Shown here: positions 1 to 64,000 of the stretch, in pieces
Numbering within the stretch: position 1 is the first letter of the stretch
How the letters are laid out: the number at the start of each line of letters is the position of its first letter
Assembly: GCA_035285325.1 (NCBI GenBank)
Contig: JAYKJB010000117.1
Coordinates: 832 to 64,831 of the forward strand
Length of the DNA: 64,000 nt
From: Candidatus Sericytochromatia bacterium
Lineage (GTDB): Bacteria; Cyanobacteriota; Sericytochromatia; S15B-MN24; JAQBPE01
Direction of reading: 5' to 3'
Made by a program: the position numbers and the translations under genes
Notes under the pieces: generated by a model
The model's input: only the letters and a program-made list of their open reading frames with translations
Told to the model about the DNA's origin: nothing
Database searches by the model: none

Positions 1-2478
1 GAAAGCCCGCCAGACCGCACGTCAGCGGTTCAGGCAAACGACGGACTCGCCGTCGGCACGGCCGCGCGGCGGCCTACCGGCGGGGTCACGCTGGCCGGCA
101 GGGCCCTGGCGCCAGCCACCCTGATCGGCGACGCCGGCGGCGCGCTGATTGGCGACGCCGGCGGCTCGCTGGTCGGCAAGCACGGAGGCAGCTATCGTCT
201 GCTTCAAACCAAGCTCTCCCAGGTTCCCGTTCCGCAGGCCCGCGTGACCTTGCTGGACGCGAACGGCAGCCCCTTGCGCGGGCCGGACGGCCAGCCGCTG
301 CTCACGGAGACGGACACCGCCGGGGCCTATGCCTTCACCACGGCCTTGCCCCCGCAGGCCATGATCGTCAATGTGACCCCCAAAGGCCTGTCCGGGGCAC
401 TCTCCCGCGTCGTCGCGCCCGGCGTGAGCCAAGCGGACGTCGATTACGCCTCGACCCTGGTGACCTCGTTCGTGTTGCAACGCTACGTGCGCACGCAGCC
501 GGATCCGCAGGCCACCCTCAACAAGCTGAGCGCCCAGGTGGAAGCCGAGACCGTGGCGATCGCCGCCCGGGCCGCGGGGGAAAGCCCGACGGCCGCCTCG
601 CTGGCCAGCGAGACGATCCTGACGAAAGCGGAAACCCTGCAGCGCAACGACAGCGCGTTCGGCAAGCAACTGGAACTGGTACGCCAGATCCTGATCCCCG
701 CCGGCGCCTCGAACCTCGGCCTCGGGCTGCCGGCCGACCAGGTCTTCATGGGCACCATCCGGGCCAGCGCCGCGGCCAGCGACGGGACGTTGTACCTCCA
801 CGCGGTCAATGACCACCTCTTCTGGCGTGTCACGCCGGATGGGCGCCTGGAGATCGCCGCCGGGAATGGCGAGGTGCCCCGCAATGAGCCGGCTGACCGG
901 CAGGGACAACAGGCCTCGGAGATCAGCCTGGAATACTGCTGGGGGGCCTGGTGCGATGCCCAGGGCCGACTCACGGTTCACGAGGACAAGCACGGCGTGT
1001 GGCGGCTCGAGCCGGATGGCAAGGTCACGACGCTGCACCGTCAGGCGGATCTCGATGCGGCCTTCGCAGGGACCGTGCTCCCCCATGCGCACCTGCGACC
1101 GGACGGGACGCTGGTGGCGCAAGCCGCCGGAGGCCTGTGGGCCCTGCCTCCCGGCGGCAGCAAGGTCAAATTGGCGGACACGGGCAGTGTGTACGCGTCG
1201 GGCGGACTCACCGAGTTGCCCCAAGGCCGCAGCTGGATGGGAATCGCCAACGGTGAGTTGTACGGTTTCAGTCCTGATGCGCCCCCCGAGTTGCTGCTGC
1301 ACAAGAGCTGGATCGCGGAAGGTTCCACGCTGACCAGCCTGGATTCGCGCGGCAATTTCTTCTACGTGTCGGCTGACGACGGGCAGATTCATCAGGTCAA
1401 ACCGGATGGGACGGAGCGGGTGTTGCTGCCGACGAGCGCCCTCCGCCCAGGGGTTTCCTGGATTCGCGAAGGCCTGGATGGCGTGATTTACGCCAGCGAC
1501 ATGACGGACAGCTTCAACGCCGTGGTGCGCCGCATCGAAGCGGATGGCACGGCCCCCATCATCGCGGGCATCGACGGCTTGCCGAAGGGACTCACACGCG
1601 ACGGTCGGATTCCGCTGGCCAACCCGGAAGGCTTGCACGTCGCCCCGGATGGAACGCTGCTGATTGCCGACAATGGGGCCCTGATGAAGGTGCCGCCTCA
1701 GGCAGCGGCGGAAATCATCGCCTCGAAGGGCCTGCAGGTGGAGCCGAACCAGGCCGTGACCTTCACCGGGGTGCATCGGCTGGCGGATGGGCGCTTGCTG
1801 GCGCGCGGCTTCAGCCCGAGCAAGGAGGTCATCCTGCGTCAAAGCAGCGTGGGCGGTGATTGGCGCATCATCCTCTCGGAAACCAGGACGTGGGGCAATG
1901 CCTGGAACATTTCGATGCACGCCTGGGCCGTCGCCCCGGACGGCACGATCGTGGTCTCGCGCCACACGTCGGGAAACGGCGCGGGAGCGGTGCAGGCCCA
2001 GGTGCTGCGTCTGAAAGCCGGGGAGGACACCCCCTCCGTGCTGGTGCCTGCGGCCGCGGGGCTGGAAGACATTGCCAAGCTGGTCTTCTCCCCGGACGGC
2101 GGCCTGCACCTGCGAGGGCGCAAGAGCTTCCAATCCCCCGACAAGACCCGACACTTCCTGGTCGCGGCCGACGGCAGCCTGTCGGCGGCGCCGGCTGGTG
2201 TGCTGGCCGCGGAGGCGCAGGACCAGCAAGGTCGCCTTTACGAAGGCGATGCCACGGCCTACACCCTGGGGAACTACGGCGATCGCCGGATCCGACGCCA
2301 GAAACCCGGAGAAGCCGCCGAAGTCTTCGCCGGGCAAGGCACCTCGCTGCTGGGAGGCAAGACGCTCGATGACTCGGTCGGGGTGGCAGAGGACCTTCAG
2401 TTCGATGCCGCAGGCAACCTGTACCTGCGGGACCGCATTCGTCGACAGGTCCGCCGCATCCCGCGCGAGCGCCTCTGA
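1..2478 (+). CDS. Secreted repeat protein, 5'-truncated by the window edge. It has a carboxypeptidase-regulatory-like Ig fold followed by NHL/SMP-30-like beta-propeller repeats.
   Basis: Frame 1 is open from base 1, so the listed M at 244 is internal. Motifs VTLLDANGSPLRGPDGQPLL...AGAYAF (CarboxypepD_reg-like) and repeated DG(T/R)L..A.NG / NLYLRD blade-like repeats. High GC3 codon usage. Confidence 0.55.
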   Translation, partial: ESPPDRTSAVQANDGLAVGTAARRPTGGVTLAGRALAPATLIGDAGGALIGDAGGSLVGKHGGSYRLLQTKLSQVPVPQARVTLLDANGSPLRGPDGQPLLTETDTAGAYAFTTALPPQAMIVNVTPKGLSGALSRVVAPGVSQADVDYASTLVTSFVLQRYVRTQPDPQATLNKLSAQVEAETVAIAARAAGESPTAASLASETILTKAETLQRNDSAFGKQLELVRQILIPAGASNLGLGLPADQVFMGTIRASAAASDGTLYLHAVNDHLFWRVTPDGRLEIAAGNGEVPRNEPADRQGQQASEISLEYCWGAWCDAQGRLTVHEDKHGVWRLEPDGKVTTLHRQADLDAAFAGTVLPHAHLRPDGTLVAQAAGGLWALPPGGSKVKLADTGSVYASGGLTELPQGRSWMGIANGELYGFSPDAPPELLLHKSWIAEGSTLTSLDSRGNFFYVSADDGQIHQVKPDGTERVLLPTSALRPGVSWIREGLDGVIYASDMTDSFNAVVRRIEADGTAPIIAGIDGLPKGLTRDGRIPLANPEGLHVAPDGTLLIADNGALMKVPPQAAAEIIASKGLQVEPNQAVTFTGVHRLADGRLLARGFSPSKEVILRQSSVGGDWRIILSETRTWGNAWNISMHAWAVAPDGTIVVSRHTSGNGAGAVQAQVLRLKAGEDTPSVLVPAAAGLEDIAKLVFSPDGGLHLRGRKSFQSPDKTRHFLVAADGSLSAAPAGVLAAEAQDQQGRLYEGDATAYTLGNYGDRRIRRQKPGEAAEVFAGQGTSLLGGKTLDDSVGVAEDLQFDAAGNLYLRDRIRRQVRRIPRERL

Positions 2479-2623
2479 TGGCGCGTGTCGGCCGCAAGCC
2501 GGCCCACAATTCCGGAGCCTGATGCTCCGGGCAGGCCGTCGTCGTCCCGGAAGCCCGGGCGAATTTGGGGTAAAGAGTGGGTGCCGCCCTTGTGCGCTGA
2601 CCCGCTGACCACAGGAGATTGTC

Positions 2624-3565
2624 GTGACCGTTCAGGAAAAGCAAACCTATCGCCTTGTCACCCGCTCGGACATGGACGGCCTCGTCTGTGCCGTGCTGCT
2701 GCGGGAACTCGACATGATCGACGACATCCTGTTCGTCCATCCCAAGGACATGCAAGACGGCAAGATTCCGATCACCGAACGTGACATCGTGACCAACCTG
2801 CCCTACGTGGAGCAGGCGCACCTGGTGTTCGACCATCACCTGAGCGAGACCGTGCGCAACCCCAAGGGACTGACCAACCACGTGATCGACGCCGAGGCCC
2901 CTTCGGCGGCCCGGGTGGTCTATCGGCACTTTGGCGGCGCGGACCGCTTCCCGGCCTTCTTCGACGAGATGATGGCGGCCGTCGACAAGGCCGACAGCGC
3001 GCAGTTCACGATGAGCGACGTGCTCGAGCCGCAGGGCTGGGAACTGCTGAGTTTCCTGATGGATGCCCGCACGGGCCTGGGGCGCTTCCGGGAATTCCGG
3101 ATCTCGAACTACAACCTGATGATGGACCTGATCGAAAAATGCCGCACGATGAAGATCGCGGACATCCTCGAATTGCCCGACGTGCGTGAGCGCCGGGACC
3201 TCTACCAGAACCACGCGGCCAAGTTCAAGCAGCAGTTGCAGGAACGCGCGACCGTGCACGGCAATGTGGTGGTGCTCGATCTGCGTGACCAGGACCCGAT
3301 CTGGCCGGGCAACCGCTTCATGATTTACGCGCTGTTCCCGGACTGCAACATCTCGATCCACGTGCTGGATGGCTTCCGCAAGCAGAACACCGCGCTGGCC
3401 ATCGGCAAATCGATCTTCAATCGCAGTTCACGCACCAACGTGGGCGAGATCGCGCTGCACTACGGCGGGGGCGGACACCTGAACGCCGGCACCTGCCAGG
3501 TGGACAACGAGTTGGCCGATCAGATCGTCCAGGCCATCGTCACGCGCCTGAACGCCGACGGCTGA
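2624..3565 (+). CDS. DHH-family phosphoesterase (NrnA-like oligoribonuclease/pAp phosphatase)
   Basis: GTG start preceded by AGGAGA. DMDGLVCAVLL and the VFDHHLSE (DHH) motif. About 313 aa, typical of NrnA. Confidence 0.7.
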   Translation: MTVQEKQTYRLVTRSDMDGLVCAVLLRELDMIDDILFVHPKDMQDGKIPITERDIVTNLPYVEQAHLVFDHHLSETVRNPKGLTNHVIDAEAPSAARVVYRHFGGADRFPAFFDEMMAAVDKADSAQFTMSDVLEPQGWELLSFLMDARTGLGRFREFRISNYNLMMDLIEKCRTMKIADILELPDVRERRDLYQNHAAKFKQQLQERATVHGNVVVLDLRDQDPIWPGNRFMIYALFPDCNISIHVLDGFRKQNTALAIGKSIFNRSSRTNVGEIALHYGGGGHLNAGTCQVDNELADQIVQAIVTRLNADG

Positions 3566-3672
3566 CCCGCCGCCGAGCCAGCCACGGGACGCGGGGACCA
3601 GCCCTGCGTCCCGCCGGCCAAAAGGTGCGCGCCGCCCTGGCTCCGCCCGTCACGATGCGCCGGGTCGGGGGG

Positions 3673-4647
3673 TCACGCGCTCGCCGCTTGTGTGCGGGCC
3701 AGCCCCACCAGATCTCGACTTACCTGGTCGAGGCGCTCCGCCACGGCGTCGTCATGCACCACCGGGTTGGGGGAATGCAGCGGCCAGCCGCCCCGGTTGG
3801 CACTGCGGTCGCGATAGAGCCCCAGCTGGCTGAAATACGCCCCAGGGTGAGCCGGAACCTCGGGCGAGAGCAAGGCGTAGAGCGTCGTCTGGGTGCCTTC
3901 CCAGGGTTCCAGCATGCCGGCCAGGCGCAGGATCGGGCGCAAGGCGATGTCCTGCACCCAGAGCGGAATGGTCCCACTGATCAGGTTGGTGCGCACCCAG
4001 CCCGGATGCACGCTGACGGCGGTGATCCCGCTGCCGGCCAGGCGCCGGGCCAGCTGCCGGGCATGCAGCACGTTGGCCAGCTTCGACTGAGCATAAGCCG
4101 CCCAGCCATCGTAGGGGCGACGGTCGAAATGCAGGTCATCGAAGTCGATGCGGCCCTCACGACCAAAGGCGAGGTCGTGGTAGCAGCTGGCCACGTTGAC
4201 GATGCGCCCGGCCTCCGCCCGTTGCAGAGCCGGCAGCAGCAATTCGGTCAGCAGGTAGTGGCCCAGGTGGTTGGTGCCGAACTGGCTTTCAAAGCCGTCC
4301 GGGGTCTTGCCGTGAGGCGTGTTCATCACCCCCGCATTGTTGACCAGGCCGTGGAGCGGCTGGTTCGCCGCCAGGAATTCCTGCGCGAAGGCGCGCACGG
4401 AGTCGAGCCGGGCCAGGTCGAGCGGCGCGACCGTCACCTCGCCGCGCGCGCGCCCCTGGGCGATTTCCTGGCGCACGCGCTCGCCCTCGGCCGGCCGGCG
4501 ACAGGCCAGGATCACGCGGGCGCCCTGCTTGGCCAGCTGGCGCACCGTCACCAGGCCAATACCGGAATTCCCCCCGGTCACGAGGTAGGTGCGACCGGCC
4601 AGGTCGAGTTGCAACAGGTCGGGGGGACACATCAAGGGGCGGGCCAT
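3673..4647 (-). CDS. Short-chain dehydrogenase/reductase, retinol-dehydrogenase-like
   Basis: TGGNSGIG Rossmann motif, NNAG, and the catalytic YAQSK (YxxxK). The internal ATG at 4647 is preceded by GGAGG; the longer ORF to 4722 is probably an over-extension. Confidence 0.85.
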   Translation of the reverse strand: MARPLMCPPDLLQLDLAGRTYLVTGGNSGIGLVTVRQLAKQGARVILACRRPAEGERVRQEIAQGRARGEVTVAPLDLARLDSVRAFAQEFLAANQPLHGLVNNAGVMNTPHGKTPDGFESQFGTNHLGHYLLTELLLPALQRAEAGRIVNVASCYHDLAFGREGRIDFDDLHFDRRPYDGWAAYAQSKLANVLHARQLARRLAGSGITAVSVHPGWVRTNLISGTIPLWVQDIALRPILRLAGMLEPWEGTQTTLYALLSPEVPAHPGAYFSQLGLYRDRSANRGGWPLHSPNPVVHDDAVAERLDQVSRDLVGLARTQAASA

Positions 4648-4838
4648 CGGAAACCTCCAAGGTCTGGGCACAGGCCGGGCGCCTTCGCTGCGCGCAGGCC
4701 GCCGGGGCGACACCCCGAGCACTCCATTGAACCATCTCCGCGCCGCTTTGAACGCCCCGCTCGCGGGCGTGATACCATCCTCAGCGAGCCAGCCGGACCA
4801 ACGGCTCAGGCTCTGTCGCCCGGAAAGGACCCTGGTCG

Positions 4839-6272
4839 ATGTCTGCTCTGCTCGCCTTGACGCTCCTCGTATGGGGCTGCGCGCCGGTCCTGGCCAGTGC
4901 CGGGCACACCCCTGCGGGCGTCGATCTGACCGGCCACTGGCAGGCGCTCGCCGCGCTGGCGGTGTTCGTGCTCGGCTACGCCCTGGTGATGGCCGAAGAG
5001 CGGCTGCACCTGCGCAAATCCAAGCCCATGCTGGTGGCCGCCGGCCTGATCTGGATCCTGGTGGCCCTGGGTTACACGCAGGCCGGCATGCCGGCCGTCG
5101 CCGAAGCCGCCGTGCGCCACAACATCATGGAGTTCGGCGAGCTGTTCCTGTTCCTGATCGCCGCGATGACCTACGTCAACACGATCGAGGAGCGCGGCGT
5201 GTTCGATGCCCTGCGCGTCCGTCTGGTGCAGGCGGGGCTTTCCTATCGGGCCCTGTTCTGGGTCACCGGGGCCTTTGCCTTCTGCCTCTCCCCGATCGCC
5301 GACAACCTGACCACCGCGCTGGTGGCCGGGGCGGTGGTGCTCTCGGTGGGGGCCACCCAGCCGCGCTTCGTGCCGCTGGCCTGCATCAACATCGTGGTAG
5401 CGGCCAATGCGGGAGGCGCCTTCTCGCCATTTGGCGACATCACCACCCTGATGGTCTGGCAGAAGGGCACGGTCCAGTTTGGCCAGTTCTTTGCGTTGCT
5501 GGGGCCCGCCCTGGTCAACTGGCTGGTGCCGGCGGCCCTGATGGCCTGGGCGATCGGGGCCGGCAAACCGCCGCACGTCGAACAGGCGGCCGAGATTCGC
5601 GAGGGCGCCTGGGTCGTGGTCGGCCTGTTCATCGCCACGATCGCGCTGGCGGTGGTGCTCCACGCCTGGCTGCACCTGCCGCCGGTGGTGGGCATGATGA
5701 CGGGCCTCGGCCTCCTGAAACTCTACGCCTACGGCCTGCAGCGCCGGAATCATCACCCGGCACTGGTGCTGGATGAGCCGGACGACGTGTTCGCCGCCCC
5801 CTCGCTCGACGCCAACCACCCCAAAGCCGGGCCCTTCGACCCCTTCAAGCAAATGGAACGGGCCGAGTGGGACACGCTGATGTTCTTCTACGGCGTGATC
5901 ATGGCCGTCGGCGGGCTGGGCACGCTGGGCTACCTGGCGCTGGCCTCGCAGGCGCTGTATGGCGGTCTGGGCGCCACCGGCGCGAATGTGCTGGTGGGTC
6001 TGCTGTCGGCGGTGGTCGACAACATTCCGGTCATGTTCGCGGTGCTGTCCATGAACCCGGACATGCCGATCGGCCAGTGGTTGCTGGTGACGCTCACGGC
6101 CGGCGTGGGCGGCTCGCTGCTGTCGATCGGCAGCGCCGCCGGGGTGGCCCTGATGGGGCAGGCCCGCGGGCATTATGGCTTCGCGTCGCACCTGCGCTGG
6201 GCCTGGGCGATCGCCCTCGGCTACGCCGCCAGCATCGGCGTCCACCTGCTGCTCAACCGCCACCTGTTCTGA
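4839..6272 (+). CDS. nhaD: NhaD-family Na+/H+ antiporter
   Basis: 477 aa polytopic membrane protein with strong similarity to NhaD antiporters over its length (hydrophobic segments, AANAGGAFSPFGDITTLMVW region). Confidence 0.8.
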   Translation: MSALLALTLLVWGCAPVLASAGHTPAGVDLTGHWQALAALAVFVLGYALVMAEERLHLRKSKPMLVAAGLIWILVALGYTQAGMPAVAEAAVRHNIMEFGELFLFLIAAMTYVNTIEERGVFDALRVRLVQAGLSYRALFWVTGAFAFCLSPIADNLTTALVAGAVVLSVGATQPRFVPLACINIVVAANAGGAFSPFGDITTLMVWQKGTVQFGQFFALLGPALVNWLVPAALMAWAIGAGKPPHVEQAAEIREGAWVVVGLFIATIALAVVLHAWLHLPPVVGMMTGLGLLKLYAYGLQRRNHHPALVLDEPDDVFAAPSLDANHPKAGPFDPFKQMERAEWDTLMFFYGVIMAVGGLGTLGYLALASQALYGGLGATGANVLVGLLSAVVDNIPVMFAVLSMNPDMPIGQWLLVTLTAGVGGSLLSIGSAAGVALMGQARGHYGFASHLRWAWAIALGYAASIGVHLLLNRHLF

Positions 6273-6274
6273 AG

Positions 6275-6997
6275 TCAGTCGCCGCCGGCGTGACCGCGAC
6301 CAGCCTCGCTGGTGAGGTCCGGGGCAAAGAGCAGGGTCACCATCAGGATGTGATCATGGGCCCAGCCCAGCAGCGGGTCGGGCCGCTGCCGCCACATGTA
6401 CTCGGTGGTCAGCCGCGTGGCCCGGTTGATCACCCGCGCAGCCCCCACCGTGAAACGGCTTTGCACCAGCGTGTAAGGCAGCGCGGGGCGAAGGTCCCAG
6501 GCCAGCTCCTGCGACAGCGTCGGCCACCAGTTCCAGGCGGCCGGCTGATAGCTCACGCGCAGCTGATTGCGGTAGCGCCACCAGACGTCGCCCGGCGTGT
6601 GCCGCCACTCCAGACGATTGCGGTCGTTGATCTGCAGGTCGCCGATCGCCCCCTGCAGGTTCGGCTCACATTCGAGGCGCAGCATCTGGTTGAAGGCCCC
6701 ATTGCCGGCCTGCTCGGCATAGGCACTGGCGTGGAGGCCCAGCATCAGCCAGGGCGCCGGCTGCCAGAGCGGCCCAACGCGCAGGCTGGAAACCCCCAGG
6801 CCGCCATAGCGAAAGCCGAAGCGGCTGCTGCTGACGGCGCGCAAGGCCCGCGGACTCCAGGGCACCGGGCGCTCCAGCGGCACGCGCACCTCCAGCACGT
6901 TCCAGAATTCGCTGTCGGCGAGGACCGGGCTGGGCCAGGCCCCCAGGCCCGCGAGGGCGAGGCCCAGCGCCAACCCTGCGCGCGATTTCGTGCCCAT
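6275..6997 (-). CDS. Secreted/outer-membrane protein of unknown function (DUF2490-like)
   Basis: Signal peptide MGTKSRAGLALGLALAGLGAWPSPVLA. About 240 aa, W/Y/R-rich beta-rich composition typical of DUF2490. Confidence 0.5.
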   Translation of the reverse strand: MGTKSRAGLALGLALAGLGAWPSPVLADSEFWNVLEVRVPLERPVPWSPRALRAVSSSRFGFRYGGLGVSSLRVGPLWQPAPWLMLGLHASAYAEQAGNGAFNQMLRLECEPNLQGAIGDLQINDRNRLEWRHTPGDVWWRYRNQLRVSYQPAAWNWWPTLSQELAWDLRPALPYTLVQSRFTVGAARVINRATRLTTEYMWRQRPDPLLGWAHDHILMVTLLFAPDLTSEAGRGHAGGD

Positions 6998-7051
6998 TCG
7001 ATGGCCTCCTCAGCGGGAACCGCAAGCGCCACATACCCCTGCCGCGGGTAC

Positions 7052-8545
7052 ATGTCGCCCATGGCCTCCCAGCAGCTGATGTCTTCCGACCCTCGCGCGC
7101 GGGCCTTCAATCGCGCCATGACCGCGGCCCCCGGCGACATGTCGCTGGTGGTACCAGCCGGCCAGATAGAAGGCCCCCTTCCGCCCGCCCTGCGAGGGGG
7201 GCGCCTGCTTTCGAACGGCCCGGGCTGGACCCGCATCGGCGATCGCCTGGCCCATCCCTTCGACGGCCACGGCTACGTGCGCGCCTTCGAATTCCTGCCG
7301 GATGGCGCGCTGCGCTTGCAGGCCCGTTTCGTCGAGACCCGGGTCTATCGCGACGAACGCAGCGCCGGCCGCCTGCGTCACCGCGGGCTCGCCACCAACC
7401 GCGGCCCACGCTTCTGGCACAACCTCGGTTTCGGCCCGCCCCGCAACGTGGCGAACACCACGATCGTGCCGTGGGGGGGCCAACTGCTGGCCGGCTGGGA
7501 GGGCGGGGTGCCCCACGCCTTGGAGCCGGAAACGCTGGCCACGCGGGGGGAGGAGACCTTCGGCGGCGCGCTGGCCGGCCAGGCCACCCTGGCACACATG
7601 CGCCACGACCATGCCTGCGATCGCCTGGTGACCTGCAGCCTGGCCATGGGACGTCAGACCGGTTTGACCTTTCGCGAGTTCGACCCGGCGGGACGGCTCG
7701 TGCAGAGTCACGCCGCCCAGCTTCCCGGCGCGCGCTTTGTCCATGACTTCGCCCTGACCCCGGGCTGGTTCGTGCTGGGAGACAACCCGCTGCGCGTGCG
7801 GCCTGCGGGCCTGGCGCGCATGCTGCTCGGCCGCGGCACCATGCTGCAGGCCGTCGCCCCGGACGATCGCCCGCCCGGCGCGCTGCATCTGGTCTCGCGC
7901 GACGGCCGTGGCCGCACGCGCCGCGTGCGCCTGCCGGCAGCGGCCCAGATCCTGCACTTCGCCAATGCCTTCGAACGAGACGGCTGGCTGTTCGTGGATG
8001 CCTGCGTGTTCCACCGCTTCACGCTCGGTGAGGAATTCGGTTACCGCGGGCCCGACCAGCCCTTTGACCTCGCCCTGCCCGAGGCGCGCGGGCCGCAACG
8101 CCTGTACCGCATCACGATCCCGCCGGAGGCCACGGAAGCCGGCTGGGAACTGCTGACGCCCCATGGGGTCGACTTCCCGCGCATCCACCCGGCCCATGAG
8201 GGACAAAACACCCGCTGGCTCTTTGGCGCGACCCGAAGAGACCCGCGCTTCAGTGACCCATTCGATTCCCTGATCGCGATCGACCTGCACGATCGCGATC
8301 GCGCAGCCCAGCTGTTCAGCGTGCCGGACGCCTGTACCTTCGTGGGCGAGCCGATCTTCGCGCCGGACCCGGCGGACCCGGGCCAGGGGCACGTGCTGGC
8401 CGTGCTCTCGGATGGCGCGCAGGGGCGCTCGCGGCTGGCCGTTTTCGACGCCACGGACCTCGCGCGGGGACCGCTCGCCCAGGTGCCGCTACCGCTCTTG
8501 CCGCTGGCCTTCCACGGGGCCTGGTTGCCTGGTGCGAAGGTTTGA
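7052..8545 (+). CDS. Carotenoid-cleavage-oxygenase (RPE65/CCO) family dioxygenase
   Basis: 497 aa from the ATG at 7052 (the track ORF over-extends to 5867). Four conserved His regions (HPFDGHGY, HDFALTPGWFVL, HFANAF, HGAWLP) typical of CCO/lignostilbene dioxygenases. Confidence 0.8.
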   Translation: MSPMASQQLMSSDPRARAFNRAMTAAPGDMSLVVPAGQIEGPLPPALRGGRLLSNGPGWTRIGDRLAHPFDGHGYVRAFEFLPDGALRLQARFVETRVYRDERSAGRLRHRGLATNRGPRFWHNLGFGPPRNVANTTIVPWGGQLLAGWEGGVPHALEPETLATRGEETFGGALAGQATLAHMRHDHACDRLVTCSLAMGRQTGLTFREFDPAGRLVQSHAAQLPGARFVHDFALTPGWFVLGDNPLRVRPAGLARMLLGRGTMLQAVAPDDRPPGALHLVSRDGRGRTRRVRLPAAAQILHFANAFERDGWLFVDACVFHRFTLGEEFGYRGPDQPFDLALPEARGPQRLYRITIPPEATEAGWELLTPHGVDFPRIHPAHEGQNTRWLFGATRRDPRFSDPFDSLIAIDLHDRDRAAQLFSVPDACTFVGEPIFAPDPADPGQGHVLAVLSDGAQGRSRLAVFDATDLARGPLAQVPLPLLPLAFHGAWLPGAKV

Positions 8546-8617
8546 CAAGACTTGGCCCCCCGGGGACGATGATGTCGGCGCGCCGCGGCCGCCGGGTCTG
8601 GAGAGGACGCATCCTGG

Positions 8618-9538
8618 ATGAACCTGTCGGTATTGCTGGCCTGGTTTGATGGCAGCACGGGCCGCGAGGCCGCGGGCGAACGCCTGGACTGGCTGCGCGC
8701 CGGCCCCTTTCTGGCCATCCACGCGCTGTGCGGCCTGGCCTGGTACACCGGCGTGAGCCCGACCGCCATCGCGGTGGCGGTGGGCCTTTACCTGGTGCGC
8801 ATGTTCGCCATCACGGCCTTTTACCATCGCTATTTCTCCCACCGCGCCTTCAAGACCTCGCGGGCCTTTCAGTTCCTGATGGCGCTGCTCGGCAACAGTG
8901 CGGTCCAGCGCGGGCCGATCTGGTGGGCCGCGCATCACCGGCATCACCACCGCCATTCAGACCGCCCCGAGGACCTGCACTCGCCCGTCCAGTACGGATT
9001 CTGGCAAAGCCACGTGCGCTGGTTCCTGACGGGCCGTGGCTTTGCGACCCAGAGCCAGTACGTGACGGACCTGCTGGCCTACCCGGAACTGCGCTGGCTC
9101 GACCGCTTCGACTGGGTCGGCCCGGTGGCCCTGCTGGCCGCGCTGGCGGCCAGCGGCGCCGCCCTGCAGACCTGGGCGCCCGACCTCGGCACCAGCGCCG
9201 CGCAGCTGGTGGTCTGGGGCTTCGCCATCTCGACGGTGGCGACGTGGCACGTCACCTACACGATCAACTCGCTCTCGCACCAGTGGGGCACGCGCCGCTA
9301 CCAGACCAACGATGACAGCCGCAACAACTGGCTGCTGGCGCTGCTGACGCTCGGCGAGGGCTGGCACAACAACCACCATCATCACCAGAGTTCGGCCCGC
9401 CAGGGTTTTTTCTGGTGGGAAATTGACCTGGCATACTATGGCCTGCGCCTGCTGGCAGCCTTGCGGCTGGTCTGGGATCTGCGGCCCGTTCCCGCCCACG
9501 TTCTGCTGAAGAACCGATCCGAGGTCCCTGCCGCATGA
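8618..9538 (+). CDS. Membrane fatty-acid desaturase (acyl-CoA/acyl-lipid delta-9 desaturase family)
   Basis: Three histidine boxes HRYFSH, HHRHHH and HNNHHH. RBS GGAGAGGA upstream. Confidence 0.85.
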   Translation: MNLSVLLAWFDGSTGREAAGERLDWLRAGPFLAIHALCGLAWYTGVSPTAIAVAVGLYLVRMFAITAFYHRYFSHRAFKTSRAFQFLMALLGNSAVQRGPIWWAAHHRHHHRHSDRPEDLHSPVQYGFWQSHVRWFLTGRGFATQSQYVTDLLAYPELRWLDRFDWVGPVALLAALAASGAALQTWAPDLGTSAAQLVVWGFAISTVATWHVTYTINSLSHQWGTRRYQTNDDSRNNWLLALLTLGEGWHNNHHHHQSSARQGFFWWEIDLAYYGLRLLAALRLVWDLRPVPAHVLLKNRSEVPAA

Positions 9539-10848
9539 GCCCGACCGGCGCCCCTACCACCCCGGAGACCCCCGCGCGGACAGGCCTCGGACAGGCGTTC
9601 TGCCGCTCCCTGGTGCTGAAAGGCTTCGCGGCCCTTCAGCGTGGCACCCTCACCCTGCACGAGGGAGGTCAGCGCCACACCTTCGGGGGCCGCGAACGGG
9701 CGGACCTGCAAGCCGAACTGACCATTCGGGATGGTGCGGCCTGGCGTCGCATCGCGCTGGGGGGCTCACTCGGCGCGGCTGAGGCCTATCTGCGCGGGGA
9801 ATGGGTCAGCCAGGACCTGCCCAGCCTGATTCGCCTGTTCGCGGCCAACCTGGCGGTTGCCGACGAGATGGAATCGACGCTCTCGCGCCTGCTGAACCTG
9901 CCCCAGGCCCTGGCGCACCGCCTGCGTCGCAACAGCCGGCAGGGGAGCCGCCGCAACATCCGCGACCACTACGACCTGGGCAACGACTTCTTCGCGCTGT
10001 TCCTCGACCCCAGCCTGACCTACTCCTGCGCCTGGTTCGACACGCCCGACACCCCGCTCGAGGCGGCCTCGATCGCCAAGCTTGACCGCGTCTGTCGCAA
10101 GCTGGCCCTGGGACCGAACGACCGCGTGGTCGAGATCGGCAGCGGTTGGGGCAGCTTCGCCCTGCACGCGGCCGGTCACTATGGCTGCCACGTCACGACC
10201 ACGACCATCTCGGACGCCCAGTATGAGGTGGCGTCCCGGCGCATCGCGGAGGCCGGCCTGACGGAGCGCATCACCCTGCTCAAGCAGGATTACCGCACCC
10301 TGACGGGCCAGTTCGACAAGCTCGTCTCGATCGAGATGATCGAGGCCGTGGGCGCGGACTTCATGGACGACTACTTCGCGACCCTGAGCCGCCTGCTGCG
10401 CCCGGATGGCCAGCTGCTGATCCAGGCCATCACCATGCCGGAGCAGCGTTTCGCGGCCTACCTGCGCTCGGTGGATTACATCCAGCACTATGTCTTCCCG
10501 GGCAGTGCCCTGACCTCGATCGGCGCCATGGCGCGCGCGGTCGGCCAGGCCACCGACCTGGGTTTCTTCCACGTGGAGGACATGTCCGCCCACTACGCGC
10601 GCACCCTGCAGTGCTGGCGCGACACCTTTCTGGCCCGCCGCGAGGCGGTGCTGGCGCTCGGCCCTTACGACGAACGCTTCATCCGCCTGTGGGACTACTA
10701 CCTGGCCTACTGCGAGGCCGGGTTCGCCGAACGCTGCACCGGCGTGGTACAGCTGGTGCTGACCAAGCCGGGCTGCCGCCGCGGCCCCATCGAGCTGCCG
10801 CTGCCAGCGGTAGCTTCTCAGGAGACGCCCAGCCTGGCCGTGGTCTAG
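9535..10848 (+). CDS. cfa: Cyclopropane-fatty-acyl-phospholipid synthase family methyltransferase
   Basis: SAM motif VVEIGSGWGSFALHAA, CFA-synthase C-terminal YDERFIRLWDYYLAYCEAGF. A 4-bp ATGA overlap with the desaturase stop implies translational coupling. Confidence 0.85.
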   Translation: MSPTGAPTTPETPARTGLGQAFCRSLVLKGFAALQRGTLTLHEGGQRHTFGGRERADLQAELTIRDGAAWRRIALGGSLGAAEAYLRGEWVSQDLPSLIRLFAANLAVADEMESTLSRLLNLPQALAHRLRRNSRQGSRRNIRDHYDLGNDFFALFLDPSLTYSCAWFDTPDTPLEAASIAKLDRVCRKLALGPNDRVVEIGSGWGSFALHAAGHYGCHVTTTTISDAQYEVASRRIAEAGLTERITLLKQDYRTLTGQFDKLVSIEMIEAVGADFMDDYFATLSRLLRPDGQLLIQAITMPEQRFAAYLRSVDYIQHYVFPGSALTSIGAMARAVGQATDLGFFHVEDMSAHYARTLQCWRDTFLARREAVLALGPYDERFIRLWDYYLAYCEAGFAERCTGVVQLVLTKPGCRRGPIELPLPAVASQETPSLAVV

Positions 10849-11495
10849 GCCCCGCCCAGCATCCGCCAGACGGCCAACTGCACGTCCTGGAAGAAGCGCG
10901 TCTGCCGCAGCCAGGCATCGCCCAGCAGATAGCCCCCGATGCCGAGGGCGGCAGCGGCCAGCACCATCGGCAAGCCCGTGCCCAGCAGGCCGCCCAGCAT
11001 CGCCGTGCCGGCGGCGGAGGCCAGCGCCCCGGTGGTGCCACCGACCACCGAGGCCATCGCGTCGCCCACCACGTTCACGCCGGCCTGAGCCCCCGTGATG
11101 CGACGCTCGGCCAGCGCCCACAGATTCAAGCCGAGGGAGAGGCCCGTGCCCCAGAGCGCCGAGGACCGGATCGCGTTGCCCAGTCGCCCCAGCACGCGCG
11201 AACTGGCTCCCATGCCCACTTCGGCCCCGCCGCGTCGGCTGTAGCTGCTGCGGAACTGGCCGTAGCGATCGTAGCTGCCGCCGTAACCGCCGTAATCCCC
11301 GGCATAGCGGGGACGGCTGCGCCGGCGCGCCGCACTGAGGGCCTTCTGCCAGGCCCGTCCGCTCTGCAAGCCGGCCACCGTGCCCGGCACGAGCTGCGCC
11401 ATCTCGGCGAGCGGCAGGCCGGGCGAGGCTGAGGCCACCGTCGCGGGCGCAGGGCCTGCGGCGGGCGTGCCGGGAAGGGAAGGGCTGACCAACAT
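10845..11495 (-). CDS. Glycine-rich membrane protein, hypothetical
   Basis: GAGGAGA RBS 7 nt upstream of the ATG at 11495. N-terminal Gly/Tyr/Arg-rich region and a C-terminal Gly/Ala-rich hydrophobic segment. High GC3. Confidence 0.5.
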   Translation of the reverse strand: MLVSPSLPGTPAAGPAPATVASASPGLPLAEMAQLVPGTVAGLQSGRAWQKALSAARRRSRPRYAGDYGGYGGSYDRYGQFRSSYSRRGGAEVGMGASSRVLGRLGNAIRSSALWGTGLSLGLNLWALAERRITGAQAGVNVVGDAMASVVGGTTGALASAAGTAMLGGLLGTGLPMVLAAAALGIGGYLLGDAWLRQTRFFQDVQLAVWRMLGGA

Positions 11496-11796
11496 GATGA
11501 TTCTCCTCTGGCTTGTCGCTCATGTCTGGTCGGGCGGTTACAGCCGAGTAACAAGATCGGGAAAATCGTCCTAAGATTCTGTTAAATATCCGTCAAGAGA
11601 GCACCAAAAAACGTTCGCGCGTCAAGACCGTTCCTGCAAGCCCACTCTCCTCGCCTCGCGCCGCTCCCCGCGCAGGGCGCTCCCTGGCAGTCCGATGAAA
11701 AAACGGCATAATGAAAACCCAGGCTCGGCTCACCCTCACAGACCGCGGCCTGCCGCCCGTTTCCTGTCCCTGCTCCTGTTCGAGGAACGCTTCCCG
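11496..11796. promoter_or_regulatory. Low-GC divergent intergenic region upstream of msrB and the Gly-rich membrane protein gene
   Basis: gggaaaatcgtcctaagattctgttaaatatccgtcaagagagcaccaaaaaac. The only other markedly AT-enriched 300 bp in this part of the window. Confidence 0.3.
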
Positions 11797-12384
11797 ATGC
11801 TGCGCGCCCACCGATTCTTCTCCCTGCCCACGGCCAGCCTGCTGCTCGCGATGCTGGTGGCCTGCAGCGGCATCCCGGCCGAAAGTGCCCCCACCCCGGC
11901 CGGCAGCGCCGCCTACTCGGGGGCGCGAGTCAGCCTGAGCCCGGCTGCCTGGCGGGCGCGGCTCTCGCCCGAGGCCTATCGGGTGCTACGCGAGAAGGGC
12001 ACCGAACGAGCCTTCAGCGGCGCCCTCTGGAACGAGCACGGCACGGGCACCTACCAGTGTGCCGGCTGTGACTTGCCGGTGTTCGCTTCCGAGAGCAAGT
12101 TCGAATCCGGTACGGGCTGGCCCAGCTTCTTTCAGCCGCACACCCCCGGCCACGTGCGCGAAGCCCCGGATGACAGCCTCTGGATGAAGCGCACGGAGGT
12201 CTTGTGCGCCCGCTGCGACGGCCACCTGGGACACGTCTTTTCGGATGGGCCTGCGCCCACTGGCCTGCGCTACTGCATCAACTCGGCGGCCTTGCGCTTC
12301 GTGCCAAAGGCGCAGACGGGAGCTCCCAAGCTGTTCAAGCGAGGCGGAACGCCGGCAACCGCCCCCAGGCCAGGGAGCAGATGA
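11797..12384 (+). CDS. msrB: Peptide-methionine (R)-S-oxide reductase MsrB with lipoprotein signal peptide
   Basis: GAGGAA RBS. Lipobox [11 protein letters not shown]. SelR domain with CxxC...CxxC zinc motif ([19 protein letters not shown]) and the GWPSF motif. Confidence 0.85.
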
Positions 12385-12399
12385 CGGCAGAACCTGATC

Positions 12400-13809
12400 T
12401 CAGGCCATTTCGATAGCGCGGCGCTGCATGTCGAGGAAGACGCGCAGTTGCTCGCGGGTGAGCCGCCCCTGAGAGACCAGCACCTGGCCCAGGGGCGTGC
12501 CACTCCGTTCGGCTTCGTCCAGCGCCTGAGCGAGCTGCGAAGGTTTGATCACGCCGTGTTCCACCAGGAACAGCCCCAGCGGGCGCGGGCCACTGCCTTC
12601 CACGCTCAGGCGCGATTGCAGGGCCACGGCAAAATTGAGCTTGGTCTCGTCGATATAGCCCAGTTCCAGCGCCAGCTGGCCGAAGGCGATGTGCTTGCCC
12701 AGCCGCCGACGCCGGATCTGCTCGACCACCACGTGCTGGAGTTGCTCGTGCGAGAGGATATCCTCGCGCTGAAGGATGGCGCCCAGTAGCGATCGCAACC
12801 CCGCGCCGCCCATGGCCGAGCCGATCGCCGGCAACAGGTTCGGATCGCCGGCCGACTCCCCGGGACGCAGGTGCGGTGCCGCAGCCGGACGTCCTTCCGC
12901 TTGCGTCTGGCTGGATCCCGCCTCGCCCCCCGGGACGGGATTGAGTTCGAAGGCCTGCAGCACCCGCGGGCTGGTCAGCCCCTCGGCCACGATCAGCTCC
13001 CGCAGGGGGCCCCCCTCCTTGGCGTGCCGGTCCAGCACCACCAGCATGGAGACGGGAGAGACCAGGTCCAGCTGGAGCAGGTGGTCGACGAACATGCGAT
13101 CCAACGGGTCGAGCCGCTGCATCTGGTGCTGAAACGCCAGCGTGAAGTTCAGCTGGTAGGGCTCGAGCAAGCCGAGCATGACACAGGTTTCGCCCAGCTT
13201 CAGGCGTTTGCCGGCCGCAAGGCTGCGCTGCTGAGCCCGCAAGGCGGCCTCGAGTTCATTGCGGCCGAGCAGCCCCTGGCGGGCCAGAATCAGGCCAAAC
13301 AGTGGCCCCTGGAGCGTCGCCGCCGGGTCGACCGAGGGGTCCGCCGCAGGCAACGGGGCGCAGAACAGTCCAATGCCCTCCTTCACCCCACTCAGCTGGC
13401 GCAATACCAGATCGCCCACCTCCACCGCCACCTCGGCCTCGGGCCACAGCCACCACATGCCATCGCGCAGCGGAATGGGTGCCTCCTCGGACTCATCGAC
13501 GCCCGGCCCGATCCAGGCGCTGGGAATCACCATGGCTCCCCCGTTCGAGAGTTCGAAGGCCCACAGACCGCTCTGCAGCCGCCGCACCTCCAGCGCCCGC
13601 ACGTCCGGAGCCCCGAGCTCGGGGCCCACCGCCGTGGCCCAGACCGCCAGCAGGGTTTCGCGCGCCGCCAGGAAACCCGCGCGCACGCGCGCCTCCTCCT
13701 CGGACGCAGGCTTGCTGTCCTGATTGAAGGAGCTGATGCGAAGCGCCCATTCCCGCCCCGAATGCCACACCGTCGCCTCGGCCGGCATGCGTCCGGGCCT
13801 GAGTACCAT
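12400..13809 (-). CDS. Hypothetical protein with tandem T2SS-GspE-N-terminal-like (MshEN-type) domains
   Basis: Three repeats of the pattern L(S/T)xEQL..AL..Q...G.(R/K)LGE.L...G.I....L..AL. Start taken at the internal ATG at 13809. Confidence 0.45.
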   Translation of the reverse strand: MVLRPGRMPAEATVWHSGREWALRISSFNQDSKPASEEEARVRAGFLAARETLLAVWATAVGPELGAPDVRALEVRRLQSGLWAFELSNGGAMVIPSAWIGPGVDESEEAPIPLRDGMWWLWPEAEVAVEVGDLVLRQLSGVKEGIGLFCAPLPAADPSVDPAATLQGPLFGLILARQGLLGRNELEAALRAQQRSLAAGKRLKLGETCVMLGLLEPYQLNFTLAFQHQMQRLDPLDRMFVDHLLQLDLVSPVSMLVVLDRHAKEGGPLRELIVAEGLTSPRVLQAFELNPVPGGEAGSSQTQAEGRPAAAPHLRPGESAGDPNLLPAIGSAMGGAGLRSLLGAILQREDILSHEQLQHVVVEQIRRRRLGKHIAFGQLALELGYIDETKLNFAVALQSRLSVEGSGPRPLGLFLVEHGVIKPSQLAQALDEAERSGTPLGQVLVSQGRLTREQLRVFLDMQRRAIEMA

Positions 13810-14247
13810 GAGCGAAGGCGTTGCGGTCACGAGGTGGCTCCTCTGGGGTCGGCCCGGCAGCCAGGCGCCCACTGGCGCCGCGCGGGATGACAGGGCCGAA
13901 AGCGGCTGCCTCCAGCATACCCGAAGGCGCGCCGCTTGATTCGCGGCGAGGAGCAGAGGGCCGAATTTGCCCCGCATTCCAAAGAAACCAGGGAGTGAGG
14001 GGAAGCGACTTGCAGTGAAATGGTTTCGAAGCGGGAATGGTGTTGAGGGGCCCCGAGCGAGGGGGGTGCCCTCGCCCCTTCATCCGCAGGAACGACGCCC
14101 TTTTCCGATGACCCCCGACCCGACCACCGCTCCTTGCTGTCACGACCAGCAGTACAACAACCGCGCCCGAGTGCCCCAGGCCGAGGCCCACCTGGCCGAC
14201 CCGGCCCAGCGCCTCCACCGCCTGACCCGCGACTGGTTGACCCAGCC

Positions 14248-15432
14248 CTAGGCCGCGGCCGGCTGCCCCGCCGCCGGGGCCGGGGCGACGCGGAAGGCCC
14301 GCAAGAAGAAGGCCGGCATGCGCCCGCTGGCCAACCAGATCAGCGAAGGAATCATCTCCAGGCCGATGCGCCAGGCCAGCGGCAGCTGCCCGTTGAAGAA
14401 CCAGTACTTGTCGGAGCAGGCAAAGCAGATCACCACCGTCACGGCCAGCACCAGCAGGGCGATCACGTTGTCCTCCCGGTGCCGCTCCCAGTCGTGGGGC
14501 AGCCCCCGGACCTCCGACTTGTAGAGGGCGTAGCCGTTCACCAGGTCGAGCACCGGATAGAACGAGAACAGCACCAGCAACTCCAGGTGATAGCCCCACA
14601 AGAAATGGCCGGGATCGATGGTGAGCAGGCGATGGAAGATGTAGGGCAGCGTGATGAAGCAGCAGGCCAGGCTGAACAGGTGCTGACCGAAAATCAGGCG
14701 CGTGGGCACCCCACGCAGCGCGTTGATGTGACACCCGACGCTGAGAAACGACACGCCGAAGGCGCCGATGAAGCCGAGCGACATGAGCGATTTATCGCCG
14801 TGGGAGCCACCGGCGTGCGCCGCGGTGATCAGGCTCGGAAAGCCGAAATCGCCGGCCAGCTGGGTGAAGAAGAGGATCAAGCCGGTGGCCGCCATCAGGT
14901 AGACGTTGGTGAGCAGCATACGCGACACCGCCAGCCGGATCGAGGCCGCGGCCCGGCTGGTCAGGAACATGGCACACAGCGAGATGCAGGAGATACCGCC
15001 GAACACGTGCATGAAGTCGACCAGCAGGCGGGAAAGCGCATGGTCCCCCGTGAGCGAATGGCGGGTGAAGATGGCGTGGATCGGCGCGGCCTGATAGGCC
15101 GGCAGCAGGTGCTCGCCATCGCCGATCGGGGCCGTGAACAGGGACTCACCCGGCTGGGTGCGGGGCGCGGGGGCGGGGGCGGGCGGCAGTTGCGCCACGC
15201 GCTGGCGCAGCAACTGGGAAAAGGCCGTGCCCTCGGGGCGACCGGCCGCCATGCGCCAGGCCTCGGCGCCAGCCTCGAAGGTGAGCCAGCCGGCCAGGAT
15301 CAGGATCAGGGCCAGCAGGCCCTTGGACAGGTTGGAAAGCGACGCCACGGCAGAACTCCAAGGGAAAGAACGGCACCTCGCGCCGTCCGGACGGTGAGGG
15401 ACGGGCTGTTGCCGCCACCCAGGTGGCGGCAA
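14248..15432 (-). CDS. Polytopic membrane protein of unknown function, last gene of the lipoxygenase cluster
   Basis: Multiple hydrophobic helices (LLALILILAGW, LCAMFLTS, LILFFTQLAG, VLFSFYPVLDLV, VLAVTVVICFACS). Immediately downstream of the lipoxygenase gene on the same strand. Start uncertain. Confidence 0.55.
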   Translation of the reverse strand: MPPPGWRQQPVPHRPDGARCRSFPWSSAVASLSNLSKGLLALILILAGWLTFEAGAEAWRMAAGRPEGTAFSQLLRQRVAQLPPAPAPAPRTQPGESLFTAPIGDGEHLLPAYQAAPIHAIFTRHSLTGDHALSRLLVDFMHVFGGISCISLCAMFLTSRAAASIRLAVSRMLLTNVYLMAATGLILFFTQLAGDFGFPSLITAAHAGGSHGDKSLMSLGFIGAFGVSFLSVGCHINALRGVPTRLIFGQHLFSLACCFITLPYIFHRLLTIDPGHFLWGYHLELLVLFSFYPVLDLVNGYALYKSEVRGLPHDWERHREDNVIALLVLAVTVVICFACSDKYWFFNGQLPLAWRIGLEMIPSLIWLASGRMPAFFLRAFRVAPAPAAGQPAAA

Positions 15433-15441
15433 CAGCTGGGA

Positions 15442-16968
15442 TCAGTAACTGATCGAGGCCTTCCAGCGGTGCGGCTGCAGGCGCAGGAAGGGAATCGCAC
15501 GGGCCTGGTTCTCGGCGGCCAGGGTCTCATCCAGCTGCCCCAGCGCGTGCTGCAGGCCCATCAAGGAGGCCCGCAGCCGCGCGTCGGCCACCTTGGCGTC
15601 GAGGTCCATGGTCATCAGGAAGTTGCCGCCGTTATCGAAGCGTCCGGCATAGGCGCCCTGGTCGAACAGGAACACGTCCACCGCACGCGGCGGGTCCTGG
15701 TTCTCCGTCAGCAGGTTGTTGATGTGGATCAGCTTCTTGTGAGCCGGCACGTTCGACATGGTGAACGGTGAGAAGTCGCCGCAGACCTCATGCGAGACGT
15801 TCAGGTACAGGATCACCGTCAGCACCTCGACCAGCCGGTCGAGCGAGGCCAGCGGCAGGGCCTTCTGGCTGGCATCGGGCAGCAAGGCCACCAGCTGGGT
15901 GTACCAGGCCTGCAGGGCCGCATCGGCCGCCACCGCCGCATCGTCCCGATACACGGGCCCCACGTGGTTGCGCACGAAGGCTTCGAAGGTGTCCCAGATG
16001 CGCGGGGCGATCGCCACGTAGGGGTGATGGGGAATCCCGTCGATGCCCCGCTCGGCGATGTCCTTGCGCGGAATCAGCTGGTTCAGGCGGTAGCTCGGCA
16101 CGAAATTCTCGAAGGCCCGGCCCACCTGCTCGCCGGTGATGAAGTTCGACTGGATGAAGTAGCTGGCCGGCGTGACCAGCAACTTGAAGGCGAAGTCGTT
16201 GACCACCAGCGTGCCGTAGGTGAAGAAGTCCAGAAAGGGCCGCAGCGCGTGCTGAGCGGGCAGGGCCAGGGTCGAGATGGCGTAGGCCTGACCGGTGATC
16301 AGGTGGGTGTGTGCCAGGTGCCGCAAAAAGACGGTGAAGCGGGCGTCCAGCGCGTTGAAGACGAACTTGGCGCGTTCCCAGTCGGCATCGCCCGGGCGGC
16401 TGAGCCGATCGCCCCGGCGGATCGAGGCGACCCGAAACTGCTCGCCCTCGACCACAAAGGTGCCCACCACCGGCTCCATGATGCCGGCGAAGTGGGGTCC
16501 GAAATCGACCTCGTAGCGACCTTCCTGCACCCGCTGCAGCAGGAAGGGATTGGGGCCTTGCAGGCGCATGGCCGCAAAGGCGGCGTCATCGTGAATGTCA
16601 TTCCAGCCCTCGTCATGGGCCGGAAAGGGCGGATAGGGCATGGCGTCAGGCGACCAGGGCACTTCGGCCGACATGGGCGCGAGGCGCAGGGCATTGAACA
16701 CCACGCCGTCGAGGATGTAATAGGGCGCGATGTACTCGATCGACAGATGATTGGGGGCTGGGATGTAGCTGGGCACCTTGAGCGCCTCAGGCAGGATGCT
16801 GGAGCGGTAGTGCGAGCGCGCCGAAACGATCGGCGGCAGGCCCGCCGGTCGCGCGACCGGGTGCCGGAAGGTCTTGCGTGCCCAGATCTGCAAGGCGTTG
16901 CGGTTGACCTTGCGGGTGTCCAGAACCGCCTGGATTTTCAGGCGATCAACGAGGCCGAACGTCTTCAA
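15442..16968 (-). CDS. Lipoxygenase (bacterial mini-LOX, no PLAT domain)
   Basis: MRLQGPNPFLL motif, iron-ligand helix HLAHTHLI (H-x4-H), and a third His region NVSHEV. Start placed at the TTG after the GGGAGGG RBS. About 508 aa. The C-terminus is ...SISY rather than a terminal Ile. Confidence 0.8.
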   Translation of the reverse strand: MKTFGLVDRLKIQAVLDTRKVNRNALQIWARKTFRHPVARPAGLPPIVSARSHYRSSILPEALKVPSYIPAPNHLSIEYIAPYYILDGVVFNALRLAPMSAEVPWSPDAMPYPPFPAHDEGWNDIHDDAAFAAMRLQGPNPFLLQRVQEGRYEVDFGPHFAGIMEPVVGTFVVEGEQFRVASIRRGDRLSRPGDADWERAKFVFNALDARFTVFLRHLAHTHLITGQAYAISTLALPAQHALRPFLDFFTYGTLVVNDFAFKLLVTPASYFIQSNFITGEQVGRAFENFVPSYRLNQLIPRKDIAERGIDGIPHHPYVAIAPRIWDTFEAFVRNHVGPVYRDDAAVAADAALQAWYTQLVALLPDASQKALPLASLDRLVEVLTVILYLNVSHEVCGDFSPFTMSNVPAHKKLIHINNLLTENQDPPRAVDVFLFDQGAYAGRFDNGGNFLMTMDLDAKVADARLRASLMGLQHALGQLDETLAAENQARAIPFLRLQPHRWKASISY

Positions 16969-18256
16969 GGTGTGCCCTCCCAACAGGCAATTCGGGCTTC
17001 GTGGCGATGACGGGAGTGCCCCGCAGCGCCCGGGCCCACTGACCGAACTGATACAGGCGCACCCGCGCCCAGGCCACGGAGCGATAATCCTGTGCGCTCG
17101 TGGCGTGAAAGATCCCCAGGCCCGGCGGCTGGTGCGCCAGGGTGAAGGTGGTGCGGTCCGTTTCCTCGGGCGTCATGGCCGCCTCGAGCCGGATGTGGGC
17201 CAGGTCGCGCCAGGGGTGGCGGGCCTCGTCCCAGGGCCGGTTGAGGTGCAGCAGTTCCTGCGTATCGCCGTCGGCGGGCTCGCGCACCTGAATTTGCAGC
17301 ATGTAGTCGACCGGGCCCTGACGCAGGCGCGTCTGCCACTCCTGGCGCAGGTAGTCGGTGGGCCGATCGTCCTCCGGGTTGCGCTGCATGTTCCAGACCT
17401 GGGCCTGGCGGGCCGCATCGGGCAGGCCGCTTTCCTGGCCCAGGTCCGGCCGGCGCAGGCGGTAGCGGCAGTAGCGCAGGCGCCCGTCACGCCCCTCGTA
17501 GGGAAAGACCACCTGGGAGGTGTAAACCAGGTCGGCGTAGGAATCCGGCGCCTCACGCACCGATTCGATCCAGCTGATGTAATAGGCGGGCAACTCGTCC
17601 ATCAGCCGGCCCTGCGCGGCGAAGTCGCCCACTTCGGGCCGGCTGGCCAGGCGCGACTTGGAGAAGCGCACGAAGCTGTCCACGCTCCAGAGCGGGCCCT
17701 GGGTGCCGCTGTTGAAGATCATATCGAACGGGCTTTCCATGTCGCGGTCGCTGAACTTGAGGGCACACCCGCGCAGGGTGCAGGCCGCGTCGTCGTTGAA
17801 GGAACCGTTGGCATGGCGCAAGCGGCAAGCAAAGCGCCGTCCGGGCTGGAAGAAGGGGTGCTCGGGGATGTCCAGCTGCGACACGATGGTGGCCGTGCCA
17901 CGCGCGCCCACCCCCACCGGATGGGTGCCGCGGGTGCCGGTCTTGAGCCCGTGCAGCGCGAAGGCGGCAGCCAGGCCGTAGGTCTCGACGCGCAGGTTGA
18001 GCGCCCCCGCCAGGTTGCCGTCGGCCACCGGACCGTAGCAGCGAGCGGCCGCTGCGGCCCAGTTGGCCTCGCCGTTGCGCGCCTTCCAGAGTTCCACGCC
18101 CAGGTTACGCCAGGCGCCCTGGGTCGCGGCCAGCGGACTGGGCTCGACCGGCAACGGGCCGGCGTGGGGCGGCAGATCGATGCGATAGACCTTCAATGCG
18201 AGCCTCCCACGAACGGAGCAAGGTGGAACCAGGCCTTGGGCAAGAGCGTCAACCAC
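16946..18256 (-). CDS. Catalase-related heme protein (allene-oxide-synthase/hydroperoxide-lyase-like)
   Basis: Catalase distal-His core TH-PVGVGARGTATIV aligns with catalase VVHAKGAGAFGYFEV. R-L-R-Y-C-R-Y-R-L resembles the proximal-Tyr segment RLFSY.DT.R.RLG. About 430 aa, shorter than true catalases. Overlaps the LOX gene start by about 23 bp. Confidence 0.6.
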   Translation of the reverse strand: MVDALAQGLVPPCSVRGRLALKVYRIDLPPHAGPLPVEPSPLAATQGAWRNLGVELWKARNGEANWAAAAARCYGPVADGNLAGALNLRVETYGLAAAFALHGLKTGTRGTHPVGVGARGTATIVSQLDIPEHPFFQPGRRFACRLRHANGSFNDDAACTLRGCALKFSDRDMESPFDMIFNSGTQGPLWSVDSFVRFSKSRLASRPEVGDFAAQGRLMDELPAYYISWIESVREAPDSYADLVYTSQVVFPYEGRDGRLRYCRYRLRRPDLGQESGLPDAARQAQVWNMQRNPEDDRPTDYLRQEWQTRLRQGPVDYMLQIQVREPADGDTQELLHLNRPWDEARHPWRDLAHIRLEAAMTPEETDRTTFTLAHQPPGLGIFHATSAQDYRSVAWARVRLYQFGQWARALRGTPVIATKPELPVGRAHLEDVRPR

Positions 18257-19785
18257 CAGCCGAGCCCGACGGCCAGGCTGGCCAGCTGCGGCTGGGTCTC
18301 CTCCTCCGTCGCCATGAACAGGCCGGCGGCGATCAGGCCCATGCCGATGATCAGGTCACGCACGTGGATGTTCACGGCGGTGACCGGGTCATGGCCGGGC
18401 AGGAACGGGGGAATGCTGCCCTGGGCGGCCAACGCCTCGAGCGGCGCCGGCAAGCCGCTGCTGCTGGCGATCATCCACAACGCGGACACCAGGATCACCC
18501 CGGTGCCGTGCCAGGCCAGCCGCTTCCAGCCCGTGCGCGGCAGGTACTTCAGCAACACCACGGCCGCGTAGGTGGTCGAGATGGCCGTCATGAACAGCGT
18601 GGCCAGCCAGAAAGTAAGGTCCACCACGGGCGAGCCGCCCCACAGCGGTCCCAGGCCTCGCGCCGGCCAGGAGGGATGCAGCGGCGACCCCACCCCCAGG
18701 TTGGCCAGCAGCTTGGTCTCCAGGGTGAACCACACGGCGCTGAAGGGCAGCAGCCAGGCCACGATGGTGGCGTGCAAGCGGGCCTTGGGCCAGACGTCTC
18801 GCAGCAACAAGGCCACCAGCACCGCGAACCCTCCGATGATCAGGTCCTGGCGATGGATGTTGACGGCCAGCTCGCGGGCGTGCGGCGCGAAACTCGGCGA
18901 CACGCTGTACCAGGCGGCCGACAGCGCCATCACACCGACCGCCCCGGTGACCACCCAGCGCGTCAGCGACCAGGCCAGCCGCTGCACCTGGCGCTCCCAC
19001 AAGAGGTTGTAAGCGTGCAGGTACAGGCCCAGGCCCGCAAAGGCCGCATAACCGGCCATCAGCATCGGGTGGAAGCCCTGGTGGGCCAGCAGCGCGAAGA
19101 CGGCGATCGCCGTTGCTCGCACCGCCAGCGCAAGGGGCGCGGCCACCGGGGCATCCGAGCGAGCCGCCCAGAGCAGGGCCACGGCGTAGCAACCCGCTAT
19201 GGAGGTGGCAAAGCTGGTCACGTAGCCACTCGCCGCATCCAGCAACAGCGGCACGGAGGCCACCAGCACCAGCAGTATGGCCAGCTTGCCCTCCAGCATC
19301 ATCAGGCGCCGGGCCAGCGACTGGCTCCAGGTGTCGAAGTGGTTGCGCAGGCGCGGCCAGAGGGCCCGCGCGTCGGCGGACAAGGCCAGCATGGCGAGGG
19401 GCAGGCCGACGTCCACCGAGGCGATGAACAGGAACGCCCCGTTCTCCAGGTGGCCGAAGGCCCAGTTGGCCACCAGCCAGGGCCCCACCCAGACCAGCCG
19501 CCAGACCAAACTCAGGTCCATCAGGCTCTTTTGGCGCGACCACAAGGCGAACAAGTGGACCAGGCCCATCGGCGTGACCGCCACGAGCAAGCTGCGCAGG
19601 TGCAGCAAGCGATCGCCCTCGTAGGCCGGCACCTGCCCCGCCAGCGCAAACAGGGACGGCTGGAGGATGAACAGCGGCAGCGACAGGTAGATGAGGGCCC
19701 CAACCAGCATCAGCCACTCGTATATTCCCCAGGCGCGAGCATCGGGGGCAGCAGCGGGGGCGAGCGCGGGAGCGGGCGTGGTCAT
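18193..19785 (-). CDS. Polytopic membrane protein with an internal tandem duplication, first gene of the LOX cluster
   Basis: At least 12 hydrophobic segments. Two homologous halves (…ELAVNIHRQDLIIGGFAVLVALL… and …VTAVNIHVRDLIIGMGLIAAGLF…). Overlaps the catalase-related gene start. Confidence 0.55.
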   Translation of the reverse strand: MTTPAPALAPAAAPDARAWGIYEWLMLVGALIYLSLPLFILQPSLFALAGQVPAYEGDRLLHLRSLLVAVTPMGLVHLFALWSRQKSLMDLSLVWRLVWVGPWLVANWAFGHLENGAFLFIASVDVGLPLAMLALSADARALWPRLRNHFDTWSQSLARRLMMLEGKLAILLVLVASVPLLLDAASGYVTSFATSIAGCYAVALLWAARSDAPVAAPLALAVRATAIAVFALLAHQGFHPMLMAGYAAFAGLGLYLHAYNLLWERQVQRLAWSLTRWVVTGAVGVMALSAAWYSVSPSFAPHARELAVNIHRQDLIIGGFAVLVALLLRDVWPKARLHATIVAWLLPFSAVWFTLETKLLANLGVGSPLHPSWPARGLGPLWGGSPVVDLTFWLATLFMTAISTTYAAVVLLKYLPRTGWKRLAWHGTGVILVSALWMIASSSGLPAPLEALAAQGSIPPFLPGHDPVTAVNIHVRDLIIGMGLIAAGLFMATEEETQPQLASLAVGLGWWLTLLPKAWFHLAPFVGGSH

Positions 19786-20003
19786 GGCGAGCGATGCTTC
19801 CTCGGAAAAAGACGGGAAAACGGTGGCGTGTCATTGTGACTGATCCCCACCAAGCGAGGGAACCCTGTTAACAAAATGTTACAACACCACCGATCAGGCG
19901 CCTCCTGCGGCCCCGGGGCGTGGCAGCGCCTGCTCGGCTCCGGTGTGCCGACGAGCCTGCCTGTGCCGGGCCGTGGATGGCCGGGCCCCCTTGACCACCG
20001 CCG

Positions 20004-21272
20004 TCAGGTAGCCCGGAGCAAGCCCGGAAGCTGGAGGCCGGCGGGCGCCAGGCCAGGAAACAGACGGGCCAGCGTGGCCGTCTCCAGACCCGTGGGGCCG
20101 CCCAGCAGCGTGGCCACCACGCGGCGCCAGTCGGTCGTGACCGCCAGATCGCGCCCATCGAGACGCGCCGCAGGCGCCAGGCCCGGCCAGCGCCCGAGCA
20201 CCTGACCACCGGCCACCGGCCCACCGAGCAGCCAGAGCACGTTGCCGGCCCCGTGGTCGGTGCCGCCGTTGCCGTTCTCCGCCACTGTCCGGCCGAACTC
20301 CGACATGACCAGCACGGTGGTGCGCGTCAGCTCATCGCCCAGCCCAGCGGCCAGGGCGGCCAGACCGGACGCCAGCGGCCGCAGGCGGTTGGCCAGCTGC
20401 CCCTGGGCCCCGCCCTGGTTGATGTGGGTGTCCCAGCCCCCCACCGGCAGGAAGGCGCCGCGTATCTCGGGGTGGCGGCGCAGCAGGCGGGCCAGCACCT
20501 CGGCGTCCTGCACCAGCCCGACCGCCGAGGGCGCACCGGCATCCGCCTGGTTGGCCTCCGCCTCCAAGGCCGTCAGATCGGCCAGCAACCGCTCGCGCTG
20601 GGCACGCCCCTGGCGATAGGCCAGCGCCAGCGGATCATCCCCGCTGTAGAGGCGGTCGAAGGCCGTCTGCACCGCCGGGCGATCGAGCGCCATCGGGGCC
20701 TGGCGGCCCCGGCCCGGCGTCACCACCTGCACCCCTGGACTGCCACGCAGGATCGCGGGAATGCCGGTATCGAGGGCGATCGCCCCGGCCGGCGCGCCCG
20801 CCTCGAACAGCGCCAGCCAGCGCGCCAACCAGCCGCCCGCCGCCGCACCGCGCCCGAGCGTGCCGGCCTCCATGGCGGCCTGCGCCTCGAAATGCGAGCG
20901 GGCCCCGGCGGGATCGCCACAGGCATGCACGAAGGCCAGCCGGCGCCCCTCCCAGAAAGGCAACAGCGGCGCCAGCGCAGGATGCAGCCCGAATTCCGCC
21001 GTCAGCGGCAGCACCCCATCGGTCTCGCCGGGGGCACCGAGGGCGATCTGAGGCCGCGCCTCGGCGTAGTGCGGATCGCGATACGGCACAACCACACTGA
21101 GGCCATCCACCGCGCCGCGCAGGAAGACCACCACCAGCCGTTGCGAGGCAGGCTGAGAGCCGGCCCAGGCCCAGCCGGCCCGGCCCACCGGCCACAAGCA
21201 GGCCCCAGCCGCCAGGCCCAGGCCCTGCAGGAATTGCCGTCGGTCGATCCGGAGGTCTGGCACGCGATTCAA
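20004..21272 (-). CDS. DUF1501 family protein (sulfatase-like fold) with Tat signal
   Basis: Twin-arginine motif RRQFLQGLGLAAGA. DUF1501 hallmark C-terminal GGTDHG. Confidence 0.85.
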   Translation of the reverse strand: MNRVPDLRIDRRQFLQGLGLAAGACLWPVGRAGWAWAGSQPASQRLVVVFLRGAVDGLSVVVPYRDPHYAEARPQIALGAPGETDGVLPLTAEFGLHPALAPLLPFWEGRRLAFVHACGDPAGARSHFEAQAAMEAGTLGRGAAAGGWLARWLALFEAGAPAGAIALDTGIPAILRGSPGVQVVTPGRGRQAPMALDRPAVQTAFDRLYSGDDPLALAYRQGRAQRERLLADLTALEAEANQADAGAPSAVGLVQDAEVLARLLRRHPEIRGAFLPVGGWDTHINQGGAQGQLANRLRPLASGLAALAAGLGDELTRTTVLVMSEFGRTVAENGNGGTDHGAGNVLWLLGGPVAGGQVLGRWPGLAPAARLDGRDLAVTTDWRRVVATLLGGPTGLETATLARLFPGLAPAGLQLPGLLRAT

Positions 21273-22801
21273 TGCTCCTGAAATTCGGGAGCGCCCAGCA
21301 TGAGGGCCAGGCGCAGCGCGGGGGGCGCCGCGGCGATCGCCAGGCGGCTGCGCTCGCCGAAGGGCGACCCCAGGGTCTCGGCCAGTTCGTCCGGACGAAC
21401 GGTCGCCTGGCGGGCCGCCTGGGCCGCGAAACTCACCCGCCGGGCCATGGCCTCCGGGTTCAGCCAGGCCGTGCGTGCCACCGGCCAGCCATCCGGGGTG
21501 GCGCAGCCGTGGAGCGGTTGCCCCAGCCGGGCCATGGCCTGCAGGGCAGGATCGACCGAGTCGGGAAACTGCCCGCTGGCGCGCAAGGTCGAGATCACCA
21601 GGCGATAGGGCGTCTTGAAGCGCGCCTGACGAGCCTGTGGCGCCCAGAAGTCCGGATGGCTCAGCAGGCAGCGCAAGGTCGCATCCAGGCGGCCGTCGCT
21701 GGCCTGAAAGGCGGCCGCCGTCGCGTCGATCAGGGCGGCGGGCGGATCGTCCGCCACGAAACGGCAGGCCAGCTTGCGCGCCAGAAAGCGGGCCGTGGCC
21801 GGGTGCCGGGCCAGCAAGTCGAGGGCCTGCTCGCCCTCGGCCTGGCCGCCTTCAGGAATGGTCACGCCCAGCAGGCGCTTGGAGCCTGGGAGGTGGCGGC
21901 GGGCATCGAAATAAAAACCCTCGTCAAGCGCGCCACGGCTAGCGGATTGCGCCCCGCGCGGTTCCGGCCAGCCGCGCGGAAAGCCCCAGCCCGTCAGGAT
22001 CGCGGTCAGAGCCACCACGTCGCCCTGGTCGTAGCCGCCGTGGACGCCCAGCGTGTGCAGTTCCAGCAGCTCCCGCGCGTAGTTTTCGTTGACCCCGCTG
22101 AAGCGTCGGTTTTGCGGGTTGGGACGCGAATTGCGCCAGTTGTCGAGGTAATCGAGCATGGCCGGATGCCGGGCCACGGCCCCGAGCAGGTCGCGAAAGC
22201 GCCCGAAGGCCTGCGGGCGCAGCACCCGCTCTTCCATGTCGCCCAGCATCGCGCCGACCGCGCGCTTGCGGGCATGCACGTTGAAGTGGTCGGCCCAGAA
22301 CTCCACCATCACTTCCTGCAACTGGCGCGGGCTGGCCAGCGCGCGCCAGACCCGGGCCGCCTGGGCCTCGCGCAGCAGTTGCCGCTCGACCCGCCGGGCG
22401 GCGGCCAGGGCCGAACGGTCCTGCGCTTTCTGCCGCTTGGCCGCCTGCAGGGGCGCCCGGTACTGGCGGGCGCGCGCCAATGGCGAGAGCGTCAGCGTGC
22501 CGAGAGCGGCCAGGCGTTCGCGCAGGCGCGCCGGCTCCTCCAGACCTTCCGGCGCCAGCTGCTGGGCGATCCAGGCGGTGGCGCCCTGCGCCTGCAAGCG
22601 CGCCAGGTCTCCAGGAGCAGGCCCGTAGGCAGCTCGCTCGAGCAGGTGACGGGCCTCGGCGGCCGTCAGCAATTCAGGCGGGGCCGCGGCGGCGGGATTG
22701 GCCCAGCCAGTCGCAAGCAGCCCGGCCGCCAGGCCCAGCGCCCTCGCCGCAACGCACGTGCCGGCACTGGCAGCGCCCTCAGCCAAGGGCCTCGTCCGCA
22801 T
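21269..22801 (-). CDS. DUF1800 family protein
   Basis: Characteristic EFWADHFNV and LELHTLGV motifs. 4-bp overlap with the downstream DUF1501 gene, the classic pairing. Confidence 0.85.
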   Translation of the reverse strand: MRTRPLAEGAASAGTCVAARALGLAAGLLATGWANPAAAAPPELLTAAEARHLLERAAYGPAPGDLARLQAQGATAWIAQQLAPEGLEEPARLRERLAALGTLTLSPLARARQYRAPLQAAKRQKAQDRSALAAARRVERQLLREAQAARVWRALASPRQLQEVMVEFWADHFNVHARKRAVGAMLGDMEERVLRPQAFGRFRDLLGAVARHPAMLDYLDNWRNSRPNPQNRRFSGVNENYARELLELHTLGVHGGYDQGDVVALTAILTGWGFPRGWPEPRGAQSASRGALDEGFYFDARRHLPGSKRLLGVTIPEGGQAEGEQALDLLARHPATARFLARKLACRFVADDPPAALIDATAAAFQASDGRLDATLRCLLSHPDFWAPQARQARFKTPYRLVISTLRASGQFPDSVDPALQAMARLGQPLHGCATPDGWPVARTAWLNPEAMARRVSFAAQAARQATVRPDELAETLGSPFGERSRLAIAAAPPALRLALMLGAPEFQEH

Positions 22802-23117
22802 CGGCGTAGTGTTCCGGCTTCACATGGGTGCGCACGGTCTGCAACGCCAGGGCGATCGCCGCGGCGTCGTCGGTGAAGCCGAGCATGGGCAGCACATCCG
22901 GCACCATGTCGGCCGGCAGCACGAAATAGGCCAGCGCGCCGACGATCGTGGCTTTGACCCAGACCGGCGTCTCGCGGTCCTGCATGCAGTAGTACAGCGC
23001 CACCATGTCCTTGGCGAAGGGCAGGTGCTTGGCGACCCGTTTGAGCTTCTGCCAGAAAGCCCCGGCATCGAAAGCGGACGCGGAAAACGAGGATTGAGGG
23101 TCAGGCACGTCGGGCAC
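22779..23117 (-). CDS. DUF1232/YkvA-family small membrane protein
   Basis: LPADMVPDVLPMLGFTDDAAAI motif typical of YkvA/DUF1232. 112 aa. Confidence 0.65.
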   Translation of the reverse strand: MPDVPDPQSSFSASAFDAGAFWQKLKRVAKHLPFAKDMVALYYCMQDRETPVWVKATIVGALAYFVLPADMVPDVLPMLGFTDDAAAIALALQTVRTHVKPEHYADADEALG

Positions 23118-23177
23118 GGGGGCCTCCGCTCGCGGGTGAATTCAACACCTCCCAGATACCCGAATGAACGCCGGGAG

Positions 23178-25904
23178 TCACGCGTCGTGAGAGGACGCGA
23201 AGGAAGGGGGCGGCAGGCTCACGCTGGCGGCGCCCAGCGCGGCGTAATCACGGGGCGTGCAGGTCAGCACGATCACCTGCAGGCCCTGCGCCGCAGCCAG
23301 GTCGAGCATGCCCTGCAGCCGGGCCACGCGCACCGGATCGGCGTTGGTGAAGGCATCATCGAGCACCACCGGAAGCCCTTCCCCCTGCGCCTCGGCCAGC
23401 ACCTCGGCGATCGCCAGCCGCACCGCCACGGCCAGTTGCTCCTTGGCGCCGTCGCTGAGCTCCGCGAAGGCGAACGAGAGGCCCCGGTTGAGCTTGATGC
23501 TGCCGATCGCCCCGCGCGTGGCATCGCTCTCCAGCACCAGCTGCAGTTCCGGGCCGAAGACACAGCGGGCATAGCGTTCGATGCGGGCCGTCAAGGGCGC
23601 CGTGTAGCGGGTCACCAGCTGGTGACGCTGGTCGCGAAAGTGGGCCTGGAGACATTCCAGCGCGCGCACGCGTTGCTCGAGTCGGGCCAGCTGGGCCGTG
23701 GCCCGCGCCAGTTCGGCCTCGGCCAAGTCCACCTCGGCAGCGGGGTCCAGGCTGCCGTCCGAGCGCAGCGTGTGTTCGTGCTGAATGGCCGCCTCCTCGG
23801 CGGCCCGACGCCGCTCGGCCTGCAGGCGCGACGCCCGCTGCAGGCGCTCGGTGTCTTGCCGCAAGGTTTCGGGCGCGAGCGCGGCCAGCTCCGCGCGCAG
23901 CTGGGCAAGCGCCTGCTCGACCTCGTCCCGGGCTCGCTGCGCGTCGTTCAGGGCCTGCTGGCGCAAGGCGTCATCGCCATGCTGACCGAGGCGGTCCGTC
24001 AGCAAGGCCTTCAGCCGCTGGAGCTCTTGCTGCTCCTCGCGCAGGCCCTGCTCCGCGTCGCTGACGTCCTGTCGCAGGCGCTCCCGCGCCGCCTCGCGCG
24101 TGGTCTTGAGCTGCTCGGCCGCGCGCCAGGCGCCCTCGGCCTGGGCACTGGCCTCGGCGGCTTCCCGGGTCCAGCGCTGCGCTGCCGCGAGCGTCTCGGG
24201 CAGGGCGATCGCCTCGCCCTGCAGCGCCACCCGCCGCTCCCACTCTCCCAAGGCAGTTTCATGGGCTGCTTGCGCGGCCGCCAGCCGCTCGGGCAGGCTG
24301 TCGGCCTGCGAGGCCTTCAGTTCGGCGTCGAGCGCCGCCAGCGCGCGTTCCAGCTGCTGGCGCGCTTCGGCCACCTGAACGGCGGCCTCGCGCGAGCCGA
24401 CCGTGAGGTCCGCCAGCGCCGCCTGAAGCTCGCCGTCGCTGCGGACGGCGGCCTCGCGCGCCTGACGCAACGCGTCGCCCCCTCCCGGCTGGATGCGCAG
24501 GCGCGTGCCGTCCGGCAGGCTGAGTTCCGTCGGCTCGCTGACCACCCGCGCGTCGCCAGCCTGGAGCGCTTCCCCGCCCAGGGTCACGCCCGCTGGAGCA
24601 GCCAGCACCTCGACGCCCGCCGCCATGGCAGCCAGGCCGGCGGCCGCCTGGTCGCGCAGGCGCTCCAGGCGCGTCAGCCGCTCCAGCTCGGCCGAACCGA
24701 TCGCGGGCAGGCGATGGAGCGCCTGCGCCTGAGTCAGCCGCTCGGCTTGCCGCGCCGCCAGCGCTTCCTGCTGCTGCACCAGGGCCTGCCAGGCCTCCCA
24801 GCGCTCCAGCCGGCGCTGGGCGGCCTCCGCCAGGGCAGCCGTTGCGCGGGCCGCCGACAAGCGGGTCTGCCCCTCGGCCAGCTCCGCCTGGGCCTCGCGA
24901 TAGCCCGAGGTGGCGGCATCCAGGGCCGCGTGCTTCTCGGCGATCGCCTGCTCCCGCGGAGCCAGCGCCTGCAGCGTGGTGGTGTATGCGTCGCGCAGAC
25001 CCTGGATTTCGGTCTCCACGGCCTGCAGCACGGCCAGTCGGTCCTGACGCTGCTGGGCCTGGGTCAGCAGGCTTTGTTCTTGCGCCTGCAAAGGCTGCAA
25101 GGCCGCTTCCCTGCGGGTCAGCTCGGCCAGCTGAGGCGCCAGCGTCTGTTCGGCCTCGGCAACTTCCTGCAGCGCCCCGCGCGCCTGTTCAAGACCCGTC
25201 ACGGCCTGCTGCAGGGCCCCCAGCCGCGCCTTCCGCTCGTTCAGGCTGGCCTCGGCCTGAGCCCTGGCCTGCAGCGCGAGGTCGAGCGGGCCGTGCGCGC
25301 GCGGCCTACCCGTGCCCGGCGTCTTGTAATCCGCCAGTTCGCTGCTCAGGCCGGCCACCACCCGCTCATCCCGCCAGGATTGTCCGACCACCGCACCGGC
25401 CTGCGCCTGCAGCCGTGCCAGCAAGGTCGGATGCTGGGCGCGCGTCGCGTCCAGCGGGTCGTCCTGGCTGTCGCCCTGGCGCACCCACAGGTGCGCCCAT
25501 TGCTCGCGCACGCCCTTGCCGGCGCGGCCGGCTTCCTGCACCCCGAGCAAACCCGCAAGCTGGCTTTCGGCCTCGTCGTTGTGCCACGTCGCCCCGTTCT
25601 CCTGTCGCAGGCTGGCCTGGCTCTGCGCGCCCCCGGCAAAGCGCTTGTGCAGCGTGTAGCGACGCCCGCCCCGCTCGAACATCAGCTCGACCTCGGGATG
25701 GCCGCCCCCCTGACGCGGCTGCATCGCACGGTGCATCTCGCCGGAAACCTTGTAGCGCAGGAACAGGGCATGGTGAATCGCCTCGACCAGCGTGCTCTTG
25801 CCCGCCTCGTTGGGCCCGCCGATCAAGGTGCGGGCCGGGTCAAAGGCCAGCGCGAGTTCCCGGTGGCCGCGATAATTCCGCAAGGTGGCATGCAGGATCC
25901 GCAC
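23178..25904 (-). CDS. sbcC: SbcC/Rad50-like ATPase with long coiled-coil
   Basis: The GTG at 25904 follows GAGGAGGG. Walker A GGPNEAGKST. About 650 aa of Ala/Glu/Gln/Arg-rich coiled coil. C-terminal signature-like ELSDGAKEQ and D-loop VVLDDAFTNAD. Starts 5 bp downstream of the sbcD stop. Confidence 0.8.
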   Translation of the reverse strand: MRILHATLRNYRGHRELALAFDPARTLIGGPNEAGKSTLVEAIHHALFLRYKVSGEMHRAMQPRQGGGHPEVELMFERGGRRYTLHKRFAGGAQSQASLRQENGATWHNDEAESQLAGLLGVQEAGRAGKGVREQWAHLWVRQGDSQDDPLDATRAQHPTLLARLQAQAGAVVGQSWRDERVVAGLSSELADYKTPGTGRPRAHGPLDLALQARAQAEASLNERKARLGALQQAVTGLEQARGALQEVAEAEQTLAPQLAELTRREAALQPLQAQEQSLLTQAQQRQDRLAVLQAVETEIQGLRDAYTTTLQALAPREQAIAEKHAALDAATSGYREAQAELAEGQTRLSAARATAALAEAAQRRLERWEAWQALVQQQEALAARQAERLTQAQALHRLPAIGSAELERLTRLERLRDQAAAGLAAMAAGVEVLAAPAGVTLGGEALQAGDARVVSEPTELSLPDGTRLRIQPGGGDALRQAREAAVRSDGELQAALADLTVGSREAAVQVAEARQQLERALAALDAELKASQADSLPERLAAAQAAHETALGEWERRVALQGEAIALPETLAAAQRWTREAAEASAQAEGAWRAAEQLKTTREAARERLRQDVSDAEQGLREEQQELQRLKALLTDRLGQHGDDALRQQALNDAQRARDEVEQALAQLRAELAALAPETLRQDTERLQRASRLQAERRRAAEEAAIQHEHTLRSDGSLDPAAEVDLAEAELARATAQLARLEQRVRALECLQAHFRDQRHQLVTRYTAPLTARIERYARCVFGPELQLVLESDATRGAIGSIKLNRGLSFAFAELSDGAKEQLAVAVRLAIAEVLAEAQGEGLPVVLDDAFTNADPVRVARLQGMLDLAAAQGLQVIVLTCTPRDYAALGAASVSLPPPSFASSHDA

Positions 25905-25908
25905 CGTT

Positions 25909-27081
25909 TCAGCCCTCCTCGGCCAGCGACACCAGCCGATGCAGTTCAAGCAGGGCCAGGCGGGCCGTCTCCGCCTCCGCGCCGGGCTGCGCCAGCTGAG
26001 CCACCAAGGTCTGGGCCACCGCGGCGATGGTCGGGTCATCCGGGCGCTCACAGAGCCGGGCCAGGTCTTCGGGGCTCGGCTGGAGCGTCAGCTGCTGGTC
26101 GAGTTCCAGCCGCACCAGCCGGGCCTCCAGGCGCGTGATGAGAGTCTCGAGCTGCGCCATGCCGGCCACGCCCAGGCTGCCCGTCAGGGTCAAGGTCAGC
26201 AGGTGACAATCGACCTCCTCGCCCAGCAAGGCCCCCACGGCCGCTTCCAGGGCAGGCAACTCGGCATCCCCATGGACCGCGTGGGCCAGGGCGTGCCAGC
26301 GCAGGCGGGCCGTTTTGCGCGCTTGCACGGCCGGCGGGGTGCCGCGGGCGACCTCCACCACCAGCGCGTTGCCGGCGTCGTAGGCTTCACCACGCGGGAA
26401 GCGGTCCGGCTCGTGGGTGCCGGCATACCAGGCCTTGGGGCCCACCTGCTTGGTGCCGTGCCAGTCCCCCAGCGCCACGTAGTCATATGCCTCCGTGGGC
26501 AGGCGCCCCAGGTCGATGAAGTTGCTGGCCTGAGGCCCCTCCGGATCGCGCTCGCCCGCGCCGAACAGCTGGGTTGCCCCGTGGGCCAGCACCAGGCGCG
26601 GCTGCCCCGCCGGCGCGGCCGCCAGGGCCTCGCCGTCGCGCAGCCAGGCGGTGGTGTCGAACGACTCGGCGCGACGCTGCAGTGGGCAGGCAAAGATGCT
26701 GGCGCCGGCCAGCTCGAGCACGCCCGGCGCGAGCACGACGTGTACGTTGGGAGCGAGGTCGGCGCGCTCGGCCTCGAAGAAGCGCTGATGCCAGACGCTG
26801 CCGGCGCCGGCGTGGTCGTGGTTACCCGGCAGCAGCACCACCGGCACCTGAAAGGCACCCAGCGCGCGACAGGCCCGCGAGACGGTGGCCTTGTCGACGG
26901 TCGGGGCGTCGAAGACGTCGCCGGCCACCAGCACCAGCGAGACGGCCTCCTCACGGGCGATCGCCACCAGCGCATCGAGCGCCTCGAAGCGCGCCGCACG
27001 GGCCCTGGCGCGCTTGTCGGGGTCCTCGATGCGGGCATAGGGGCGCCCCAGTTGCCAATCGGCCGTGTGCAGCAGTTTCAT
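25909..27081 (-). CDS. sbcD: SbcD/Mre11-like nuclease (metallophosphoesterase)
   Basis: MKLLHTADWQLG phosphoesterase motif I, LVAGDVFD, GNHD. The ATG at 27081 follows GAGGGA. Confidence 0.85.
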   Translation of the reverse strand: MKLLHTADWQLGRPYARIEDPDKRARARAARFEALDALVAIAREEAVSLVLVAGDVFDAPTVDKATVSRACRALGAFQVPVVLLPGNHDHAGAGSVWHQRFFEAERADLAPNVHVVLAPGVLELAGASIFACPLQRRAESFDTTAWLRDGEALAAAPAGQPRLVLAHGATQLFGAGERDPEGPQASNFIDLGRLPTEAYDYVALGDWHGTKQVGPKAWYAGTHEPDRFPRGEAYDAGNALVVEVARGTPPAVQARKTARLRWHALAHAVHGDAELPALEAAVGALLGEEVDCHLLTLTLTGSLGVAGMAQLETLITRLEARLVRLELDQQLTLQPSPEDLARLCERPDDPTIAAVAQTLVAQLAQPGAEAETARLALLELHRLVSLAEEG

Positions 27082-27182
27082 GATCCCTCGTGGCCTCGCC
27101 CCGGATGACCCCTTGAATGTACCCTGGGGAACCCTTTTGGCAAAGGGGACACCGACCACAGCGCCCGTCAGGAGACCCTGCC
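27082..27182. promoter_or_regulatory. Divergent promoter region between sbcD (minus) and the secreted nuclease (plus)
   Basis: 101-bp intergenic spacer with RBSs facing outward on both sides. No promoter elements were positively identified. Confidence 0.3.
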
Positions 27183-28325
27183 ATGCCCTTGCCTCGCCTG
27201 CCTGAAGCGGCGCCGACCGGCCGCCCCGTGGCGCGCGCCGGCCGCCAGCCCGCTTGCCGCGCAGCCCTCGTCATCAGCAGCGTGGCCGCCCTGGCGGCCT
27301 GCCTGCCGCTGCCCAGCGGCCCCGAGAGACTCGCCGACGGCTGGGCGGGGGCCCTGGGCCTGAGTGCGGGCGTGGCCTCCGGCACCTCGCCGCTGGCCAC
27401 GGCCGAGCCGAGCGTATCGGGCAGCGCCCGGCCGCTCGGGGATGCCTCTGGCGCGCCCGCGAACGCGTTCACGCCCGCAGCACCCGATGTAACGCCATTG
27501 GCGACGCCGGCGCGACCGGCATCGCCCGACCTCGCGTCGGCCGGGCTGGTCCTGCCGCCGAAGGCCAGCCCGTCGCGGGCCCTCCCCGCTGCCAGCCTCG
27601 GCAGCCCGCCGGCCGCCGGGCCTCCCTCAGGGGCAGGCGGAACGACCGCGGGGCGCGCCTGGCCCGCCGAAGCGCTGGGGCCGCTGCCGGTGCTGCGCGC
27701 GGTGGACGGCGACACGCTGCGCGTGGAAGGCCCGCAAGGCCCCGAGTCCGTGCGCCTGATCGGCGTGGACACGCCGGAGGTGGTGGATCCGCGTGAAGGC
27801 GTGGGCTGCGGTGGGCCCGAGGCCAGCGCCTACACCAAGGCCAGTCTGACGGGTCAGCGCATCTGGATGGCCGGCGACCCCACCCAGGACGAGCGGGACC
27901 GCTATGGCCGCCGCCTGGTCTACGTCTGGCAAGAAGACGGGGTGCTCTTCAACGAAGCCCTGATCGCGGCGGGGCATGCGCGCGAGTACACCTACAGCCG
28001 CCCTTACCGCTTCCAGGCGCGCTTTCGAGAAGCCCAGGGCCAGGCCTGCCGCGGCGGCCTGGGGCTATGGGCACACTGCGTCACGGACTCGGCCTGCAGC
28101 GGCCTGCCCTCCCCGTTGGCGCGTCCCGCGTCCACGGCGCCATCGACGTCTGCTGCCGTCTCGCCCGGGCCGGCCCCCGCCTCGCCGCCCCTGACGCCGG
28201 CACCGGCCGCGAGCCCGGGCGCTCCCGGCAGCCCGCAACCGTCCTGTGCGGCGGACCAGATCTGGGTCAACCCCTACACGCGCAGCGACGGCACGCGCGT
28301 CAGCGGCTATTGCCGCAAGCGCTGA
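27183..28325 (+). CDS. Secreted thermonuclease (staphylococcal-nuclease/SNase family) with Pro/Ala-rich linkers
   Basis: AGGAGA RBS. Signal-like N-terminus. SNase motifs VDGDTLRV, RLIGVDTPE and DRYGRRLVYV. Confidence 0.8.
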   Translation: MPLPRLPEAAPTGRPVARAGRQPACRAALVISSVAALAACLPLPSGPERLADGWAGALGLSAGVASGTSPLATAEPSVSGSARPLGDASGAPANAFTPAAPDVTPLATPARPASPDLASAGLVLPPKASPSRALPAASLGSPPAAGPPSGAGGTTAGRAWPAEALGPLPVLRAVDGDTLRVEGPQGPESVRLIGVDTPEVVDPREGVGCGGPEASAYTKASLTGQRIWMAGDPTQDERDRYGRRLVYVWQEDGVLFNEALIAAGHAREYTYSRPYRFQARFREAQGQACRGGLGLWAHCVTDSACSGLPSPLARPASTAPSTSAAVSPGPAPASPPLTPAPAASPGAPGSPQPSCAADQIWVNPYTRSDGTRVSGYCRKR

Positions 28326-28351
28326 GGGAGGAAGGAGCGGGCGGGCCGTGC

Positions 28352-29074
28352 TCAGCGGGTAAAGACGCGGCGTAACAGGCGATCGACCGCCTGGGGAATG
28401 CCCGTGTGCGAGAACAGCCGCAGGCCCCAGTCATAGCCGAGCAGGCCCCCCAGCGCGCCGACCACCGTGGCCATGACCCCACTGACCGGGAACAGAGCCA
28501 GCAAGCCACTCGCGACCATGGCCGCGCCGGCGCCCCCGACCAGGCCGTTCAGGGTGTCTTTCGAGACCCGCACGACCAGCTCCCCCGGGCCAATCCGACC
28601 CTCGATCAGCTGCAAGCCGTTGTCGATGCCGGAAAGCACCGCCTCGAACACCGCGGAGCGCTGCATCAAGGGCAAGGCGCCCTGAAAGGCGCCATTCAGG
28701 CTGCGGCCCTTATCGGCCTCCAAGCCCGTCCGCAACACGTTGACCAGGTGGGCGATCGGGCGGATCTCCCCCATCATGCCGGAGGCCGACTGGCTGCCGA
28801 ACCGACCTGCCAAGCCGGCCTGGCGGGGCCCGCCGGCCGGCCCCGCGAGCGGCGCGGGCGATGGCGCTCCGGGCACGAGTGCCCCAGGCGGCGCCGGGGG
28901 CAAGGACGGTCCAACCGCAGGCACAGGCGGCGGCACTGGCGCCGGCAGGGCAGCGGGACCGGCCACGAAAAAGTCGGCGCGATCGGGCGCGGCCCCCGGC
29001 GCCGGCGGCAAGGAGGGAGCAGCCGGTGGCGAAGGCGGCGTGAGCGGGGGAAAGGTTCCGCCAGCAACGAGCAT
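28352..29074 (-). CDS. Proline-rich hypothetical protein with C-terminal hydrophobic anchor
   Basis: GGAGG 8 nt upstream of the ATG at 29074. PxxP-rich N-terminus. C-terminal VGGAGAAMVASGLLALFPVSGVMATVVGALGG hydrophobic region. Low-complexity, so coding status is less certain. Confidence 0.4.
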   Translation of the reverse strand: MLVAGGTFPPLTPPSPPAAPSLPPAPGAAPDRADFFVAGPAALPAPVPPPVPAVGPSLPPAPPGALVPGAPSPAPLAGPAGGPRQAGLAGRFGSQSASGMMGEIRPIAHLVNVLRTGLEADKGRSLNGAFQGALPLMQRSAVFEAVLSGIDNGLQLIEGRIGPGELVVRVSKDTLNGLVGGAGAAMVASGLLALFPVSGVMATVVGALGGLLGYDWGLRLFSHTGIPQAVDRLLRRVFTR

Positions 29075-29245
29075 CGAAAGCCTCCAGTCAGCCGCGGCCG
29101 CGGCAGCGGGGATCCTCACCGGGTCGCAGCGGGAGCCGCTGCTCCCACCCACTGCCCTAAGCATCGATGAAGTCGAGGCAGAGCTTTCGTTAAGTTTCGG
29201 CGAAGGTCGAGCTGAGAGGGGGGCGCAGGGCCCAAAGCCCAGACC

Positions 29246-30288
29246 TCAAGTCGCCGGATGCAGCAGGCTGCGCAGTTCCGGCTGCTCGCGGAAGCGCCAG
29301 ATGCGGCCATCGATGTAGTAGTGGAACAGCGTCAGCATGCCAAGCGGCGCAAAGACCCAGTAAAACAGGTCCTGGGTGTAGCCCAGCACCTCGATCGTGC
29401 CGGCCAGCAGACCGTATGCCAGGGCCGCGCCACCCCACTTGAGCACGATCCGGGCGTGCGCCGGGAAGCGCCGCCGCTGGTAATGCATCATCCAGCCGTG
29501 ATACTGGGCATCGTGATAGGCCGTCTCGATCGCCTCGGCCACCAGAAACGGCACCGACGCGACCAGGAAGACCACGTAATGGGTCGACAGCGCCGCCAGC
29601 ATCAGGGCGATTTTCGGCCCATTCAGGCGTTCCCCCAGCGCAGCGCGATACAGCTGCCGCAGCAGCCAGGCCCCCAGCACCAGGGCCGCCAGCTGGGTCA
29701 GGCCCTCGACCAGCGCGGCCGGCACGGTGGGGTAAGTGGCCACCCACTTGCCGTAGACCGGCACGGTGCGCGTCCAGGCATCGCCGAACTCGGCGGCATA
29801 CTCGTGCAGCACGCAGGCATACAGGCCCAGCTCGAAGGCGAGCCGGTCAAGCCCCTGGTCCAGCGTCGGCACAGGCTCGTTCAGGCCCTGGTAGACCCGC
29901 AGGAATCCGACGTGCTGACGGATGATGTGGTGGCTCCCATACAGCGCCAGGAAGGCCGTGAAAGGCGCCTCCAGGCCCAGCGCCGGCACCAGCAGCCCCG
30001 CCGCCATGACCAGGGGCAGGCCCCAGGTGTACAGGGGCCGGCGCCGGGCGAATTCGACCGGATCGGCGTGCGTGCGCGCGAAGGTCTGGAAGATGTGCGG
30101 CAGGTCGAGCAGGGCCGTGAAGGCGAAGTAGGTCAGCAGCGCGGCCGGGCCGCTCGGGGCGAGGCCCCAGGCTTTCAGGGCCTCATACAGGCCCAAAAAG
30201 ACGAAGGTCAGCGCGGCTGCCCCGATGAAGAAGGTCCCGTCGTAGCCGGGGCCGACGATCCAGCGCGGCGGGGCAGGCGCGGCGGGGT

Positions 30289-30313
<25 letters not shown>
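29246..30313 (-). CDS. Integral membrane protein of unknown function
   Basis: 355 aa with 7-8 hydrophobic helices and a conserved-looking HHIIRQH segment. High GC3. Confidence 0.55.
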
Positions 30314-31110
<797 letters not shown>

Positions 31111-31135
31111 GGGAAGCAGGCTCCTGGTGGCAGGA

Positions 31136-31558
31136 TCAGGCGAGCGGATGGCCGTCGGCATCGGTGCCGAGGCGGCTCTCCCAGGCATTCCAGGCCAGCG
31201 CCAGCCAGGTGGCGATCCAGGTGAGGCCGCCCAAGGGCGTCACGGCCCCCAGCACGGCCTGGTCGCTGAGCACGAGCGCGTACAGGCTCCCCGAGAACAG
31301 GACGGTGCCGGCCAGAAAGCCGATCAGCAGGCCCGAGCCGGGTCGCAGGACGCGCAGGTGCAGGGCGATCGCCACCAGGATGATCGCCAGCGCGTGCCAC
31401 ATCTGATACTGGGCCGCCGTGTGCCAGGTCTCCAGGCGTTCCGGCGCGAGCAGGCCGGCCGTGACCTTGGCTTTCAGGGCGTGCGCCCCGAAGGCGCCGC
31501 ACCCCACGGCCAAGGCGGCGCTGACGGCGCCCATTCCCAGATACAGCCTATCCCACAT
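31136..31558 (-). CDS. DUF423 (YgdD-like) small membrane protein
   Basis: The ATG at 31558 follows GGGAGG. MWDRLYLGMGAVSAALAVGCGAFGAHAL is typical of DUF423. Confidence 0.75.
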   Translation of the reverse strand: MWDRLYLGMGAVSAALAVGCGAFGAHALKAKVTAGLLAPERLETWHTAAQYQMWHALAIILVAIALHLRVLRPGSGLLIGFLAGTVLFSGSLYALVLSDQAVLGAVTPLGGLTWIATWLALAWNAWESRLGTDADGHPLA

Positions 31559-32240
31559 CTTGGCCTCCCTGACCGTCGGGTCGCTTGACCGCCAGCGACA
31601 GCCCGTCGCCGATCGGCAGCAAGCAAAAATCGATGCGTGCGTCCGCCTGCATGCGCGCATTCAGCGAGCGGATCGCGCAGGTCTCCGGATCCTGGCAGCT
31701 CGGATCGGCCACCCGTCCCGACCACAGCGTGTTGTCGATCGCCACGAGGCCTCCGGGGCGCACCAGCCGCAGGGCCCGCTCGTAATAGGCCTCGTAATTC
31801 GCCTTGTCGGCATCGATGAAGGCCAGATCAAAGGTATCGGCCTGCCCCGCCGCAATCAAGGCGTCCAGCGTGTCGAGGGCGGGGCCCAGGCGCAGCTCGA
31901 CCCGCTCGGCCACCCCGGCCGCTTCCCAGTGGCGGCGCGCCACCTGGGTGTAGGTATCGCTGATGTCGCAAGCCAGCAGGCGACCGTCCGGCGGCAAGGC
32001 CAGCGCGGTCACCAGGCTGCTGTAGCCGGTGAAAACGCCCACTTCCAGGGCTCGCCGCACGCCGAGCAGCTTGACCAGCAGATGCAGGAATTGCCCCTGC
32101 TCCGGACTGATTTGCATGCGCGCCTCGGGCAGGAGCGCGGTCTCCGCGCGCAGGCGGGCCAGGCACTCCGGTTCGCGGGAGACGGCTCCCGTGAGGTAGG
32201 CGTGCAAGGCATCGGAGAGGTTGAGCGTGCGCAGCGACAT
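31548..32240 (-). CDS. Class I SAM-dependent O-methyltransferase (caffeoyl-CoA OMT family)
   Basis: Start at the internal ATG at 32240; the track ORF over-extends to 32768 through a Gly run. Motifs LEVGVFTGYSSL and DLAFIDADKANY. Confidence 0.85.
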   Translation of the reverse strand: MSLRTLNLSDALHAYLTGAVSREPECLARLRAETALLPEARMQISPEQGQFLHLLVKLLGVRRALEVGVFTGYSSLVTALALPPDGRLLACDISDTYTQVARRHWEAAGVAERVELRLGPALDTLDALIAAGQADTFDLAFIDADKANYEAYYERALRLVRPGGLVAIDNTLWSGRVADPSCQDPETCAIRSLNARMQADARIDFCLLPIGDGLSLAVKRPDGQGGQDVG

Positions 32241-32433
32241 CGAGACTCCAGGCGCGGAACGCTGCCATTGTAGCGTGTCGCCGACCGCTGCGTCGGAAGA
32301 AAAGATTAATTGAAGCTTAGTGCTTCCTTTACCACTTCCTCGCTGGCTGGCCGCGATAAGCCCAGTGGGAGTTTGGGAGTCTGACTCGGATGTCTGGCGA
32401 CATCCGAGTCCCCACTGGCATGGGAGTGTACCG

Positions 32434-33501
32434 ATGACCCGACTGATCGCCACGGCCAACGGCTGGATACCGGTGCCGTCGTTTCTCCTCTCGGCCCTGC
32501 CGAGCACGCCTGGGCCGACCCGCCCCGCGTGGCCCAGCCCGCCCACGCCGCCACCGCCGCCGCCCCCACCGCCGCCTCCGCCGCCTCCGCCACCGCCACC
32601 TCCGCTGGCGCCCCCCTCACCTTTCCTGTCGCCCAGCACCACCCAGCTGGGCCCGCCGCCTGCCCCCGCGGCATTTCCTGGCGTGGCCTGGCCAGCCGCG
32701 CTTCCGACACCGCCCGGCGTCGTCCCCGCGGGGCCGCTTCCTACGCCGACGCTGGACCAGCTGGCCACTCAGCTGTCCCAGCTGCACAGCCAGCTGACGG
32801 GCCTGATGGCCCAGCTGAGCGGGCCAGCCGCCACGACCCTGACCAGCCCCGCCCCACCCGCATCCACCCGTTCGGGCACGCCGGCGCCCAGCGGACCAGG
32901 CCCTTCTGCCCTCGCTATCCCTGCAAGCTCTGAGCGCCCCACGGCGCCCGCGCCCCCCACCGGCCATCCTCACCAGCGGCGTCACGCGTGGTTTCTGAGC
33001 CAGGGCCGCAGCCCGTCCAATCCCAATGAGGACGCGCCCGGAAACGGCAACTGCGGACCGGCTTCGGCCACCATGGTGGCGCGCGCCTTCGGGCAGTTGC
33101 CGATCAGCGCCAAGGAAGTCGACGCCGCCGTCGAAACGATGCGCCGACGCATGGGGGAGTCGTCCAACGAGTACCGCGGTACCAGCGTCGCGGGCATCGT
33201 GAAGGGGCTGCGCAGCTACGGGCTCGAGGCCCAGGCGATCTGGAGTATCGACTCGGTCGAGCCGATCCGCGCCGAGCTGGCCAAGGGACGTCTGGTGATC
33301 GCCCACGTGGTGCCCACCTACCTCTGGGCAGGCGCCGAGACGGGTCATTACACCGTGGTGACGGCGATCGAGAACGGCAAGGTCTACCTGAACGACCCGG
33401 CCAGCCGATCCGGGCCCGTGATCGTGTCGGTGTCGGACTTCTGGCGGGCCGTCCGAAAACGTGGCACTTACGCGATCGTGTCGGCGGGACCGAAGGCTTA
33501 A
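32434..33501 (+). CDS. Peptidase-C39-like (papain-fold) domain protein with N-terminal polyproline linker
   Basis: The ATG at 32434 follows GGGAG. Candidate catalytic Cys in GNGNCGPASATMVARAFG and His in GHYTVVTAIENGKVYLNDPA. A run of about 20 Pro at 32548..32604. Confidence 0.6.
   Translation: MTRLIATANGWIPVPSFLLSALPSTPGPTRPAWPSPPTPPPPPPPPPPPPPPPPPPPLAPPSPFLSPSTTQLGPPPAPAAFPGVAWPAALPTPPGVVPAGPLPTPTLDQLATQLSQLHSQLTGLMAQLSGPAATTLTSPAPPASTRSGTPAPSGPGPSALAIPASSERPTAPAPPTGHPHQRRHAWFLSQGRSPSNPNEDAPGNGNCGPASATMVARAFGQLPISAKEVDAAVETMRRRMGESSNEYRGTSVAGIVKGLRSYGLEAQAIWSIDSVEPIRAELAKGRLVIAHVVPTYLWAGAETGHYTVVTAIENGKVYLNDPASRSGPVIVSVSDFWRAVRKRGTYAIVSAGPKA
32548..32604 (+). repeat. CCG/CCA/CCT codon microsatellite encoding about 20 consecutive prolines (in-frame, within a CDS)
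   Basis: ccg cca ccg ccg ccg ccc cca ccg ccg cct ccg ccg cct ccg cca ccg cca cct ccg, read directly from the sequence. Confidence 0.9.
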
Positions 33502-33596
33502 TGAAAACTTTACCTGATGAGTCTCACTTGTAACCGTCTTGCAACCTGCGGGTCGCATAAGACCCTTGTGAGCGGCGCGCCCCGCGCCCCCGAAAG

Positions 33597-33703
33597 TTTT
33601 CCACTCCCCATCCCACACTCCTCCAAAAACTCCAAACTCCTCCAATTCCAAAAAACTCCCAAATTCCATTCCCAAACTCCAAATTCCTCTCCAAACTCCA
33701 CTG
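33597..33703 (+). ncRNA. Candidate small RNA or structured 3' region: low-GC, CT-rich tract with about 12 ACUCC/CCUCC-like motifs, ending in an intrinsic terminator
   Basis: ccactccccatcccacactcctccaaaaactccaaactcctccaattccaaaaaactcccaaattccattcccaaactccaaattcctctccaaactcca. GC far below the local 70% and no ORF. Immediately followed by the hairpin plus T-run at 33707..33738. Confidence 0.3.
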
Positions 33704-33706
33704 AAC

Positions 33707-33738
33707 GAGCGGCCCTCTGGGGCCGCTCATTCAGTTTT
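33707..33738 (+). terminator. Rho-independent terminator
   Basis: GAGCGGCCC-TCTG-GGGCCGCTC perfect 9-bp stem followed by ATTCAGTTTT. Confidence 0.75.
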
Positions 33739-34085
33739 GGCGTGGCCGTGCCGAATCAGCGCCGCCTCGCGCGCGAGTTCACGTTCAAGCCGTCAAGCCG
33801 CCCTCTTCGCGACGCTGCCACCCACCGGCCCGCTGCGCCCCTGAACATCGGAGCAGATCACGCGGGTCATCTCGTTGGAATCCGGCATGTTGTGCCGCGA
33901 CACGAATTCGATGCGGCCAGCGCTGGGCGCGGGATCGAAGTCTTGATGAGCACTCGCTGAGACAAGGTCCAGGCAGCCCGCCGGACCCGCCCAAATCGAT
34001 TTAACCTTTTCTTGAGGTCGCTCGGCTGGGTTGTTGGTGGTTTGTCAGCCAGGTGTCCCATAACCATCCTGTAAGCGGTTCGAGT

Positions 34086-34354
34086 CCCACCCACTTCGCA
34101 GCCTCATCGCAGCCCACACCTCACCCACGTCGCAGCCTCGTCGCAGCCCACACCTCAACCCCTTCGCAGCCTCGTCGCAGCCCACACCTCACCCCCTTCG
34201 CAGCCTCGTCGCAGCTCACACCTCACCCCCTTCGCAACCTCGTCGCAGCCCACACCTCACCCACTTCGCAGCCTCGTCGCAGCCCACACCTCACCCACTT
34301 CGCAGCCTCGTCGCAGCCCACACCTCACCCACTTCGCAGCCTCATCGCAGCCCA
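34086..34354. repeat. Tandem array of about 8 copies of a 34-bp unit (consensus cacttcgcagcctcgtcgcagcccacacctcacc)
   Basis: Units read directly from the sequence with 1-3 substitutions per copy. The period is not a multiple of 3, so it is non-coding. Confidence 0.9.
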
Positions 34355-34487
34355 TCTCTCTCCAACACCCATCTCTCTCTCCAACACCCATCTCTCTCTC
34401 TCCAACACCCATCTCTCTCTCCAACACCCATCTCTCTCTCCAACTTCCATCTCTCTCTCCAACATCCATCTCTCTCTCCAACACCCA
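34355..34487. repeat. Tandem array of about 7 copies of a 17-21-bp unit (catctctctctccaacaccca), directly abutting the 34-bp array
   Basis: Copies vary by the length of the (tc)n run (3-5) and by single substitutions (caacttcca, caacatcca). Confidence 0.9.
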
Positions 34488-34529
34488 ACGCATCAAACAT
34501 CGCAGTCTCAACGCAGCACCATCTTCAAA

Positions 34530-34566
34530 GCACGCAGGGCAGTCCGCTTGGACTGCCCTGCGTGCT
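34530..34566. other. Perfect 16-bp inverted repeat (stem-loop) between the repeat arrays and the His-rich protein gene
   Basis: GCACGCAGGGCAGTCC-GCTT-GGACTGCCCTGCGTGC. Only a 3-nt T-run follows on either strand, so it is a weak terminator or a protein-binding site. Confidence 0.6.
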
Positions 34567-34586
34567 TTGGGAGGCTGTGACATCGC

Positions 34587-34618
34587 AAATAAAAACCCCC
34601 GGGGAAATTCCCCGGGGG
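34587..34618 (-). terminator. Rho-independent terminator of the His-rich protein gene
   Basis: On the minus strand, CCCCCGGGG-AATTT-CCCCGGGGG followed by TTTTTATTT, lying 15 bp past the stop at 34634. Confidence 0.8.
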
Positions 34619-34633
34619 CGCGGCGTTTGTAGA

Positions 34634-34894
34634 CTAGTGGCCGCCGTGGCCGTGGCCGTCCTTGTGGTCGTGACCATGGTCCGCGGGCTTCGCGTGCGCG
34701 TCGCCGTGGGCCGGCTTGGCAGCCTTGGCCTTGGGAGCGGGCGTGGGGGTCGCCTTGGGCTTGGCGTGCGCATCGCCATGGGCGGCCGCCGGCTTGGCAT
34801 GCGCGCCACCTTCATGATGATTCGCCAGCGCGGGCAGGTTGGCCGAGCTCGCAACGGCGATGCAAAGGGCGGCACCAAGCATTTTGATGTTCAT
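34634..34894 (-). CDS. Small secreted histidine-rich protein (putative periplasmic metal-binding protein)
   Basis: Signal peptide MNIKMLGAALCIAVASSANLPALA. The mature 62 aa contain 14 His in HxxxH / HGHDHKDGHGHGGH patterns. Has its own RBS and a strong terminator. Confidence 0.7.
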   Translation of the reverse strand: MNIKMLGAALCIAVASSANLPALANHHEGGAHAKPAAAHGDAHAKPKATPTPAPKAKAAKPAHGDAHAKPADHGHDHKDGHGHGGH

Positions 34895-35156
34895 GATGGT
34901 TCCTTTCGAGAATCAAGAGAGATGAAAACCGGATGCACTCCGTCCATACCCGAACTTGCCCGTTCCTTAAACCCGTTTCGCGAGCGAGCAAAAATAATTC
35001 GATCTGACACCTTCGTCAAAAGCCCCCATCTGGCCGCCAGGGCAGCCCCACGAGGCTGCCGATTCACGCCCTGCCCGCCCCAGATCTGGCCCGTCCCTAT
35101 CGGAGCGAGTGGTTCATTCCGACAAAGCGTATAGAGGCCCCCGTCAACGGGGAATC

Positions 35157-36527
35157 ATGTCGGTGCGCGCTGCCTTTCGGCGGTGTCGCCAAGCGGGCAG
35201 TTCAGGAGTCGCCGTGGCGCAAAAATGTTTCTATCACCCCAAAAGTGAGGCCGTCGCGACCTGCGAAGGCTGTCGCCTCTCGATTTGTGCGAACTGTGAC
35301 GAAGAGGGCCTGTGCCGCGATTGCCGGAACAAGCGCAAGGCGGTGGCCGACCGCAAACGGCGGATGGGGGGCGAGGAAGGGGGCGACGCGAGCGGGGACG
35401 ACCACGGCGATGCGGGGCAACCCGAAGAAAAGCCGCACGTTTATGACCCGGACAGGTACGCCTATCGTCGGCCGGCCTCCCAGATCATCGTCTCCAAGAA
35501 ACAGCCAGCGAGGGGCAGCGGGCTGATGAATCCGCGCATCGCCCTGTTTCTCGGGGCGATGATGGGCGTGGCGATCTTCGTCACCGGACCGAACGTGCTC
35601 GGTCTCTGGAACAGTGAATTGCTTGCCTCCTTCAGCGAGTCGGAGGTTGCCCCGCCGGCCGGCGGAGGCGACCTGCCCCCAGGCGAGTTGGGCGCCCCCC
35701 CGCCGGAGGCAGCGCCGGGCACGGCAAGCGAACCCTCGTCAGGAGGCGCAGCTGCGGCTGCGCCGGCGCCTGCTGGGCCCTCCGCCTCGCCCACGCCCGA
35801 TCTGAGTGCGCAGCGACAGAATGCGGCCCTGTGGGCGTCGGTTCATTCCGAAGCGATGCAAGTGGAGACCAGAACCCGCGAACATGCGCTGACCGATCAA
35901 GCCGCGTTACAAAAGGCGGTACAAGAAGGCAAGCTTCCAGCGGAAGTCGTCCTGGCCTTGGCCTCCAGCCCTCCGGCGGCCCCACCGCTCCCAGCGAACG
36001 TCCGCACGCAGCCAGGTGGCGCGCCCCCGCCTCAGGGGGGGGCAGTGGCAGCCTCCGGAGCCAGCGCAAGCGCTCCCGGGGTGGGTGGTCCCCCGGCAGT
36101 CGCCGCCACGCGCCCATCCGCTGCCGCCCCTGCAGGGGCCGTCAATCCCGCCCCGATCGCCGCAGCTCAACCGACGCGAACCACCTCCACCACGCCCGTC
36201 GCCGCAGCACCTCAAGCGCTGCCCGCCAACCAGTCGGTGGCGACACCGCGAACGCCCCAGGCTGCGCCGCCCCCGGCGCAAACGGCCGGACGAGCGCAGC
36301 CTGCCAGCGCCGCGGCAACCCCTCCTGGGGCCTCGGCGATCGCCACGGCCCTGCGCAACCGCTATGCCGGCACGCGGCTGGCCCGCAGCGTGCGGGCAGC
36401 CCGGCGCGAGCTGCGCCGCCGCTGGGTCCCACCCGCCTTCGCCAGCCGCCCTCGCAACGACGTCCTGGCCCGCGGCCCCGGCGGCGACAGCGAACAACTC
36501 AAGCCGCCCCTGGTCACGCGCTGGTGA
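35157..36527 (+). CDS. Membrane protein with N-terminal B-box/anti-sigma-like zinc finger, single TM helix and a long Pro/Ala-rich extracytoplasmic region
   Basis: GGGGAA RBS. Cys cluster CFYHPKSEAVATCEGCRLSICANCDEEGLCRDCRNKR. TM segment IALFLGAMMGVAIFVTGP. The Pro/Ala tail could be over-called. Confidence 0.5.
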   Translation: MSVRAAFRRCRQAGSSGVAVAQKCFYHPKSEAVATCEGCRLSICANCDEEGLCRDCRNKRKAVADRKRRMGGEEGGDASGDDHGDAGQPEEKPHVYDPDRYAYRRPASQIIVSKKQPARGSGLMNPRIALFLGAMMGVAIFVTGPNVLGLWNSELLASFSESEVAPPAGGGDLPPGELGAPPPEAAPGTASEPSSGGAAAAAPAPAGPSASPTPDLSAQRQNAALWASVHSEAMQVETRTREHALTDQAALQKAVQEGKLPAEVVLALASSPPAAPPLPANVRTQPGGAPPPQGGAVAASGASASAPGVGGPPAVAATRPSAAAPAGAVNPAPIAAAQPTRTTSTTPVAAAPQALPANQSVATPRTPQAAPPPAQTAGRAQPASAAATPPGASAIATALRNRYAGTRLARSVRAARRELRRRWVPPAFASRPRNDVLARGPGGDSEQLKPPLVTRW

Positions 36528-36604
36528 CGAGGTAGCATCGGCCAGGGCGTCGGCCCCGCTGGCGCGTCACGATGAGCCTCAACGGGTCAGGCGAGCGGCT
36601 CAGG

Positions 36605-38554
36605 CTATCGGGCCTCCCCCTCGGCCCGAGACTCCAACTCAGCCCAGCGGGCGTACAGGCGCTCGACCTCCGCCTGGACCGCAGCGGCCTCGGCCAGCAG
36701 ATTCGGCACCTCCGAGCCCCGTTCGACATAGAGGGAAGGGTCGGCGAGCTCGGCATCCAGTTGGGTCTTGCGGCCCTCCGCGGCCTCCACGGCGGCCTCC
36801 ATGCCGGCCAGTTCCTGCTTTTCCTTGAAGGTCAGTTTTCTGGCGCCTGCGGAGGGTGCCGCCGGGGTCACCGGCGCTGCCTGCAAGGGCTTTTGCGCAG
36901 CCACCGCCAACGTCGACGGTCCATCCTGACCCTTGCGGGCCACATAGTCGTCGTAGGAGCCCTCCGTCAGACTCACCCGCCCATCGCCTTCAAAGGCCAG
37001 CACGCGCGTCGCCACCCGATTGAGAAAATAGCGATCGTGACTGACGATCAGGGCCGCACCGGGAAAGACCAGCAAGGCCTCTTCCAGGGCGCGCAGGGTC
37101 GGCAGGTCCAGGTCGTTGGTGGGCTCGTCGAGAATCAGGGTGTTTCCGCCGACGGCCAGCAACTTGGCCAGCTGGGCCCGGTTCTGTTCCCCACCGGAAA
37201 ACTTGGCGAGTGGCTGCTGGTGCTGATCATCGTCGAACAAAAAGCGCCGCAGGTAATTGCGCACGGTGATGGTGCGATCCTCCAGCTGAAGGTGGCTCGC
37301 CTCTCCTGCCACCTCGGCCAGCAGGGTCTTGCTCAGGTCCAGCTGGTCACGGCCCTGATCGGCATAGACGAAGCGGGTGTTGGGACCGTGATCCACGCTG
37401 CCCTCATCCGGCGGCAACAAGCCCTGCAAGACCCGCATGAGGGTGGTCTTGCCGAGGCCATTGGCACCCACCACGCCGATCCGGTCGCCCGGTTGCAGCG
37501 ACAGATTCAGCTGCCGGAACAACCAGCGATCGCCCTGACGCTTGCCGACCTCGGCCAGTTCCACGATCTTCTTGCCCGGGCGCACGGGTCCGAGCGGGAT
37601 GCGCAAGGCAATCTCATCCAGCGCGGGCGGCGGGGTGTCGTCCGCCAGCGCATAATAGGCGTCCTCTCTGGCCTTGCTCTTGGCCTGACGGGCCTTGGGT
37701 TGTTTGCGCACCCAGGCCAACTCCCGGCGCAGGGTGTTCTGGCGCACCTGTTCCTGCTGGGCGGACACCTCGGCCTCGTGTGCCTTGGCCTCCAGGTAAT
37801 CGCTGTAATTGCCATTGTAGGTGCGCACCTGCCCCCGCTCGAGTTCCAGCATGCGCGTGACGATCCGGTCGAGGAAATAGCGGTCGTGCGTGACCAGCAC
37901 GCAGGTGCGCTCCCCGCTCGCGAGGTAATCCTCCAGCCAGGCAATGCTGCTGGCGTCCAGGTGATTGGTCGGTTCATCCAGAATCAGCAGGTCCGGCTGG
38001 GCCACCAGGGTTCGGGCCAGCGACACGCGCCGGCGTTCGCCCCCGGACAGCGTGCCGATCAGGCGGTCGGCAGCGGGCACCCGCAGGTGCTGCATCACGG
38101 TCTCGACCAGACGGTCCAGATGCCAGGCGTCGCGCAGCTCGAGCCGCTCGGCCAGGGCGGTCTGCTCCGTCAGCAGCCCTTCGAGCTCATGTCCCTGGGC
38201 GCTGGCAAGACGCGCACTGAGTTGTTCGAAGTCTCGCAGCATGGCACGGGTGGCCTCGGCCCCAGCTTCGATGCTCTGGCGGACGGTCTGCGCATCCTCG
38301 AGCGCAAATTCCTGGGGCAGGTAACCGACAGACAGGCCACGGCGACGCACCAGCTGGCCGCCGTCCGGCTTTTCGACCCCCGCCATCAGACGCATCAGGG
38401 TCGTCTTGCCGGCCCCGTTGACGCCCAGAATGCCCAGGCGATCGCCGTGGTGAAGCGTGAAGGAGACATCCGTCAGGATTTCCCGAGCGCTATGACGGTG
38501 GCGCAGGTTCTGAACCGTGAAGACCGAATCGCCAGAGCGCGGTGCGTCGTCCAT
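36605..38554 (-). CDS. ABC-F family ATPase (EttA/Uup/YbiT-like translation factor)
   Basis: Two ABC cassettes: Walker A GVNGAGKTT and GANGLGKTT, signatures LSGGERRRV and FSGGEQNRA, and an inter-domain linker. No TM domain. Confidence 0.9.
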   Translation of the reverse strand: MDDAPRSGDSVFTVQNLRHRHSAREILTDVSFTLHHGDRLGILGVNGAGKTTLMRLMAGVEKPDGGQLVRRRGLSVGYLPQEFALEDAQTVRQSIEAGAEATRAMLRDFEQLSARLASAQGHELEGLLTEQTALAERLELRDAWHLDRLVETVMQHLRVPAADRLIGTLSGGERRRVSLARTLVAQPDLLILDEPTNHLDASSIAWLEDYLASGERTCVLVTHDRYFLDRIVTRMLELERGQVRTYNGNYSDYLEAKAHEAEVSAQQEQVRQNTLRRELAWVRKQPKARQAKSKAREDAYYALADDTPPPALDEIALRIPLGPVRPGKKIVELAEVGKRQGDRWLFRQLNLSLQPGDRIGVVGANGLGKTTLMRVLQGLLPPDEGSVDHGPNTRFVYADQGRDQLDLSKTLLAEVAGEASHLQLEDRTITVRNYLRRFLFDDDQHQQPLAKFSGGEQNRAQLAKLLAVGGNTLILDEPTNDLDLPTLRALEEALLVFPGAALIVSHDRYFLNRVATRVLAFEGDGRVSLTEGSYDDYVARKGQDGPSTLAVAAQKPLQAAPVTPAAPSAGARKLTFKEKQELAGMEAAVEAAEGRKTQLDAELADPSLYVERGSEVPNLLAEAAAVQAEVERLYARWAELESRAEGEAR

Positions 38555-38586
38555 ACCGGCCAGTGTATCACGCGCACGCCGAGGGC

Positions 38587-39783
38587 TCAGCGCGGTGAGG
38601 GCGACGGGCTGGCCACCGGAGGCCCCAGCAAAGCAGCAGGCAGGATCGGCGGCGGGGTCTGGCTGCAGGTCGGCAAGAAGCGGTAGGGCACGCCCCAGCC
38701 CGCAAGGCCATTGCGCGTCCCGGTCAGGCGGACCTTCTCGGCATCATAGGACAACACGTAGGTGACCTCTTCGACGAAGACGGTCTGGCGGCCAGCCTCA
38801 TCGATATGGCGCCGCTGCCCCCGGGCCTGCAGGCGGGTGCCCTCCACGAAGCCCAGCACCACTTCCTCCCAGTAGGTGCGCGGGAAGTAGGGCGCGGACG
38901 CGTCGTTATAGCCGCTGACCCGGCCCATGACCTGCTGTCCCACCTGGCTGACGAACCAGACCTGACCCTGGCCACAGCCCTGCATCGGGTAAAGCGGTGG
39001 CTCACCCTCGGGACTGACGAACCAGTATCCCGTGATGTTGTAGGGTTCCACCTTGGCATCCTCGAAGGTCACCACCGGCATCACGCCAGTGCCTTCGCCG
39101 GAAGGCGAAGGACTCGCGTCCTTGCGCCCGAGCTTGACCGTCAGGGGCACCCGCGTGAGCGTGGCCTTGGCCACCTGGAAGCCCTGCTCGGCAGCCCCGA
39201 TCTCCGCGCCGGCCGCATCGAGCACCCGGACGAACAGACGGGCGCTCCCCACCGGGACGTTCGCGAAGAAGCAGGACACGAGCGGTTGCAGCAGTTCGGC
39301 CCGACTGAGCGTCTGCGCCTGACTGTGGCCCCCCGCAGCACTCAGGCGCAACTCCACCCGCGCGATGTCACGCGTGGTCTGGGCCAAGCTGTAAGGTTTG
39401 GTCTTGCTCAGCAGGGGGTCTGCGGCAAGCGGTCCGGCCGCCTCCGGCGGCGGCGCCAGGCCCTGGAAGGCCACCTGAACGCGCCCACTGCTCTGCAAAC
39501 CGCGCAAGGTCTCGGCGTCACCGTTCTGCGGTTTACTTCCGAGTCCGAGGCGCTCCAGTTGCGGAGACCAACCCGAACTGTCCTCCCCCAGAATGCGACC
39601 GGCATCCGGCCCGATCGCCATGCCCGTGGGGTCTGCGCCCACGACGCGGTTGGCATCCAGGCTCGGGCTGGGGCGAACCAGGCTTCCCGCTCTGCCGGAG
39701 GCACGCATCTGGTCATTCTGACAGCTGGCCAGCGCGGCAGCCAGCGTGGTGGCAACCAGACAACGGAAATAGAGAACAGGCAC
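38587..39783 (-). CDS. Lipoprotein of unknown function (paralog of 41870..43516)
   Basis: The GTG at 39783 follows AAGGAAG. Lipobox LAAALASC. Shared motifs GYWFVSPEG, YPMQGCGQGQVWFVSQVGQQV, RVSGYND and TGTRNGL.GW.VPYRFLP.C..TPPPILP. Confidence 0.6.
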   Translation of the reverse strand: MPVLYFRCLVATTLAAALASCQNDQMRASGRAGSLVRPSPSLDANRVVGADPTGMAIGPDAGRILGEDSSGWSPQLERLGLGSKPQNGDAETLRGLQSSGRVQVAFQGLAPPPEAAGPLAADPLLSKTKPYSLAQTTRDIARVELRLSAAGGHSQAQTLSRAELLQPLVSCFFANVPVGSARLFVRVLDAAGAEIGAAEQGFQVAKATLTRVPLTVKLGRKDASPSPSGEGTGVMPVVTFEDAKVEPYNITGYWFVSPEGEPPLYPMQGCGQGQVWFVSQVGQQVMGRVSGYNDASAPYFPRTYWEEVVLGFVEGTRLQARGQRRHIDEAGRQTVFVEEVTYVLSYDAEKVRLTGTRNGLAGWGVPYRFLPTCSQTPPPILPAALLGPPVASPSPSPR

Positions 39784-39909
39784 GGTGGTCCACTTCCTTG
39801 CCCGCCCAGTATACCCGCCGGACAGCGGCAAGAAGCGACCTTCGGAGGGGGCCCCACTCATCCGCAGCGGTCGCGATCGGGGTCGTTTGGGCCGTGGCCT
39901 CGCGCGGTT

Positions 39910-41778
39910 TCAATCCGCACGGCGCCTGGCCGCCACCACCCAGCCCACCCCGAAGTCCCCTCCGGTAAAGGGAGCCTGTAATGCCTTGAGCGGCCAAGCG
40001 AGCAGCGACACGACGAGGGCCATCATTCCACTCGCCGGTTGAAAGACACGCCCACTGGCCGCGCTTCTGGCGGCGACGTCGGACGCCCCGCGCAGACGCC
40101 AGGGGATGAGCCAATGACGCAACTGCTCGACCAGGTGGCCGCCCAGGGCGCCGTAGCAGCGTCGCGCGACGATCGTGAATCCGGCGGCATGCAGCACGGC
40201 CTCCAGATCTGCGGCATCGTAGCGCCGCCAATGCCCCACGGCCGCATCCGCGGGGCCGAATCGACGCCGGTGAGCCGGAACGCTCAGGAGCAGGGTGCCA
40301 CCAGGGCTCAGATGCTCGCCCCAGCGGCGCAGCGCGCCCACGTCGTCCTCCAGATGCTCCAGCACCTCGAAGGCGCAAACCAGGTCGAAGCGTTCCTCCG
40401 GCGCCAGGGACTCGATGTCGCCGTGGCGAAGCTGAGCCCCCGGGCTGGCGGCCAGACGCTGAGCGGCCACAGCAGCCGAGCGGGCATCGGGTTCCAGCCC
40501 AAGATAGCGACTCCACCTGGCCAGGCGAACCCCGACGGCCCCCTGCCCGGCCCCCACCTCCAGAATCGAGGCAGGCGCCGCCTCCCGGAGCAAGGCGGCG
40601 ATCAGGGGCCAGCGCAGGTGGCCTCCCAGGCTCAGGGGCGCCTGGCCCGGGCGGTCCGCGGCGAGTGCGAGGGCCTCGGCCAGCGAAGGCGCCAGGGCCT
40701 CGTCGCTGAAGCGGGCCTGCACCAGCACGAGCCCCGTCTGCAACTGATGGGCGCGGCGAGGGGCATCCGCCATCAAGGCGTGAATGGCGGCCGCCAGCCG
40801 CACGGGATCGGCCGCCGCGACCCGCGTGACCGCCTCGCCCAGACAGGCCACCGCAGGTGTCTCCGCGGTGATCACGGGGCGTCCGACCGCCAGGCATTGC
40901 AACACCTTGTTGGGAATCACGCGTTGGGCCTTCGGGCCCTCGCCGAAAATGCCCAGACAGACTTGCGCCTGCGCGATCCGGTCCGCCAGCTGCGTCTCCG
41001 GAACCGCTGCCAACATTTCCACAGGGGCTGACAGCTCTCGCACGAGGGCCTCGATGGCCGGGCGTTGCTGGCCGTCGCCCAACAGCTGTACCCGATAGTG
41101 GGGCGGCAACAGGCAGGCGGCGCGCACGATCGTCTCGATGCCGTGGAGGGGAATGTACGTGCCGTAAAAGAGCACCGTGGCGGGCATCGAATCTCGCTCA
41201 GGGCGCGGCGCGAAATGCGCGGCATCGACCCCGATCGGCAGCACCCGCCAGCGCCGGCGAGGCGTTCCAGTGCAAGCGGAAAAATGGTCGGCGTTTTCCG
41301 GGGTGTCGGCCAGCAGGACGTCCGCCAAGCGAGCAGCCGCGCTATCGGCCCACTGCAGCCCCAACGCGAGCGGGGAGCCTGGCCGGATCAGGCGACGGTC
41401 CAGCACCACCGTCTCGTGCAAGGAGACGAAAAAATCGACCACCAAGGGCACCCTCAGCAGGCGGCACAGCAGGCCGATCACGCCGGCATCCAGCTGAGCA
41501 GGATGCGGCACCAGCACCCAATCGGGTCGCCGGTGGTGGCGCCAGATGAAGCCAAGCAAGCGCATGGGCAAGCGCCAGGCCAGCGTCACGCTGGCCGCCA
41601 CCCTCTGCCAACGCCGCTGGGTTAGATCCGCTACCCGGTCGGCGCCCCAGAGCGGCAGCGCGCAACACTCGACCTGGCAGCCGAGCTGGGCCAGCAAACG
41701 CAGAAGTTGCCGATTGCGGGGGAATTCCGGGTCGAAGGTGCCGAGCATCAGGACCCGCCGCCCCCGGAAGTCTGACAC
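39910..41778 (-). CDS. Fusion of a GT4-like glycosyltransferase (N-terminal) and a class I SAM-dependent methyltransferase (C-terminal)
   Basis: GT-B C-terminal motif FGEGPKAQRVIPNKVLQCLAVGRPVIT. MT motifs ILEVGAGQGAVG and FDLVCAFEVLEHLEDD. Confidence 0.7.
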   Translation of the reverse strand: MSDFRGRRVLMLGTFDPEFPRNRQLLRLLAQLGCQVECCALPLWGADRVADLTQRRWQRVAASVTLAWRLPMRLLGFIWRHHRRPDWVLVPHPAQLDAGVIGLLCRLLRVPLVVDFFVSLHETVVLDRRLIRPGSPLALGLQWADSAAARLADVLLADTPENADHFSACTGTPRRRWRVLPIGVDAAHFAPRPERDSMPATVLFYGTYIPLHGIETIVRAACLLPPHYRVQLLGDGQQRPAIEALVRELSAPVEMLAAVPETQLADRIAQAQVCLGIFGEGPKAQRVIPNKVLQCLAVGRPVITAETPAVACLGEAVTRVAAADPVRLAAAIHALMADAPRRAHQLQTGLVLVQARFSDEALAPSLAEALALAADRPGQAPLSLGGHLRWPLIAALLREAAPASILEVGAGQGAVGVRLARWSRYLGLEPDARSAAVAAQRLAASPGAQLRHGDIESLAPEERFDLVCAFEVLEHLEDDVGALRRWGEHLSPGGTLLLSVPAHRRRFGPADAAVGHWRRYDAADLEAVLHAAGFTIVARRCYGALGGHLVEQLRHWLIPWRLRGASDVAARSAASGRVFQPASGMMALVVSLLAWPLKALQAPFTGGDFGVGWVVAARRRAD

Positions 41779-41869
41779 GATGGCGTGCTCCTCAAGGCGA
41801 CACGCCCGTTATACCATCCGGGCAGCGCCTGGCATCACCCGCGGGATGGTTCGCCAGGCCAAGGCGTGC

Positions 41870-43516
41870 TCAGCGCCCCGCGATGGTCGGTGTGGGGCCG
41901 GGCGTCGGCGTGGCGCTGGGAAGGGGCGTGGCCGGCGCGGGCGTGGCGCTGGGACGGGGGGGGGCCGTGGGCGTGCTCAAGGCCGCGGGCGTGGCGGAAG
42001 GCGCGGGCAGCGGTGGCGAGGTCGGTCCAGCGGTGGCGCAGGAAGCGGGACGAGGCAGCCAGGGCCGCGGGCGATAGCAGCCGGCGTGCGGGAAGCCGGG
42101 CGGCGACAACCAGAGCGACCGGGCATCGCCGTCCAGCATGTCGTCGGTGCGAACATAGTGGAATGGGCTGGTGCGCCCCTCCGCCTCCGCCAGCATTTCC
42201 AGGCCCGGTTCCGCCGGGACATCCGTCAACGGTCCGAGCGTGTAACTGCCATCCGCGCTCGTGGTGGTGACCCGCAACCAGGAGGTTTCCAGCGAGGCCA
42301 GCGACACCCGCGCCCCGGCAAGCGGACGCCCATCGTGATCGAAGACCCGGCCCTGCACCACGCGAGGACTCGGCGCTGCCACGGGCACGCCGCTGGGGGG
42401 CGTCGTGGGAAGCCAGCTGGGCGGCGTGGTGGGGCGCAGCGCGGCCACCGGCAGGATCGGCGGCGGGGTCTCCCCGCAATTCGGCAAGAAGCGATAGGGC
42501 ACGGCCCAGCCGCCCAGTCCGTTGCGCGTGCCGGTCATGCGAATCTTGTCCGGGTCATAGGTGAGGACATAGAAGGAATCTTCCGTGCGCGTGGGCGCCA
42601 GGCCGGCCTCATCGACGTAGCGGACCTGCCCGCGCGCCAGCAGGCGCGCGCCGTCCAGAACGCCCCGCACCTCCTCTTCCCAGTAGGTGTTGGGCCACAA
42701 CCGAGCCGCGCTGTCGTTGTAGCCGCTGACGCGCGCATAGACCTGCTGGCCAACCTGACTGACGAACCAGACGTAGCCTTGGCCACAGCCCTGCATGGGA
42801 TAGGCGGGCGCCTGGCCCTCCCCGCTGACGAACCAGTACCCCGTGATGTTGAAGCGCTCCTGCGTCGCCGACTGAAACGACACCACCGCCGCCACGCCGC
42901 CGGTCTCGCCCGGCTTGCCGGCCACCGCCGGACGGCGTCCCAGCGTCACCGCAAGCGGAACGCGCGTCAGGATTCCCTTGGCCACCACGAACGCCTGCTG
43001 GGCCGCCCCGATCTCGGCGCCCGCGGCGTCCAGCACCCGGACCGCCAGCGTGGCGTTGCCGACGGGCACATTGGCAAAATAGGACGCGACCAGCGGTTGC
43101 AGCATTTCCGCACGCGTCAGCGATTGCACCTGCCGATAGCCCCCGGGGCCGGTGAGGGTCAGCGTGACCCGGGCAATGTCGCGGGTGCTCTGGGCCAGAC
43201 GATAGGGCTTGGTCTTGCTGAGCAACCCGCCCGGGTCGACGCCCACGAGGGAGGCGCCCGCGTTACTGACCAGGCCGGCAGCGTCATCCGCCGATGGGTC
43301 GAGCCCCTCGAACGCCACCTGCACCCGACCACTGCCCTGCACCTGGCTGAGCGTTGCCTCGTCGCCGAGTTGTGGCTTGGCCTTGAGGTCAGGGCGCTTG
43401 ACCACCCGCGCCACCGAAGCGGCGGGAACGCTGGGTTCCGAGGGCTTGGGGGCACAAGCCAACGCCCCGAACAGGACCGCCAGGCCCAGCGAACCAAGAG
43501 ACAGACGCGTGCGCAA
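41870..43516 (-). CDS. Lipoprotein paralog with extra C-terminal carboxypeptidase-regulatory-like domain and a Pro/Thr-rich tail
   Basis: TTG start (MRTRLSLGSLGLAVLFGALAC lipobox) after GGAG. Same conserved motifs as 38587..39783. Extra VVQGRVFDHDGRPLAGARVSL...SADGSYTLGPL domain. Confidence 0.6.
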   Translation of the reverse strand: MRTRLSLGSLGLAVLFGALACAPKPSEPSVPAASVARVVKRPDLKAKPQLGDEATLSQVQGSGRVQVAFEGLDPSADDAAGLVSNAGASLVGVDPGGLLSKTKPYRLAQSTRDIARVTLTLTGPGGYRQVQSLTRAEMLQPLVASYFANVPVGNATLAVRVLDAAGAEIGAAQQAFVVAKGILTRVPLAVTLGRRPAVAGKPGETGGVAAVVSFQSATQERFNITGYWFVSGEGQAPAYPMQGCGQGYVWFVSQVGQQVYARVSGYNDSAARLWPNTYWEEEVRGVLDGARLLARGQVRYVDEAGLAPTRTEDSFYVLTYDPDKIRMTGTRNGLGGWAVPYRFLPNCGETPPPILPVAALRPTTPPSWLPTTPPSGVPVAAPSPRVVQGRVFDHDGRPLAGARVSLASLETSWLRVTTTSADGSYTLGPLTDVPAEPGLEMLAEAEGRTSPFHYVRTDDMLDGDARSLWLSPPGFPHAGCYRPRPWLPRPASCATAGPTSPPLPAPSATPAALSTPTAPPRPSATPAPATPLPSATPTPGPTPTIAGR

Positions 43517-43634
43517 GCTTCGAACTCCAGCCGGGGCGGGGGACAGGTCTTCCGGACAGCAGCCGGGCACCCCGCCCCCATGTACCCCACCCGTCACCCC
43601 CGCAAACGCCTTGGGGGGGCGCTGGCAGGCCCGC

Positions 43635-46334
43635 TCATGAAAGCCGGTCGAGGGCCTCGTCGTCTGCGCGCCAGGCTTGTCCCCAGGCCGCCGGGTCGAA
43701 GCGGATGGGGGGCGCACCAGGTCCCAGGGCCCAGTCGGCCGCGCGCGTGATGGCGGAAGCGCGCGGGGGGCTTGGCGCCTCCGGCGGGGGCGCAAAGGGC
43801 ACCCACGTCGGCACGATGCCGGCCGACGCCAGCGCGGGCGCCAGATCATCGAGCCAGCCGCCGGCACGGGCAGCGGCGGAGAGCATCAGGTGGTCGCGCG
43901 CCCGCGTCATCCCGACATAGAGCAAGCGCCGTCGCTCGGCCCGCTCCAGCAGGGCCTGCTCCCTGGCAAGCCAGCGATAGAGCAGCGGCGGAGGCGCCTC
44001 TTCGCTGGAGGCGGAGGCCACGATGCGCAGGGCCACCCCCAGCTGCGCGTCCGCGCGCACCGTGGGCGTATGGACCGGAGGCCGCCGCGCCAGGTCGACC
44101 AGGGCCACCAACGGCCACTCCAGCCCCTTCGACGCGTGAAGGGTCATCAAGCTGACGGCCTCCCCCGTCTCCAGCGCGGGGCGCTCGAAGCTCACGCCGC
44201 TGGCCCGCAGGCGGCGCAGGCGCAGCACCACGCTCTCCAGATCCTGGCCCCCACGCTCGAACTCCCGCACCAGCGTCACCAGGCCCTGCCAGTCGGCCAG
44301 GCGCCGGGCGGCACCGGGCAAATGAGCCAGCACCGCAGTGTAACCGCTGAGGTGGTCGGCGCGAACCAGCAGGTCGGACGGCGCGTCGCCCCGGCGCGCC
44401 GCCCGCAGCGCCGTGAGCCATTGCGCGGCGTGCCGGATGTCAGGCTGGGAGGCCTCCGCCAGAGCCGCCGACCAGTCTCGGGTGTCGCCCAGCGTGGCCG
44501 CCAGCTCCGCCAGCGCACCGTCCGGCACGTGCCCCATCGGGCTGCGCAGCACCGCCACCAGCGAGAGCGCATCGGCGGGGTCGGCCAGCCATTGCAGCAG
44601 GCTCAGACCATCCAGCGCTTCCTGCGTGTCGAACAGGTCTCCCCCCTTGGTCTGCACGGCCGCGATGCCACGCGCCCGCAAGGCCTCCTCGAAGGCCGGC
44701 AAGGCGGCCCAGGTGCGGGCCAGCACCGCCACATCGGTGGGAGCCAGCGGGCGGATGGCCCCGGTGCGTCGGTCGTGAACGGGACGCCCCTCAGCCAGGT
44801 CGCGCGCGATCCGCTCGGCCACGTCAAAGGCCTCCGCCCGCTGCCTGTCCCCACTCGTCACGCGGCGGTCATGAGGGTCCACATCCAACCAGGCCGCCGT
44901 CAGGTGAGGCCCGTCGGCGGGGGCGGCGCGCCGCGCGTCCATGTCGCGATGCAAGGCCCCCAGCAAGGGGGCACAAACCCGGTTCAAGACCGCCACCAGC
45001 GGGACGTGAGTGCGGTAACTGGTCAGCAGCGAGCGTTCTTCGCCGCGGGCCGCGATCGCCTCGCGAAACCGGTGAAACACGCTGACATCCGCGCGCCGGA
45101 AGCCAAAAATCGCCTGCTTGTCATCGCCCACGATGGTGAGCCGGGCGTCCGCCGTCAGCCAGGTCAACAACTCGGCCTGGGTCGGGTTGGTGTCCTGAAA
45201 TTCGTCGACGATGAAGGCCTTCCAGCGCGCCTGGTAGAACGCCCGCACCTCAGGCTGACGCAAGGCCCGCAGCGCCCCCAGTTCCAGGTCGGCGTAATCG
45301 AGGCAACGCGCCTGGCGCTTGGCGACGGCCAGCTGGGCTTGCACCTGCTCCCAGGCCTCCCGCAGCAACGGCTGCACGGCCGGCCAGGCCTGGTCGGCGG
45401 GACCAGGCTGCACGCTGACCTCTGGTTCCAGCGCCTTGAGCGCCTCGCGGACCACTCGAATGGCCTCCTTGAGCGCCTCCACCTCGCTGTCTCGCCCCGG
45501 CCAGCCGAGCTTGCCGCGCAGGGCCAGCCCACTCATCGCCGCACAGGCGGCCGCCGGGTCAGCCGCCCCTGCCGCCGCGGCCTCGAGCAGGGTGACGGCC
45601 TGCAGCGTTTGCGCGCGCAGGGCCTCGATGCGAGCTTCGGGGGGGAAGGCGATCGCCCGCAAGCTTTCCACCGCGTGCTGCCACGTCGGGTCGGCCAGAC
45701 AGTCGGCCAGGGCGGCATCGCGAAGCCAGGCCGCAAGCTCGGTCGGCTCGGGCAGGGGCGCGGCCAGCGCCTGGGCCGCCAGGTGGGGCTCTCGCCCCAG
45801 TTCCTCGAGCGCCTGCCGCATATGACTCCAGGCGAGGCCTTCGAAGCTGCGCGCAGGCAGACGGGCGATCGCCGCGTCCAGTTGTTCCGCCTGCCAGAGG
45901 CGCCCCTCGCGCTCATCCAGCACGCGAAACCCCCGCGGCACCTCGGCCGCGTCCGGATGCTCCCGACAGATGCGGGCGGCCAGGGCGTGCAGCGTGCAGA
46001 TGGGAGCGGCCTCCAGCGCGCCGAGCGTGTCGGGCGTGGCGCCCGGCTGCGCCTGCACCAGGGCCCGCACCCGGGCCCGCAATTCGGTGGCGGCCAGTTC
46101 CGTGAAGGTCACCGCCACCACGGCAAGCGGGCTGAGGCCTTCCACCTGCACGTGATGGAGGAAGCGCCGCGAGAGCAGGGTGGTCTTGCCGGCGCCCGCG
46201 CCGGCCATGACGACGAGGTCCGCATCGACGGCCTCGGGCGGGCTCGAATGTTCAGCGGCAGCAGACACGCCCCATGGTGTCCGCGAGCCGGGTCGATTCG
46301 TCAAGCTGGCACGGCACCCGCCCGCGTCGCCCAC
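43635..46334 (-). CDS. UvrD/PcrA-family (AddA-like) SF1 helicase without a C-terminal nuclease domain
   Basis: Walker A GAGAGKTT, DEFQDTN (motif II), helicase C-terminal VGMTRAR. No PD-(D/E)XK motif in the last 150 aa. The exact start is uncertain. Confidence 0.8.
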   Translation of the reverse strand: MGDAGGCRASLTNRPGSRTPWGVSAAAEHSSPPEAVDADLVVMAGAGAGKTTLLSRRFLHHVQVEGLSPLAVVAVTFTELAATELRARVRALVQAQPGATPDTLGALEAAPICTLHALAARICREHPDAAEVPRGFRVLDEREGRLWQAEQLDAAIARLPARSFEGLAWSHMRQALEELGREPHLAAQALAAPLPEPTELAAWLRDAALADCLADPTWQHAVESLRAIAFPPEARIEALRAQTLQAVTLLEAAAAGAADPAAACAAMSGLALRGKLGWPGRDSEVEALKEAIRVVREALKALEPEVSVQPGPADQAWPAVQPLLREAWEQVQAQLAVAKRQARCLDYADLELGALRALRQPEVRAFYQARWKAFIVDEFQDTNPTQAELLTWLTADARLTIVGDDKQAIFGFRRADVSVFHRFREAIAARGEERSLLTSYRTHVPLVAVLNRVCAPLLGALHRDMDARRAAPADGPHLTAAWLDVDPHDRRVTSGDRQRAEAFDVAERIARDLAEGRPVHDRRTGAIRPLAPTDVAVLARTWAALPAFEEALRARGIAAVQTKGGDLFDTQEALDGLSLLQWLADPADALSLVAVLRSPMGHVPDGALAELAATLGDTRDWSAALAEASQPDIRHAAQWLTALRAARRGDAPSDLLVRADHLSGYTAVLAHLPGAARRLADWQGLVTLVREFERGGQDLESVVLRLRRLRASGVSFERPALETGEAVSLMTLHASKGLEWPLVALVDLARRPPVHTPTVRADAQLGVALRIVASASSEEAPPPLLYRWLAREQALLERAERRRLLYVGMTRARDHLMLSAAARAGGWLDDLAPALASAGIVPTWVPFAPPPEAPSPPRASAITRAADWALGPGAPPIRFDPAAWGQAWRADDEALDRLS

Positions 46335-46455
46335 GCACTCTAAATTTGTTGTTTTCTTGGGTAACTCTTAACCTTTCCTCCCCCTTTCCGACGTCGGACG
46401 GGGCGATCGCCCCCGATAAGCATGATGAGGTTCCCGTCGCGCCGAGGAGAAGATC
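46335..46455. promoter_or_regulatory. AT-enriched divergent promoter region between the AddA-like helicase (minus) and the lipoprotein gene (plus)
   Basis: ctctaaatttgttgttttcttgggtaactcttaacctttcc is markedly lower in GC than the flanks. Confidence 0.3.
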
Positions 46456-47430
46456 GTGACGCATTCATCCGCCCAACACCCCTGGCCGCTCCTGCGCCAC
46501 GCCGCGGCGTTTGGCGTGGCCCTGCTGCTGCTCGCGGGTTGTGGACGAGGAGCCTTCAACACGCCGGCGCGGCCCCTGCGGACTGTCCCGGCGCCAGCCC
46601 GTCTCACCGAGGCGATGCCAGCCGCGCCGGCCGGCCAACCGCCTGCCAATCCGATGCAGCGCCCGACGCCCTCGCTGACCCTGGTCCCGGAGGGCAGTCC
46701 TGGCGCCGGCAGCCCAGGCCTGCCGGCGGGAGCGCGCCCGGCCGCCCCATTGCCTGCACAGGTGACGGGTCCCGCCGCCGGGATCGCCGTGGCCTCACCG
46801 GGCCTCACCGAAGGTGCTCAGTTGCTCGCCGCCGTGCGGCAACGCAACCAATCCGCCAAGGCCTTTCAGGCCTACATCCGCACCTATTCCGAAGGTCACT
46901 TCAATGGGGGCAAGCAAGTCGCCGAACTGCGCAAGGTCAGCAGCGAGATGAAGCTGCTGTGGGCCTCTCCTGCCAGGTTGCGGGTCGAGATGATCAAGAC
47001 CTCCAACCCGCTGGCGGAGGGCGCGTTGCTCACCACCCAGGACACCGTCACCTGCCGGGTGCGGGCCAAGGGGCTGCTCAGCTTCTTGCCCATCACCATG
47101 CCGGCCGATGACCCGCGCCTGGCCAACAACCGCAATCACAGCCTGCCGGAGACCGATCCGAAATCGATGATGGATCGCCTGACCGCCGAGGGGGCCGTCT
47201 GGACCTTTCTGGGTGATGCTGAGGAAGACGGTCGCCCGGTCAAGCGGGTCCAGGTCGACCAGATTCGCTATCTCGATGGCGCGATCACGCGCGAGGTGAT
47301 CGCGGTCGATCCCGCCCTGATGGCCCTGCTGCGCATCACCATGTATGCCGGCAGCGGACGCGTGTTCGACGTGAGGCTGACCGACTTCACCTGGACGCCC
47401 ACCGTCGCCCCTGACGCCTTCTCCTCGTAG
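46456..47430 (+). CDS. Lipoprotein of unknown function
   Basis: GAGGAG RBS. Lipobox LLLAGCG. Pro/Ala-rich linker, then a globular domain. Confidence 0.55.
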   Translation: MTHSSAQHPWPLLRHAAAFGVALLLLAGCGRGAFNTPARPLRTVPAPARLTEAMPAAPAGQPPANPMQRPTPSLTLVPEGSPGAGSPGLPAGARPAAPLPAQVTGPAAGIAVASPGLTEGAQLLAAVRQRNQSAKAFQAYIRTYSEGHFNGGKQVAELRKVSSEMKLLWASPARLRVEMIKTSNPLAEGALLTTQDTVTCRVRAKGLLSFLPITMPADDPRLANNRNHSLPETDPKSMMDRLTAEGAVWTFLGDAEEDGRPVKRVQVDQIRYLDGAITREVIAVDPALMALLRITMYAGSGRVFDVRLTDFTWTPTVAPDAFSS

Positions 47431-47520
47431 CCACACGGGGGGCGTGCTCAGCCACTCGGCCACGTCCAGCAGGATGACGGCGCCCCCTGATCGACCGCTG
47501 GCTTCCCGAGGGCCACTGGC

Positions 47521-50136
47521 TCAGGGGGCTGGCGCCTCCGAGGTGCCGTCCGCCGGCGCCTGGCGCTTGCGCTCCAGCCCGATGCCCACCCGACAGACCG
47601 GCCGCATGTCGCAGCGGCTGCAAGCCTCCCGGCGAAGGTCCGGCTGAACGGCAAAGGTCCCACTCTCGAACGTGCGTCGCACCCGTGCGACGAAGTCCTC
47701 CAGGTCGCTGGCCTCCGGCCGTTTAGAACTCAGAACCCGGGCCTTTTTCAGCGAAAAATAGCGGGTCTGCGCCACGAGGGTATCAGGGCCGCGCGCCTGC
47801 ACGGCTGCCTGTTCGTAGATCGGCAGCTGAAGATCGAGCCCCAGGCGTCCGTGCGCGTCACACACGCCGGCAGGCGGCGAAGCCCCCAGCTTGTAGTCCA
47901 CCAGTTCCAGCGTGCCATCCGCCCGTCGGTCGATGCGATCGATCCGTCCCGTCAACCGCAGCCCCGCCCAGGTGGTGGTGAACGCATCTTCCAGGGCCTC
48001 CGGGCGGGCGCCTGCGCTCAAGAAGTCGTCGGCAGCGATTGCGCGCCGCAGGGTGGCCAGATGTTCCAGGCGCTGACGCTCCCAGCGTGCGTCGGCGGGC
48101 AGTTCCAGCGCCTCCCGGGCCTCCTCCAACGCCGCCGGCAAGGCCTCGCCCAGCCCGGCGCGCCAGTCGAGCTGGTCCAGCGCGGCCTGGCCGGCCTGGA
48201 ACAGGGCCAGATGGTATAAATTGCCGCGTTCCGCGGGCGTCAATTCGTCCTCCGGGACGCGCCGAGGCACCAGCTTGAGCGCATGCGAGGCGAACCAGCG
48301 GAACGGACACTGGCCCAGGGCGGTCAGCTGGGTCACGCTGAACATCTGGGCCGCCGGGTCCCAGCGGCGTCCGGTCTGGCCCTCGTAGGGGCCCGGCGGC
48401 GCGGCGCCTTCCCGGGCCGCCTCGATCGCCAGGGCCGCCTGCAAGCGGGGCGCGAGCGGCTCTTGCTCGGGCGTCAACGCGTCGAGGCAGTGCTGGCGCA
48501 GCATGCGCCGGCTGGCCAGCACCAGCGGCGCCGGCGCTGCCTCCGGCGTGATGCCGCGCTGCGCCCAGTAAGGGCTCGGCAGCGTCGCCCGACCGGCGAG
48601 GCCGCGCGCATGGCTGAGGGTCAGGGCCTCGGTGGCGGCGGCACACGCCGCCTGGAACTCGGCCCACTCCCTTTCGAGCCGGTCGCGGGGAGACGGAAAT
48701 TCAGCCCCCAGCGCCGCGGCGGCGGCCCCATCGTGAAAGTCGCAGGCGGGATTTTCGCGCAACGGCGGCGGCCAATGCCCTTCCGCCAGACCCACGGCGT
48801 AGACCTCCTGAAAGCGCACACCGACGAGCTCCCCGGGTGATAGCAAGGCCACGCCCCCCTCGCCGGGCACCGCCGGCACGCGCAGCAGCGAACTCACGGC
48901 GTTCAGGGCCTCCAGAAAGCCGCGCAGGCTGAGCGCGGTCTCCGCCCGCAGCCAGGCCCGCAGATCCTCCCGCAGCAGGGCCAGTCCGACGTAGGACACC
49001 GGATCCTCTCCGACCCGCTGCAGCAGGCCCAGACGCTGGCAGGCGGCCTCGAACCAGTCGCACCAGGCCACGCCGCTCTGCCCAGCGGGCGGAGTGAAGG
49101 CCTGGCAGAAGTCCGTGGGAAGCGCGGGAGCCGCCGCGTCGCTCGACGCGCCGACCTCGGCGTCAGGCGGGCGTTCGGTCAACCGGTGGCGCCACAGCGC
49201 GGCGCAGGCCCTGTCCCGAAACCCGCCACGGAGCGCTTCCTCCCAGGCCAGCAACCAGGAGCCCAGCCAGGTCTCGGAGAGCGGAATGCGGTGGGTGGGG
49301 CGCAGCGGCAACTCGAACTCGCGGGCGATCGCCAGGGCCAGCGGGGCCTGGGCGGCCGGATCGCGCACGACGATCGCCACGCCTGCGGCGGGCACCCCCG
49401 CCCCCAGCCGCTGCTTGACCAGCCCCAAGACCCCGCGCCATTCCGACTCTTCATCCGCAAAACTGTAGCCGTTCACCCGACGCCCGGCCGCCTCCCGGAA
49501 GACAGGCGGGGCCTCTCGAACGGTCCAGCCATCGTCGCGCAGCCGCTGCATCAGGCGTTGCTGCGCCGCACTGGGGCCCTCGGGCGGCACGGGCAGGCAG
49601 ATGACGCTGCCTGGAGCGGCGATCGCCCCCAGGTAGGTCGACTCGCCCGCATCCAGGCCGAGATACCCCGTCAGCAGGACGGGAAGCGGCCGGAGCGAAG
49701 CCGAGCGGGCGGCCTCCCAGGCCAGTTCCGCCGGATGCAGCAGACCTCGCGCTCGCAGGGACGCTTGCAGAGCGGCCGCCAGGCGGGCCAGGCGTCGGAC
49801 GCGCGGAGGGGCCTCTGTGCCCAGCCGCGTGAGGTCAGCCCCGCCCCGCAACAAGCCGGCCAGCAGAGGCGCCAGGCTGCGGGCTTCCGGCATCACCTCG
49901 CCGGCGGGCAATTCATCCGCAAGCAAGACGAGCAAGTGGCGCTGCCAGTCCAAGGCGGAAGCAACCCGCCACTCGCCTTGCCCGGCCAGCGTCGCGCGGG
50001 CGTGCTGGGCCAACGACTGAAAGGGAACGCCGAGGGCGGCTGCCACACCGGCGTGAGGAACCAGGGCAGTCCGGTCGGCCAGCCACTGCCCCGCGGACTC
50101 CCCATCCAGCGGGGCCAGAACGACGTCTCGCATCAA
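47521..50136 (-). CDS. addB: AddB-like helicase-nuclease subunit (inactive helicase fold plus RecB-family nuclease with Fe-S cluster)
   Basis: TTG start. C-terminal nuclease motif GRIDRIDRRADGTLELVDYKLG. Four-Cys cluster, GVCDAH plus CSRCDMRPVC (C-x2-C-x5-C), exactly as in AddB Fe-S nuclease domains. Confidence 0.75.
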   Translation of the reverse strand: MMRDVVLAPLDGESAGQWLADRTALVPHAGVAAALGVPFQSLAQHARATLAGQGEWRVASALDWQRHLLVLLADELPAGEVMPEARSLAPLLAGLLRGGADLTRLGTEAPPRVRRLARLAAALQASLRARGLLHPAELAWEAARSASLRPLPVLLTGYLGLDAGESTYLGAIAAPGSVICLPVPPEGPSAAQQRLMQRLRDDGWTVREAPPVFREAAGRRVNGYSFADEESEWRGVLGLVKQRLGAGVPAAGVAIVVRDPAAQAPLALAIAREFELPLRPTHRIPLSETWLGSWLLAWEEALRGGFRDRACAALWRHRLTERPPDAEVGASSDAAAPALPTDFCQAFTPPAGQSGVAWCDWFEAACQRLGLLQRVGEDPVSYVGLALLREDLRAWLRAETALSLRGFLEALNAVSSLLRVPAVPGEGGVALLSPGELVGVRFQEVYAVGLAEGHWPPPLRENPACDFHDGAAAAALGAEFPSPRDRLEREWAEFQAACAAATEALTLSHARGLAGRATLPSPYWAQRGITPEAAPAPLVLASRRMLRQHCLDALTPEQEPLAPRLQAALAIEAAREGAAPPGPYEGQTGRRWDPAAQMFSVTQLTALGQCPFRWFASHALKLVPRRVPEDELTPAERGNLYHLALFQAGQAALDQLDWRAGLGEALPAALEEAREALELPADARWERQRLEHLATLRRAIAADDFLSAGARPEALEDAFTTTWAGLRLTGRIDRIDRRADGTLELVDYKLGASPPAGVCDAHGRLGLDLQLPIYEQAAVQARGPDTLVAQTRYFSLKKARVLSSKRPEASDLEDFVARVRRTFESGTFAVQPDLRREACSRCDMRPVCRVGIGLERKRQAPADGTSEAPAP

Positions 50137-50179
50137 GGGCCTTCCTACCCGGCCCAGGCTGCGCCGGAATGAAAGGCGC

Positions 50180-52747
50180 CTACTTCGGCGCCACGAAGGT
50201 GGGGGAGAGTTCCACCGGATACTGGAAGCTTCCGCCGCGGTGCAGCCCGGTCACGGATGGGTAATCCGTCAGGCCACTGACAGCAGGCAAATTCATCCGG
50301 GTGGTCCCGTCCGCCGACAGGATGCTGGTGAGGCGGAAGGTATGCTTGCCAGGCTGATTCAAGGGATCCTCGACCGGCAGCGTCAGGACCAACTGAGAAC
50401 CTTGCCCCTGCACGGTGGTGCTGCGGGTGGTCACGCTGCCATTGGGGGCCTCCAAGTCGTAATTGACCACCCAGGACCCGGAGACCGGGCCGATCGCCCG
50501 AATCGTCAGGCTGGGCAGGTTGGCGGAAACCGGCACGCTCACCACCGAGCCATCGACGACGCCCGTCGCGCTTCCGGACAGCGTGATGCCGTTGCTGCTG
50601 CGTTCCGCCGTGATGTTCGAGGTCGCGCCCCGGATGCCCCACGTGGCGGCGCTGCCGTTCACATTGGCGAAGGTGAGCGGCTCCTGCCGCGTCTTGTTCG
50701 GATAGGCCGATTGCGCGTGCGCGAAGGTCAGGCTGGCCCCACCGACGGGTTGCCCGTCCCAGACGCTGGCGGGACGACCGTCAGCCGCCAAGGACGCGTC
50801 GTTGGACTGGTAGACCAGCGACGCGGAGAGCGGCCGGGAGACCCAGAAGGTGGTGGGCAGCGAGCGGGTGGTGTTCCAGCCGGCGTCCAGCGCGTCCGAG
50901 ACCATCTCGACCCACTCGTTGGGGGCGGTCTGATGGCTGCCGTTCACCCGGAACGAGGCCGAGGGAGCATCCAGCGGAATGGTCGGCTTGACGGTGGCAT
51001 TCGCCAGCGACGGCAGGGTGAAATCTCCCAGGGTCGTCTTGAGCACCACGGGCGCGGAGGGCGTGCCGTAAGCGGTGGATTGGAGGGTCACCCGCGGCAT
51101 GTTCTTGTAGATGCGCAGATTGACGGTCCGGCAATCCACCCGATAGCCGCTGGTGTTGCTGAAGGTGTAGCCGGCTTGCCCTGGCACGGAGGCCGAAGCA
51201 GACCCTGCCGACCCGTCGAGCCCCAGGGTCGAAGCGTAGCCGTCCGAGGCCGCGATGACGGTCAAGGGCGTGTTGGCGCGCAGAGGGGAGAGCGAATGGC
51301 TGAAGTTGACCTGGGCCCCCGGCACGACCCCGCTCAGGCGCGGGTCGTCCGAACTCCAGTTGACCAGCGCGTTGATCGACTTGGAGATCCACGTCGTGTA
51401 GGTGGTTTGCCACTCGCCGCCCGGGTCCTTGACCTTGATCCGGCCTTTCTCGCAATAGTACTGATTCGGGTCGAACTGGTAGTAGACGCAACGCCCGCCG
51501 TTCACCTTGGAATTGTGCGTCACCAGCGTGATCCAGCCGGGAATCGTACTGCCCTTGGCCATGTTCCAGGAATTCTTTTCGTACTGCGCCGCAGTCTGCC
51601 AGGTGGTGCAACCGCCGCCCGACACCGCCGCGTACTGATTGACCCAGTCCACGCTGATGTTGTCGCTGGTGCGGTAGCCGTTCTTCCAGATGGGAATCTG
51701 AATCCCCGGTGTCATCGAGGCCCAGGTTTTCGCGACCCAGAAGGTCTTGGCTTCCTGGTCGTTGAAGGTCTGACACTCGGCGGCCATCAAGCGCCGCTGC
51801 AGCGGTGCCACCCGGGCACCGCCGGTCGTGGCCCCCTGAAGCACAGGCCCCACCACCTGCATGGCCAGCCAGAAGTGGCCCTCCGAATCGCGCGTCACCG
51901 ACTCGGCTTGTTCGGAAAAGGTGTCGCCCGCGGCGTAGCGGTCGGCCAGCAGGGCCTCCATCGGGCCCTCGGCCTTGAAGCGCACCACCGCCTGCGCCCC
52001 CGGCGCCAGCGAGACGCCCTCGCCCAGGTCGAGGCTGTAGTGATAGGTGCCCAGGGGCACGTTGTCGGCCAGTTTATAGCCGGCGTCCGCAAAGGACTGT
52101 TGCGGCCCGTCTTTCTCGCTGCTGTTGGTGAAGGGCATCTGTTCCGGGAGGCGCTGGCCGGGCAAGCCCCATTGGCCATACACGCGGGTCACCGCCACCT
52201 TGGCATCCCCCGTCAGCGAACCGGGCGGGAAAATCACTTCCATATTCCCCGCCGAATTGAGCGCCTTGCCACCGGCCGCCGCCGTGATGGTGGTGCGCTG
52301 CGCATCCACCTGGGGCAGCCGCGCCGCAAAGCCCGGTACGATGTCCATTTCCATCGGGACGTACCCGGGCGCCCGAATGATGGCCGGTTGGCGTCCCAGG
52401 TTGGCGGTCGCAATCGGCATGGTGACCATGCCTTTCGCGTCGGTGAAGCCACGGAAATCACCCACGACCACTTCAGCGCGAGAAATGAAGGCGCCGTCCG
52501 CGCCCACCAGCTGGAATTGGTTCTTTTTGACCTCGCCGACTGGTGCCACCAGACCGAGATTGCGGGCCAGGGTTTCCTCGGCCTGGTAGGCCGGATCGTC
52601 GTTCGTCGCGACGGCACCCGCCGCACCCGACGTGCTGCTGCTCCCTCGGGTTTCGGGTTCCATCACTTGCGGCGCCCGCGTCTGACAGGCCGCCAAGGCC
52701 AGCATCACGGCGATCGCCGCCGGCGCACCCAAACGAACACGACGCAT
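50180..52747 (-). CDS. Large lipoprotein of unknown function (tandem paralog A)
   Basis: Lipobox AAIAVMLALAACQ. About 855 aa, Asn/Ser/Thr/Trp/Tyr/Gly-rich. Co-linear similarity of about 65-70% with the next gene. Confidence 0.7.
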   Translation of the reverse strand: MRRVRLGAPAAIAVMLALAACQTRAPQVMEPETRGSSSTSGAAGAVATNDDPAYQAEETLARNLGLVAPVGEVKKNQFQLVGADGAFISRAEVVVGDFRGFTDAKGMVTMPIATANLGRQPAIIRAPGYVPMEMDIVPGFAARLPQVDAQRTTITAAAGGKALNSAGNMEVIFPPGSLTGDAKVAVTRVYGQWGLPGQRLPEQMPFTNSSEKDGPQQSFADAGYKLADNVPLGTYHYSLDLGEGVSLAPGAQAVVRFKAEGPMEALLADRYAAGDTFSEQAESVTRDSEGHFWLAMQVVGPVLQGATTGGARVAPLQRRLMAAECQTFNDQEAKTFWVAKTWASMTPGIQIPIWKNGYRTSDNISVDWVNQYAAVSGGGCTTWQTAAQYEKNSWNMAKGSTIPGWITLVTHNSKVNGGRCVYYQFDPNQYYCEKGRIKVKDPGGEWQTTYTTWISKSINALVNWSSDDPRLSGVVPGAQVNFSHSLSPLRANTPLTVIAASDGYASTLGLDGSAGSASASVPGQAGYTFSNTSGYRVDCRTVNLRIYKNMPRVTLQSTAYGTPSAPVVLKTTLGDFTLPSLANATVKPTIPLDAPSASFRVNGSHQTAPNEWVEMVSDALDAGWNTTRSLPTTFWVSRPLSASLVYQSNDASLAADGRPASVWDGQPVGGASLTFAHAQSAYPNKTRQEPLTFANVNGSAATWGIRGATSNITAERSSNGITLSGSATGVVDGSVVSVPVSANLPSLTIRAIGPVSGSWVVNYDLEAPNGSVTTRSTTVQGQGSQLVLTLPVEDPLNQPGKHTFRLTSILSADGTTRMNLPAVSGLTDYPSVTGLHRGGSFQYPVELSPTFVAPK

Positions 52748-52894
52748 GGTCACTGACACTGGTGGTCCTCCCCCAATTTCCACCTGAGTCGCCTGAAGCG
52801 GGCTTCAAGCGACTCCCCCAGTTGTCCCGTACCCAACCCGGGAGCCTTTAAACAAGGGTCCTCGCTGTCAGATCCAGGGGGCCGCCGTGGAGCC

Positions 52895-55471
52895 TCACTT
52901 GGGCGCCACGAAGGTGGACTTCAACTCCACCGGATAAAGGAACAGGGCCCCTCGGTAGACCCCGGTGACCTCCGGGTAATTCATTCCGCCATCGGGCATC
53001 AGCAGGCGGTTGGCGCCGTCCTCCGAGGCCACGCTCTTCAACCGAAAGGTGTGCTTGCCTGGCTGGTTCAAGGGGTCCTCCACCGGCAGGTTGAAGACCA
53101 GGGTCGTGCCCTGAGGCTGAAGCGTCACGCGCTTGCTGACCAGCGAGCCGTCGCCTGCCACCAGATCGTATTCGGCCTCCCATTTGCCACTCAGGTTCCC
53201 CGAGGCACGCAGGGTCAGGCGTGGCAGGTTGGCGTTGAGCGGCAGGTTCACCGTGGTCCCGTTCACGCTGGCCGAAGCAGTGCCGGACAGCGTCACCCCG
53301 TTGGCGCTGCGCTGCGCCGTGATGCTCGAGGCGGCCCCGCTGAGCCCCCACGTCGTCGCGTTCCCCGTCAGGTTGGTGAAGCTGAGTGGTTCCTGGCGCG
53401 TCTTGCCCGCATAAGCGGATTGAGGGTGGCTGAAGGTCAGGTCCGCCCCACTGACCGCCTGCCCGTTCCAGACGCTGGCCGGGCGGCTCTCAGCCGGTTG
53501 GGACGCATCGTTCGACTCGTAGACGAGGGACGCGGTGATGCTGCGCGAGAACCAGAACGTGGTGGGCAGGTTCTTGGTCGTGTTCCAACCCGCATCCACG
53601 GCCGCGGAAGACATCTCGACCCACTCGCTGGCCGAGGGCTGATAGGCCCCGTTCACGCTGAAAGAGGCGGAGGGGGAGTTGAGCGGGATGCTCGGCTTGA
53701 CGGTGGTGTTCACCACCGCCGACAGCGGAAAATCACCCAGGCTGGTTTTCAGCGTCACCGCGCCGGGAGAGGCCCCATTGACCGTGGGTTGTAGCTCCAC
53801 CCGTGGCATGTTCTTGTGAATTCGCAGATCGACCGTGCGGCAATCGACCAGATAGCCACTGGTGCTGCCGAAGGTGAAGCCCGCTTGCCCGGGCAGGGAG
53901 GCCGACACCGACCCGTTGCTCCCCTCGACGCCGGTGGTCGACGCGTAGCCGTCACTGCCCGAGTCGAGCGACAGAGCGGTGCCGGCGCGCATCGGCGAGA
54001 CCGAGTGGTTGAAGTTCACCCGGGCACCGGCCACCGGGCCACTGATCCGCGGGTCGTCCGAATTCCAGTTCACCAGGGCGTTGATCGATTTCGAGTTCCA
54101 CTGCGTGTAAGTCGTCTGCCACTCGCCACCCGGGTCCTTGACCTTGATGCGGCCGCCCTCGCAATAGTACTGATTCGGGTCGAACTGGTAGTAGACGCAG
54201 CGGCCGCCATTGACGCCCGGGTTGTGGGTGACCAGGGTGACCCATCCCGGAATGGAACTGCCGGTGGCCATGTTGTAGGTGCCGCCGCCTTCATACTGGG
54301 CCGCCGTGCCGGAGGTCGTGCATCCCCCTCCGGAGCTGGCCGCGTACTGGTTGACCCAGTCAGCGCTGACGTTATTGCTCGTTCTGTAACCGTTGACCCA
54401 GATGGGAATCTCGATGCCGGGCGTCATGGAGGCCCACTGCTTTTTGACCCAGAAGGTCTTGGGTTCCTGGTCGGTGAAGGACTGACATTGCGCCGCCATC
54501 AGGCGCCGCCGCAGGGGCGGTGCCGCGCCGGCCCCCCCGGTCGCAATGACACTGGCCGTGTTCGGGCCCACCATCTGCATGGCCAGCCAGTAGTGGCCTG
54601 CGGCATCCCGCGTGACGGACTCGGTCTGCTGGGCAAAGGTGTCCCCCGCCTTGTAGCGCGCATCCAGAAGCGCCGCCATCGGACCTTCGGCCTTGAACCG
54701 CACAACCACCTTGGCGCCCGGCGCCACGGACACCCCCTCACCCAGATCGAGACCGTACTGATACGTCCCCAGCGGCACGTTGTCCGCCAGTTTGTAGCCC
54801 GCATCCGTGAAGGAGAAGGGCTTGCCGTCCTTCTCCGTGCTCATGGTGAAGGGCATCTGCTGCGGCAGGCGTTGACCAGGCAGGCCCCACTGACCGTACG
54901 CGCGCGTCACCGCCACGCGCGTATCGCCGCTGAGGGAGCCCGGTGGGAATACCACCTCCAGGTTTCCGGCCGCATTCATGGCCGTGCCGCCGGCCGCCGC
55001 CGTGATGGTGGTGCGCTGCGCATCGACCGGGCTCAGTTGCACCGCGAAGCCCGGAATCACATCCTGCTCGACGGCCATGTAGCCCGGGGCGCGGATCACG
55101 GCCGGTTGGCGCCCCAGCTTGGCGACCTCGGGCGGCAGATTGACCAACCCCTGGGCGTCCGTGAGGGCGCGCAAATCTCCCACAATGATCTCCGCCCCGG
55201 CCACCGGCTGCCCGCCGGCCGTGACGGTCTGGATCTGAGCCGGGGTGACCGCCCCCACCGGCGCCAGCAAGCCCAGGTTTCGCGCCAGGGTCGCCTGCGG
55301 GTCCTCGGGCGCCTTGGCGGGCGGGGCTCCCGCGCCACGGGCGCCCCCGGAGCGGGTGATCACGTCCGGCGCCGAGGCCTGTGGCGCCTGGCTTTGACAG
55401 GCGGCCATGGCCAGCATCACGGCGATCGCCGCGGGCGCATCCAGCCGAATCCGACGAGCAGGCGCGGTCAC
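52895..55471 (-). CDS. Large lipoprotein of unknown function (tandem paralog B)
   Basis: GTG start, lipobox AAIAVMLAMAACQ. Blocks shared with paralog A: AVTRVYGQWGLPGQRLPEQMPFT, RCVYYQFDPNQYYCE.GRIKVKDPGGEWQTTYT, LPVEDPLNQPGKHTFRL. Confidence 0.7.
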   Translation of the reverse strand: MTAPARRIRLDAPAAIAVMLAMAACQSQAPQASAPDVITRSGGARGAGAPPAKAPEDPQATLARNLGLLAPVGAVTPAQIQTVTAGGQPVAGAEIIVGDLRALTDAQGLVNLPPEVAKLGRQPAVIRAPGYMAVEQDVIPGFAVQLSPVDAQRTTITAAAGGTAMNAAGNLEVVFPPGSLSGDTRVAVTRAYGQWGLPGQRLPQQMPFTMSTEKDGKPFSFTDAGYKLADNVPLGTYQYGLDLGEGVSVAPGAKVVVRFKAEGPMAALLDARYKAGDTFAQQTESVTRDAAGHYWLAMQMVGPNTASVIATGGAGAAPPLRRRLMAAQCQSFTDQEPKTFWVKKQWASMTPGIEIPIWVNGYRTSNNVSADWVNQYAASSGGGCTTSGTAAQYEGGGTYNMATGSSIPGWVTLVTHNPGVNGGRCVYYQFDPNQYYCEGGRIKVKDPGGEWQTTYTQWNSKSINALVNWNSDDPRISGPVAGARVNFNHSVSPMRAGTALSLDSGSDGYASTTGVEGSNGSVSASLPGQAGFTFGSTSGYLVDCRTVDLRIHKNMPRVELQPTVNGASPGAVTLKTSLGDFPLSAVVNTTVKPSIPLNSPSASFSVNGAYQPSASEWVEMSSAAVDAGWNTTKNLPTTFWFSRSITASLVYESNDASQPAESRPASVWNGQAVSGADLTFSHPQSAYAGKTRQEPLSFTNLTGNATTWGLSGAASSITAQRSANGVTLSGTASASVNGTTVNLPLNANLPRLTLRASGNLSGKWEAEYDLVAGDGSLVSKRVTLQPQGTTLVFNLPVEDPLNQPGKHTFRLKSVASEDGANRLLMPDGGMNYPEVTGVYRGALFLYPVELKSTFVAPK

Positions 55472-55594
55472 GTGTTTCCCTCCCCCTTGCTTCCCTATCG
55501 AGACACGCCGGCACGGCCGCCGTCTCCGACGGTCGATCCGAACGATCCGCCGACTGGCCGGCGACGTTCGGTCGGAGCGACGTCAACCTGGCAC

Positions 55595-56656
55595 TCAGCG
55601 GGCGTAAAACGAGGCTGGGAAGCACCACAGCGGACCTTCCTCGGCCGCGCACCAGAGGTCGTGGCTGCCCGGGCGAAAGGTGACGGCCTCGACCTGCCAG
55701 GCCCGCTGATCCGAGGCGTAGGGACAAGACCAGCGAGGCGGTTGCGCCACCACGGCGGCCATGGCCGCCGGCGTGGTGGGCGCGAGGGCGGATTCGTAGA
55801 CGTACAGGCGCCGCCGCCCGGCCGCCACGGCGAGGCGCGTGCCGTCCGAGGCGATCGCCGCCCCCGTCACCAGGCCCTCGAAACCGCGAGCCGGCGGCGT
55901 CAAGGCGCCGAGGCGGGTCAGCGTGACCGGGCTGCCGTCCAGCGCCGGAAAGTGGTACAGCCCGTGGCCGGCCGTCTTGGTGATCACGTAGGCCTCGCCC
56001 TGCCAGAACCAGAGCGCCTCGGCGTCGAACGAGCGCCCCCACGGCGGGGCATCCGGATAGCGAAAGGGCACCCGCAGGCTGGCGGTGGCCTGTCGCGCGC
56101 GGTAGGGATCGGGTTCCGGCACGCGCCACAGGCTCAGGTCGGTGCGATCTTCATCATTGTTGCCGCTATCGGCAATCCAGAGGTTCCCCGACGCATCGGC
56201 CGCCACTTCTTCCCAGTCTCGATTGGGGGCGCCCGCAACGGGCACGCTCCGCACCCGGCTACCATCCGGCCAGGCGACCAGCCGACCGGCCTGCTCGCGA
56301 AACGCCAGCAGCACCGCCCGCTGGCCAGGGCCGGAGTCCTGGATCGCCCAGCACACGCCGGGGTAGCGCCGTGAAGCGGCCAGCCCGCTGACCTCGTCCT
56401 GGGTGAACCGCCAGAGCGGCACGTGCGGGTCACGCTCGGCCCAGGCAGGCGGCCCTGCCAGGCAGGCCAGCAGGATGCCCCCCAGGAGCGTTCCAACCAA
56501 CGTCCCCCCGTCCTGCCTCCCTGGGATTCGGCCAGCCGTGCGCTCCGTGAGCGAGGCCGGCGATGGCGTGCCACGCGCGGAAATGTGGCGTTTCGCGGAT
56601 CCTCCGCGCGCCGGAAGCTTCTCGCCGTCACCGTCGCGCAGCCAGCAGCGGGTCAC
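55595..56656 (-). CDS. Secreted hypothetical protein (beta-propeller-like)
   Basis: Signal-like LVGTLLGGILLACLAGPPAWA. The start is probably downstream of the listed M. No confident family assignment. Confidence 0.45.
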   Translation of the reverse strand: MTRCWLRDGDGEKLPARGGSAKRHISARGTPSPASLTERTAGRIPGRQDGGTLVGTLLGGILLACLAGPPAWAERDPHVPLWRFTQDEVSGLAASRRYPGVCWAIQDSGPGQRAVLLAFREQAGRLVAWPDGSRVRSVPVAGAPNRDWEEVAADASGNLWIADSGNNDEDRTDLSLWRVPEPDPYRARQATASLRVPFRYPDAPPWGRSFDAEALWFWQGEAYVITKTAGHGLYHFPALDGSPVTLTRLGALTPPARGFEGLVTGAAIASDGTRLAVAAGRRRLYVYESALAPTTPAAMAAVVAQPPRWSCPYASDQRAWQVEAVTFRPGSHDLWCAAEEGPLWCFPASFYAR

Positions 56657-56669
56657 GGGAGCTGCCCCT

Positions 56670-57662
56670 TCACAGGCCGGCCCGCAACTTGGCCAGGCCC
56701 GGCAGCGAGAAGGCGCTGGAGCCGCCTTTCCAGGCCATGTGGGCCTTGCCGTCGCGCCAGGTCAACGAGGCAAACTCGCCGTCTTCCGCTTCACTGCAGC
56801 GCAGCGACACGCGCGGCCCCTCCGCCGCCGTCGTGACCGCCCCCCAAAATCGCACCGGCCCGTGCTGAGCTTCGAACAAGTAGTCTCCCTGCGGCGTGAC
56901 CGCGCCGTCGTCGAGCGAGACGGTCACGCCGAAGCGCTTGATGCCGAGCTTGAAACCGCGGCCCACGTGCGTCATGGCAGTGTCTTCCAGGCTCAAGGGA
57001 AGCCGTCGTGACGCGATCTGGCGCGCCAAGGCGCCCAGCGTCTGACGGGTGGAGCCGAGCGCCAGTTGCAGCGTGAAGCCCTGAGTGGTGGTCTTCAAGA
57101 CGGTGCCCACGTCGAGTCGCAAGGCCTCGTCCCGAAAGCCCCAGCCCCCGCCCGGCAAGGGCGTCGGCTGCAACAGCGGGAACAAGGGGCCACGGACCCC
57201 GGCCGGATTGATCAGGGCGAGCAGGTCTGGCACGTAGCTGTCGAGCCGGGTCAACTCGGCTTCCAACGGTTGGTCCACCGCCTTGCCCGCGTGCCCTTCC
57301 CCCCAGTACAGGCGCAGGCGATAAACCCGGTCGTCGGCGGCTTCGCGCTGATAGGTGCCCTGACCTTGCCAGGCATAGGGACCAAGGGCCTCGAAGACCT
57401 GTCCGTCGAGGCGCACGCCCCCTTGCAGCGCGCTCGACAGCTGGCGTGTCTGGCGGGCCACTTCAGCCGTCAGGACCCGCACGGCATCCACGAACAAGGC
57501 AGGCCCCTCGCCCAGGCGAGCCATCTCCTGCGGCAGCACGGGGGCCCCGCACACCAGCAACTCAGGCAACAGCGGGGCGAGGGCCTGCAGGCGATCGCAG
57601 GCGCTGCTGGCGAACATGGCGCTCAGCGTGGCGGAAAAGAGCAGGACGCGGGTCATTCGCAT
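56670..57662 (-). CDS. Hypothetical lipoprotein/secreted protein
   Basis: The ATG at 57662 follows GGAGG. Signal MRMTRVLLFSATLSAMFASSAC. Confidence 0.5.
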   Translation of the reverse strand: MRMTRVLLFSATLSAMFASSACDRLQALAPLLPELLVCGAPVLPQEMARLGEGPALFVDAVRVLTAEVARQTRQLSSALQGGVRLDGQVFEALGPYAWQGQGTYQREAADDRVYRLRLYWGEGHAGKAVDQPLEAELTRLDSYVPDLLALINPAGVRGPLFPLLQPTPLPGGGWGFRDEALRLDVGTVLKTTTQGFTLQLALGSTRQTLGALARQIASRRLPLSLEDTAMTHVGRGFKLGIKRFGVTVSLDDGAVTPQGDYLFEAQHGPVRFWGAVTTAAEGPRVSLRCSEAEDGEFASLTWRDGKAHMAWKGGSSAFSLPGLAKLRAGL

Positions 57663-57783
57663 GGGGGCAGGCCTCCGGTGGACCCGCCGTTCATACCCGA
57701 CCAGCAGACGAGCGGCACGCAGCCCCTGACAGCAGGGCTGCCCCATGGACCGAGCCCCCTTCAGCAGGCTACACTGGGCGGGT

Positions 57784-58980
57784 ATGGTCACCCGCCGACT
57801 CGATTCCAAAATTCGCATCACGGTGGACGTGCTGGCCCCGTCCACCCCTGCCCGGGCGCGCCTCTATCTGGCCAGCACGCTGAATGACTGGCGCACGGAC
57901 GACCCGGCCTACCGCTTCGAAGAACTGGAACCGGGACGCTACCGTCTGGGACTCGACGTGCCGCGTGGCACGACCATGGAATACAAGATCACGCGCGGCA
58001 CCTGGCGCACCGTCGAGGTCGATGAACGGGGCCAGGAACTGGAGAACCGCCGCCTGGCGGCCCTGGGCACCACCACGGTGCGCCTCGACATTCCACACTG
58101 GCGCGACCAGGCCAGTGCCCGGCGCCCGGCCCGGCCGCGCAGCACCGATGTGAGCGTGGTGGGCCCCCTGCCGATTCCGGTGCTGGGGCGGGAACGAGAG
58201 GTGGTGGTGTACCTGCCACCCGGTTACCATCAAGAGCCGAACCGACGCTTCCCCGTTCTTTATATGTTCGACGGCCAGAACCTGTTCGATCCCGCCACCG
58301 CCTTCAACGTGGAGTGGGGGGTCGATGAAACCTGCGATCGCCTCGTCCGCTCCGGTGAGTTGGCGCCCTTGATCGTGGTGGGCATCTACAACGGCGGTGA
58401 AAAGCGCCTGAGCGAACAATCCCCCTGGAAAGACGCGCGCCTCGGCGCCGACGGCGAGGGCCACGCTTTTTTGCGCTGGGTGGTCGGAGGGCTGAAGGAC
58501 CACATCGACGCTCACTACCGCACGCTGACGGGCCCTGAGCACACCGGGGTGGCAGGGTCCTCCATGGGGGGCCTGACCGCCCTGTTCGCCGCCTATCGCT
58601 ACCCGCTGGTGTTCGGGCGCGTGGCGGCGCTGTCCCCAGCCTTCTGGTTCGCCCGCAGCCAGATCTTCCGCTACATCGCCGGCATGCCGCCGCCCCTCGG
58701 CGCCCGGATTTACCTGGATTGCGGCGAACTGGAAACCGCCCGGGTCCACCCCAAACGCGACTTCTACCGGGTCGCCCACTCGATGGTGGATCTGCTGACC
58801 CTGCAAGGCTTCAAGGCCGAAGACAACATGCGCTGGGTCAGTGATCCCCGAGGCACCCACAGTGAGGCTTGCTGGGCCCGTCGGGTGGGCCCAGCGCTCA
58901 GCTGGCTATTCCCGGGCGAGGGCAAACCGAAAATCGCGCCGCGCGGCACGCGCCGCCTGCAGCGCCCGGGGTCGGTTTAG
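57784..58980 (+). CDS. Esterase-family alpha/beta hydrolase (enterochelin-esterase-like) with N-terminal beta-sandwich domain
   Basis: Nucleophile elbow GSSMGG. Putative-esterase motifs FPVLYMFDGQNLF and LIVVGIYNGGEKR. Confidence 0.8.
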   Translation: MVTRRLDSKIRITVDVLAPSTPARARLYLASTLNDWRTDDPAYRFEELEPGRYRLGLDVPRGTTMEYKITRGTWRTVEVDERGQELENRRLAALGTTTVRLDIPHWRDQASARRPARPRSTDVSVVGPLPIPVLGREREVVVYLPPGYHQEPNRRFPVLYMFDGQNLFDPATAFNVEWGVDETCDRLVRSGELAPLIVVGIYNGGEKRLSEQSPWKDARLGADGEGHAFLRWVVGGLKDHIDAHYRTLTGPEHTGVAGSSMGGLTALFAAYRYPLVFGRVAALSPAFWFARSQIFRYIAGMPPPLGARIYLDCGELETARVHPKRDFYRVAHSMVDLLTLQGFKAEDNMRWVSDPRGTHSEACWARRVGPALSWLFPGEGKPKIAPRGTRRLQRPGSV

Positions 58981-59225
58981 CCGCTCAGGAGCAGGCAATG
59001 CGCCGCACCGAGGGGCCGCCAGCCGGCTGGTGCGGCCCTGATTTTCAGGCCGGCCGGACGAGGCAGGAGACTTGCCCTGCCTGCCCGACTTGATTGTTCG
59101 TGTGTAACAGCCGACAATCTAGTACAACGTTGTTCGCGTGAGAAGGATCCGCGCACCTTGGGGTATGTAACTGACGACCTGAAATTCGATCACCGACGCA
59201 CGTTCTCTCATGGAGGAGGAACGCC

Positions 59226-59825
59226 ATGTCAGCGCATCGTGGCACGGAGGCCCGCTGCTTGAACGCGACGGAACTGAGGCAGGACGCCTCGCTGGATGCC
59301 AGCCTGCCCTTGACCTTGAACCTGGGGGCCTACACCCGCCCGCAGAGCGGCCTGGAGCCGCTCCGCCTCGAGGAAGTGCCCGCCTTGATCCTGGCCCTGC
59401 TGGGTCGTACCGAGCCGGAGCTGGCGCCCTACGAGGAACGCGTGCTGCGCGCTTGCCTGTGCCTGGCCGGGGAGGAACTGACGCCAGCCGGCGGCTTCGA
59501 TGCGGACTTCTACGAGGCGTTGCTGGCCTTCAAGCATCGGCACCGGCTGCAACCGGTGGATGCCCGGTTGGACCTGCCGACCCTGACCCAGATCGTGCAG
59601 CGGGCCTCGATCGCCGTCGGAGCGCCGAGTGGCTCTCCGTGGACGCGCCTGCGAGGCGTCTGGTTCGACGTCATGCGCGCCCCCGCCTTGATTGCGGAGG
59701 CACCGGGGATTGTGAACCTCGTGCGCGAATTGAAGGGGGGGCGAACCCGCATGCCCACCCTGACGCCGCTCCACCAGGGACAGGCCGGGGAGCCCGCCGC
59801 GCCGCCTGTTTCCCCGCGCCGCTGA
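59226..59825 (+). CDS. Hypothetical protein with peptidoglycan-binding-like domain
   Basis: GGAGGAGG RBS. DADFYEALLAFKHRHRLQPVDARLDLPTLTQIV resembles PG_binding_1. Confidence 0.45.
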   Translation: MSAHRGTEARCLNATELRQDASLDASLPLTLNLGAYTRPQSGLEPLRLEEVPALILALLGRTEPELAPYEERVLRACLCLAGEELTPAGGFDADFYEALLAFKHRHRLQPVDARLDLPTLTQIVQRASIAVGAPSGSPWTRLRGVWFDVMRAPALIAEAPGIVNLVRELKGGRTRMPTLTPLHQGQAGEPAAPPVSPRR

Positions 59826-59840
59826 GCGGGGCGAGGAACG

Positions 59841-60677
59841 ATGGACAAGCTGGTCATCACGTGCGCGCCCGTCGGGGCGGAAGTCATGAAAACCGACAAC
59901 CCGGCTGTGCCCTACGGGCCCCGGGAAATCGCCGACGCCTCACTCGCCGCGGTGGCCGCCGGAGCCAGCCTGATCCACCTGCACGCGCGCGATGAAGCGG
60001 GCCGCCCCAGCCAGGAGCCGGCCCTCTTTCGGGAGATCTTCACGCGCATTCGCGCGGGGGCGAATCCGATCCTGCAAATTTCCACCGGCGGTGCCGTCAC
60101 GGCCACCACAGCTGAACGCCTGGCGCCCTTGGATGATGCGGCCTGCGTGGCGGCCCTCGAGATGGCGTCCTTCACCTGCGGCACGGTCAATTTCGGGGAC
60201 GAGGTCTTCATGAACAGCCCCGAGTTCCTGCTGGCGCTGGCGCACAAGCTCAAGGCCACCGGCATCAAGCCGGAAATCGAGGTGTTCGAAGCCGGCATGA
60301 TCGCCAACGCGATGCGGCTGGCCAAGCGCGGGGAAATTTCGCATCCGCTGCATTTCGACTTCGTGCTGGGCGTGCCGGGCGGCATGCCGGGCGGCGTGCG
60401 GGCCCTGCAATTTCTGGTGGACGCGTTGCCGGCCATGTGCACCTGGTCGGTGGCCGGCGTCGGTTCTCAGCAGCTGCCGATGGCGACGCTGGCGATTCTG
60501 ATGGGGGGACACGTGCGCGTCGGCTTGGAGGACAACCTGTTTTACCGCAAGGGTGAACTCGCCGAGAGCAACGCCCAGCTGGTCGCTCGCGTGGTGCGTC
60601 TGGCCCACGAACTCGGCCGCGAGGTCGCCAGCCCGGACGAGGCGCGCGAGATTCTCGGCCTGCCCCCGCACCCCTGA
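59841..60677 (+). CDS. kce: 3-keto-5-aminohexanoate cleavage enzyme (BKACE/DUF849 family)
   Basis: MDKLVITCAPVGAEV...LIHLHARDE...ILQISTGG and C-terminal GGHVRVGLEDNLFYRKGELAESNAQLV are hallmark BKACE motifs. Confidence 0.85.
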   Translation: MDKLVITCAPVGAEVMKTDNPAVPYGPREIADASLAAVAAGASLIHLHARDEAGRPSQEPALFREIFTRIRAGANPILQISTGGAVTATTAERLAPLDDAACVAALEMASFTCGTVNFGDEVFMNSPEFLLALAHKLKATGIKPEIEVFEAGMIANAMRLAKRGEISHPLHFDFVLGVPGGMPGGVRALQFLVDALPAMCTWSVAGVGSQQLPMATLAILMGGHVRVGLEDNLFYRKGELAESNAQLVARVVRLAHELGREVASPDEAREILGLPPHP

Positions 60678-60678
60678 C

Positions 60679-61719
60679 ATGGAGCGACATGTGACCTTGA
60701 CCACCCTCGATGAAAGCCCCTTCGGCGTCCACCGGGTGGTGGCTCCCGCAGGCGTTCTGCCCTATCAGGCCCAGCGCCTGGAACTCGATTCGCCGCTGCG
60801 CCCGGGAGAGGTGCGCCTGGCCGTCGAGAAGCTGAATCTGGATTCGGCCAGCTTTTACCAGCTCAAGCAGGAAACGAATGGCGACCTGGAAGCCCTGAAA
60901 AGCCGCGTGGCGGCGATCGTGGCCGAGCGGGGCAAGATGCACAACCCGGTCACGGGCTCGGGCGGCGTGTTGATCGGGCGCGTGGCGGAAGTGGGCGCGG
61001 CGCGTTCGGACGTGCAACCGGGCGATCGCCTGATCACCCTCGTCTCGCTGACCACCACCCCCTTGCGCCTGACCTCGCTGGGCGAGGTGATTCCGGCCGC
61101 CCACCAGCTCGTGGCCTCAGGGGAAGCGATCCTGTTCGCGCGCAGCCCCTACGGCGCTTTGCCTCCCGACATGGACGAGGATCTGGTGCTGTCGGTGCTG
61201 GATGTCTGCGGCGCCCCGGCCCAAGCGCACCGACTCAGTCAGCCAGGCATGACCGTGGTGGTGCTGGGCGCCGGCGGCCGCAGCGGGCTGCTCTGCACCT
61301 GGATCGCCGCCAGCCAGGTGGGCCCAGGTGGCCGCGTGCTCGCGCTGGAATACGGCGAGGCGGGGCTGGCCAAGCTCGCGCAGGTGCCGGGCCCCGTGAC
61401 CATCCGCCGGGTGGACGCCACCGATGCGGTGGCCGTGCGGCAGGCCGTGGAAGAGGCCACCGGCGGCGCACTGGCGGACCTGGCGATCAACTGCGTGAAC
61501 GTGCCTGGCACGGAAATGGCCAGCATTCTGGCCGTGCGGCCGCGGGGGATGGTCTATTTCTTCAGCATGGCCACGTCGTTCCAGGCGGCTGCGCTGGGCG
61601 CTGAAGCGGTCGGGCAGGACGTGGATCTGCTGATGGGCAACGGCTTTGCCGAGGGCCACGCGGCCTACGCGCTGCAGGTGGTGCGCGAGAACCCGGTGCT
61701 GGCGGATCTGGTGCGCTGA
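60679..61719 (+). CDS. kdd: L-erythro-3,5-diaminohexanoate dehydrogenase-like
   Basis: Begins 1 bp after the kce stop (tgacATG). About 346 aa. Rossmann motif VVLGAGGRSGLL. Similarity to Kdd throughout. Confidence 0.75.
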   Translation: MERHVTLTTLDESPFGVHRVVAPAGVLPYQAQRLELDSPLRPGEVRLAVEKLNLDSASFYQLKQETNGDLEALKSRVAAIVAERGKMHNPVTGSGGVLIGRVAEVGAARSDVQPGDRLITLVSLTTTPLRLTSLGEVIPAAHQLVASGEAILFARSPYGALPPDMDEDLVLSVLDVCGAPAQAHRLSQPGMTVVVLGAGGRSGLLCTWIAASQVGPGGRVLALEYGEAGLAKLAQVPGPVTIRRVDATDAVAVRQAVEEATGGALADLAINCVNVPGTEMASILAVRPRGMVYFFSMATSFQAAALGAEAVGQDVDLLMGNGFAEGHAAYALQVVRENPVLADLVR

Positions 61720-61870
61720 TTCGCGGTCCGCTCTCCGGCGGCGGAGGGCGTCAATCCTGCGTGAAATCAATGTTAAATCCATGTTTCGAGTCACAGGAAG
61801 CCGGCCGTAGCGGGTGAAAATGACCTGGCGGGGGAGGCCTGACGGACGTGCAGCGCCCCGCAGGGGAGTG

Positions 61871-62815
61871 ACCACCGTGACCGAATTGAACCGCACCGTG
61901 CCCGCGACACGATCCGCGGCCACCTCGCCGACGGCGCCCGCCAAGTCCGAAGGGGCCCCGCGGGCTGCTGACTCGGCCACATCGCGAGCCGGCGACACCA
62001 ACACGGCCCGTGCGACGGTCAGGCCACAGGCGGAACCCAGGCCGCTCGATCTCGATCGCGTTCTGGCCAACGCGGGCCTCACGATGAAGGCACTTGGCGA
62101 CCTTGCGGAGCCCACGCAAACCGTCTCGGATGCAGCCGCCAACGCCGCCGACGTGGTGCTCAATGCCGAGGAGGCCGCCAAGGTGGTCAAATCCTTGCCG
62201 CAGGTCAGCCCCGCGCAGAGTGCGCGCTTCGCCAAAGCCCTGGAAGGGGCGCAAAAGGCAGGCAAGGTGGCCGGTGCCGCGGGTGCCGTGGTCGCGGCCC
62301 ACGCCCTGTTCCAGGCGGTGCATCCGACGCTCGACCTCAAGGCCGCCGGCGAGGCGCTCGCGAACCTGGCCCTCGGCCTGGCCACCGCTTTCGAAGATCT
62401 GGCGCCGAATGCCCTCGGGGCAGCCGGATTCGGTCTGGGTGCGGTCTCGAGCCTGTTCGCGCTCGCCAACGATCTCCAGGACGCCCAGGCGAACGGCCTG
62501 AGTACCTCCAACGCGATGGGCGTGCTCGGCAATGCCCTGACGGCGGCCGGCAGCGTGGCCTCGCTCCTGCCGGCCGGCCAGCCCGTGGGCGCCGCGCTGC
62601 TGATGGCGGGGGCCGCCGTCAACCTGGCCCGGCTGGCCTACGACAACCGCGAGGCCATCGCGACGGCAGGCGGCAAGGCGCTCACGGCCGTTCGGGAGGC
62701 TGGTGGCAAGGCGCTCACCGCCATGGGCAGCTGGTTCAGCCCCCCCCAGCTGGCGCAGAGCGCTCCCCGCCCGTCCGTCCCGATCGCCCGCCGCACGGCC
62801 CCCGCTCCCGGCTGA
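61871..62815 (+). CDS. Ala-rich hypothetical protein
   Basis: GTG start after GGGGAG. Ala/Gly/Leu-rich helical composition. No recognised domain. Coding status moderately uncertain. Confidence 0.35.
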   Translation, partial: TTVTELNRTVPATRSAATSPTAPAKSEGAPRAADSATSRAGDTNTARATVRPQAEPRPLDLDRVLANAGLTMKALGDLAEPTQTVSDAAANAADVVLNAEEAAKVVKSLPQVSPAQSARFAKALEGAQKAGKVAGAAGAVVAAHALFQAVHPTLDLKAAGEALANLALGLATAFEDLAPNALGAAGFGLGAVSSLFALANDLQDAQANGLSTSNAMGVLGNALTAAGSVASLLPAGQPVGAALLMAGAAVNLARLAYDNREAIATAGGKALTAVREAGGKALTAMGSWFSPPQLAQSAPRPSVPIARRTAPAPG

Positions 62816-62872
62816 TGCGCGGCGTGCCGCCCTCCGCTCCATCCCTGTCCTTGCAGGAGCCATGAACCGCCC

Positions 62873-63115
62873 GTGCCACTGATCGCCCGTCGCCAGATCC
62901 TGACCAACCTGCAAGCCAGTCTTGCCGCCCTGCCCGGCCAACCCCCGGAGGCCGTGCTCAAGGCGGCGATCGCCGCCGCCGGCCTGAAGGACAAGGCCAG
63001 CTACAGCCCCGAGGAGACGGCCCAGATTGCCCGCGCGGTCATGGCGCGCGCCGTGAACGCGGGCGAGCGCGCGCTGACTGGCTGGCAGGCGGAGGTCAAG
63101 CCAGAAGAGGGCTGA
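62873..63115 (+). CDS. Small hypothetical protein
   Basis: 80-aa ORF with high GC3. No RBS or domain support. Confidence 0.25.
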   Translation: MPLIARRQILTNLQASLAALPGQPPEAVLKAAIAAAGLKDKASYSPEETAQIARAVMARAVNAGERALTGWQAEVKPEEG

Positions 63116-63156
63116 CGCCCGCTTCCGCGACGGACAGACGAACAGGAGACCCGGGG

Positions 63157-63651
63157 ATGGCCCCCTTGATGCGCTATGATGAGGGCGCATCGCCTTGCCC
63201 CGGAACCTGCCCCATGCCTCAGCCGCTCCTGCGCGAATCCCAGCAATGGCTGGACCGAGCCCTGGTTCATCTGGCCTACAGTCAGCGCAAGCTGGCGGAC
63301 AGCGTTCCCCGCGTGGCGGAGATGGACGAGGAGACGCTGGAGGCCTGGGAAGGGTTCGTGGCCCGGTTTGCCCGCGCCAGCGATCTTTTCTTGCAAAAAT
63401 ACCTGCGCACGCGCGTCCTGTATGACGACCCGGCCTTCCGGGGCTCGCTGCGAGACCTGCTCCACGCCGCGGAAAAGGCCGGCTACATCGCCGATGCCGA
63501 AACCTGGCTGCAGATTCGCGAACTGCGCAATCTGGCGGTTCACGAATACGGGGGCGAGGCGATCGATGCGGCCCTCGCGCAGATGATGCGCCTGACGCCC
63601 CATTTGCTGGCCACGCGACGGCTCTTCGACGATGCGCCTGACGCCCGCTGA
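63157..63651 (+). CDS. HEPN-domain protein (HepT/DUF86-like toxin candidate)
   Basis: AGGAGA RBS. R-x4-H HEPN motif in IRELRNLAVHEYGG. Confidence 0.6.
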   Translation: MAPLMRYDEGASPCPGTCPMPQPLLRESQQWLDRALVHLAYSQRKLADSVPRVAEMDEETLEAWEGFVARFARASDLFLQKYLRTRVLYDDPAFRGSLRDLLHAAEKAGYIADAETWLQIRELRNLAVHEYGGEAIDAALAQMMRLTPHLLATRRLFDDAPDAR

Positions 63652-63988
63652 AGTGGCCGCCCTGCTGGCCTGTGCCCGCGCGCTGTTCACCGGTGCCTGG
63701 ACCATGGAACTGTTCGGCAGTCGGGTCGATGACCAGCTGCGCGGCGGGGACGTGGACCTGCTGGTGACCTTCGAACAGGACGCGGACTGGCGGCAGGCGC
63801 TCGCCCAAAAGGCCCTCTATCTGGCCCGCGTGAAGGGTCAGCTGGGCGAACAGCGCCTGGATCTGCTACTGACCACGCGGCAACGGGCGGCCGAGGATCC
63901 GTTCATCCAGGCGCTCGGCGATCGCCGGATTCGCCTGGGCGAGGGAACGGACGCATCCCCCGCAGAATCGCCCTGCACCGAGGCGTGA
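63632..63988 (+). CDS. Minimal nucleotidyltransferase (MNT antitoxin candidate)
   Basis: GS-x9-DxD motif LFGSRVDDQLRGGDVDLLV. 20-bp overlap with the HEPN gene. Confidence 0.65.
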   Translation: MRLTPAEVAALLACARALFTGAWTMELFGSRVDDQLRGGDVDLLVTFEQDADWRQALAQKALYLARVKGQLGEQRLDLLLTTRQRAAEDPFIQALGDRRIRLGEGTDASPAESPCTEA

Positions 63989-64000
63989 CAGCAGGGTGAA

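Follow-up and report, generated by a model that had tools for sequence, protein, structure and literature searches.

A G-free, CTCC-rich tract downstream of a C39-like peptidase gene in an uncultured Sericytochromatia lineage: regulatory RNA or decayed tandem repeat?

Why does a stretch of DNA with a G+C content of 69.5% carry, shortly after a peptidase gene, a run of 106 nucleotides without a single G, and is this run a regulatory RNA? The window (the whole stretch of DNA that was analysed, 64 kb in length) was drawn from a 71.7-kb contig of a MAG of an uncultured organism, 'Candidatus Sericytochromatia bacterium'. The Sericytochromatia, themselves non-photosynthetic, are the class that is sister to the photosynthetic cyanobacteria. 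The ABC-F protein encoded in the neighbourhood of the run is 100% identical to an NCBI entry that bears the same organism name. The six neighbouring proteins (NCBI accessions MEB3198400-405) are all singleton clusters at 90% identity in a set of ~15 billion proteins, which means that there is no close relative in the collections; the lineage represented here is sampled once. The window is also enriched in the HIP1 octamer GCGATCGC, with 35 occurrences against 3.95 expected from dinucleotide-preserving shuffles of the whole window (0 of 100 shuffles reach 35), and so is a relative designated L003 (6 against 0.64 expected from base composition), indicating that this cyanobacterial signature extends to the non-photosynthetic sister class.

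The first-pass annotation, made from the DNA alone, had called attention to a plus-strand sequence almost devoid of G and dense in CTCC-type motifs. Both properties are borne out. The G-free tract occupies positions 33597..33702 of the plus strand, consists of 106 nt with zero G (47 C, 34 A, 22 T), and contains ten CTCC motifs (seven as ACTCC, two as CCTCC) and four TTCC motifs. With G at ~35%, the per-position chance of a G-free run of this length is ~1e-20 by our own arithmetic. Only two G-free runs of at least 30 nt are present in the 64 kb, and there are no C-free runs of at least 25 nt. The minus strand of the tract was said to be rich in GGA, and it does contain 16 GGA within 33597-33702, the maximum for the window (106-nt windows reach 8 at the 99.9th percentile). 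The complementarity of the CUCC motifs to Shine-Dalgarno sequences of the GGAG type was confirmed as well. The tract is not an artefact of the assembly of the MAG contig, because an independent Logan assembly from the same sample (L084, run SRR19514065) is 100% identical over window positions 30097..34136.

The tract is repetitive in its central and 3′ parts. Seven heptamers of the form AAAYTCC are clustered within 73 nt (33627..33699, plus strand), and these are seven of the ten matches to AAAYTCC in the window; the three matches outside the tract compare with ~5 expected for 64 kb of this one contig with both strands counted. Tandem Repeats Finder detected in the tract a period of 19 (2.4 copies, 86% matches), a period of 7 (7.1 copies, 61% matches), and further periods of 10, 12 and 13. 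Autocorrelation gave a z score of 3.9 at lag 19 and a weak signal (z 2.1) at lag 7, and a 16-nt direct repeat is found at 33627 and 33674. The heptamers are degenerate and interspersed with other bases, the motifs of the tract are spaced irregularly, at 3-10 nt, and without helical phasing, and the first 30 nt on the 5′ side are rich in CTCC without the heptamer pattern.

The gene upstream of the tract is genuine, as the first-pass annotation had it: a C39-like cysteine peptidase gene (32434..33501, plus strand), the translation of which matches Pfam families PF13529 (E 2.3e-12) and PF03412 (E 3e-7). The stop codon TAA (33499-33501) is followed by TGA in frame, and the start is uncertain, being either ATG at 32434, with GGGAG 7 nt upstream, or GTG at 32320. 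Homologues of the protein have at most 66-68% identity and are from Sericytochromatia MAGs. Over 32320-33501 (plus strand), the N-terminal half of the protein is a long proline-rich region of low complexity that includes 21 prolines in a row. The peptidoglycan-binding domain PF01471, present in most homologues, is not part of this protein, of which only the last 142 amino acids were called by the gene caller of the Logan contig. The 5′ UTR of the gene is predicted to fold (32333-32430, plus strand) into a long hairpin whose 12-bp inner stem (32383-32394 and 32399-32410) is perfect; in this hairpin the presumed Shine-Dalgarno sequence GGGAGUG pairs with an upstream CACUUCC, so that the ribosome-binding site may be masked in cis if the modelled fold is correct. 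An unpaired internal loop of the same predicted hairpin is formed by a GGAG-rich element, TGGGAGTTTGGGAGT (32366..32380, plus strand), which is complementary to positions 33668-33680 of the tract.

On the plus strand, the sequence between the stop codon and the end of the terminator is predicted to fold in three parts: a segment closed by a helix (33503-33601), a single strand of ~100 nt, and a terminator hairpin. The first of these parts (33503..33601, plus strand) is closed by a 9-bp helix of GAAAACUUU (33503-33511) with AAAGUUUUC (33593-33601), predicted in both the minimum-free-energy and the centroid structure and without comparative support. The helix encloses a GC palindrome, GGCGCG-CCC-CGCGCC (33574-33588), which the first-pass annotation had placed directly before GTTTTCC; CCCGAAA intervenes, and the palindrome has no adjacent T-run. 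By itself the palindrome has a folding energy of -10.6 kcal/mol (z -1.0), no better than shuffled sequences. The second part, which is the tract, has a minimum free energy of 0 kcal/mol and is fully single-stranded in the predicted fold; no folding is possible, and the term 'structured 3′ UTR' was wrong for it. The third part is an intrinsic terminator (33700..33738, plus strand) with the stem ACUGAA-c-GAGCGGCCC, the loop UCUG, the stem GGGCCGCUC-a-UUCAGU and then UUUU. Its 9-bp core (33707-33728, eight of nine pairs G-C) extends to 33700-33735, where the folding energy is -27.6 kcal/mol (z -6.1) and none of 200 shuffled sequences was as good, and so the strong terminator that had been reported after the tract, followed by TTTT, is well founded. 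It is located 199 nt past the stop codon of the C39-like gene.

Terminator-like sites in the window were also scanned as a class. Their numbers in window positions 1-60000 are at the level of chance (12, 11 and 12 against 10.0, 9.7 and 9.5 expected), and only two sites in the 60 kb scanned are strong, defined as having at least nine pairs of which at least eight are G-C: 33707-33728 on the plus strand and 34619-34595 on the minus strand. Both of these are within the lineage-specific spacer that begins after the C39-like gene, and canonical intrinsic terminators therefore seem to be rare in the contig outside the spacer (33502-34633).

The signals that bear on transcription are few. Neither by scan nor by manual reading does either strand have a promoter-like site of the sigma-70 type between stop codon and tract, and no hairpin with a T-run facing in the minus direction was found near the tract. 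Because the only hairpin with a T-run faces in the plus direction and the minus strand has none, it is plausible from the sequence that the plus strand is the transcript, in agreement with the strand that had been favoured at first, and the tract would fall inside the presumed 3′ UTR of the C39-like gene. The proposal of a small RNA did not hold up, for there is neither a promoter-like site between stop codon and tract nor a match to an Rfam family even at E <= 10. The Rfam covariance models that had been suggested as a check matched nothing at the gathering score in the whole window and nothing relevant at E <= 10 in 33300-35200. Internally repetitive, confined to this one genome and without a match among known RNAs, the tract is most likely not a regulatory small RNA.

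The tract is the first element of a non-coding, lineage-specific spacer of 1.1 kb (33502-34633) that contains two more repeats on the same strand, 390-650 nt downstream of the tract. One is a G-poor tandem array with 7.9 copies of a 34-bp unit (34088-34354, plus strand, 94% matches), and the other is a G-free tandem array with 6.9 copies of the 19-bp unit TCTCTCTCCAACACCCATC (34355-34487, plus strand, 93% matches). The latter is contained in the second G-free run (34351-34489), which at 139 nt is the longest in the window. Both arrays are young, and one short-read assembly (L002) stops within the array of 19-bp units. That the tract and the arrays go back to one origin was considered and rejected, given that the scores of local alignments are not above those of shuffled sequences and that the similarity is one of composition only; the tract and the 19-bp array have the 19-nt period in common. 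NCBI annotation places no gene in the spacer (locus tags VKP62_14485 and 14490 directly follow the peptidase), the ORFs that overlap the spacer have no Pfam support and no coding signal, and the exact product of one of them (33517-33960) is not on record.

Other features of the spacer and its far end may be described briefly. A sequence resembling a tRNA T-loop, GGTTCGAGTCC (34077-34087), directly precedes the first 34-bp unit, and neither ARAGORN nor Rfam identified a tRNA or tmRNA there. Just past the arrays is a perfect hairpin with a 20-bp stem and a 4-nt loop (34526..34569; -44.6 kcal/mol, z -8.2) that has a T-run on neither strand. A convergent gene (34634-34894, minus strand) encodes a histidine-rich protein of 86 amino acids (MEB3198404.1, annotated by NCBI as a hypothetical protein), and the scan for hairpins with T-runs found its canonical terminator at 34619-34595 on the minus strand. 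The protein has an N-terminus like that of a signal peptide, repeated (H)GDAHAKP motifs and a histidine-rich C-terminus, HGHDHKDGHGHGGH, which may mean that it is secreted and binds metal; no Pfam family matches it, and its cluster is a singleton.

The closest available organism (L003/L001, run SRR19514069) has 76% amino-acid identity in the ABC-F protein and 67% in the C39-like protein; L001 is one locus from a scan of genome contigs with the peptidase, at 66% identity. A second relative (L085, 78% identity in ABC-F) confirms the gene arrangement of the relatives, and L003 and L085 were both reached by way of synteny through the ABC-F neighbour. The order of genes for an aldo-keto reductase (AKR), DUF423, a methyltransferase and the C39-like peptidase is kept in L003/L001, with a convergent S8 peptidase gene within a few bases of the C39 stop codon. 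Neither the tract nor the arrays are present in L003/L001, and the same is true of L085. Synteny is broken between window positions 33502-36600 and the corresponding regions of L003 (16199-17681) and L085: at the position of the S8 gene, the window has the repeat spacer and the gene for the histidine-rich protein instead, and the next gene (35214-36527) is homologous to the next gene of the relative. In the relatives ABC-F is beside the aldo-keto reductase, whereas in the window it is on the other side. No remnant of an S8 peptidase was found in the spacer by tblastn. Judging by these alignments, the window lost the S8 gene and gained the repeat spacer and the gene for the histidine-rich protein.

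A broader comparison gave the same picture. Among 83 loci with C39 homologues (368 kb in all, 80 of the loci coming from an alignment-based scan of metagenomes), there is no G-free or C-free run of at least 40 nt except in one locus of 31% GC, and neither upstream nor downstream of the peptidase do the ten best loci have a CU-rich tract or share a motif in the 5′ UTR. An exact search of metagenome contigs for the terminator sequence returned 0 matches, and blastn of the whole spacer against plasmid and phage collections returned no match. The first-pass annotation had looked to conservation in related genomes to sustain its proposal, and here it is contradicted, since the tract is absent from the closest available relative (a distant one, at 67-76% amino-acid identity) and from the 83 homologue loci.

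The best explanation of these observations, with a probability of roughly one half, is that the tract is a decayed tandem repeat carried passively as a long 3′ UTR of the C39-like gene. A unit lacking G, represented today by the AAAYTCC heptamers and the period of ~19 nt, would have multiplied by slippage in the lineage-specific non-coding spacer downstream of the gene. It would now be transcribed passively from the promoter of the peptidase gene, presumably as part of the same transcript, inside an unusually long 3′ UTR of ~235 nt, and the transcript would end at the hairpin with the T-run (33700-33738), which may also protect the 3′ end of the mRNA. Repetition of a unit without G would be enough to explain why G is missing, why there are CUCC and GGA 'motifs' and why the RNA has no structure, in which case the motifs would not be selected binding sites and the tract would probably have no sequence-specific function.

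The internal repetition of the tract (the cluster of seven heptamers, the periods from Tandem Repeats Finder, the autocorrelation at lag 19 and the 16-nt direct repeat) supports the decayed repeat, and the neighbourhood is prone to repeat formation, having two young arrays, G-poor and G-free, nearby on the same strand. Also in its favour are the restriction of the tract to this lineage and the lack of Rfam, coding and annotation signals, and the reading as a 3′ UTR is favoured by the plus-strand terminator and by the lack of a promoter-like site after the stop codon. Against the decayed repeat, the 106-nt G-free run exceeds the 73-nt core that is clearly repetitive. Against neutral slippage, the presence on one strand of three G-poor repeats without detectable homology to each other hints at a strand-specific constraint on RNA or DNA and keeps a reading of that kind alive, be it an unstructured RNA platform, an RNA that pairs with Shine-Dalgarno sequences or an effect on DNA. 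The tract is flanked precisely by a stop codon on one side and, on the other, by one of the two strong terminators in 60 kb, a placement that could be functional, and it may serve a young function despite its absence at 67-76% amino-acid identity.

If the tract has a function as RNA, that function might be base-pairing. A single-stranded, CU-rich RNA, either the 3′ UTR itself or a product processed from it, would modulate translation or stability, a reading that we consider doubtful but that accords with a tract predicted to be fully unpaired and to display ten CUCC sites. It is likewise open to doubt that the targets would be GGAG-rich sequences, among them the loop in the gene's own 5′ UTR (32368-32380) and its Shine-Dalgarno sequence GGGAGUG. 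The longest word in the 64 kb with an exact reverse complement in the tract is an 11-mer at 32368, within the 5′ UTR of the same gene, but 11-mer matches are expected by chance ~0.4-0.9 times per 64 kb by our own arithmetic and the location was noticed post hoc. Between tract positions 33668-33680 and 32368-32380, where the element is located in a predicted internal loop, 13 consecutive pairs are possible, of which one is G-U. At -22.4 kcal/mol this duplex ranks in the top 0.5% of 23-nt windows; equally, ~0.5% of such windows are as good, other G-rich sites are better, and the gene's own 5′ UTR is outside the top 40 of the 40-nt windows in an RNAduplex scan of the window. CACUCCC (33602-33608), as read from the sequence, is exactly complementary to the GGGAGUG of the gene, and a fragment derived from the 3′ end would be stabilised by the terminator hairpin, but there is no conservation and no sign of processing or of a promoter belonging to the tract. 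L003, which has no tract, likewise has a GGAG-rich 5′ UTR, and when the two 5′ UTRs are aligned their elements are out of register. The 13-bp match of tract and 5′ UTR, a product of modelling, is only a lead. A related reading, improbable in our judgment, is that the tract is a G-free single-stranded decoy or sponge that offers at least ten CUCC sites to GGAG-containing RNA or to a C/U-specific RNA-binding protein; that the hairpin would stabilise it and that its targets would include, in its own mRNA, the ribosome-binding site and the loop of the 5′ UTR is just as improbable.

Composition rather than pairing would matter if the tract and the downstream G-poor arrays were an unstructured, C-rich loading platform on nascent plus-strand RNA, which is unlikely. 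The users of such a platform might be a Rho-type helicase (with the tract resembling a rut site), another protein that binds single-stranded RNA, or an RNase, any of which would make transcripts terminate or decay before they pass from one convergent gene towards the other; this part of the proposal has equally little probability. The tract qualifies by being 44% C and 0% G, by having 38 YC dimers and by being unstructured over 106 nt; C-rich, G-poor sequence is the signature of rut sites as described in PMC13289151, and all three repeats between the convergent genes are G-poor on the same strand. Nevertheless, a functional Rho is lacking in 33 of 33 Cyanobacteriota examined (PMC11347177; also PMC13289151), surveys whose coverage does not extend to Sericytochromatia. 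Moreover, there is no rho gene in the window, the strong intrinsic terminator directly after the tract makes a factor-dependent site redundant, and the relatives do without the tract. A search of the literature for CsrA or Rho in Sericytochromatia found nothing. The tract might alternatively act at the level of DNA, as an iteron-like array of binding sites or as a recombination-prone or length-variable repeat at the breakpoint of a rearrangement. The AAAYTCC units are repeated, the tract is at the break of synteny (where the relatives have the S8 gene, and ABC-F elsewhere), and the neighbouring arrays are young enough to have broken short-read assembly, L002 ending in the 19-bp array; nonetheless the chances of this reading are slim, as the spacing of 3-10 nt is irregular without helical phasing, the units are too degenerate for an array that is now expanding, and there are no genes for replication, partition or a recombinase nearby. 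Least likely of all is that a minus-strand RNA sequesters a protein of the CsrA/RsmA type in the manner of CsrB or RsmZ, an alternative raised by the first-pass annotation that we regard as very improbable. The 16 GGA in 106 nt are at the maximum of the window, twice the 99.9th percentile of 8, in a weakly structured context rich in A and U, but this count follows automatically from a G-free repeat of CTCC and TTCC on the other strand. Only one GGA is in the context ANGGA and three in AGGA, none is in a hairpin loop, and the minus-strand fold (-10.5 kcal/mol, z -1.3) is no better than those of shuffled sequences. The minus strand has no promoter-like or terminator site near the tract, a transcript from it would continue antisense into the peptidase gene, and no Csr or Rsm family of Rfam is matched even at E <= 10. 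Thus the alternative fails on the context of GGA, on structure, on strand signals and on Rfam models. A tblastn search of the 64-kb window found no csrA, hfq or proQ; csrA is carried by only ~30% of bacterial genomes (PMC13443453).

The decayed tandem repeat, if it is the true explanation, is an ordinary low-complexity repeat, and its lesson is one of caution: dense CUCC or GGA 'regulatory motifs' arise automatically when a unit without G is repeated. For the Sericytochromatia, which are almost unstudied, two points are of modest interest: short repeats like those of cyanobacteria, together with HIP1 enrichment, reach the sister class, and canonical intrinsic terminators seem to be rare in the contig beyond this spacer. 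If instead the tract were a decoy, for which there is no more than a lead, single-stranded decoy RNA would be a novel form of post-transcriptional regulation, found in an uncultured lineage that is sister to the cyanobacteria.

Comparison with known systems reveals a partial likeness to each of several. C-rich small RNAs that are directed against Shine-Dalgarno sequences or derived from 3′ UTRs (RsaE, sX13, RepG) have two to four C-rich motifs in the loops of a fold that is conserved among species. The tract resembles them in having unpaired C/U-rich motifs complementary to GGAG sites and a terminator hairpin on the 3′ side, and differs from them in having at least ten motifs in 106 nt, no fold, no conservation and no promoter of its own. 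Its minus strand is similar to CsrB, RsmY and RsmZ in the very high density of GGA (16 in 106 nt), but it is the wrong strand with respect to the terminator and lacks GGA in loops, an Rfam match and a promoter, and there is no csrA in the window. Like a rut site, the plus strand would provide ~100 nt of C-rich, G-free, unstructured RNA downstream of a gene; unlike a rut site, it is directly followed by an intrinsic terminator, in a phylum of which the members examined are without Rho (PMC11347177).

The STRR (short tandemly repeated repetitive) sequences of filamentous cyanobacteria are repeats of units usually 7 bp long in non-coding DNA between or after genes, and have been proposed to affect the stability of transcripts (PMC2670836). 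They have been described as forming hairpins, whereas the tract cannot pair. The heptamers of the tract are degenerate and interspersed and do not constitute a clean tandem array, and AAAYTCC is not dispersed in the window, which is part of one contig. Consensus sequences known for STRR (CCCCAGT and others) differ from the AAAYTCC unit of the tract. Being degenerate, without hairpins and made of a unit that shows no dispersal in this one contig, the tract probably does not belong to the STRR. They are nevertheless the nearest described kind, and the tract is like them in that short units recur in non-coding DNA, here in a host that belongs to the sister class of cyanobacteria and is enriched in HIP1.

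What the first reader, a model, noticed from the sequence alone, without database searches (positions are those of the whole stretch)
50180..55471. Tandem pair of paralogous lipoproteins of about 860 aa with composition atypical for the genome and no recognisable domains
Both open with the lipobox AAIAVMLA(L/M)AACQ. They share long co-linear identical blocks such as RCVYYQFDPNQYYCE.GRIKVKDPGGEWQTTYT and LPVEDPLNQPGKHTFRL. Both are rich in Asn, Ser, Thr, Trp, Tyr and Gly, which forces lower-GC codons, in a genome that otherwise encodes Ala/Arg/Pro-rich proteins. A gene pair covering 5.3 kb, recently duplicated and diverging, with surface localisation implied, suggests cell-surface binding, S-layer-like or carbohydrate-binding functions under diversifying selection.
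Basis: seen in the sequence. Interest (0 to 1): 0.55.

Follow-up and report, generated by a model that had tools for sequence, protein, structure and literature searches.

The report
Duplicated giant envelope lipoprotein, Sericytochromatia-only
Two neighbouring genes encode old, well-conserved copies of a large lipid-anchored envelope protein built from a chain of beta-sandwich domains; the family is known only from non-photosynthetic relatives of cyanobacteria (Sericytochromatia), has no known function, and is not evolving fast.

Summary
Two minus-strand genes, A (50180..52759, 859 aa) and B (52895..55471, 858 aa), are 67% identical along their whole length. Both have a signal peptide with a lipobox, and neither matches Pfam, NCBIfam, PDB, PADLOC or PHROGs.

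Parts of the interpretation fail:
- The duplication is old (dS about 0.95).
- Both copies are under purifying selection (dN/dS 0.26, and no 60-codon window exceeds 0.56).
- GC3 is native (0.85). The lower GC reflects amino-acid content, not foreign origin.

Close homologs number only eight among 5.8 billion proteins, and the named ones are Sericytochromatia MAGs. About 20 more distant relatives share the C-terminal 400 residues.

Sensitive searches give this architecture: lipobox, flexible tether, transthyretin-like domain, ZU5-like domain, Cys/aromatic-rich module, then four Ig-like beta-sandwiches. The sandwiches contain an internal repeat of about 120 aa. The transthyretin-like plus ZU5-like cassette also occurs in bacterial teneurin-like/RHS proteins. 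The protein ends in a positionally invariant lysine.

In six of six orthologous loci an NHL beta-propeller gene follows directly. The two NHL products read in full have a lipobox. That gene is missing from this locus.

My best reading is a non-catalytic, lipid-anchored scaffold or adhesin of the cell envelope. It is a new family built from known folds, and its function is inferred, not shown.

The parts
50180..52759 (-). Gene A (859 aa from GTG 52759; 855 aa from ATG 52747). Corresponds to NCBI MAG protein VKP62_14530, annotated hypothetical.
   Evidence: ORF, translation, 100% match to P0001 (859 aa), SD-like GGAGGA upstream of the GTG.
52895..55471 (-). Gene B (858 aa). Corresponds to VKP62_14535. 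Tandem paralog of A, 67% amino-acid identity.
   Evidence: SD-like GGGGGAGGG lies 5-6 nt upstream of the GTG.
52685..52759 (-). A: signal peptide with lipobox L-A-A-C. The lipidated Cys is residue 21 in ATG numbering.
   Evidence: Sequence. All 19 family members with a complete N-terminus carry a lipobox.
55397..55471 (-). B: signal peptide with lipobox M-A-A-C (Cys25).
   Evidence: Sequence, alignment.
52598..52684 (-). A: low-complexity tether (residues 22-50) predicted to be disordered. It is followed by a short conserved helix with the motif LARNLGL.
   Evidence: pLDDT below 50 for residues 1-48 and helix 52-63. This stretch has the highest local divergence between A and B.
52307..52540 (-). 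A: transthyretin-like (CarboxypepD_reg-type) beta-sandwich, residues about 70-147.
   Evidence: pLDDT 90-96. Foldseek matches the transthyretin-like domains of carboxypeptidase D and SusC NTE domains. Weak PF13620 hit in B. hhalign against P0047 gives probability 96.4%.
51842..52306 (-). A: ZU5-like beta-sandwich, residues about 148-302. It contains the conserved loop GLPGQRLPE.MPF, which is predicted with low confidence.
   Evidence: The family profile aligns across the PF13620 and PF00791 (ZU5) regions of P0044, P0047 and P0051. Invariant columns are listed.
51413..51784 (-). A: central module rich in Cys, Trp and Tyr, residues about 322-445. It is the best-conserved stretch between A and B, and its fold is not predicted.
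   Evidence: pLDDT below 50 for 337-442. Invariant C325, C380, C420, C432, seven Trp and seven Tyr. 82-90% identity between A and B at alignment columns 391-480.
51068..51409 (-). A: internal repeat copy 1, residues about 447-560. Motifs W.S..INA.V.W.SDDPR, V.F.H and KN.P.V.
   Evidence: hhalign of family sub-alignments gives probability 97.9% and E = 3.9e-13. pLDDT mostly 80-96, with a dip to 67 at residues 481-490.
50864..51067 (-). A: intervening beta-sandwich, residues about 561-628.
   Evidence: Strands and pLDDT above 90.
50489..50863 (-). A: internal repeat copy 2, residues about 629-753. It holds the family-wide invariant residues D650, P659, W663 and H677.
50183..50488 (-). A: C-terminal beta-sandwich, residues about 754-855. 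It carries the PVED...KH.F block, R837 and the terminal ...APK. The Lys is invariant in position across the family.

Best explanation
A and B are two functional, long-diverged tandem paralogs of a protein family so far seen almost only in Sericytochromatia.

Each is made as a Sec/SPII lipoprotein precursor. The Cys of the lipobox is lipidated, which anchors the mature protein in a membrane of the cell envelope. From that anchor extends a disordered tether of about 30 residues, followed by an elongated chain of non-catalytic domains:
- a transthyretin-like and a ZU5-like sandwich, the same N-terminal cassette found between the anchor or adhesion modules and the NHL propeller of bacterial teneurin-like/RHS proteins;
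- a probably disulfide-bonded, aromatic-rich module that is the most conserved part and the likeliest ligand-binding site;
- four Ig-like sandwiches, two of which are copies of one novel unit of about 120 aa;
- a positionally invariant C-terminal lysine.

The protein most likely acts as an envelope scaffold or adhesin rather than as an enzyme. In other genomes it probably works with the NHL beta-propeller protein encoded directly downstream. The two NHL products read in full are lipoproteins.

Shown: paralogy, purifying selection, lipobox, taxonomic restriction, domain homologies, internal repeat, gene linkage with NHL.
Inferred: lipidation, location, partnership with the NHL protein, binding function.
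For: - 67% identity over the full length.
- dS 0.95, dN 0.245 and dN/dS 0.26, with no window above 0.56.
- Native GC3.
- Lipobox in A, B and all 19 family members with a complete N-terminus.
- Eight close homologs among 5.8 billion proteins. 17 representatives at E<1e-30 among 1.84 billion. All named members of that core family are Sericytochromatia MAGs, including a third, distant paralog in the same MAG, VKP62_11315.
- Only two loci among 185,579 species-representative genomes, both Sericytochromatia.
- AlphaFold2 with 24 sequences gives mean pLDDT 76.5 and pTM 0.65. Residues 50-190 and 450-855 are mostly above 90 and all-beta.
- Foldseek neighbours are multi-sandwich pilins, adhesins and the TIE protein (E down to 1e-9), and phage fibre or baseplate decorations (E down to 1e-17). 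No enzyme fold appears.
- The transthyretin-like plus ZU5-like cassette is supported by profile hits to proteins carrying PF13620 and PF00791, two of which continue into NHL and RHS domains, and by hhalign at 96.4% probability.
- Bacterial teneurin-like proteins have the order TTR, TIP, FN-plug, NHL, YD-shell, and the Gram-negative ones are predicted SPII lipoproteins (PMC13018210).
- Internal repeat.
- An orthologous NHL gene lies directly downstream on the same strand in six of six orthologous loci. These NHL genes are orthologs of each other at 54-88% identity. The two NHL products read in full (L001 and L013) carry a lipobox and a Pro/Thr-rich linker.
Against: - There is no experimental or annotated function anywhere in the family.
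- The central module of about 120 aa could not be folded, and it could hide a catalytic or lectin site.
- Foldseek TM-scores are low (0.15-0.25), so only the general beads-on-a-string class is supported.
- In this window the NHL partner is absent. No close NHL ortholog from this MAG is among the 120 best hits listed, so the partnership cannot be essential here, or the MAG is incomplete.
- Location (inner membrane, outer membrane or surface) is unknown.
Confidence: 0.55

Rival explanations
1. A glycan-binding surface lipoprotein, functionally like SusE/SusF. The aromatic-rich central module and the Ig-like sandwiches would bind polysaccharide at the cell surface, and the NHL propeller would be the associated enzyme or binder.
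For: The central module has seven invariant Trp and seven invariant Tyr. The protein is rich in Asn, Ser and Thr. It is lipid-anchored. A weak Foldseek match to a putative carbohydrate-binding protein (4iyk) and to a CBM came from the low-confidence first model.
Against: No CBM, lectin or glycoside-hydrolase family is detected by Pfam or NCBIfam. No transporter or glycan-utilisation genes are conserved near any locus. The structural matches to carbohydrate-binding proteins come from a poor model and have low probability.
Confidence: 0.15
2. A covalent tether between envelope layers, a giant analogue of Braun's lipoprotein. The N-terminal lipid would sit in the outer membrane, and the invariant C-terminal lysine would be cross-linked to peptidoglycan by an L,D-transpeptidase.
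For: An N-terminal lipobox is combined with a Lys at the same final aligned position in all 24 aligned members and three further fragments. In 20 of these 27 sequences the chain ends exactly at that Lys. Lpp is attached to peptidoglycan through its C-terminal Lys (background from papers listed; established knowledge).
Against: In seven sequences 4-11 residues follow the Lys (PKYRSN, PKYKTR, PKFRLD, PKYKAPKAG, AKFRQR, AAKYRVHSLRR). The Lys follows the last strand of a folded sandwich and may be structural, for example in a salt bridge with the invariant E793. No L,D-transpeptidase gene is linked. An 850-aa multi-domain protein is very unlike the 58-aa coiled-coil Lpp. No sequence homology to Lpp was found.
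Confidence: 0.06
3. A polymerising surface fibre or lattice subunit: either pilus-like, as in the type V pilins of Bacteroidia that are exported as lipoproteins, or an S-layer component.
For: The best structural neighbours are pilins (PitA, SpaD, BcpA, SpaA), and Bacteroides putative cell adhesion proteins (3t2l, 3ufi) appear among the matches. The family has a lipoprotein precursor and a conserved C-terminal strand.
Against: TM-scores are 0.09-0.25 and rmsd 12-30 A, so the matches reflect generic tandem sandwiches. No sortase motif, SLH domain or linked pilus-assembly genes were found. The proteins are about twice the size of the matched pilin chains (target lengths 238-450 aa).
Confidence: 0.07
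4. An envelope enzyme with a novel catalytic domain in the unfolded central region, for example a hydrolase. The sandwiches would act as spacers and substrate-binding modules.
For: The central module is the most conserved part and holds invariant His411, Glu390, Asp441, Arg419 and several Cys among the close orthologs. A CarboxypepD_reg domain often accompanies peptidases. Peptidase_M14 genes lie near one ortholog, in L004.
Against: Across the wider family the central module is replaced or shortened. The residues invariant family-wide lie in the C-terminal sandwiches, not in the centre. No enzyme family or fold match was found.
Confidence: 0.1

Closest known systems
N-terminal display region of bacterial teneurin-like / RHS proteins (order BIG, TTR, TIP, FN-plug, NHL, YD-shell; PMC13018210)
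   Same: Both have a transthyretin-like domain directly followed by a ZU5-type sandwich. The family profile hits such proteins at E = 1e-5 to 1e-6 against 1.84 billion sequences. The Gram-negative teneurin-like proteins are also predicted SPII lipoproteins. An NHL propeller is the next element: fused in those proteins, encoded by the next gene in the orthologs here.
   Different: No FN-plug, YD/RHS shell or toxin domain is present here or in neighbouring genes. The C-terminal 550 residues are unrelated. Equating the Pfam ZU5 hit with the paper's 'TIP' domain is my inference from its position and was not tested.
Gram-positive pilins and MSCRAMM-type adhesins (PitA 7vcn, SpaD 5z0z, BcpA 3rkp, SdrD, TIE protein 6fwv)
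   Same: Both are predicted chains of Ig-like/CnaB-like beta-sandwich domains. These are the best Foldseek matches, with E = 1e-9 to 1e-5.
   Different: No sequence homology was found. There is no LPXTG or sortase signal. The anchor is an N-terminal lipid in a diderm lineage. TM-scores are only 0.09-0.25. Isopeptide or thioester chemistry could not be tested.
Braun's lipoprotein Lpp
   Same: An N-terminal lipobox plus a conserved Lys at or near the C-terminus.
   Different: Size (58 aa against 855 aa), fold (coiled coil against beta-sandwiches) and taxonomy all differ. Attachment to peptidoglycan is untested, and the Lys is not terminal in every member.
SusE/SusF-type surface lipoproteins of Bacteroidota
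   Same: Both are lipid-anchored tandem beta-sandwich proteins with a flexible tether.
   Different: There is no sequence or confident structural match. No linked SusC/SusD or glycan-utilisation genes were found.

Membership tests
Bacterial lipoproteins (Sec/SPII substrates) | N-terminal signal peptide with positive n-region and hydrophobic h-region, ending in a lipobox [LVI...][ASTVI][GAS]-C | tested here: met
   A has MRRVRLGAPAAIAVMLALAAC and B has ...RRIRLDAPAAIAVMLAMAAC. All 19 aligned homologs with a complete N-terminus carry a lipobox.
Bacterial lipoproteins (Sec/SPII substrates) | Actual diacylglyceryl modification and cleavage by signal peptidase II | not testable with these tools
   This needs globomycin sensitivity, mass spectrometry or labelling.
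CarboxypepD_reg / transthyretin-like domain (PF13620) | Match to the Pfam model above its gathering score | tested here: not met
   B scores 16.9 bits against a cut-off of 32.3 (E = 0.0084). A has no hit.
CarboxypepD_reg / transthyretin-like domain (PF13620) | Transthyretin-like 7-strand sandwich fold and profile-level homology to bona fide members | tested here: met
   Foldseek matches to the transthyretin-like domains of carboxypeptidase D and to SusC NTE domains have probability 1.0 and rmsd about 3 A over about 80 residues. hhalign against P0047, whose PF13620 hit has E = 5.7e-13, gives probability 96.4%.
ZU5 domain (PF00791) | Match to the Pfam model, or profile homology to proteins that match it | tested here: inconclusive
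   A and B have no direct Pfam hit. The family profile aligns over the ZU5 regions of P0044, P0047 and P0051. Their ZU5 hits score 24-28 bits against a cut-off of 21. The hhalign alignment ends at residue 229 of P0047, so it covers only the first part of the ZU5 domain.
Teneurin-like proteins / RHS toxins | FN-plug, NHL propeller and YD-repeat shell superfold | tested here: not met
   No RHS, YD or NHL hit in A or B. No NHL ortholog was found anywhere in the window. Only the transthyretin-like plus ZU5-like cassette is shared.
Gram-positive isopeptide-bonded pilins | Sortase signal (LPXTG), pilin motif, intramolecular Lys-Asn/Asp isopeptide triads | tested here: not met
   The C-terminus is ...FVAPK followed by the stop codon, with no LPXTG or hydrophobic tail.
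S-layer proteins of Cyanobacteriota and other diderms | SLH domain or another known S-layer anchoring module | tested here: not met
   No SLH or S-layer family appears in Pfam or NCBIfam at E <= 1.
Braun-type peptidoglycan-linked lipoproteins | C-terminal Lys covalently bound to peptidoglycan | not testable with these tools
   A conserved Lys is present. The linkage itself needs muropeptide analysis.

The most novel reading that the evidence does not exclude
The family and its NHL-propeller neighbour would form a two-lipoprotein envelope machine specific to Sericytochromatia. It would have been derived by splitting the display stalk (transthyretin-like, ZU5-like/TIP-like, NHL) of a teneurin-like toxin ancestor and adding a new C-terminal arm. 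The positionally invariant terminal lysine of that arm would be covalently fixed to peptidoglycan or to another subunit. That would make it a new kind of outer-membrane-to-wall tether or cell-contact apparatus in a lineage whose envelope is essentially unstudied.
Probability: 0.08. Interest if true: 0.75.

Novelty: new variant of a known kind. Interest (0 to 1): 0.35.

Why it matters
Sericytochromatia are the non-photosynthetic sister lineages of the oxygenic cyanobacteria. They are known almost only from MAGs, and nothing is known experimentally about their envelope.

This family is large, under purifying selection, multi-copy (at least three paralogs in this MAG) and class-restricted. It also has a strictly linked NHL-propeller gene in other members. 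That makes it a concrete candidate for a lineage-specific envelope structure.

It adds three things for annotation:
- an uncharacterised domain of about 120 aa;
- an uncharacterised Cys/aromatic-rich module;
- a case in which the transthyretin-like plus ZU5-like cassette of teneurin-like proteins occurs outside a toxin context.

The practical value is modest until an isolate or a heterologous system allows experiments.

Tried and rejected
- **Horizontal transfer as the cause of the odd composition.** Rejected: GC3 is 0.85, equal to the neighbours, and the deficit lies in codon position 1.
- **Assembly duplication.** Rejected: nucleotide identity is 71% and each copy has its own ribosome-binding site.
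- **Diversifying selection, or a hypervariable target of a diversity-generating retroelement.** Rejected: dN/dS is 0.26 and no window exceeds 0.56. No near-identical template repeat exists in 49.5-56 kb. No reverse transcriptase appears among the ten neighbouring gene products scanned between 36.6 and 59 kb.
- **Defence-system or phage origin.** PADLOC and PHROGs give no hits.
- **Deepening the alignment with the word-indexed search.** Searching with the 24-sequence alignment returned only the same eight proteins. The exhaustive representative search was what found the distant members.
- **First AlphaFold run.** With eight sequences the model was poor (pLDDT 46) and its Foldseek matches were informative only for the transthyretin-like domain.
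- **Locus search with the 24-sequence alignment.** It failed because no stretch was conserved enough.
- **Synteny of the window's other neighbours with the ortholog loci.** None was found.
- **The upstream phytase-like propeller (55595..56656) as the NHL partner's ortholog.** BLASTP shows only repeat-level similarity at E = 0.005. It may be an analogue but is not an ortholog.
Full report
**1. The observation**

The window is about 70% GC. On the minus strand lie two long ORFs, 50180..52783 and 52895..55471.

BLASTP aligns them end to end: 573/859 identities (67%), 80% positives and 11 gap positions. The likely starts are GTG 52759 for A and GTG 55471 for B. A then has 859 aa, identical in length to the NCBI model P0001, with an SD-like GGAGGA upstream. 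B has 858 aa and is preceded by GGGGGAGGG.

The DNA repeat unit is about 2712 bp and extends about 15 nt upstream of each start, so the ribosome-binding site was duplicated with the gene. At 71% nucleotide identity, with a longest identical run of 42 nt, this is not an assembly artefact.

**2. Composition**

A and B hold 37% N+S+T+W+Y+G, against 18-31% in 12 neighbouring genes. Asn is 4.6-4.9% against 0.3-2.5%. Trp and Tyr are within the local range.

GC3 is 0.85, the same as the neighbours (0.81-0.86). The GC deficit sits in codon position 1 (0.60-0.62 against 0.68-0.79). The 'atypical composition' is therefore what an Asn/Ser/Thr-rich exported beta protein looks like in a native high-GC codon regime. 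It does not indicate foreign DNA.

**3. Age of the duplication and selection**

Nei-Gojobori estimates on the codon alignment give dS = 0.95, dN = 0.245 and dN/dS = 0.26. Across 60-codon windows the ratio ranges from 0.10 to 0.56.

The most divergent parts are the signal peptide and tether and the last 140 residues. The most conserved part is columns 391-480, at 82-90% identity.

A and B are equally distant from all outgroups (51-55% and 52-55%). They are sister sequences in a neighbour-joining tree, and every other genome sampled has a single copy at the locus. This is an old, lineage-specific tandem duplication with both copies kept under purifying selection. It is neither recent nor diversifying.

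**4. Distribution**

- The word-indexed search of 5.8 billion proteins found eight proteins: A, B and six at 50-56% identity. The named ones are 'Candidatus Sericytochromatia bacterium' MAGs.
- An exhaustive profile search of 1.84 billion representatives found 81 hits, 17 of them at E<1e-30. About 20 proteins of 660-995 aa share the C-terminal 400-450 residues.
- All named members of that core family are Sericytochromatia MAGs. They include VKP62_11315, a third paralog (32% identity) in the same MAG as the window, and VKQ33_13720, a second paralog in the MAG that carries P0005. One partial N-terminal-region hit, P0023, is labelled Oscillatoriaceae cyanobacterium.
- A scan of one genome per species for 185,579 species found only two loci, both Sericytochromatia. 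The metagenome scan added one more.

**5. What the protein is made of**

Curated libraries give nothing significant: Pfam, NCBIfam, PDB sequences (single sequence and profile), PADLOC and PHROGs.

With 24 aligned sequences AlphaFold2 reached mean pLDDT 76.5 and pTM 0.65. Residues 50-190 and 450-855 are mostly above 90 and all-beta. Residues 1-48, 205-229, 306-321 and 337-442 stay below 50. The resulting map, in ATG numbering of A, is:

| Residues | Element | Evidence |
|---|---|---|
| 1-21 | Signal peptide ending in the lipobox L-A-A-C (M-A-A-C in B) | All 19 family members with a complete N-terminus have a lipobox |
| 22-50 | Disordered tether | |
| 52-63 | Helix with the conserved motif LARNLGL | |
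| about 70-147 | Transthyretin-like sandwich | Foldseek matches to carboxypeptidase D transthyretin-like domains and SusC NTE domains; weak PF13620 hit |
| about 148-302 | ZU5-like sandwich | See below |
| about 322-445 | Module with four invariant Cys, seven invariant Trp and seven invariant Tyr; fold not predicted | |
| about 447-855 | Four sandwiches | |

The ZU5-like assignment rests on profile evidence. The family profile aligns across both the PF13620 and the PF00791 regions of P0044, P0047 and P0051. hhalign against P0047 gives 96.4% probability and E = 1e-9.

The central module is replaced by shorter Cys-rich segments in distant members.

Within the four C-terminal sandwiches, residues about 447-560 and about 629-753 are copies of one unit of about 120 aa (hhalign 97.9%, E = 3.9e-13). 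They share the motifs W.S..I.A.V.W.SDD, V.F.H and N.P.V.

The residues invariant across the whole family lie in this C-terminal part: G561, D650, P659, W663, H677, G704, A742, L744, P745, P791, E793, R837 and K855.

Foldseek neighbours of the whole model are Gram-positive pilins, the TIE protein, SdrD and other adhesins. In the viral library they are Ig-decorated baseplate and fibre proteins. E-values are good but TM-scores are 0.09-0.25. This supports the class 'string of sandwich domains' and nothing more specific. No enzyme fold appears.

**6. The C-terminus**

All 24 aligned members and three further fragments have Lys at the same final aligned position. In 20 of the 27 sequences the chain ends exactly there (...APK...AAK...GVK). 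In the other seven, 4-11 residues follow (PKYRSN, PKYKTR, PKFRLD, PKYKAPKAG, AKFRQR, AAKYRVHSLRR).

Such positional invariance at 20-35% overall identity implies constraint. Whether the constraint is structural or chemical cannot be decided here.

**7. Genomic context**

In the window:
- Downstream of A lie an AddB-like PD-(D/E)XK nuclease and a UvrD-like helicase.
- Upstream of B lies a 353-aa protein with a phytase-like beta-propeller hit (PF13449, E = 1.4e-6) and an N-terminal signal sequence.
- None of these neighbours recurs at the other loci.

One gene does recur. In six of six orthologous loci with downstream sequence (L001, L004, L005, L010/L011, L012, L013), the next gene on the same strand is an NHL-repeat beta-propeller.
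- The gap is as short as 28-31 nt where the start is well called.
- These NHL proteins are orthologs of one another at 54-88% identity.
- The two NHL products read in full (L001 and L013) have a lipobox and a long Pro/Thr-rich linker.
- They form an equally narrow family, with about eight proteins at 50% identity or more.

The window has no such gene. No close ortholog from this MAG appears among the 120 best hits listed, though MAG incompleteness cannot be excluded.

Two of the proteins that share the transthyretin-like plus ZU5-like cassette continue into NHL and RHS repeats. That is the architecture described for bacterial teneurin-like proteins (BIG, TTR, TIP, FN-plug, NHL, YD-shell), whose Gram-negative members are predicted SPII lipoproteins (PMC13018210). 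The fused arrangement there and the neighbouring genes here together suggest that the cassette and an NHL propeller work side by side. This is an inference. Equating the ZU5 hit with the paper's 'TIP' domain also rests only on position.

**8. Most likely mechanism**

Shown:
- two intact paralogs under purifying selection;
- lipoprotein signal peptides;
- a class-restricted family with several paralogs per genome;
- the transthyretin-like plus ZU5-like cassette;
- the internal repeat;
- the all-beta multi-domain model;
- linkage to the NHL gene in orthologs.

Inferred:
- the proteins are lipidated and anchored in an envelope membrane;
- they extend as an elongated, non-catalytic arm;
- the conserved aromatic, probably disulfide-bonded module and/or the C-terminal sandwiches bind a ligand or partner;
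- the transthyretin-like/ZU5-like end docks the NHL lipoprotein where one is present.

I put about 0.55 on this scaffold/adhesin reading. The rivals are glycan binding (0.15), an enzyme hidden in the central module (0.10), a polymerising fibre or lattice (0.07) and a Braun-like covalent tether through the terminal Lys (0.06). None is excluded, and none has positive evidence beyond resemblance.

**9. Novelty and verdict**

The folds are familiar and the general kind, a multi-sandwich envelope lipoprotein, is known. Several things are new:
- the family itself;
- its repeat unit of about 120 aa;
- its central module;
- its restriction to Sericytochromatia;
- its strict pairing with an NHL-propeller gene;
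- its sharing of a teneurin-like N-terminal cassette without any toxin shell.

I rate it a new variant of a known kind, of moderate interest (0.35). The claims of recency and diversifying selection are contradicted. The S-layer and carbohydrate ideas are untested.

Noticed in passing
window 38587..39861 (-) and 41870..43867 (-): A second pair of paralogous putative lipoproteins (424 and 665 aa). They share long blocks such as GYWFVS.EG..P.YPMQGCGQG.VWFVSQVGQQV..RVSGYND. The longer one has a CarboxypepD_reg domain (PF13620, E = 6e-9). They flank a 622-aa glycosyltransferase (GT4) plus methyltransferase fusion at 39910..41778 (-). Duplicated envelope lipoproteins seem to be a theme in this genome.
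   Followed up: partly
window 55595..56656 (-): The gene directly upstream of B encodes a 353-aa protein with a phytase-like beta-propeller hit (PF13449, E = 1.4e-6). Its N-terminal hydrophobic segment ...LLGGILLACLAGPPAWA could be a lipobox or an AXA signal-peptidase site. It occupies a neighbouring position where the orthologous loci have an NHL propeller, but it is not an ortholog of that gene (BLASTP E = 0.005).
   Followed up: partly
window 43635..46334 (-) and 47521..50136 (-): A UvrD/AddA-like helicase (899 aa) and an AddB-like PD-(D/E)XK nuclease (871 aa) are separated by an oppositely oriented 324-aa ORF (46456..47430, +). That ORF has a lipobox-like LLLAGC and no Pfam hit.
   Followed up: partly
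window 59841..60677 (+) and 60553..61719 (+): A beta-keto acid cleavage enzyme (BKACE, PF05853, E = 1e-103) is followed by an overlapping ORF with a weak zinc-type dehydrogenase hit. This could be a lysine or beta-amino-acid degradation pair (kce/kdd-like).
   Followed up: partly
window 35109..36527 (+): A 472-aa ORF with an N-terminal Cys-rich motif like a B-box or zinc ribbon (CFYHP...CEGC...C.NC....C..C), followed by a long Ala/Pro-rich low-complexity region. It has no Pfam hit.
   Followed up: no
L006 (contig SRR19514065_468463) 903..3569; protein P0012 = VKP62_11315: A third, distant family member (888 aa, 32% identity to A) is encoded elsewhere in the same MAG, with no NHL neighbour. The MAG carrying P0005 also has a second distant member (P0018, VKQ33_13720). 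The family therefore has at least two anciently split subfamilies per genome.
   Followed up: partly
window 56670..57845 (-): A 391-aa ORF with a possible lipobox (...MFASSAC) and no Pfam hit. It is yet another uncharacterised putative lipoprotein in the same gene string as A and B.
   Followed up: no
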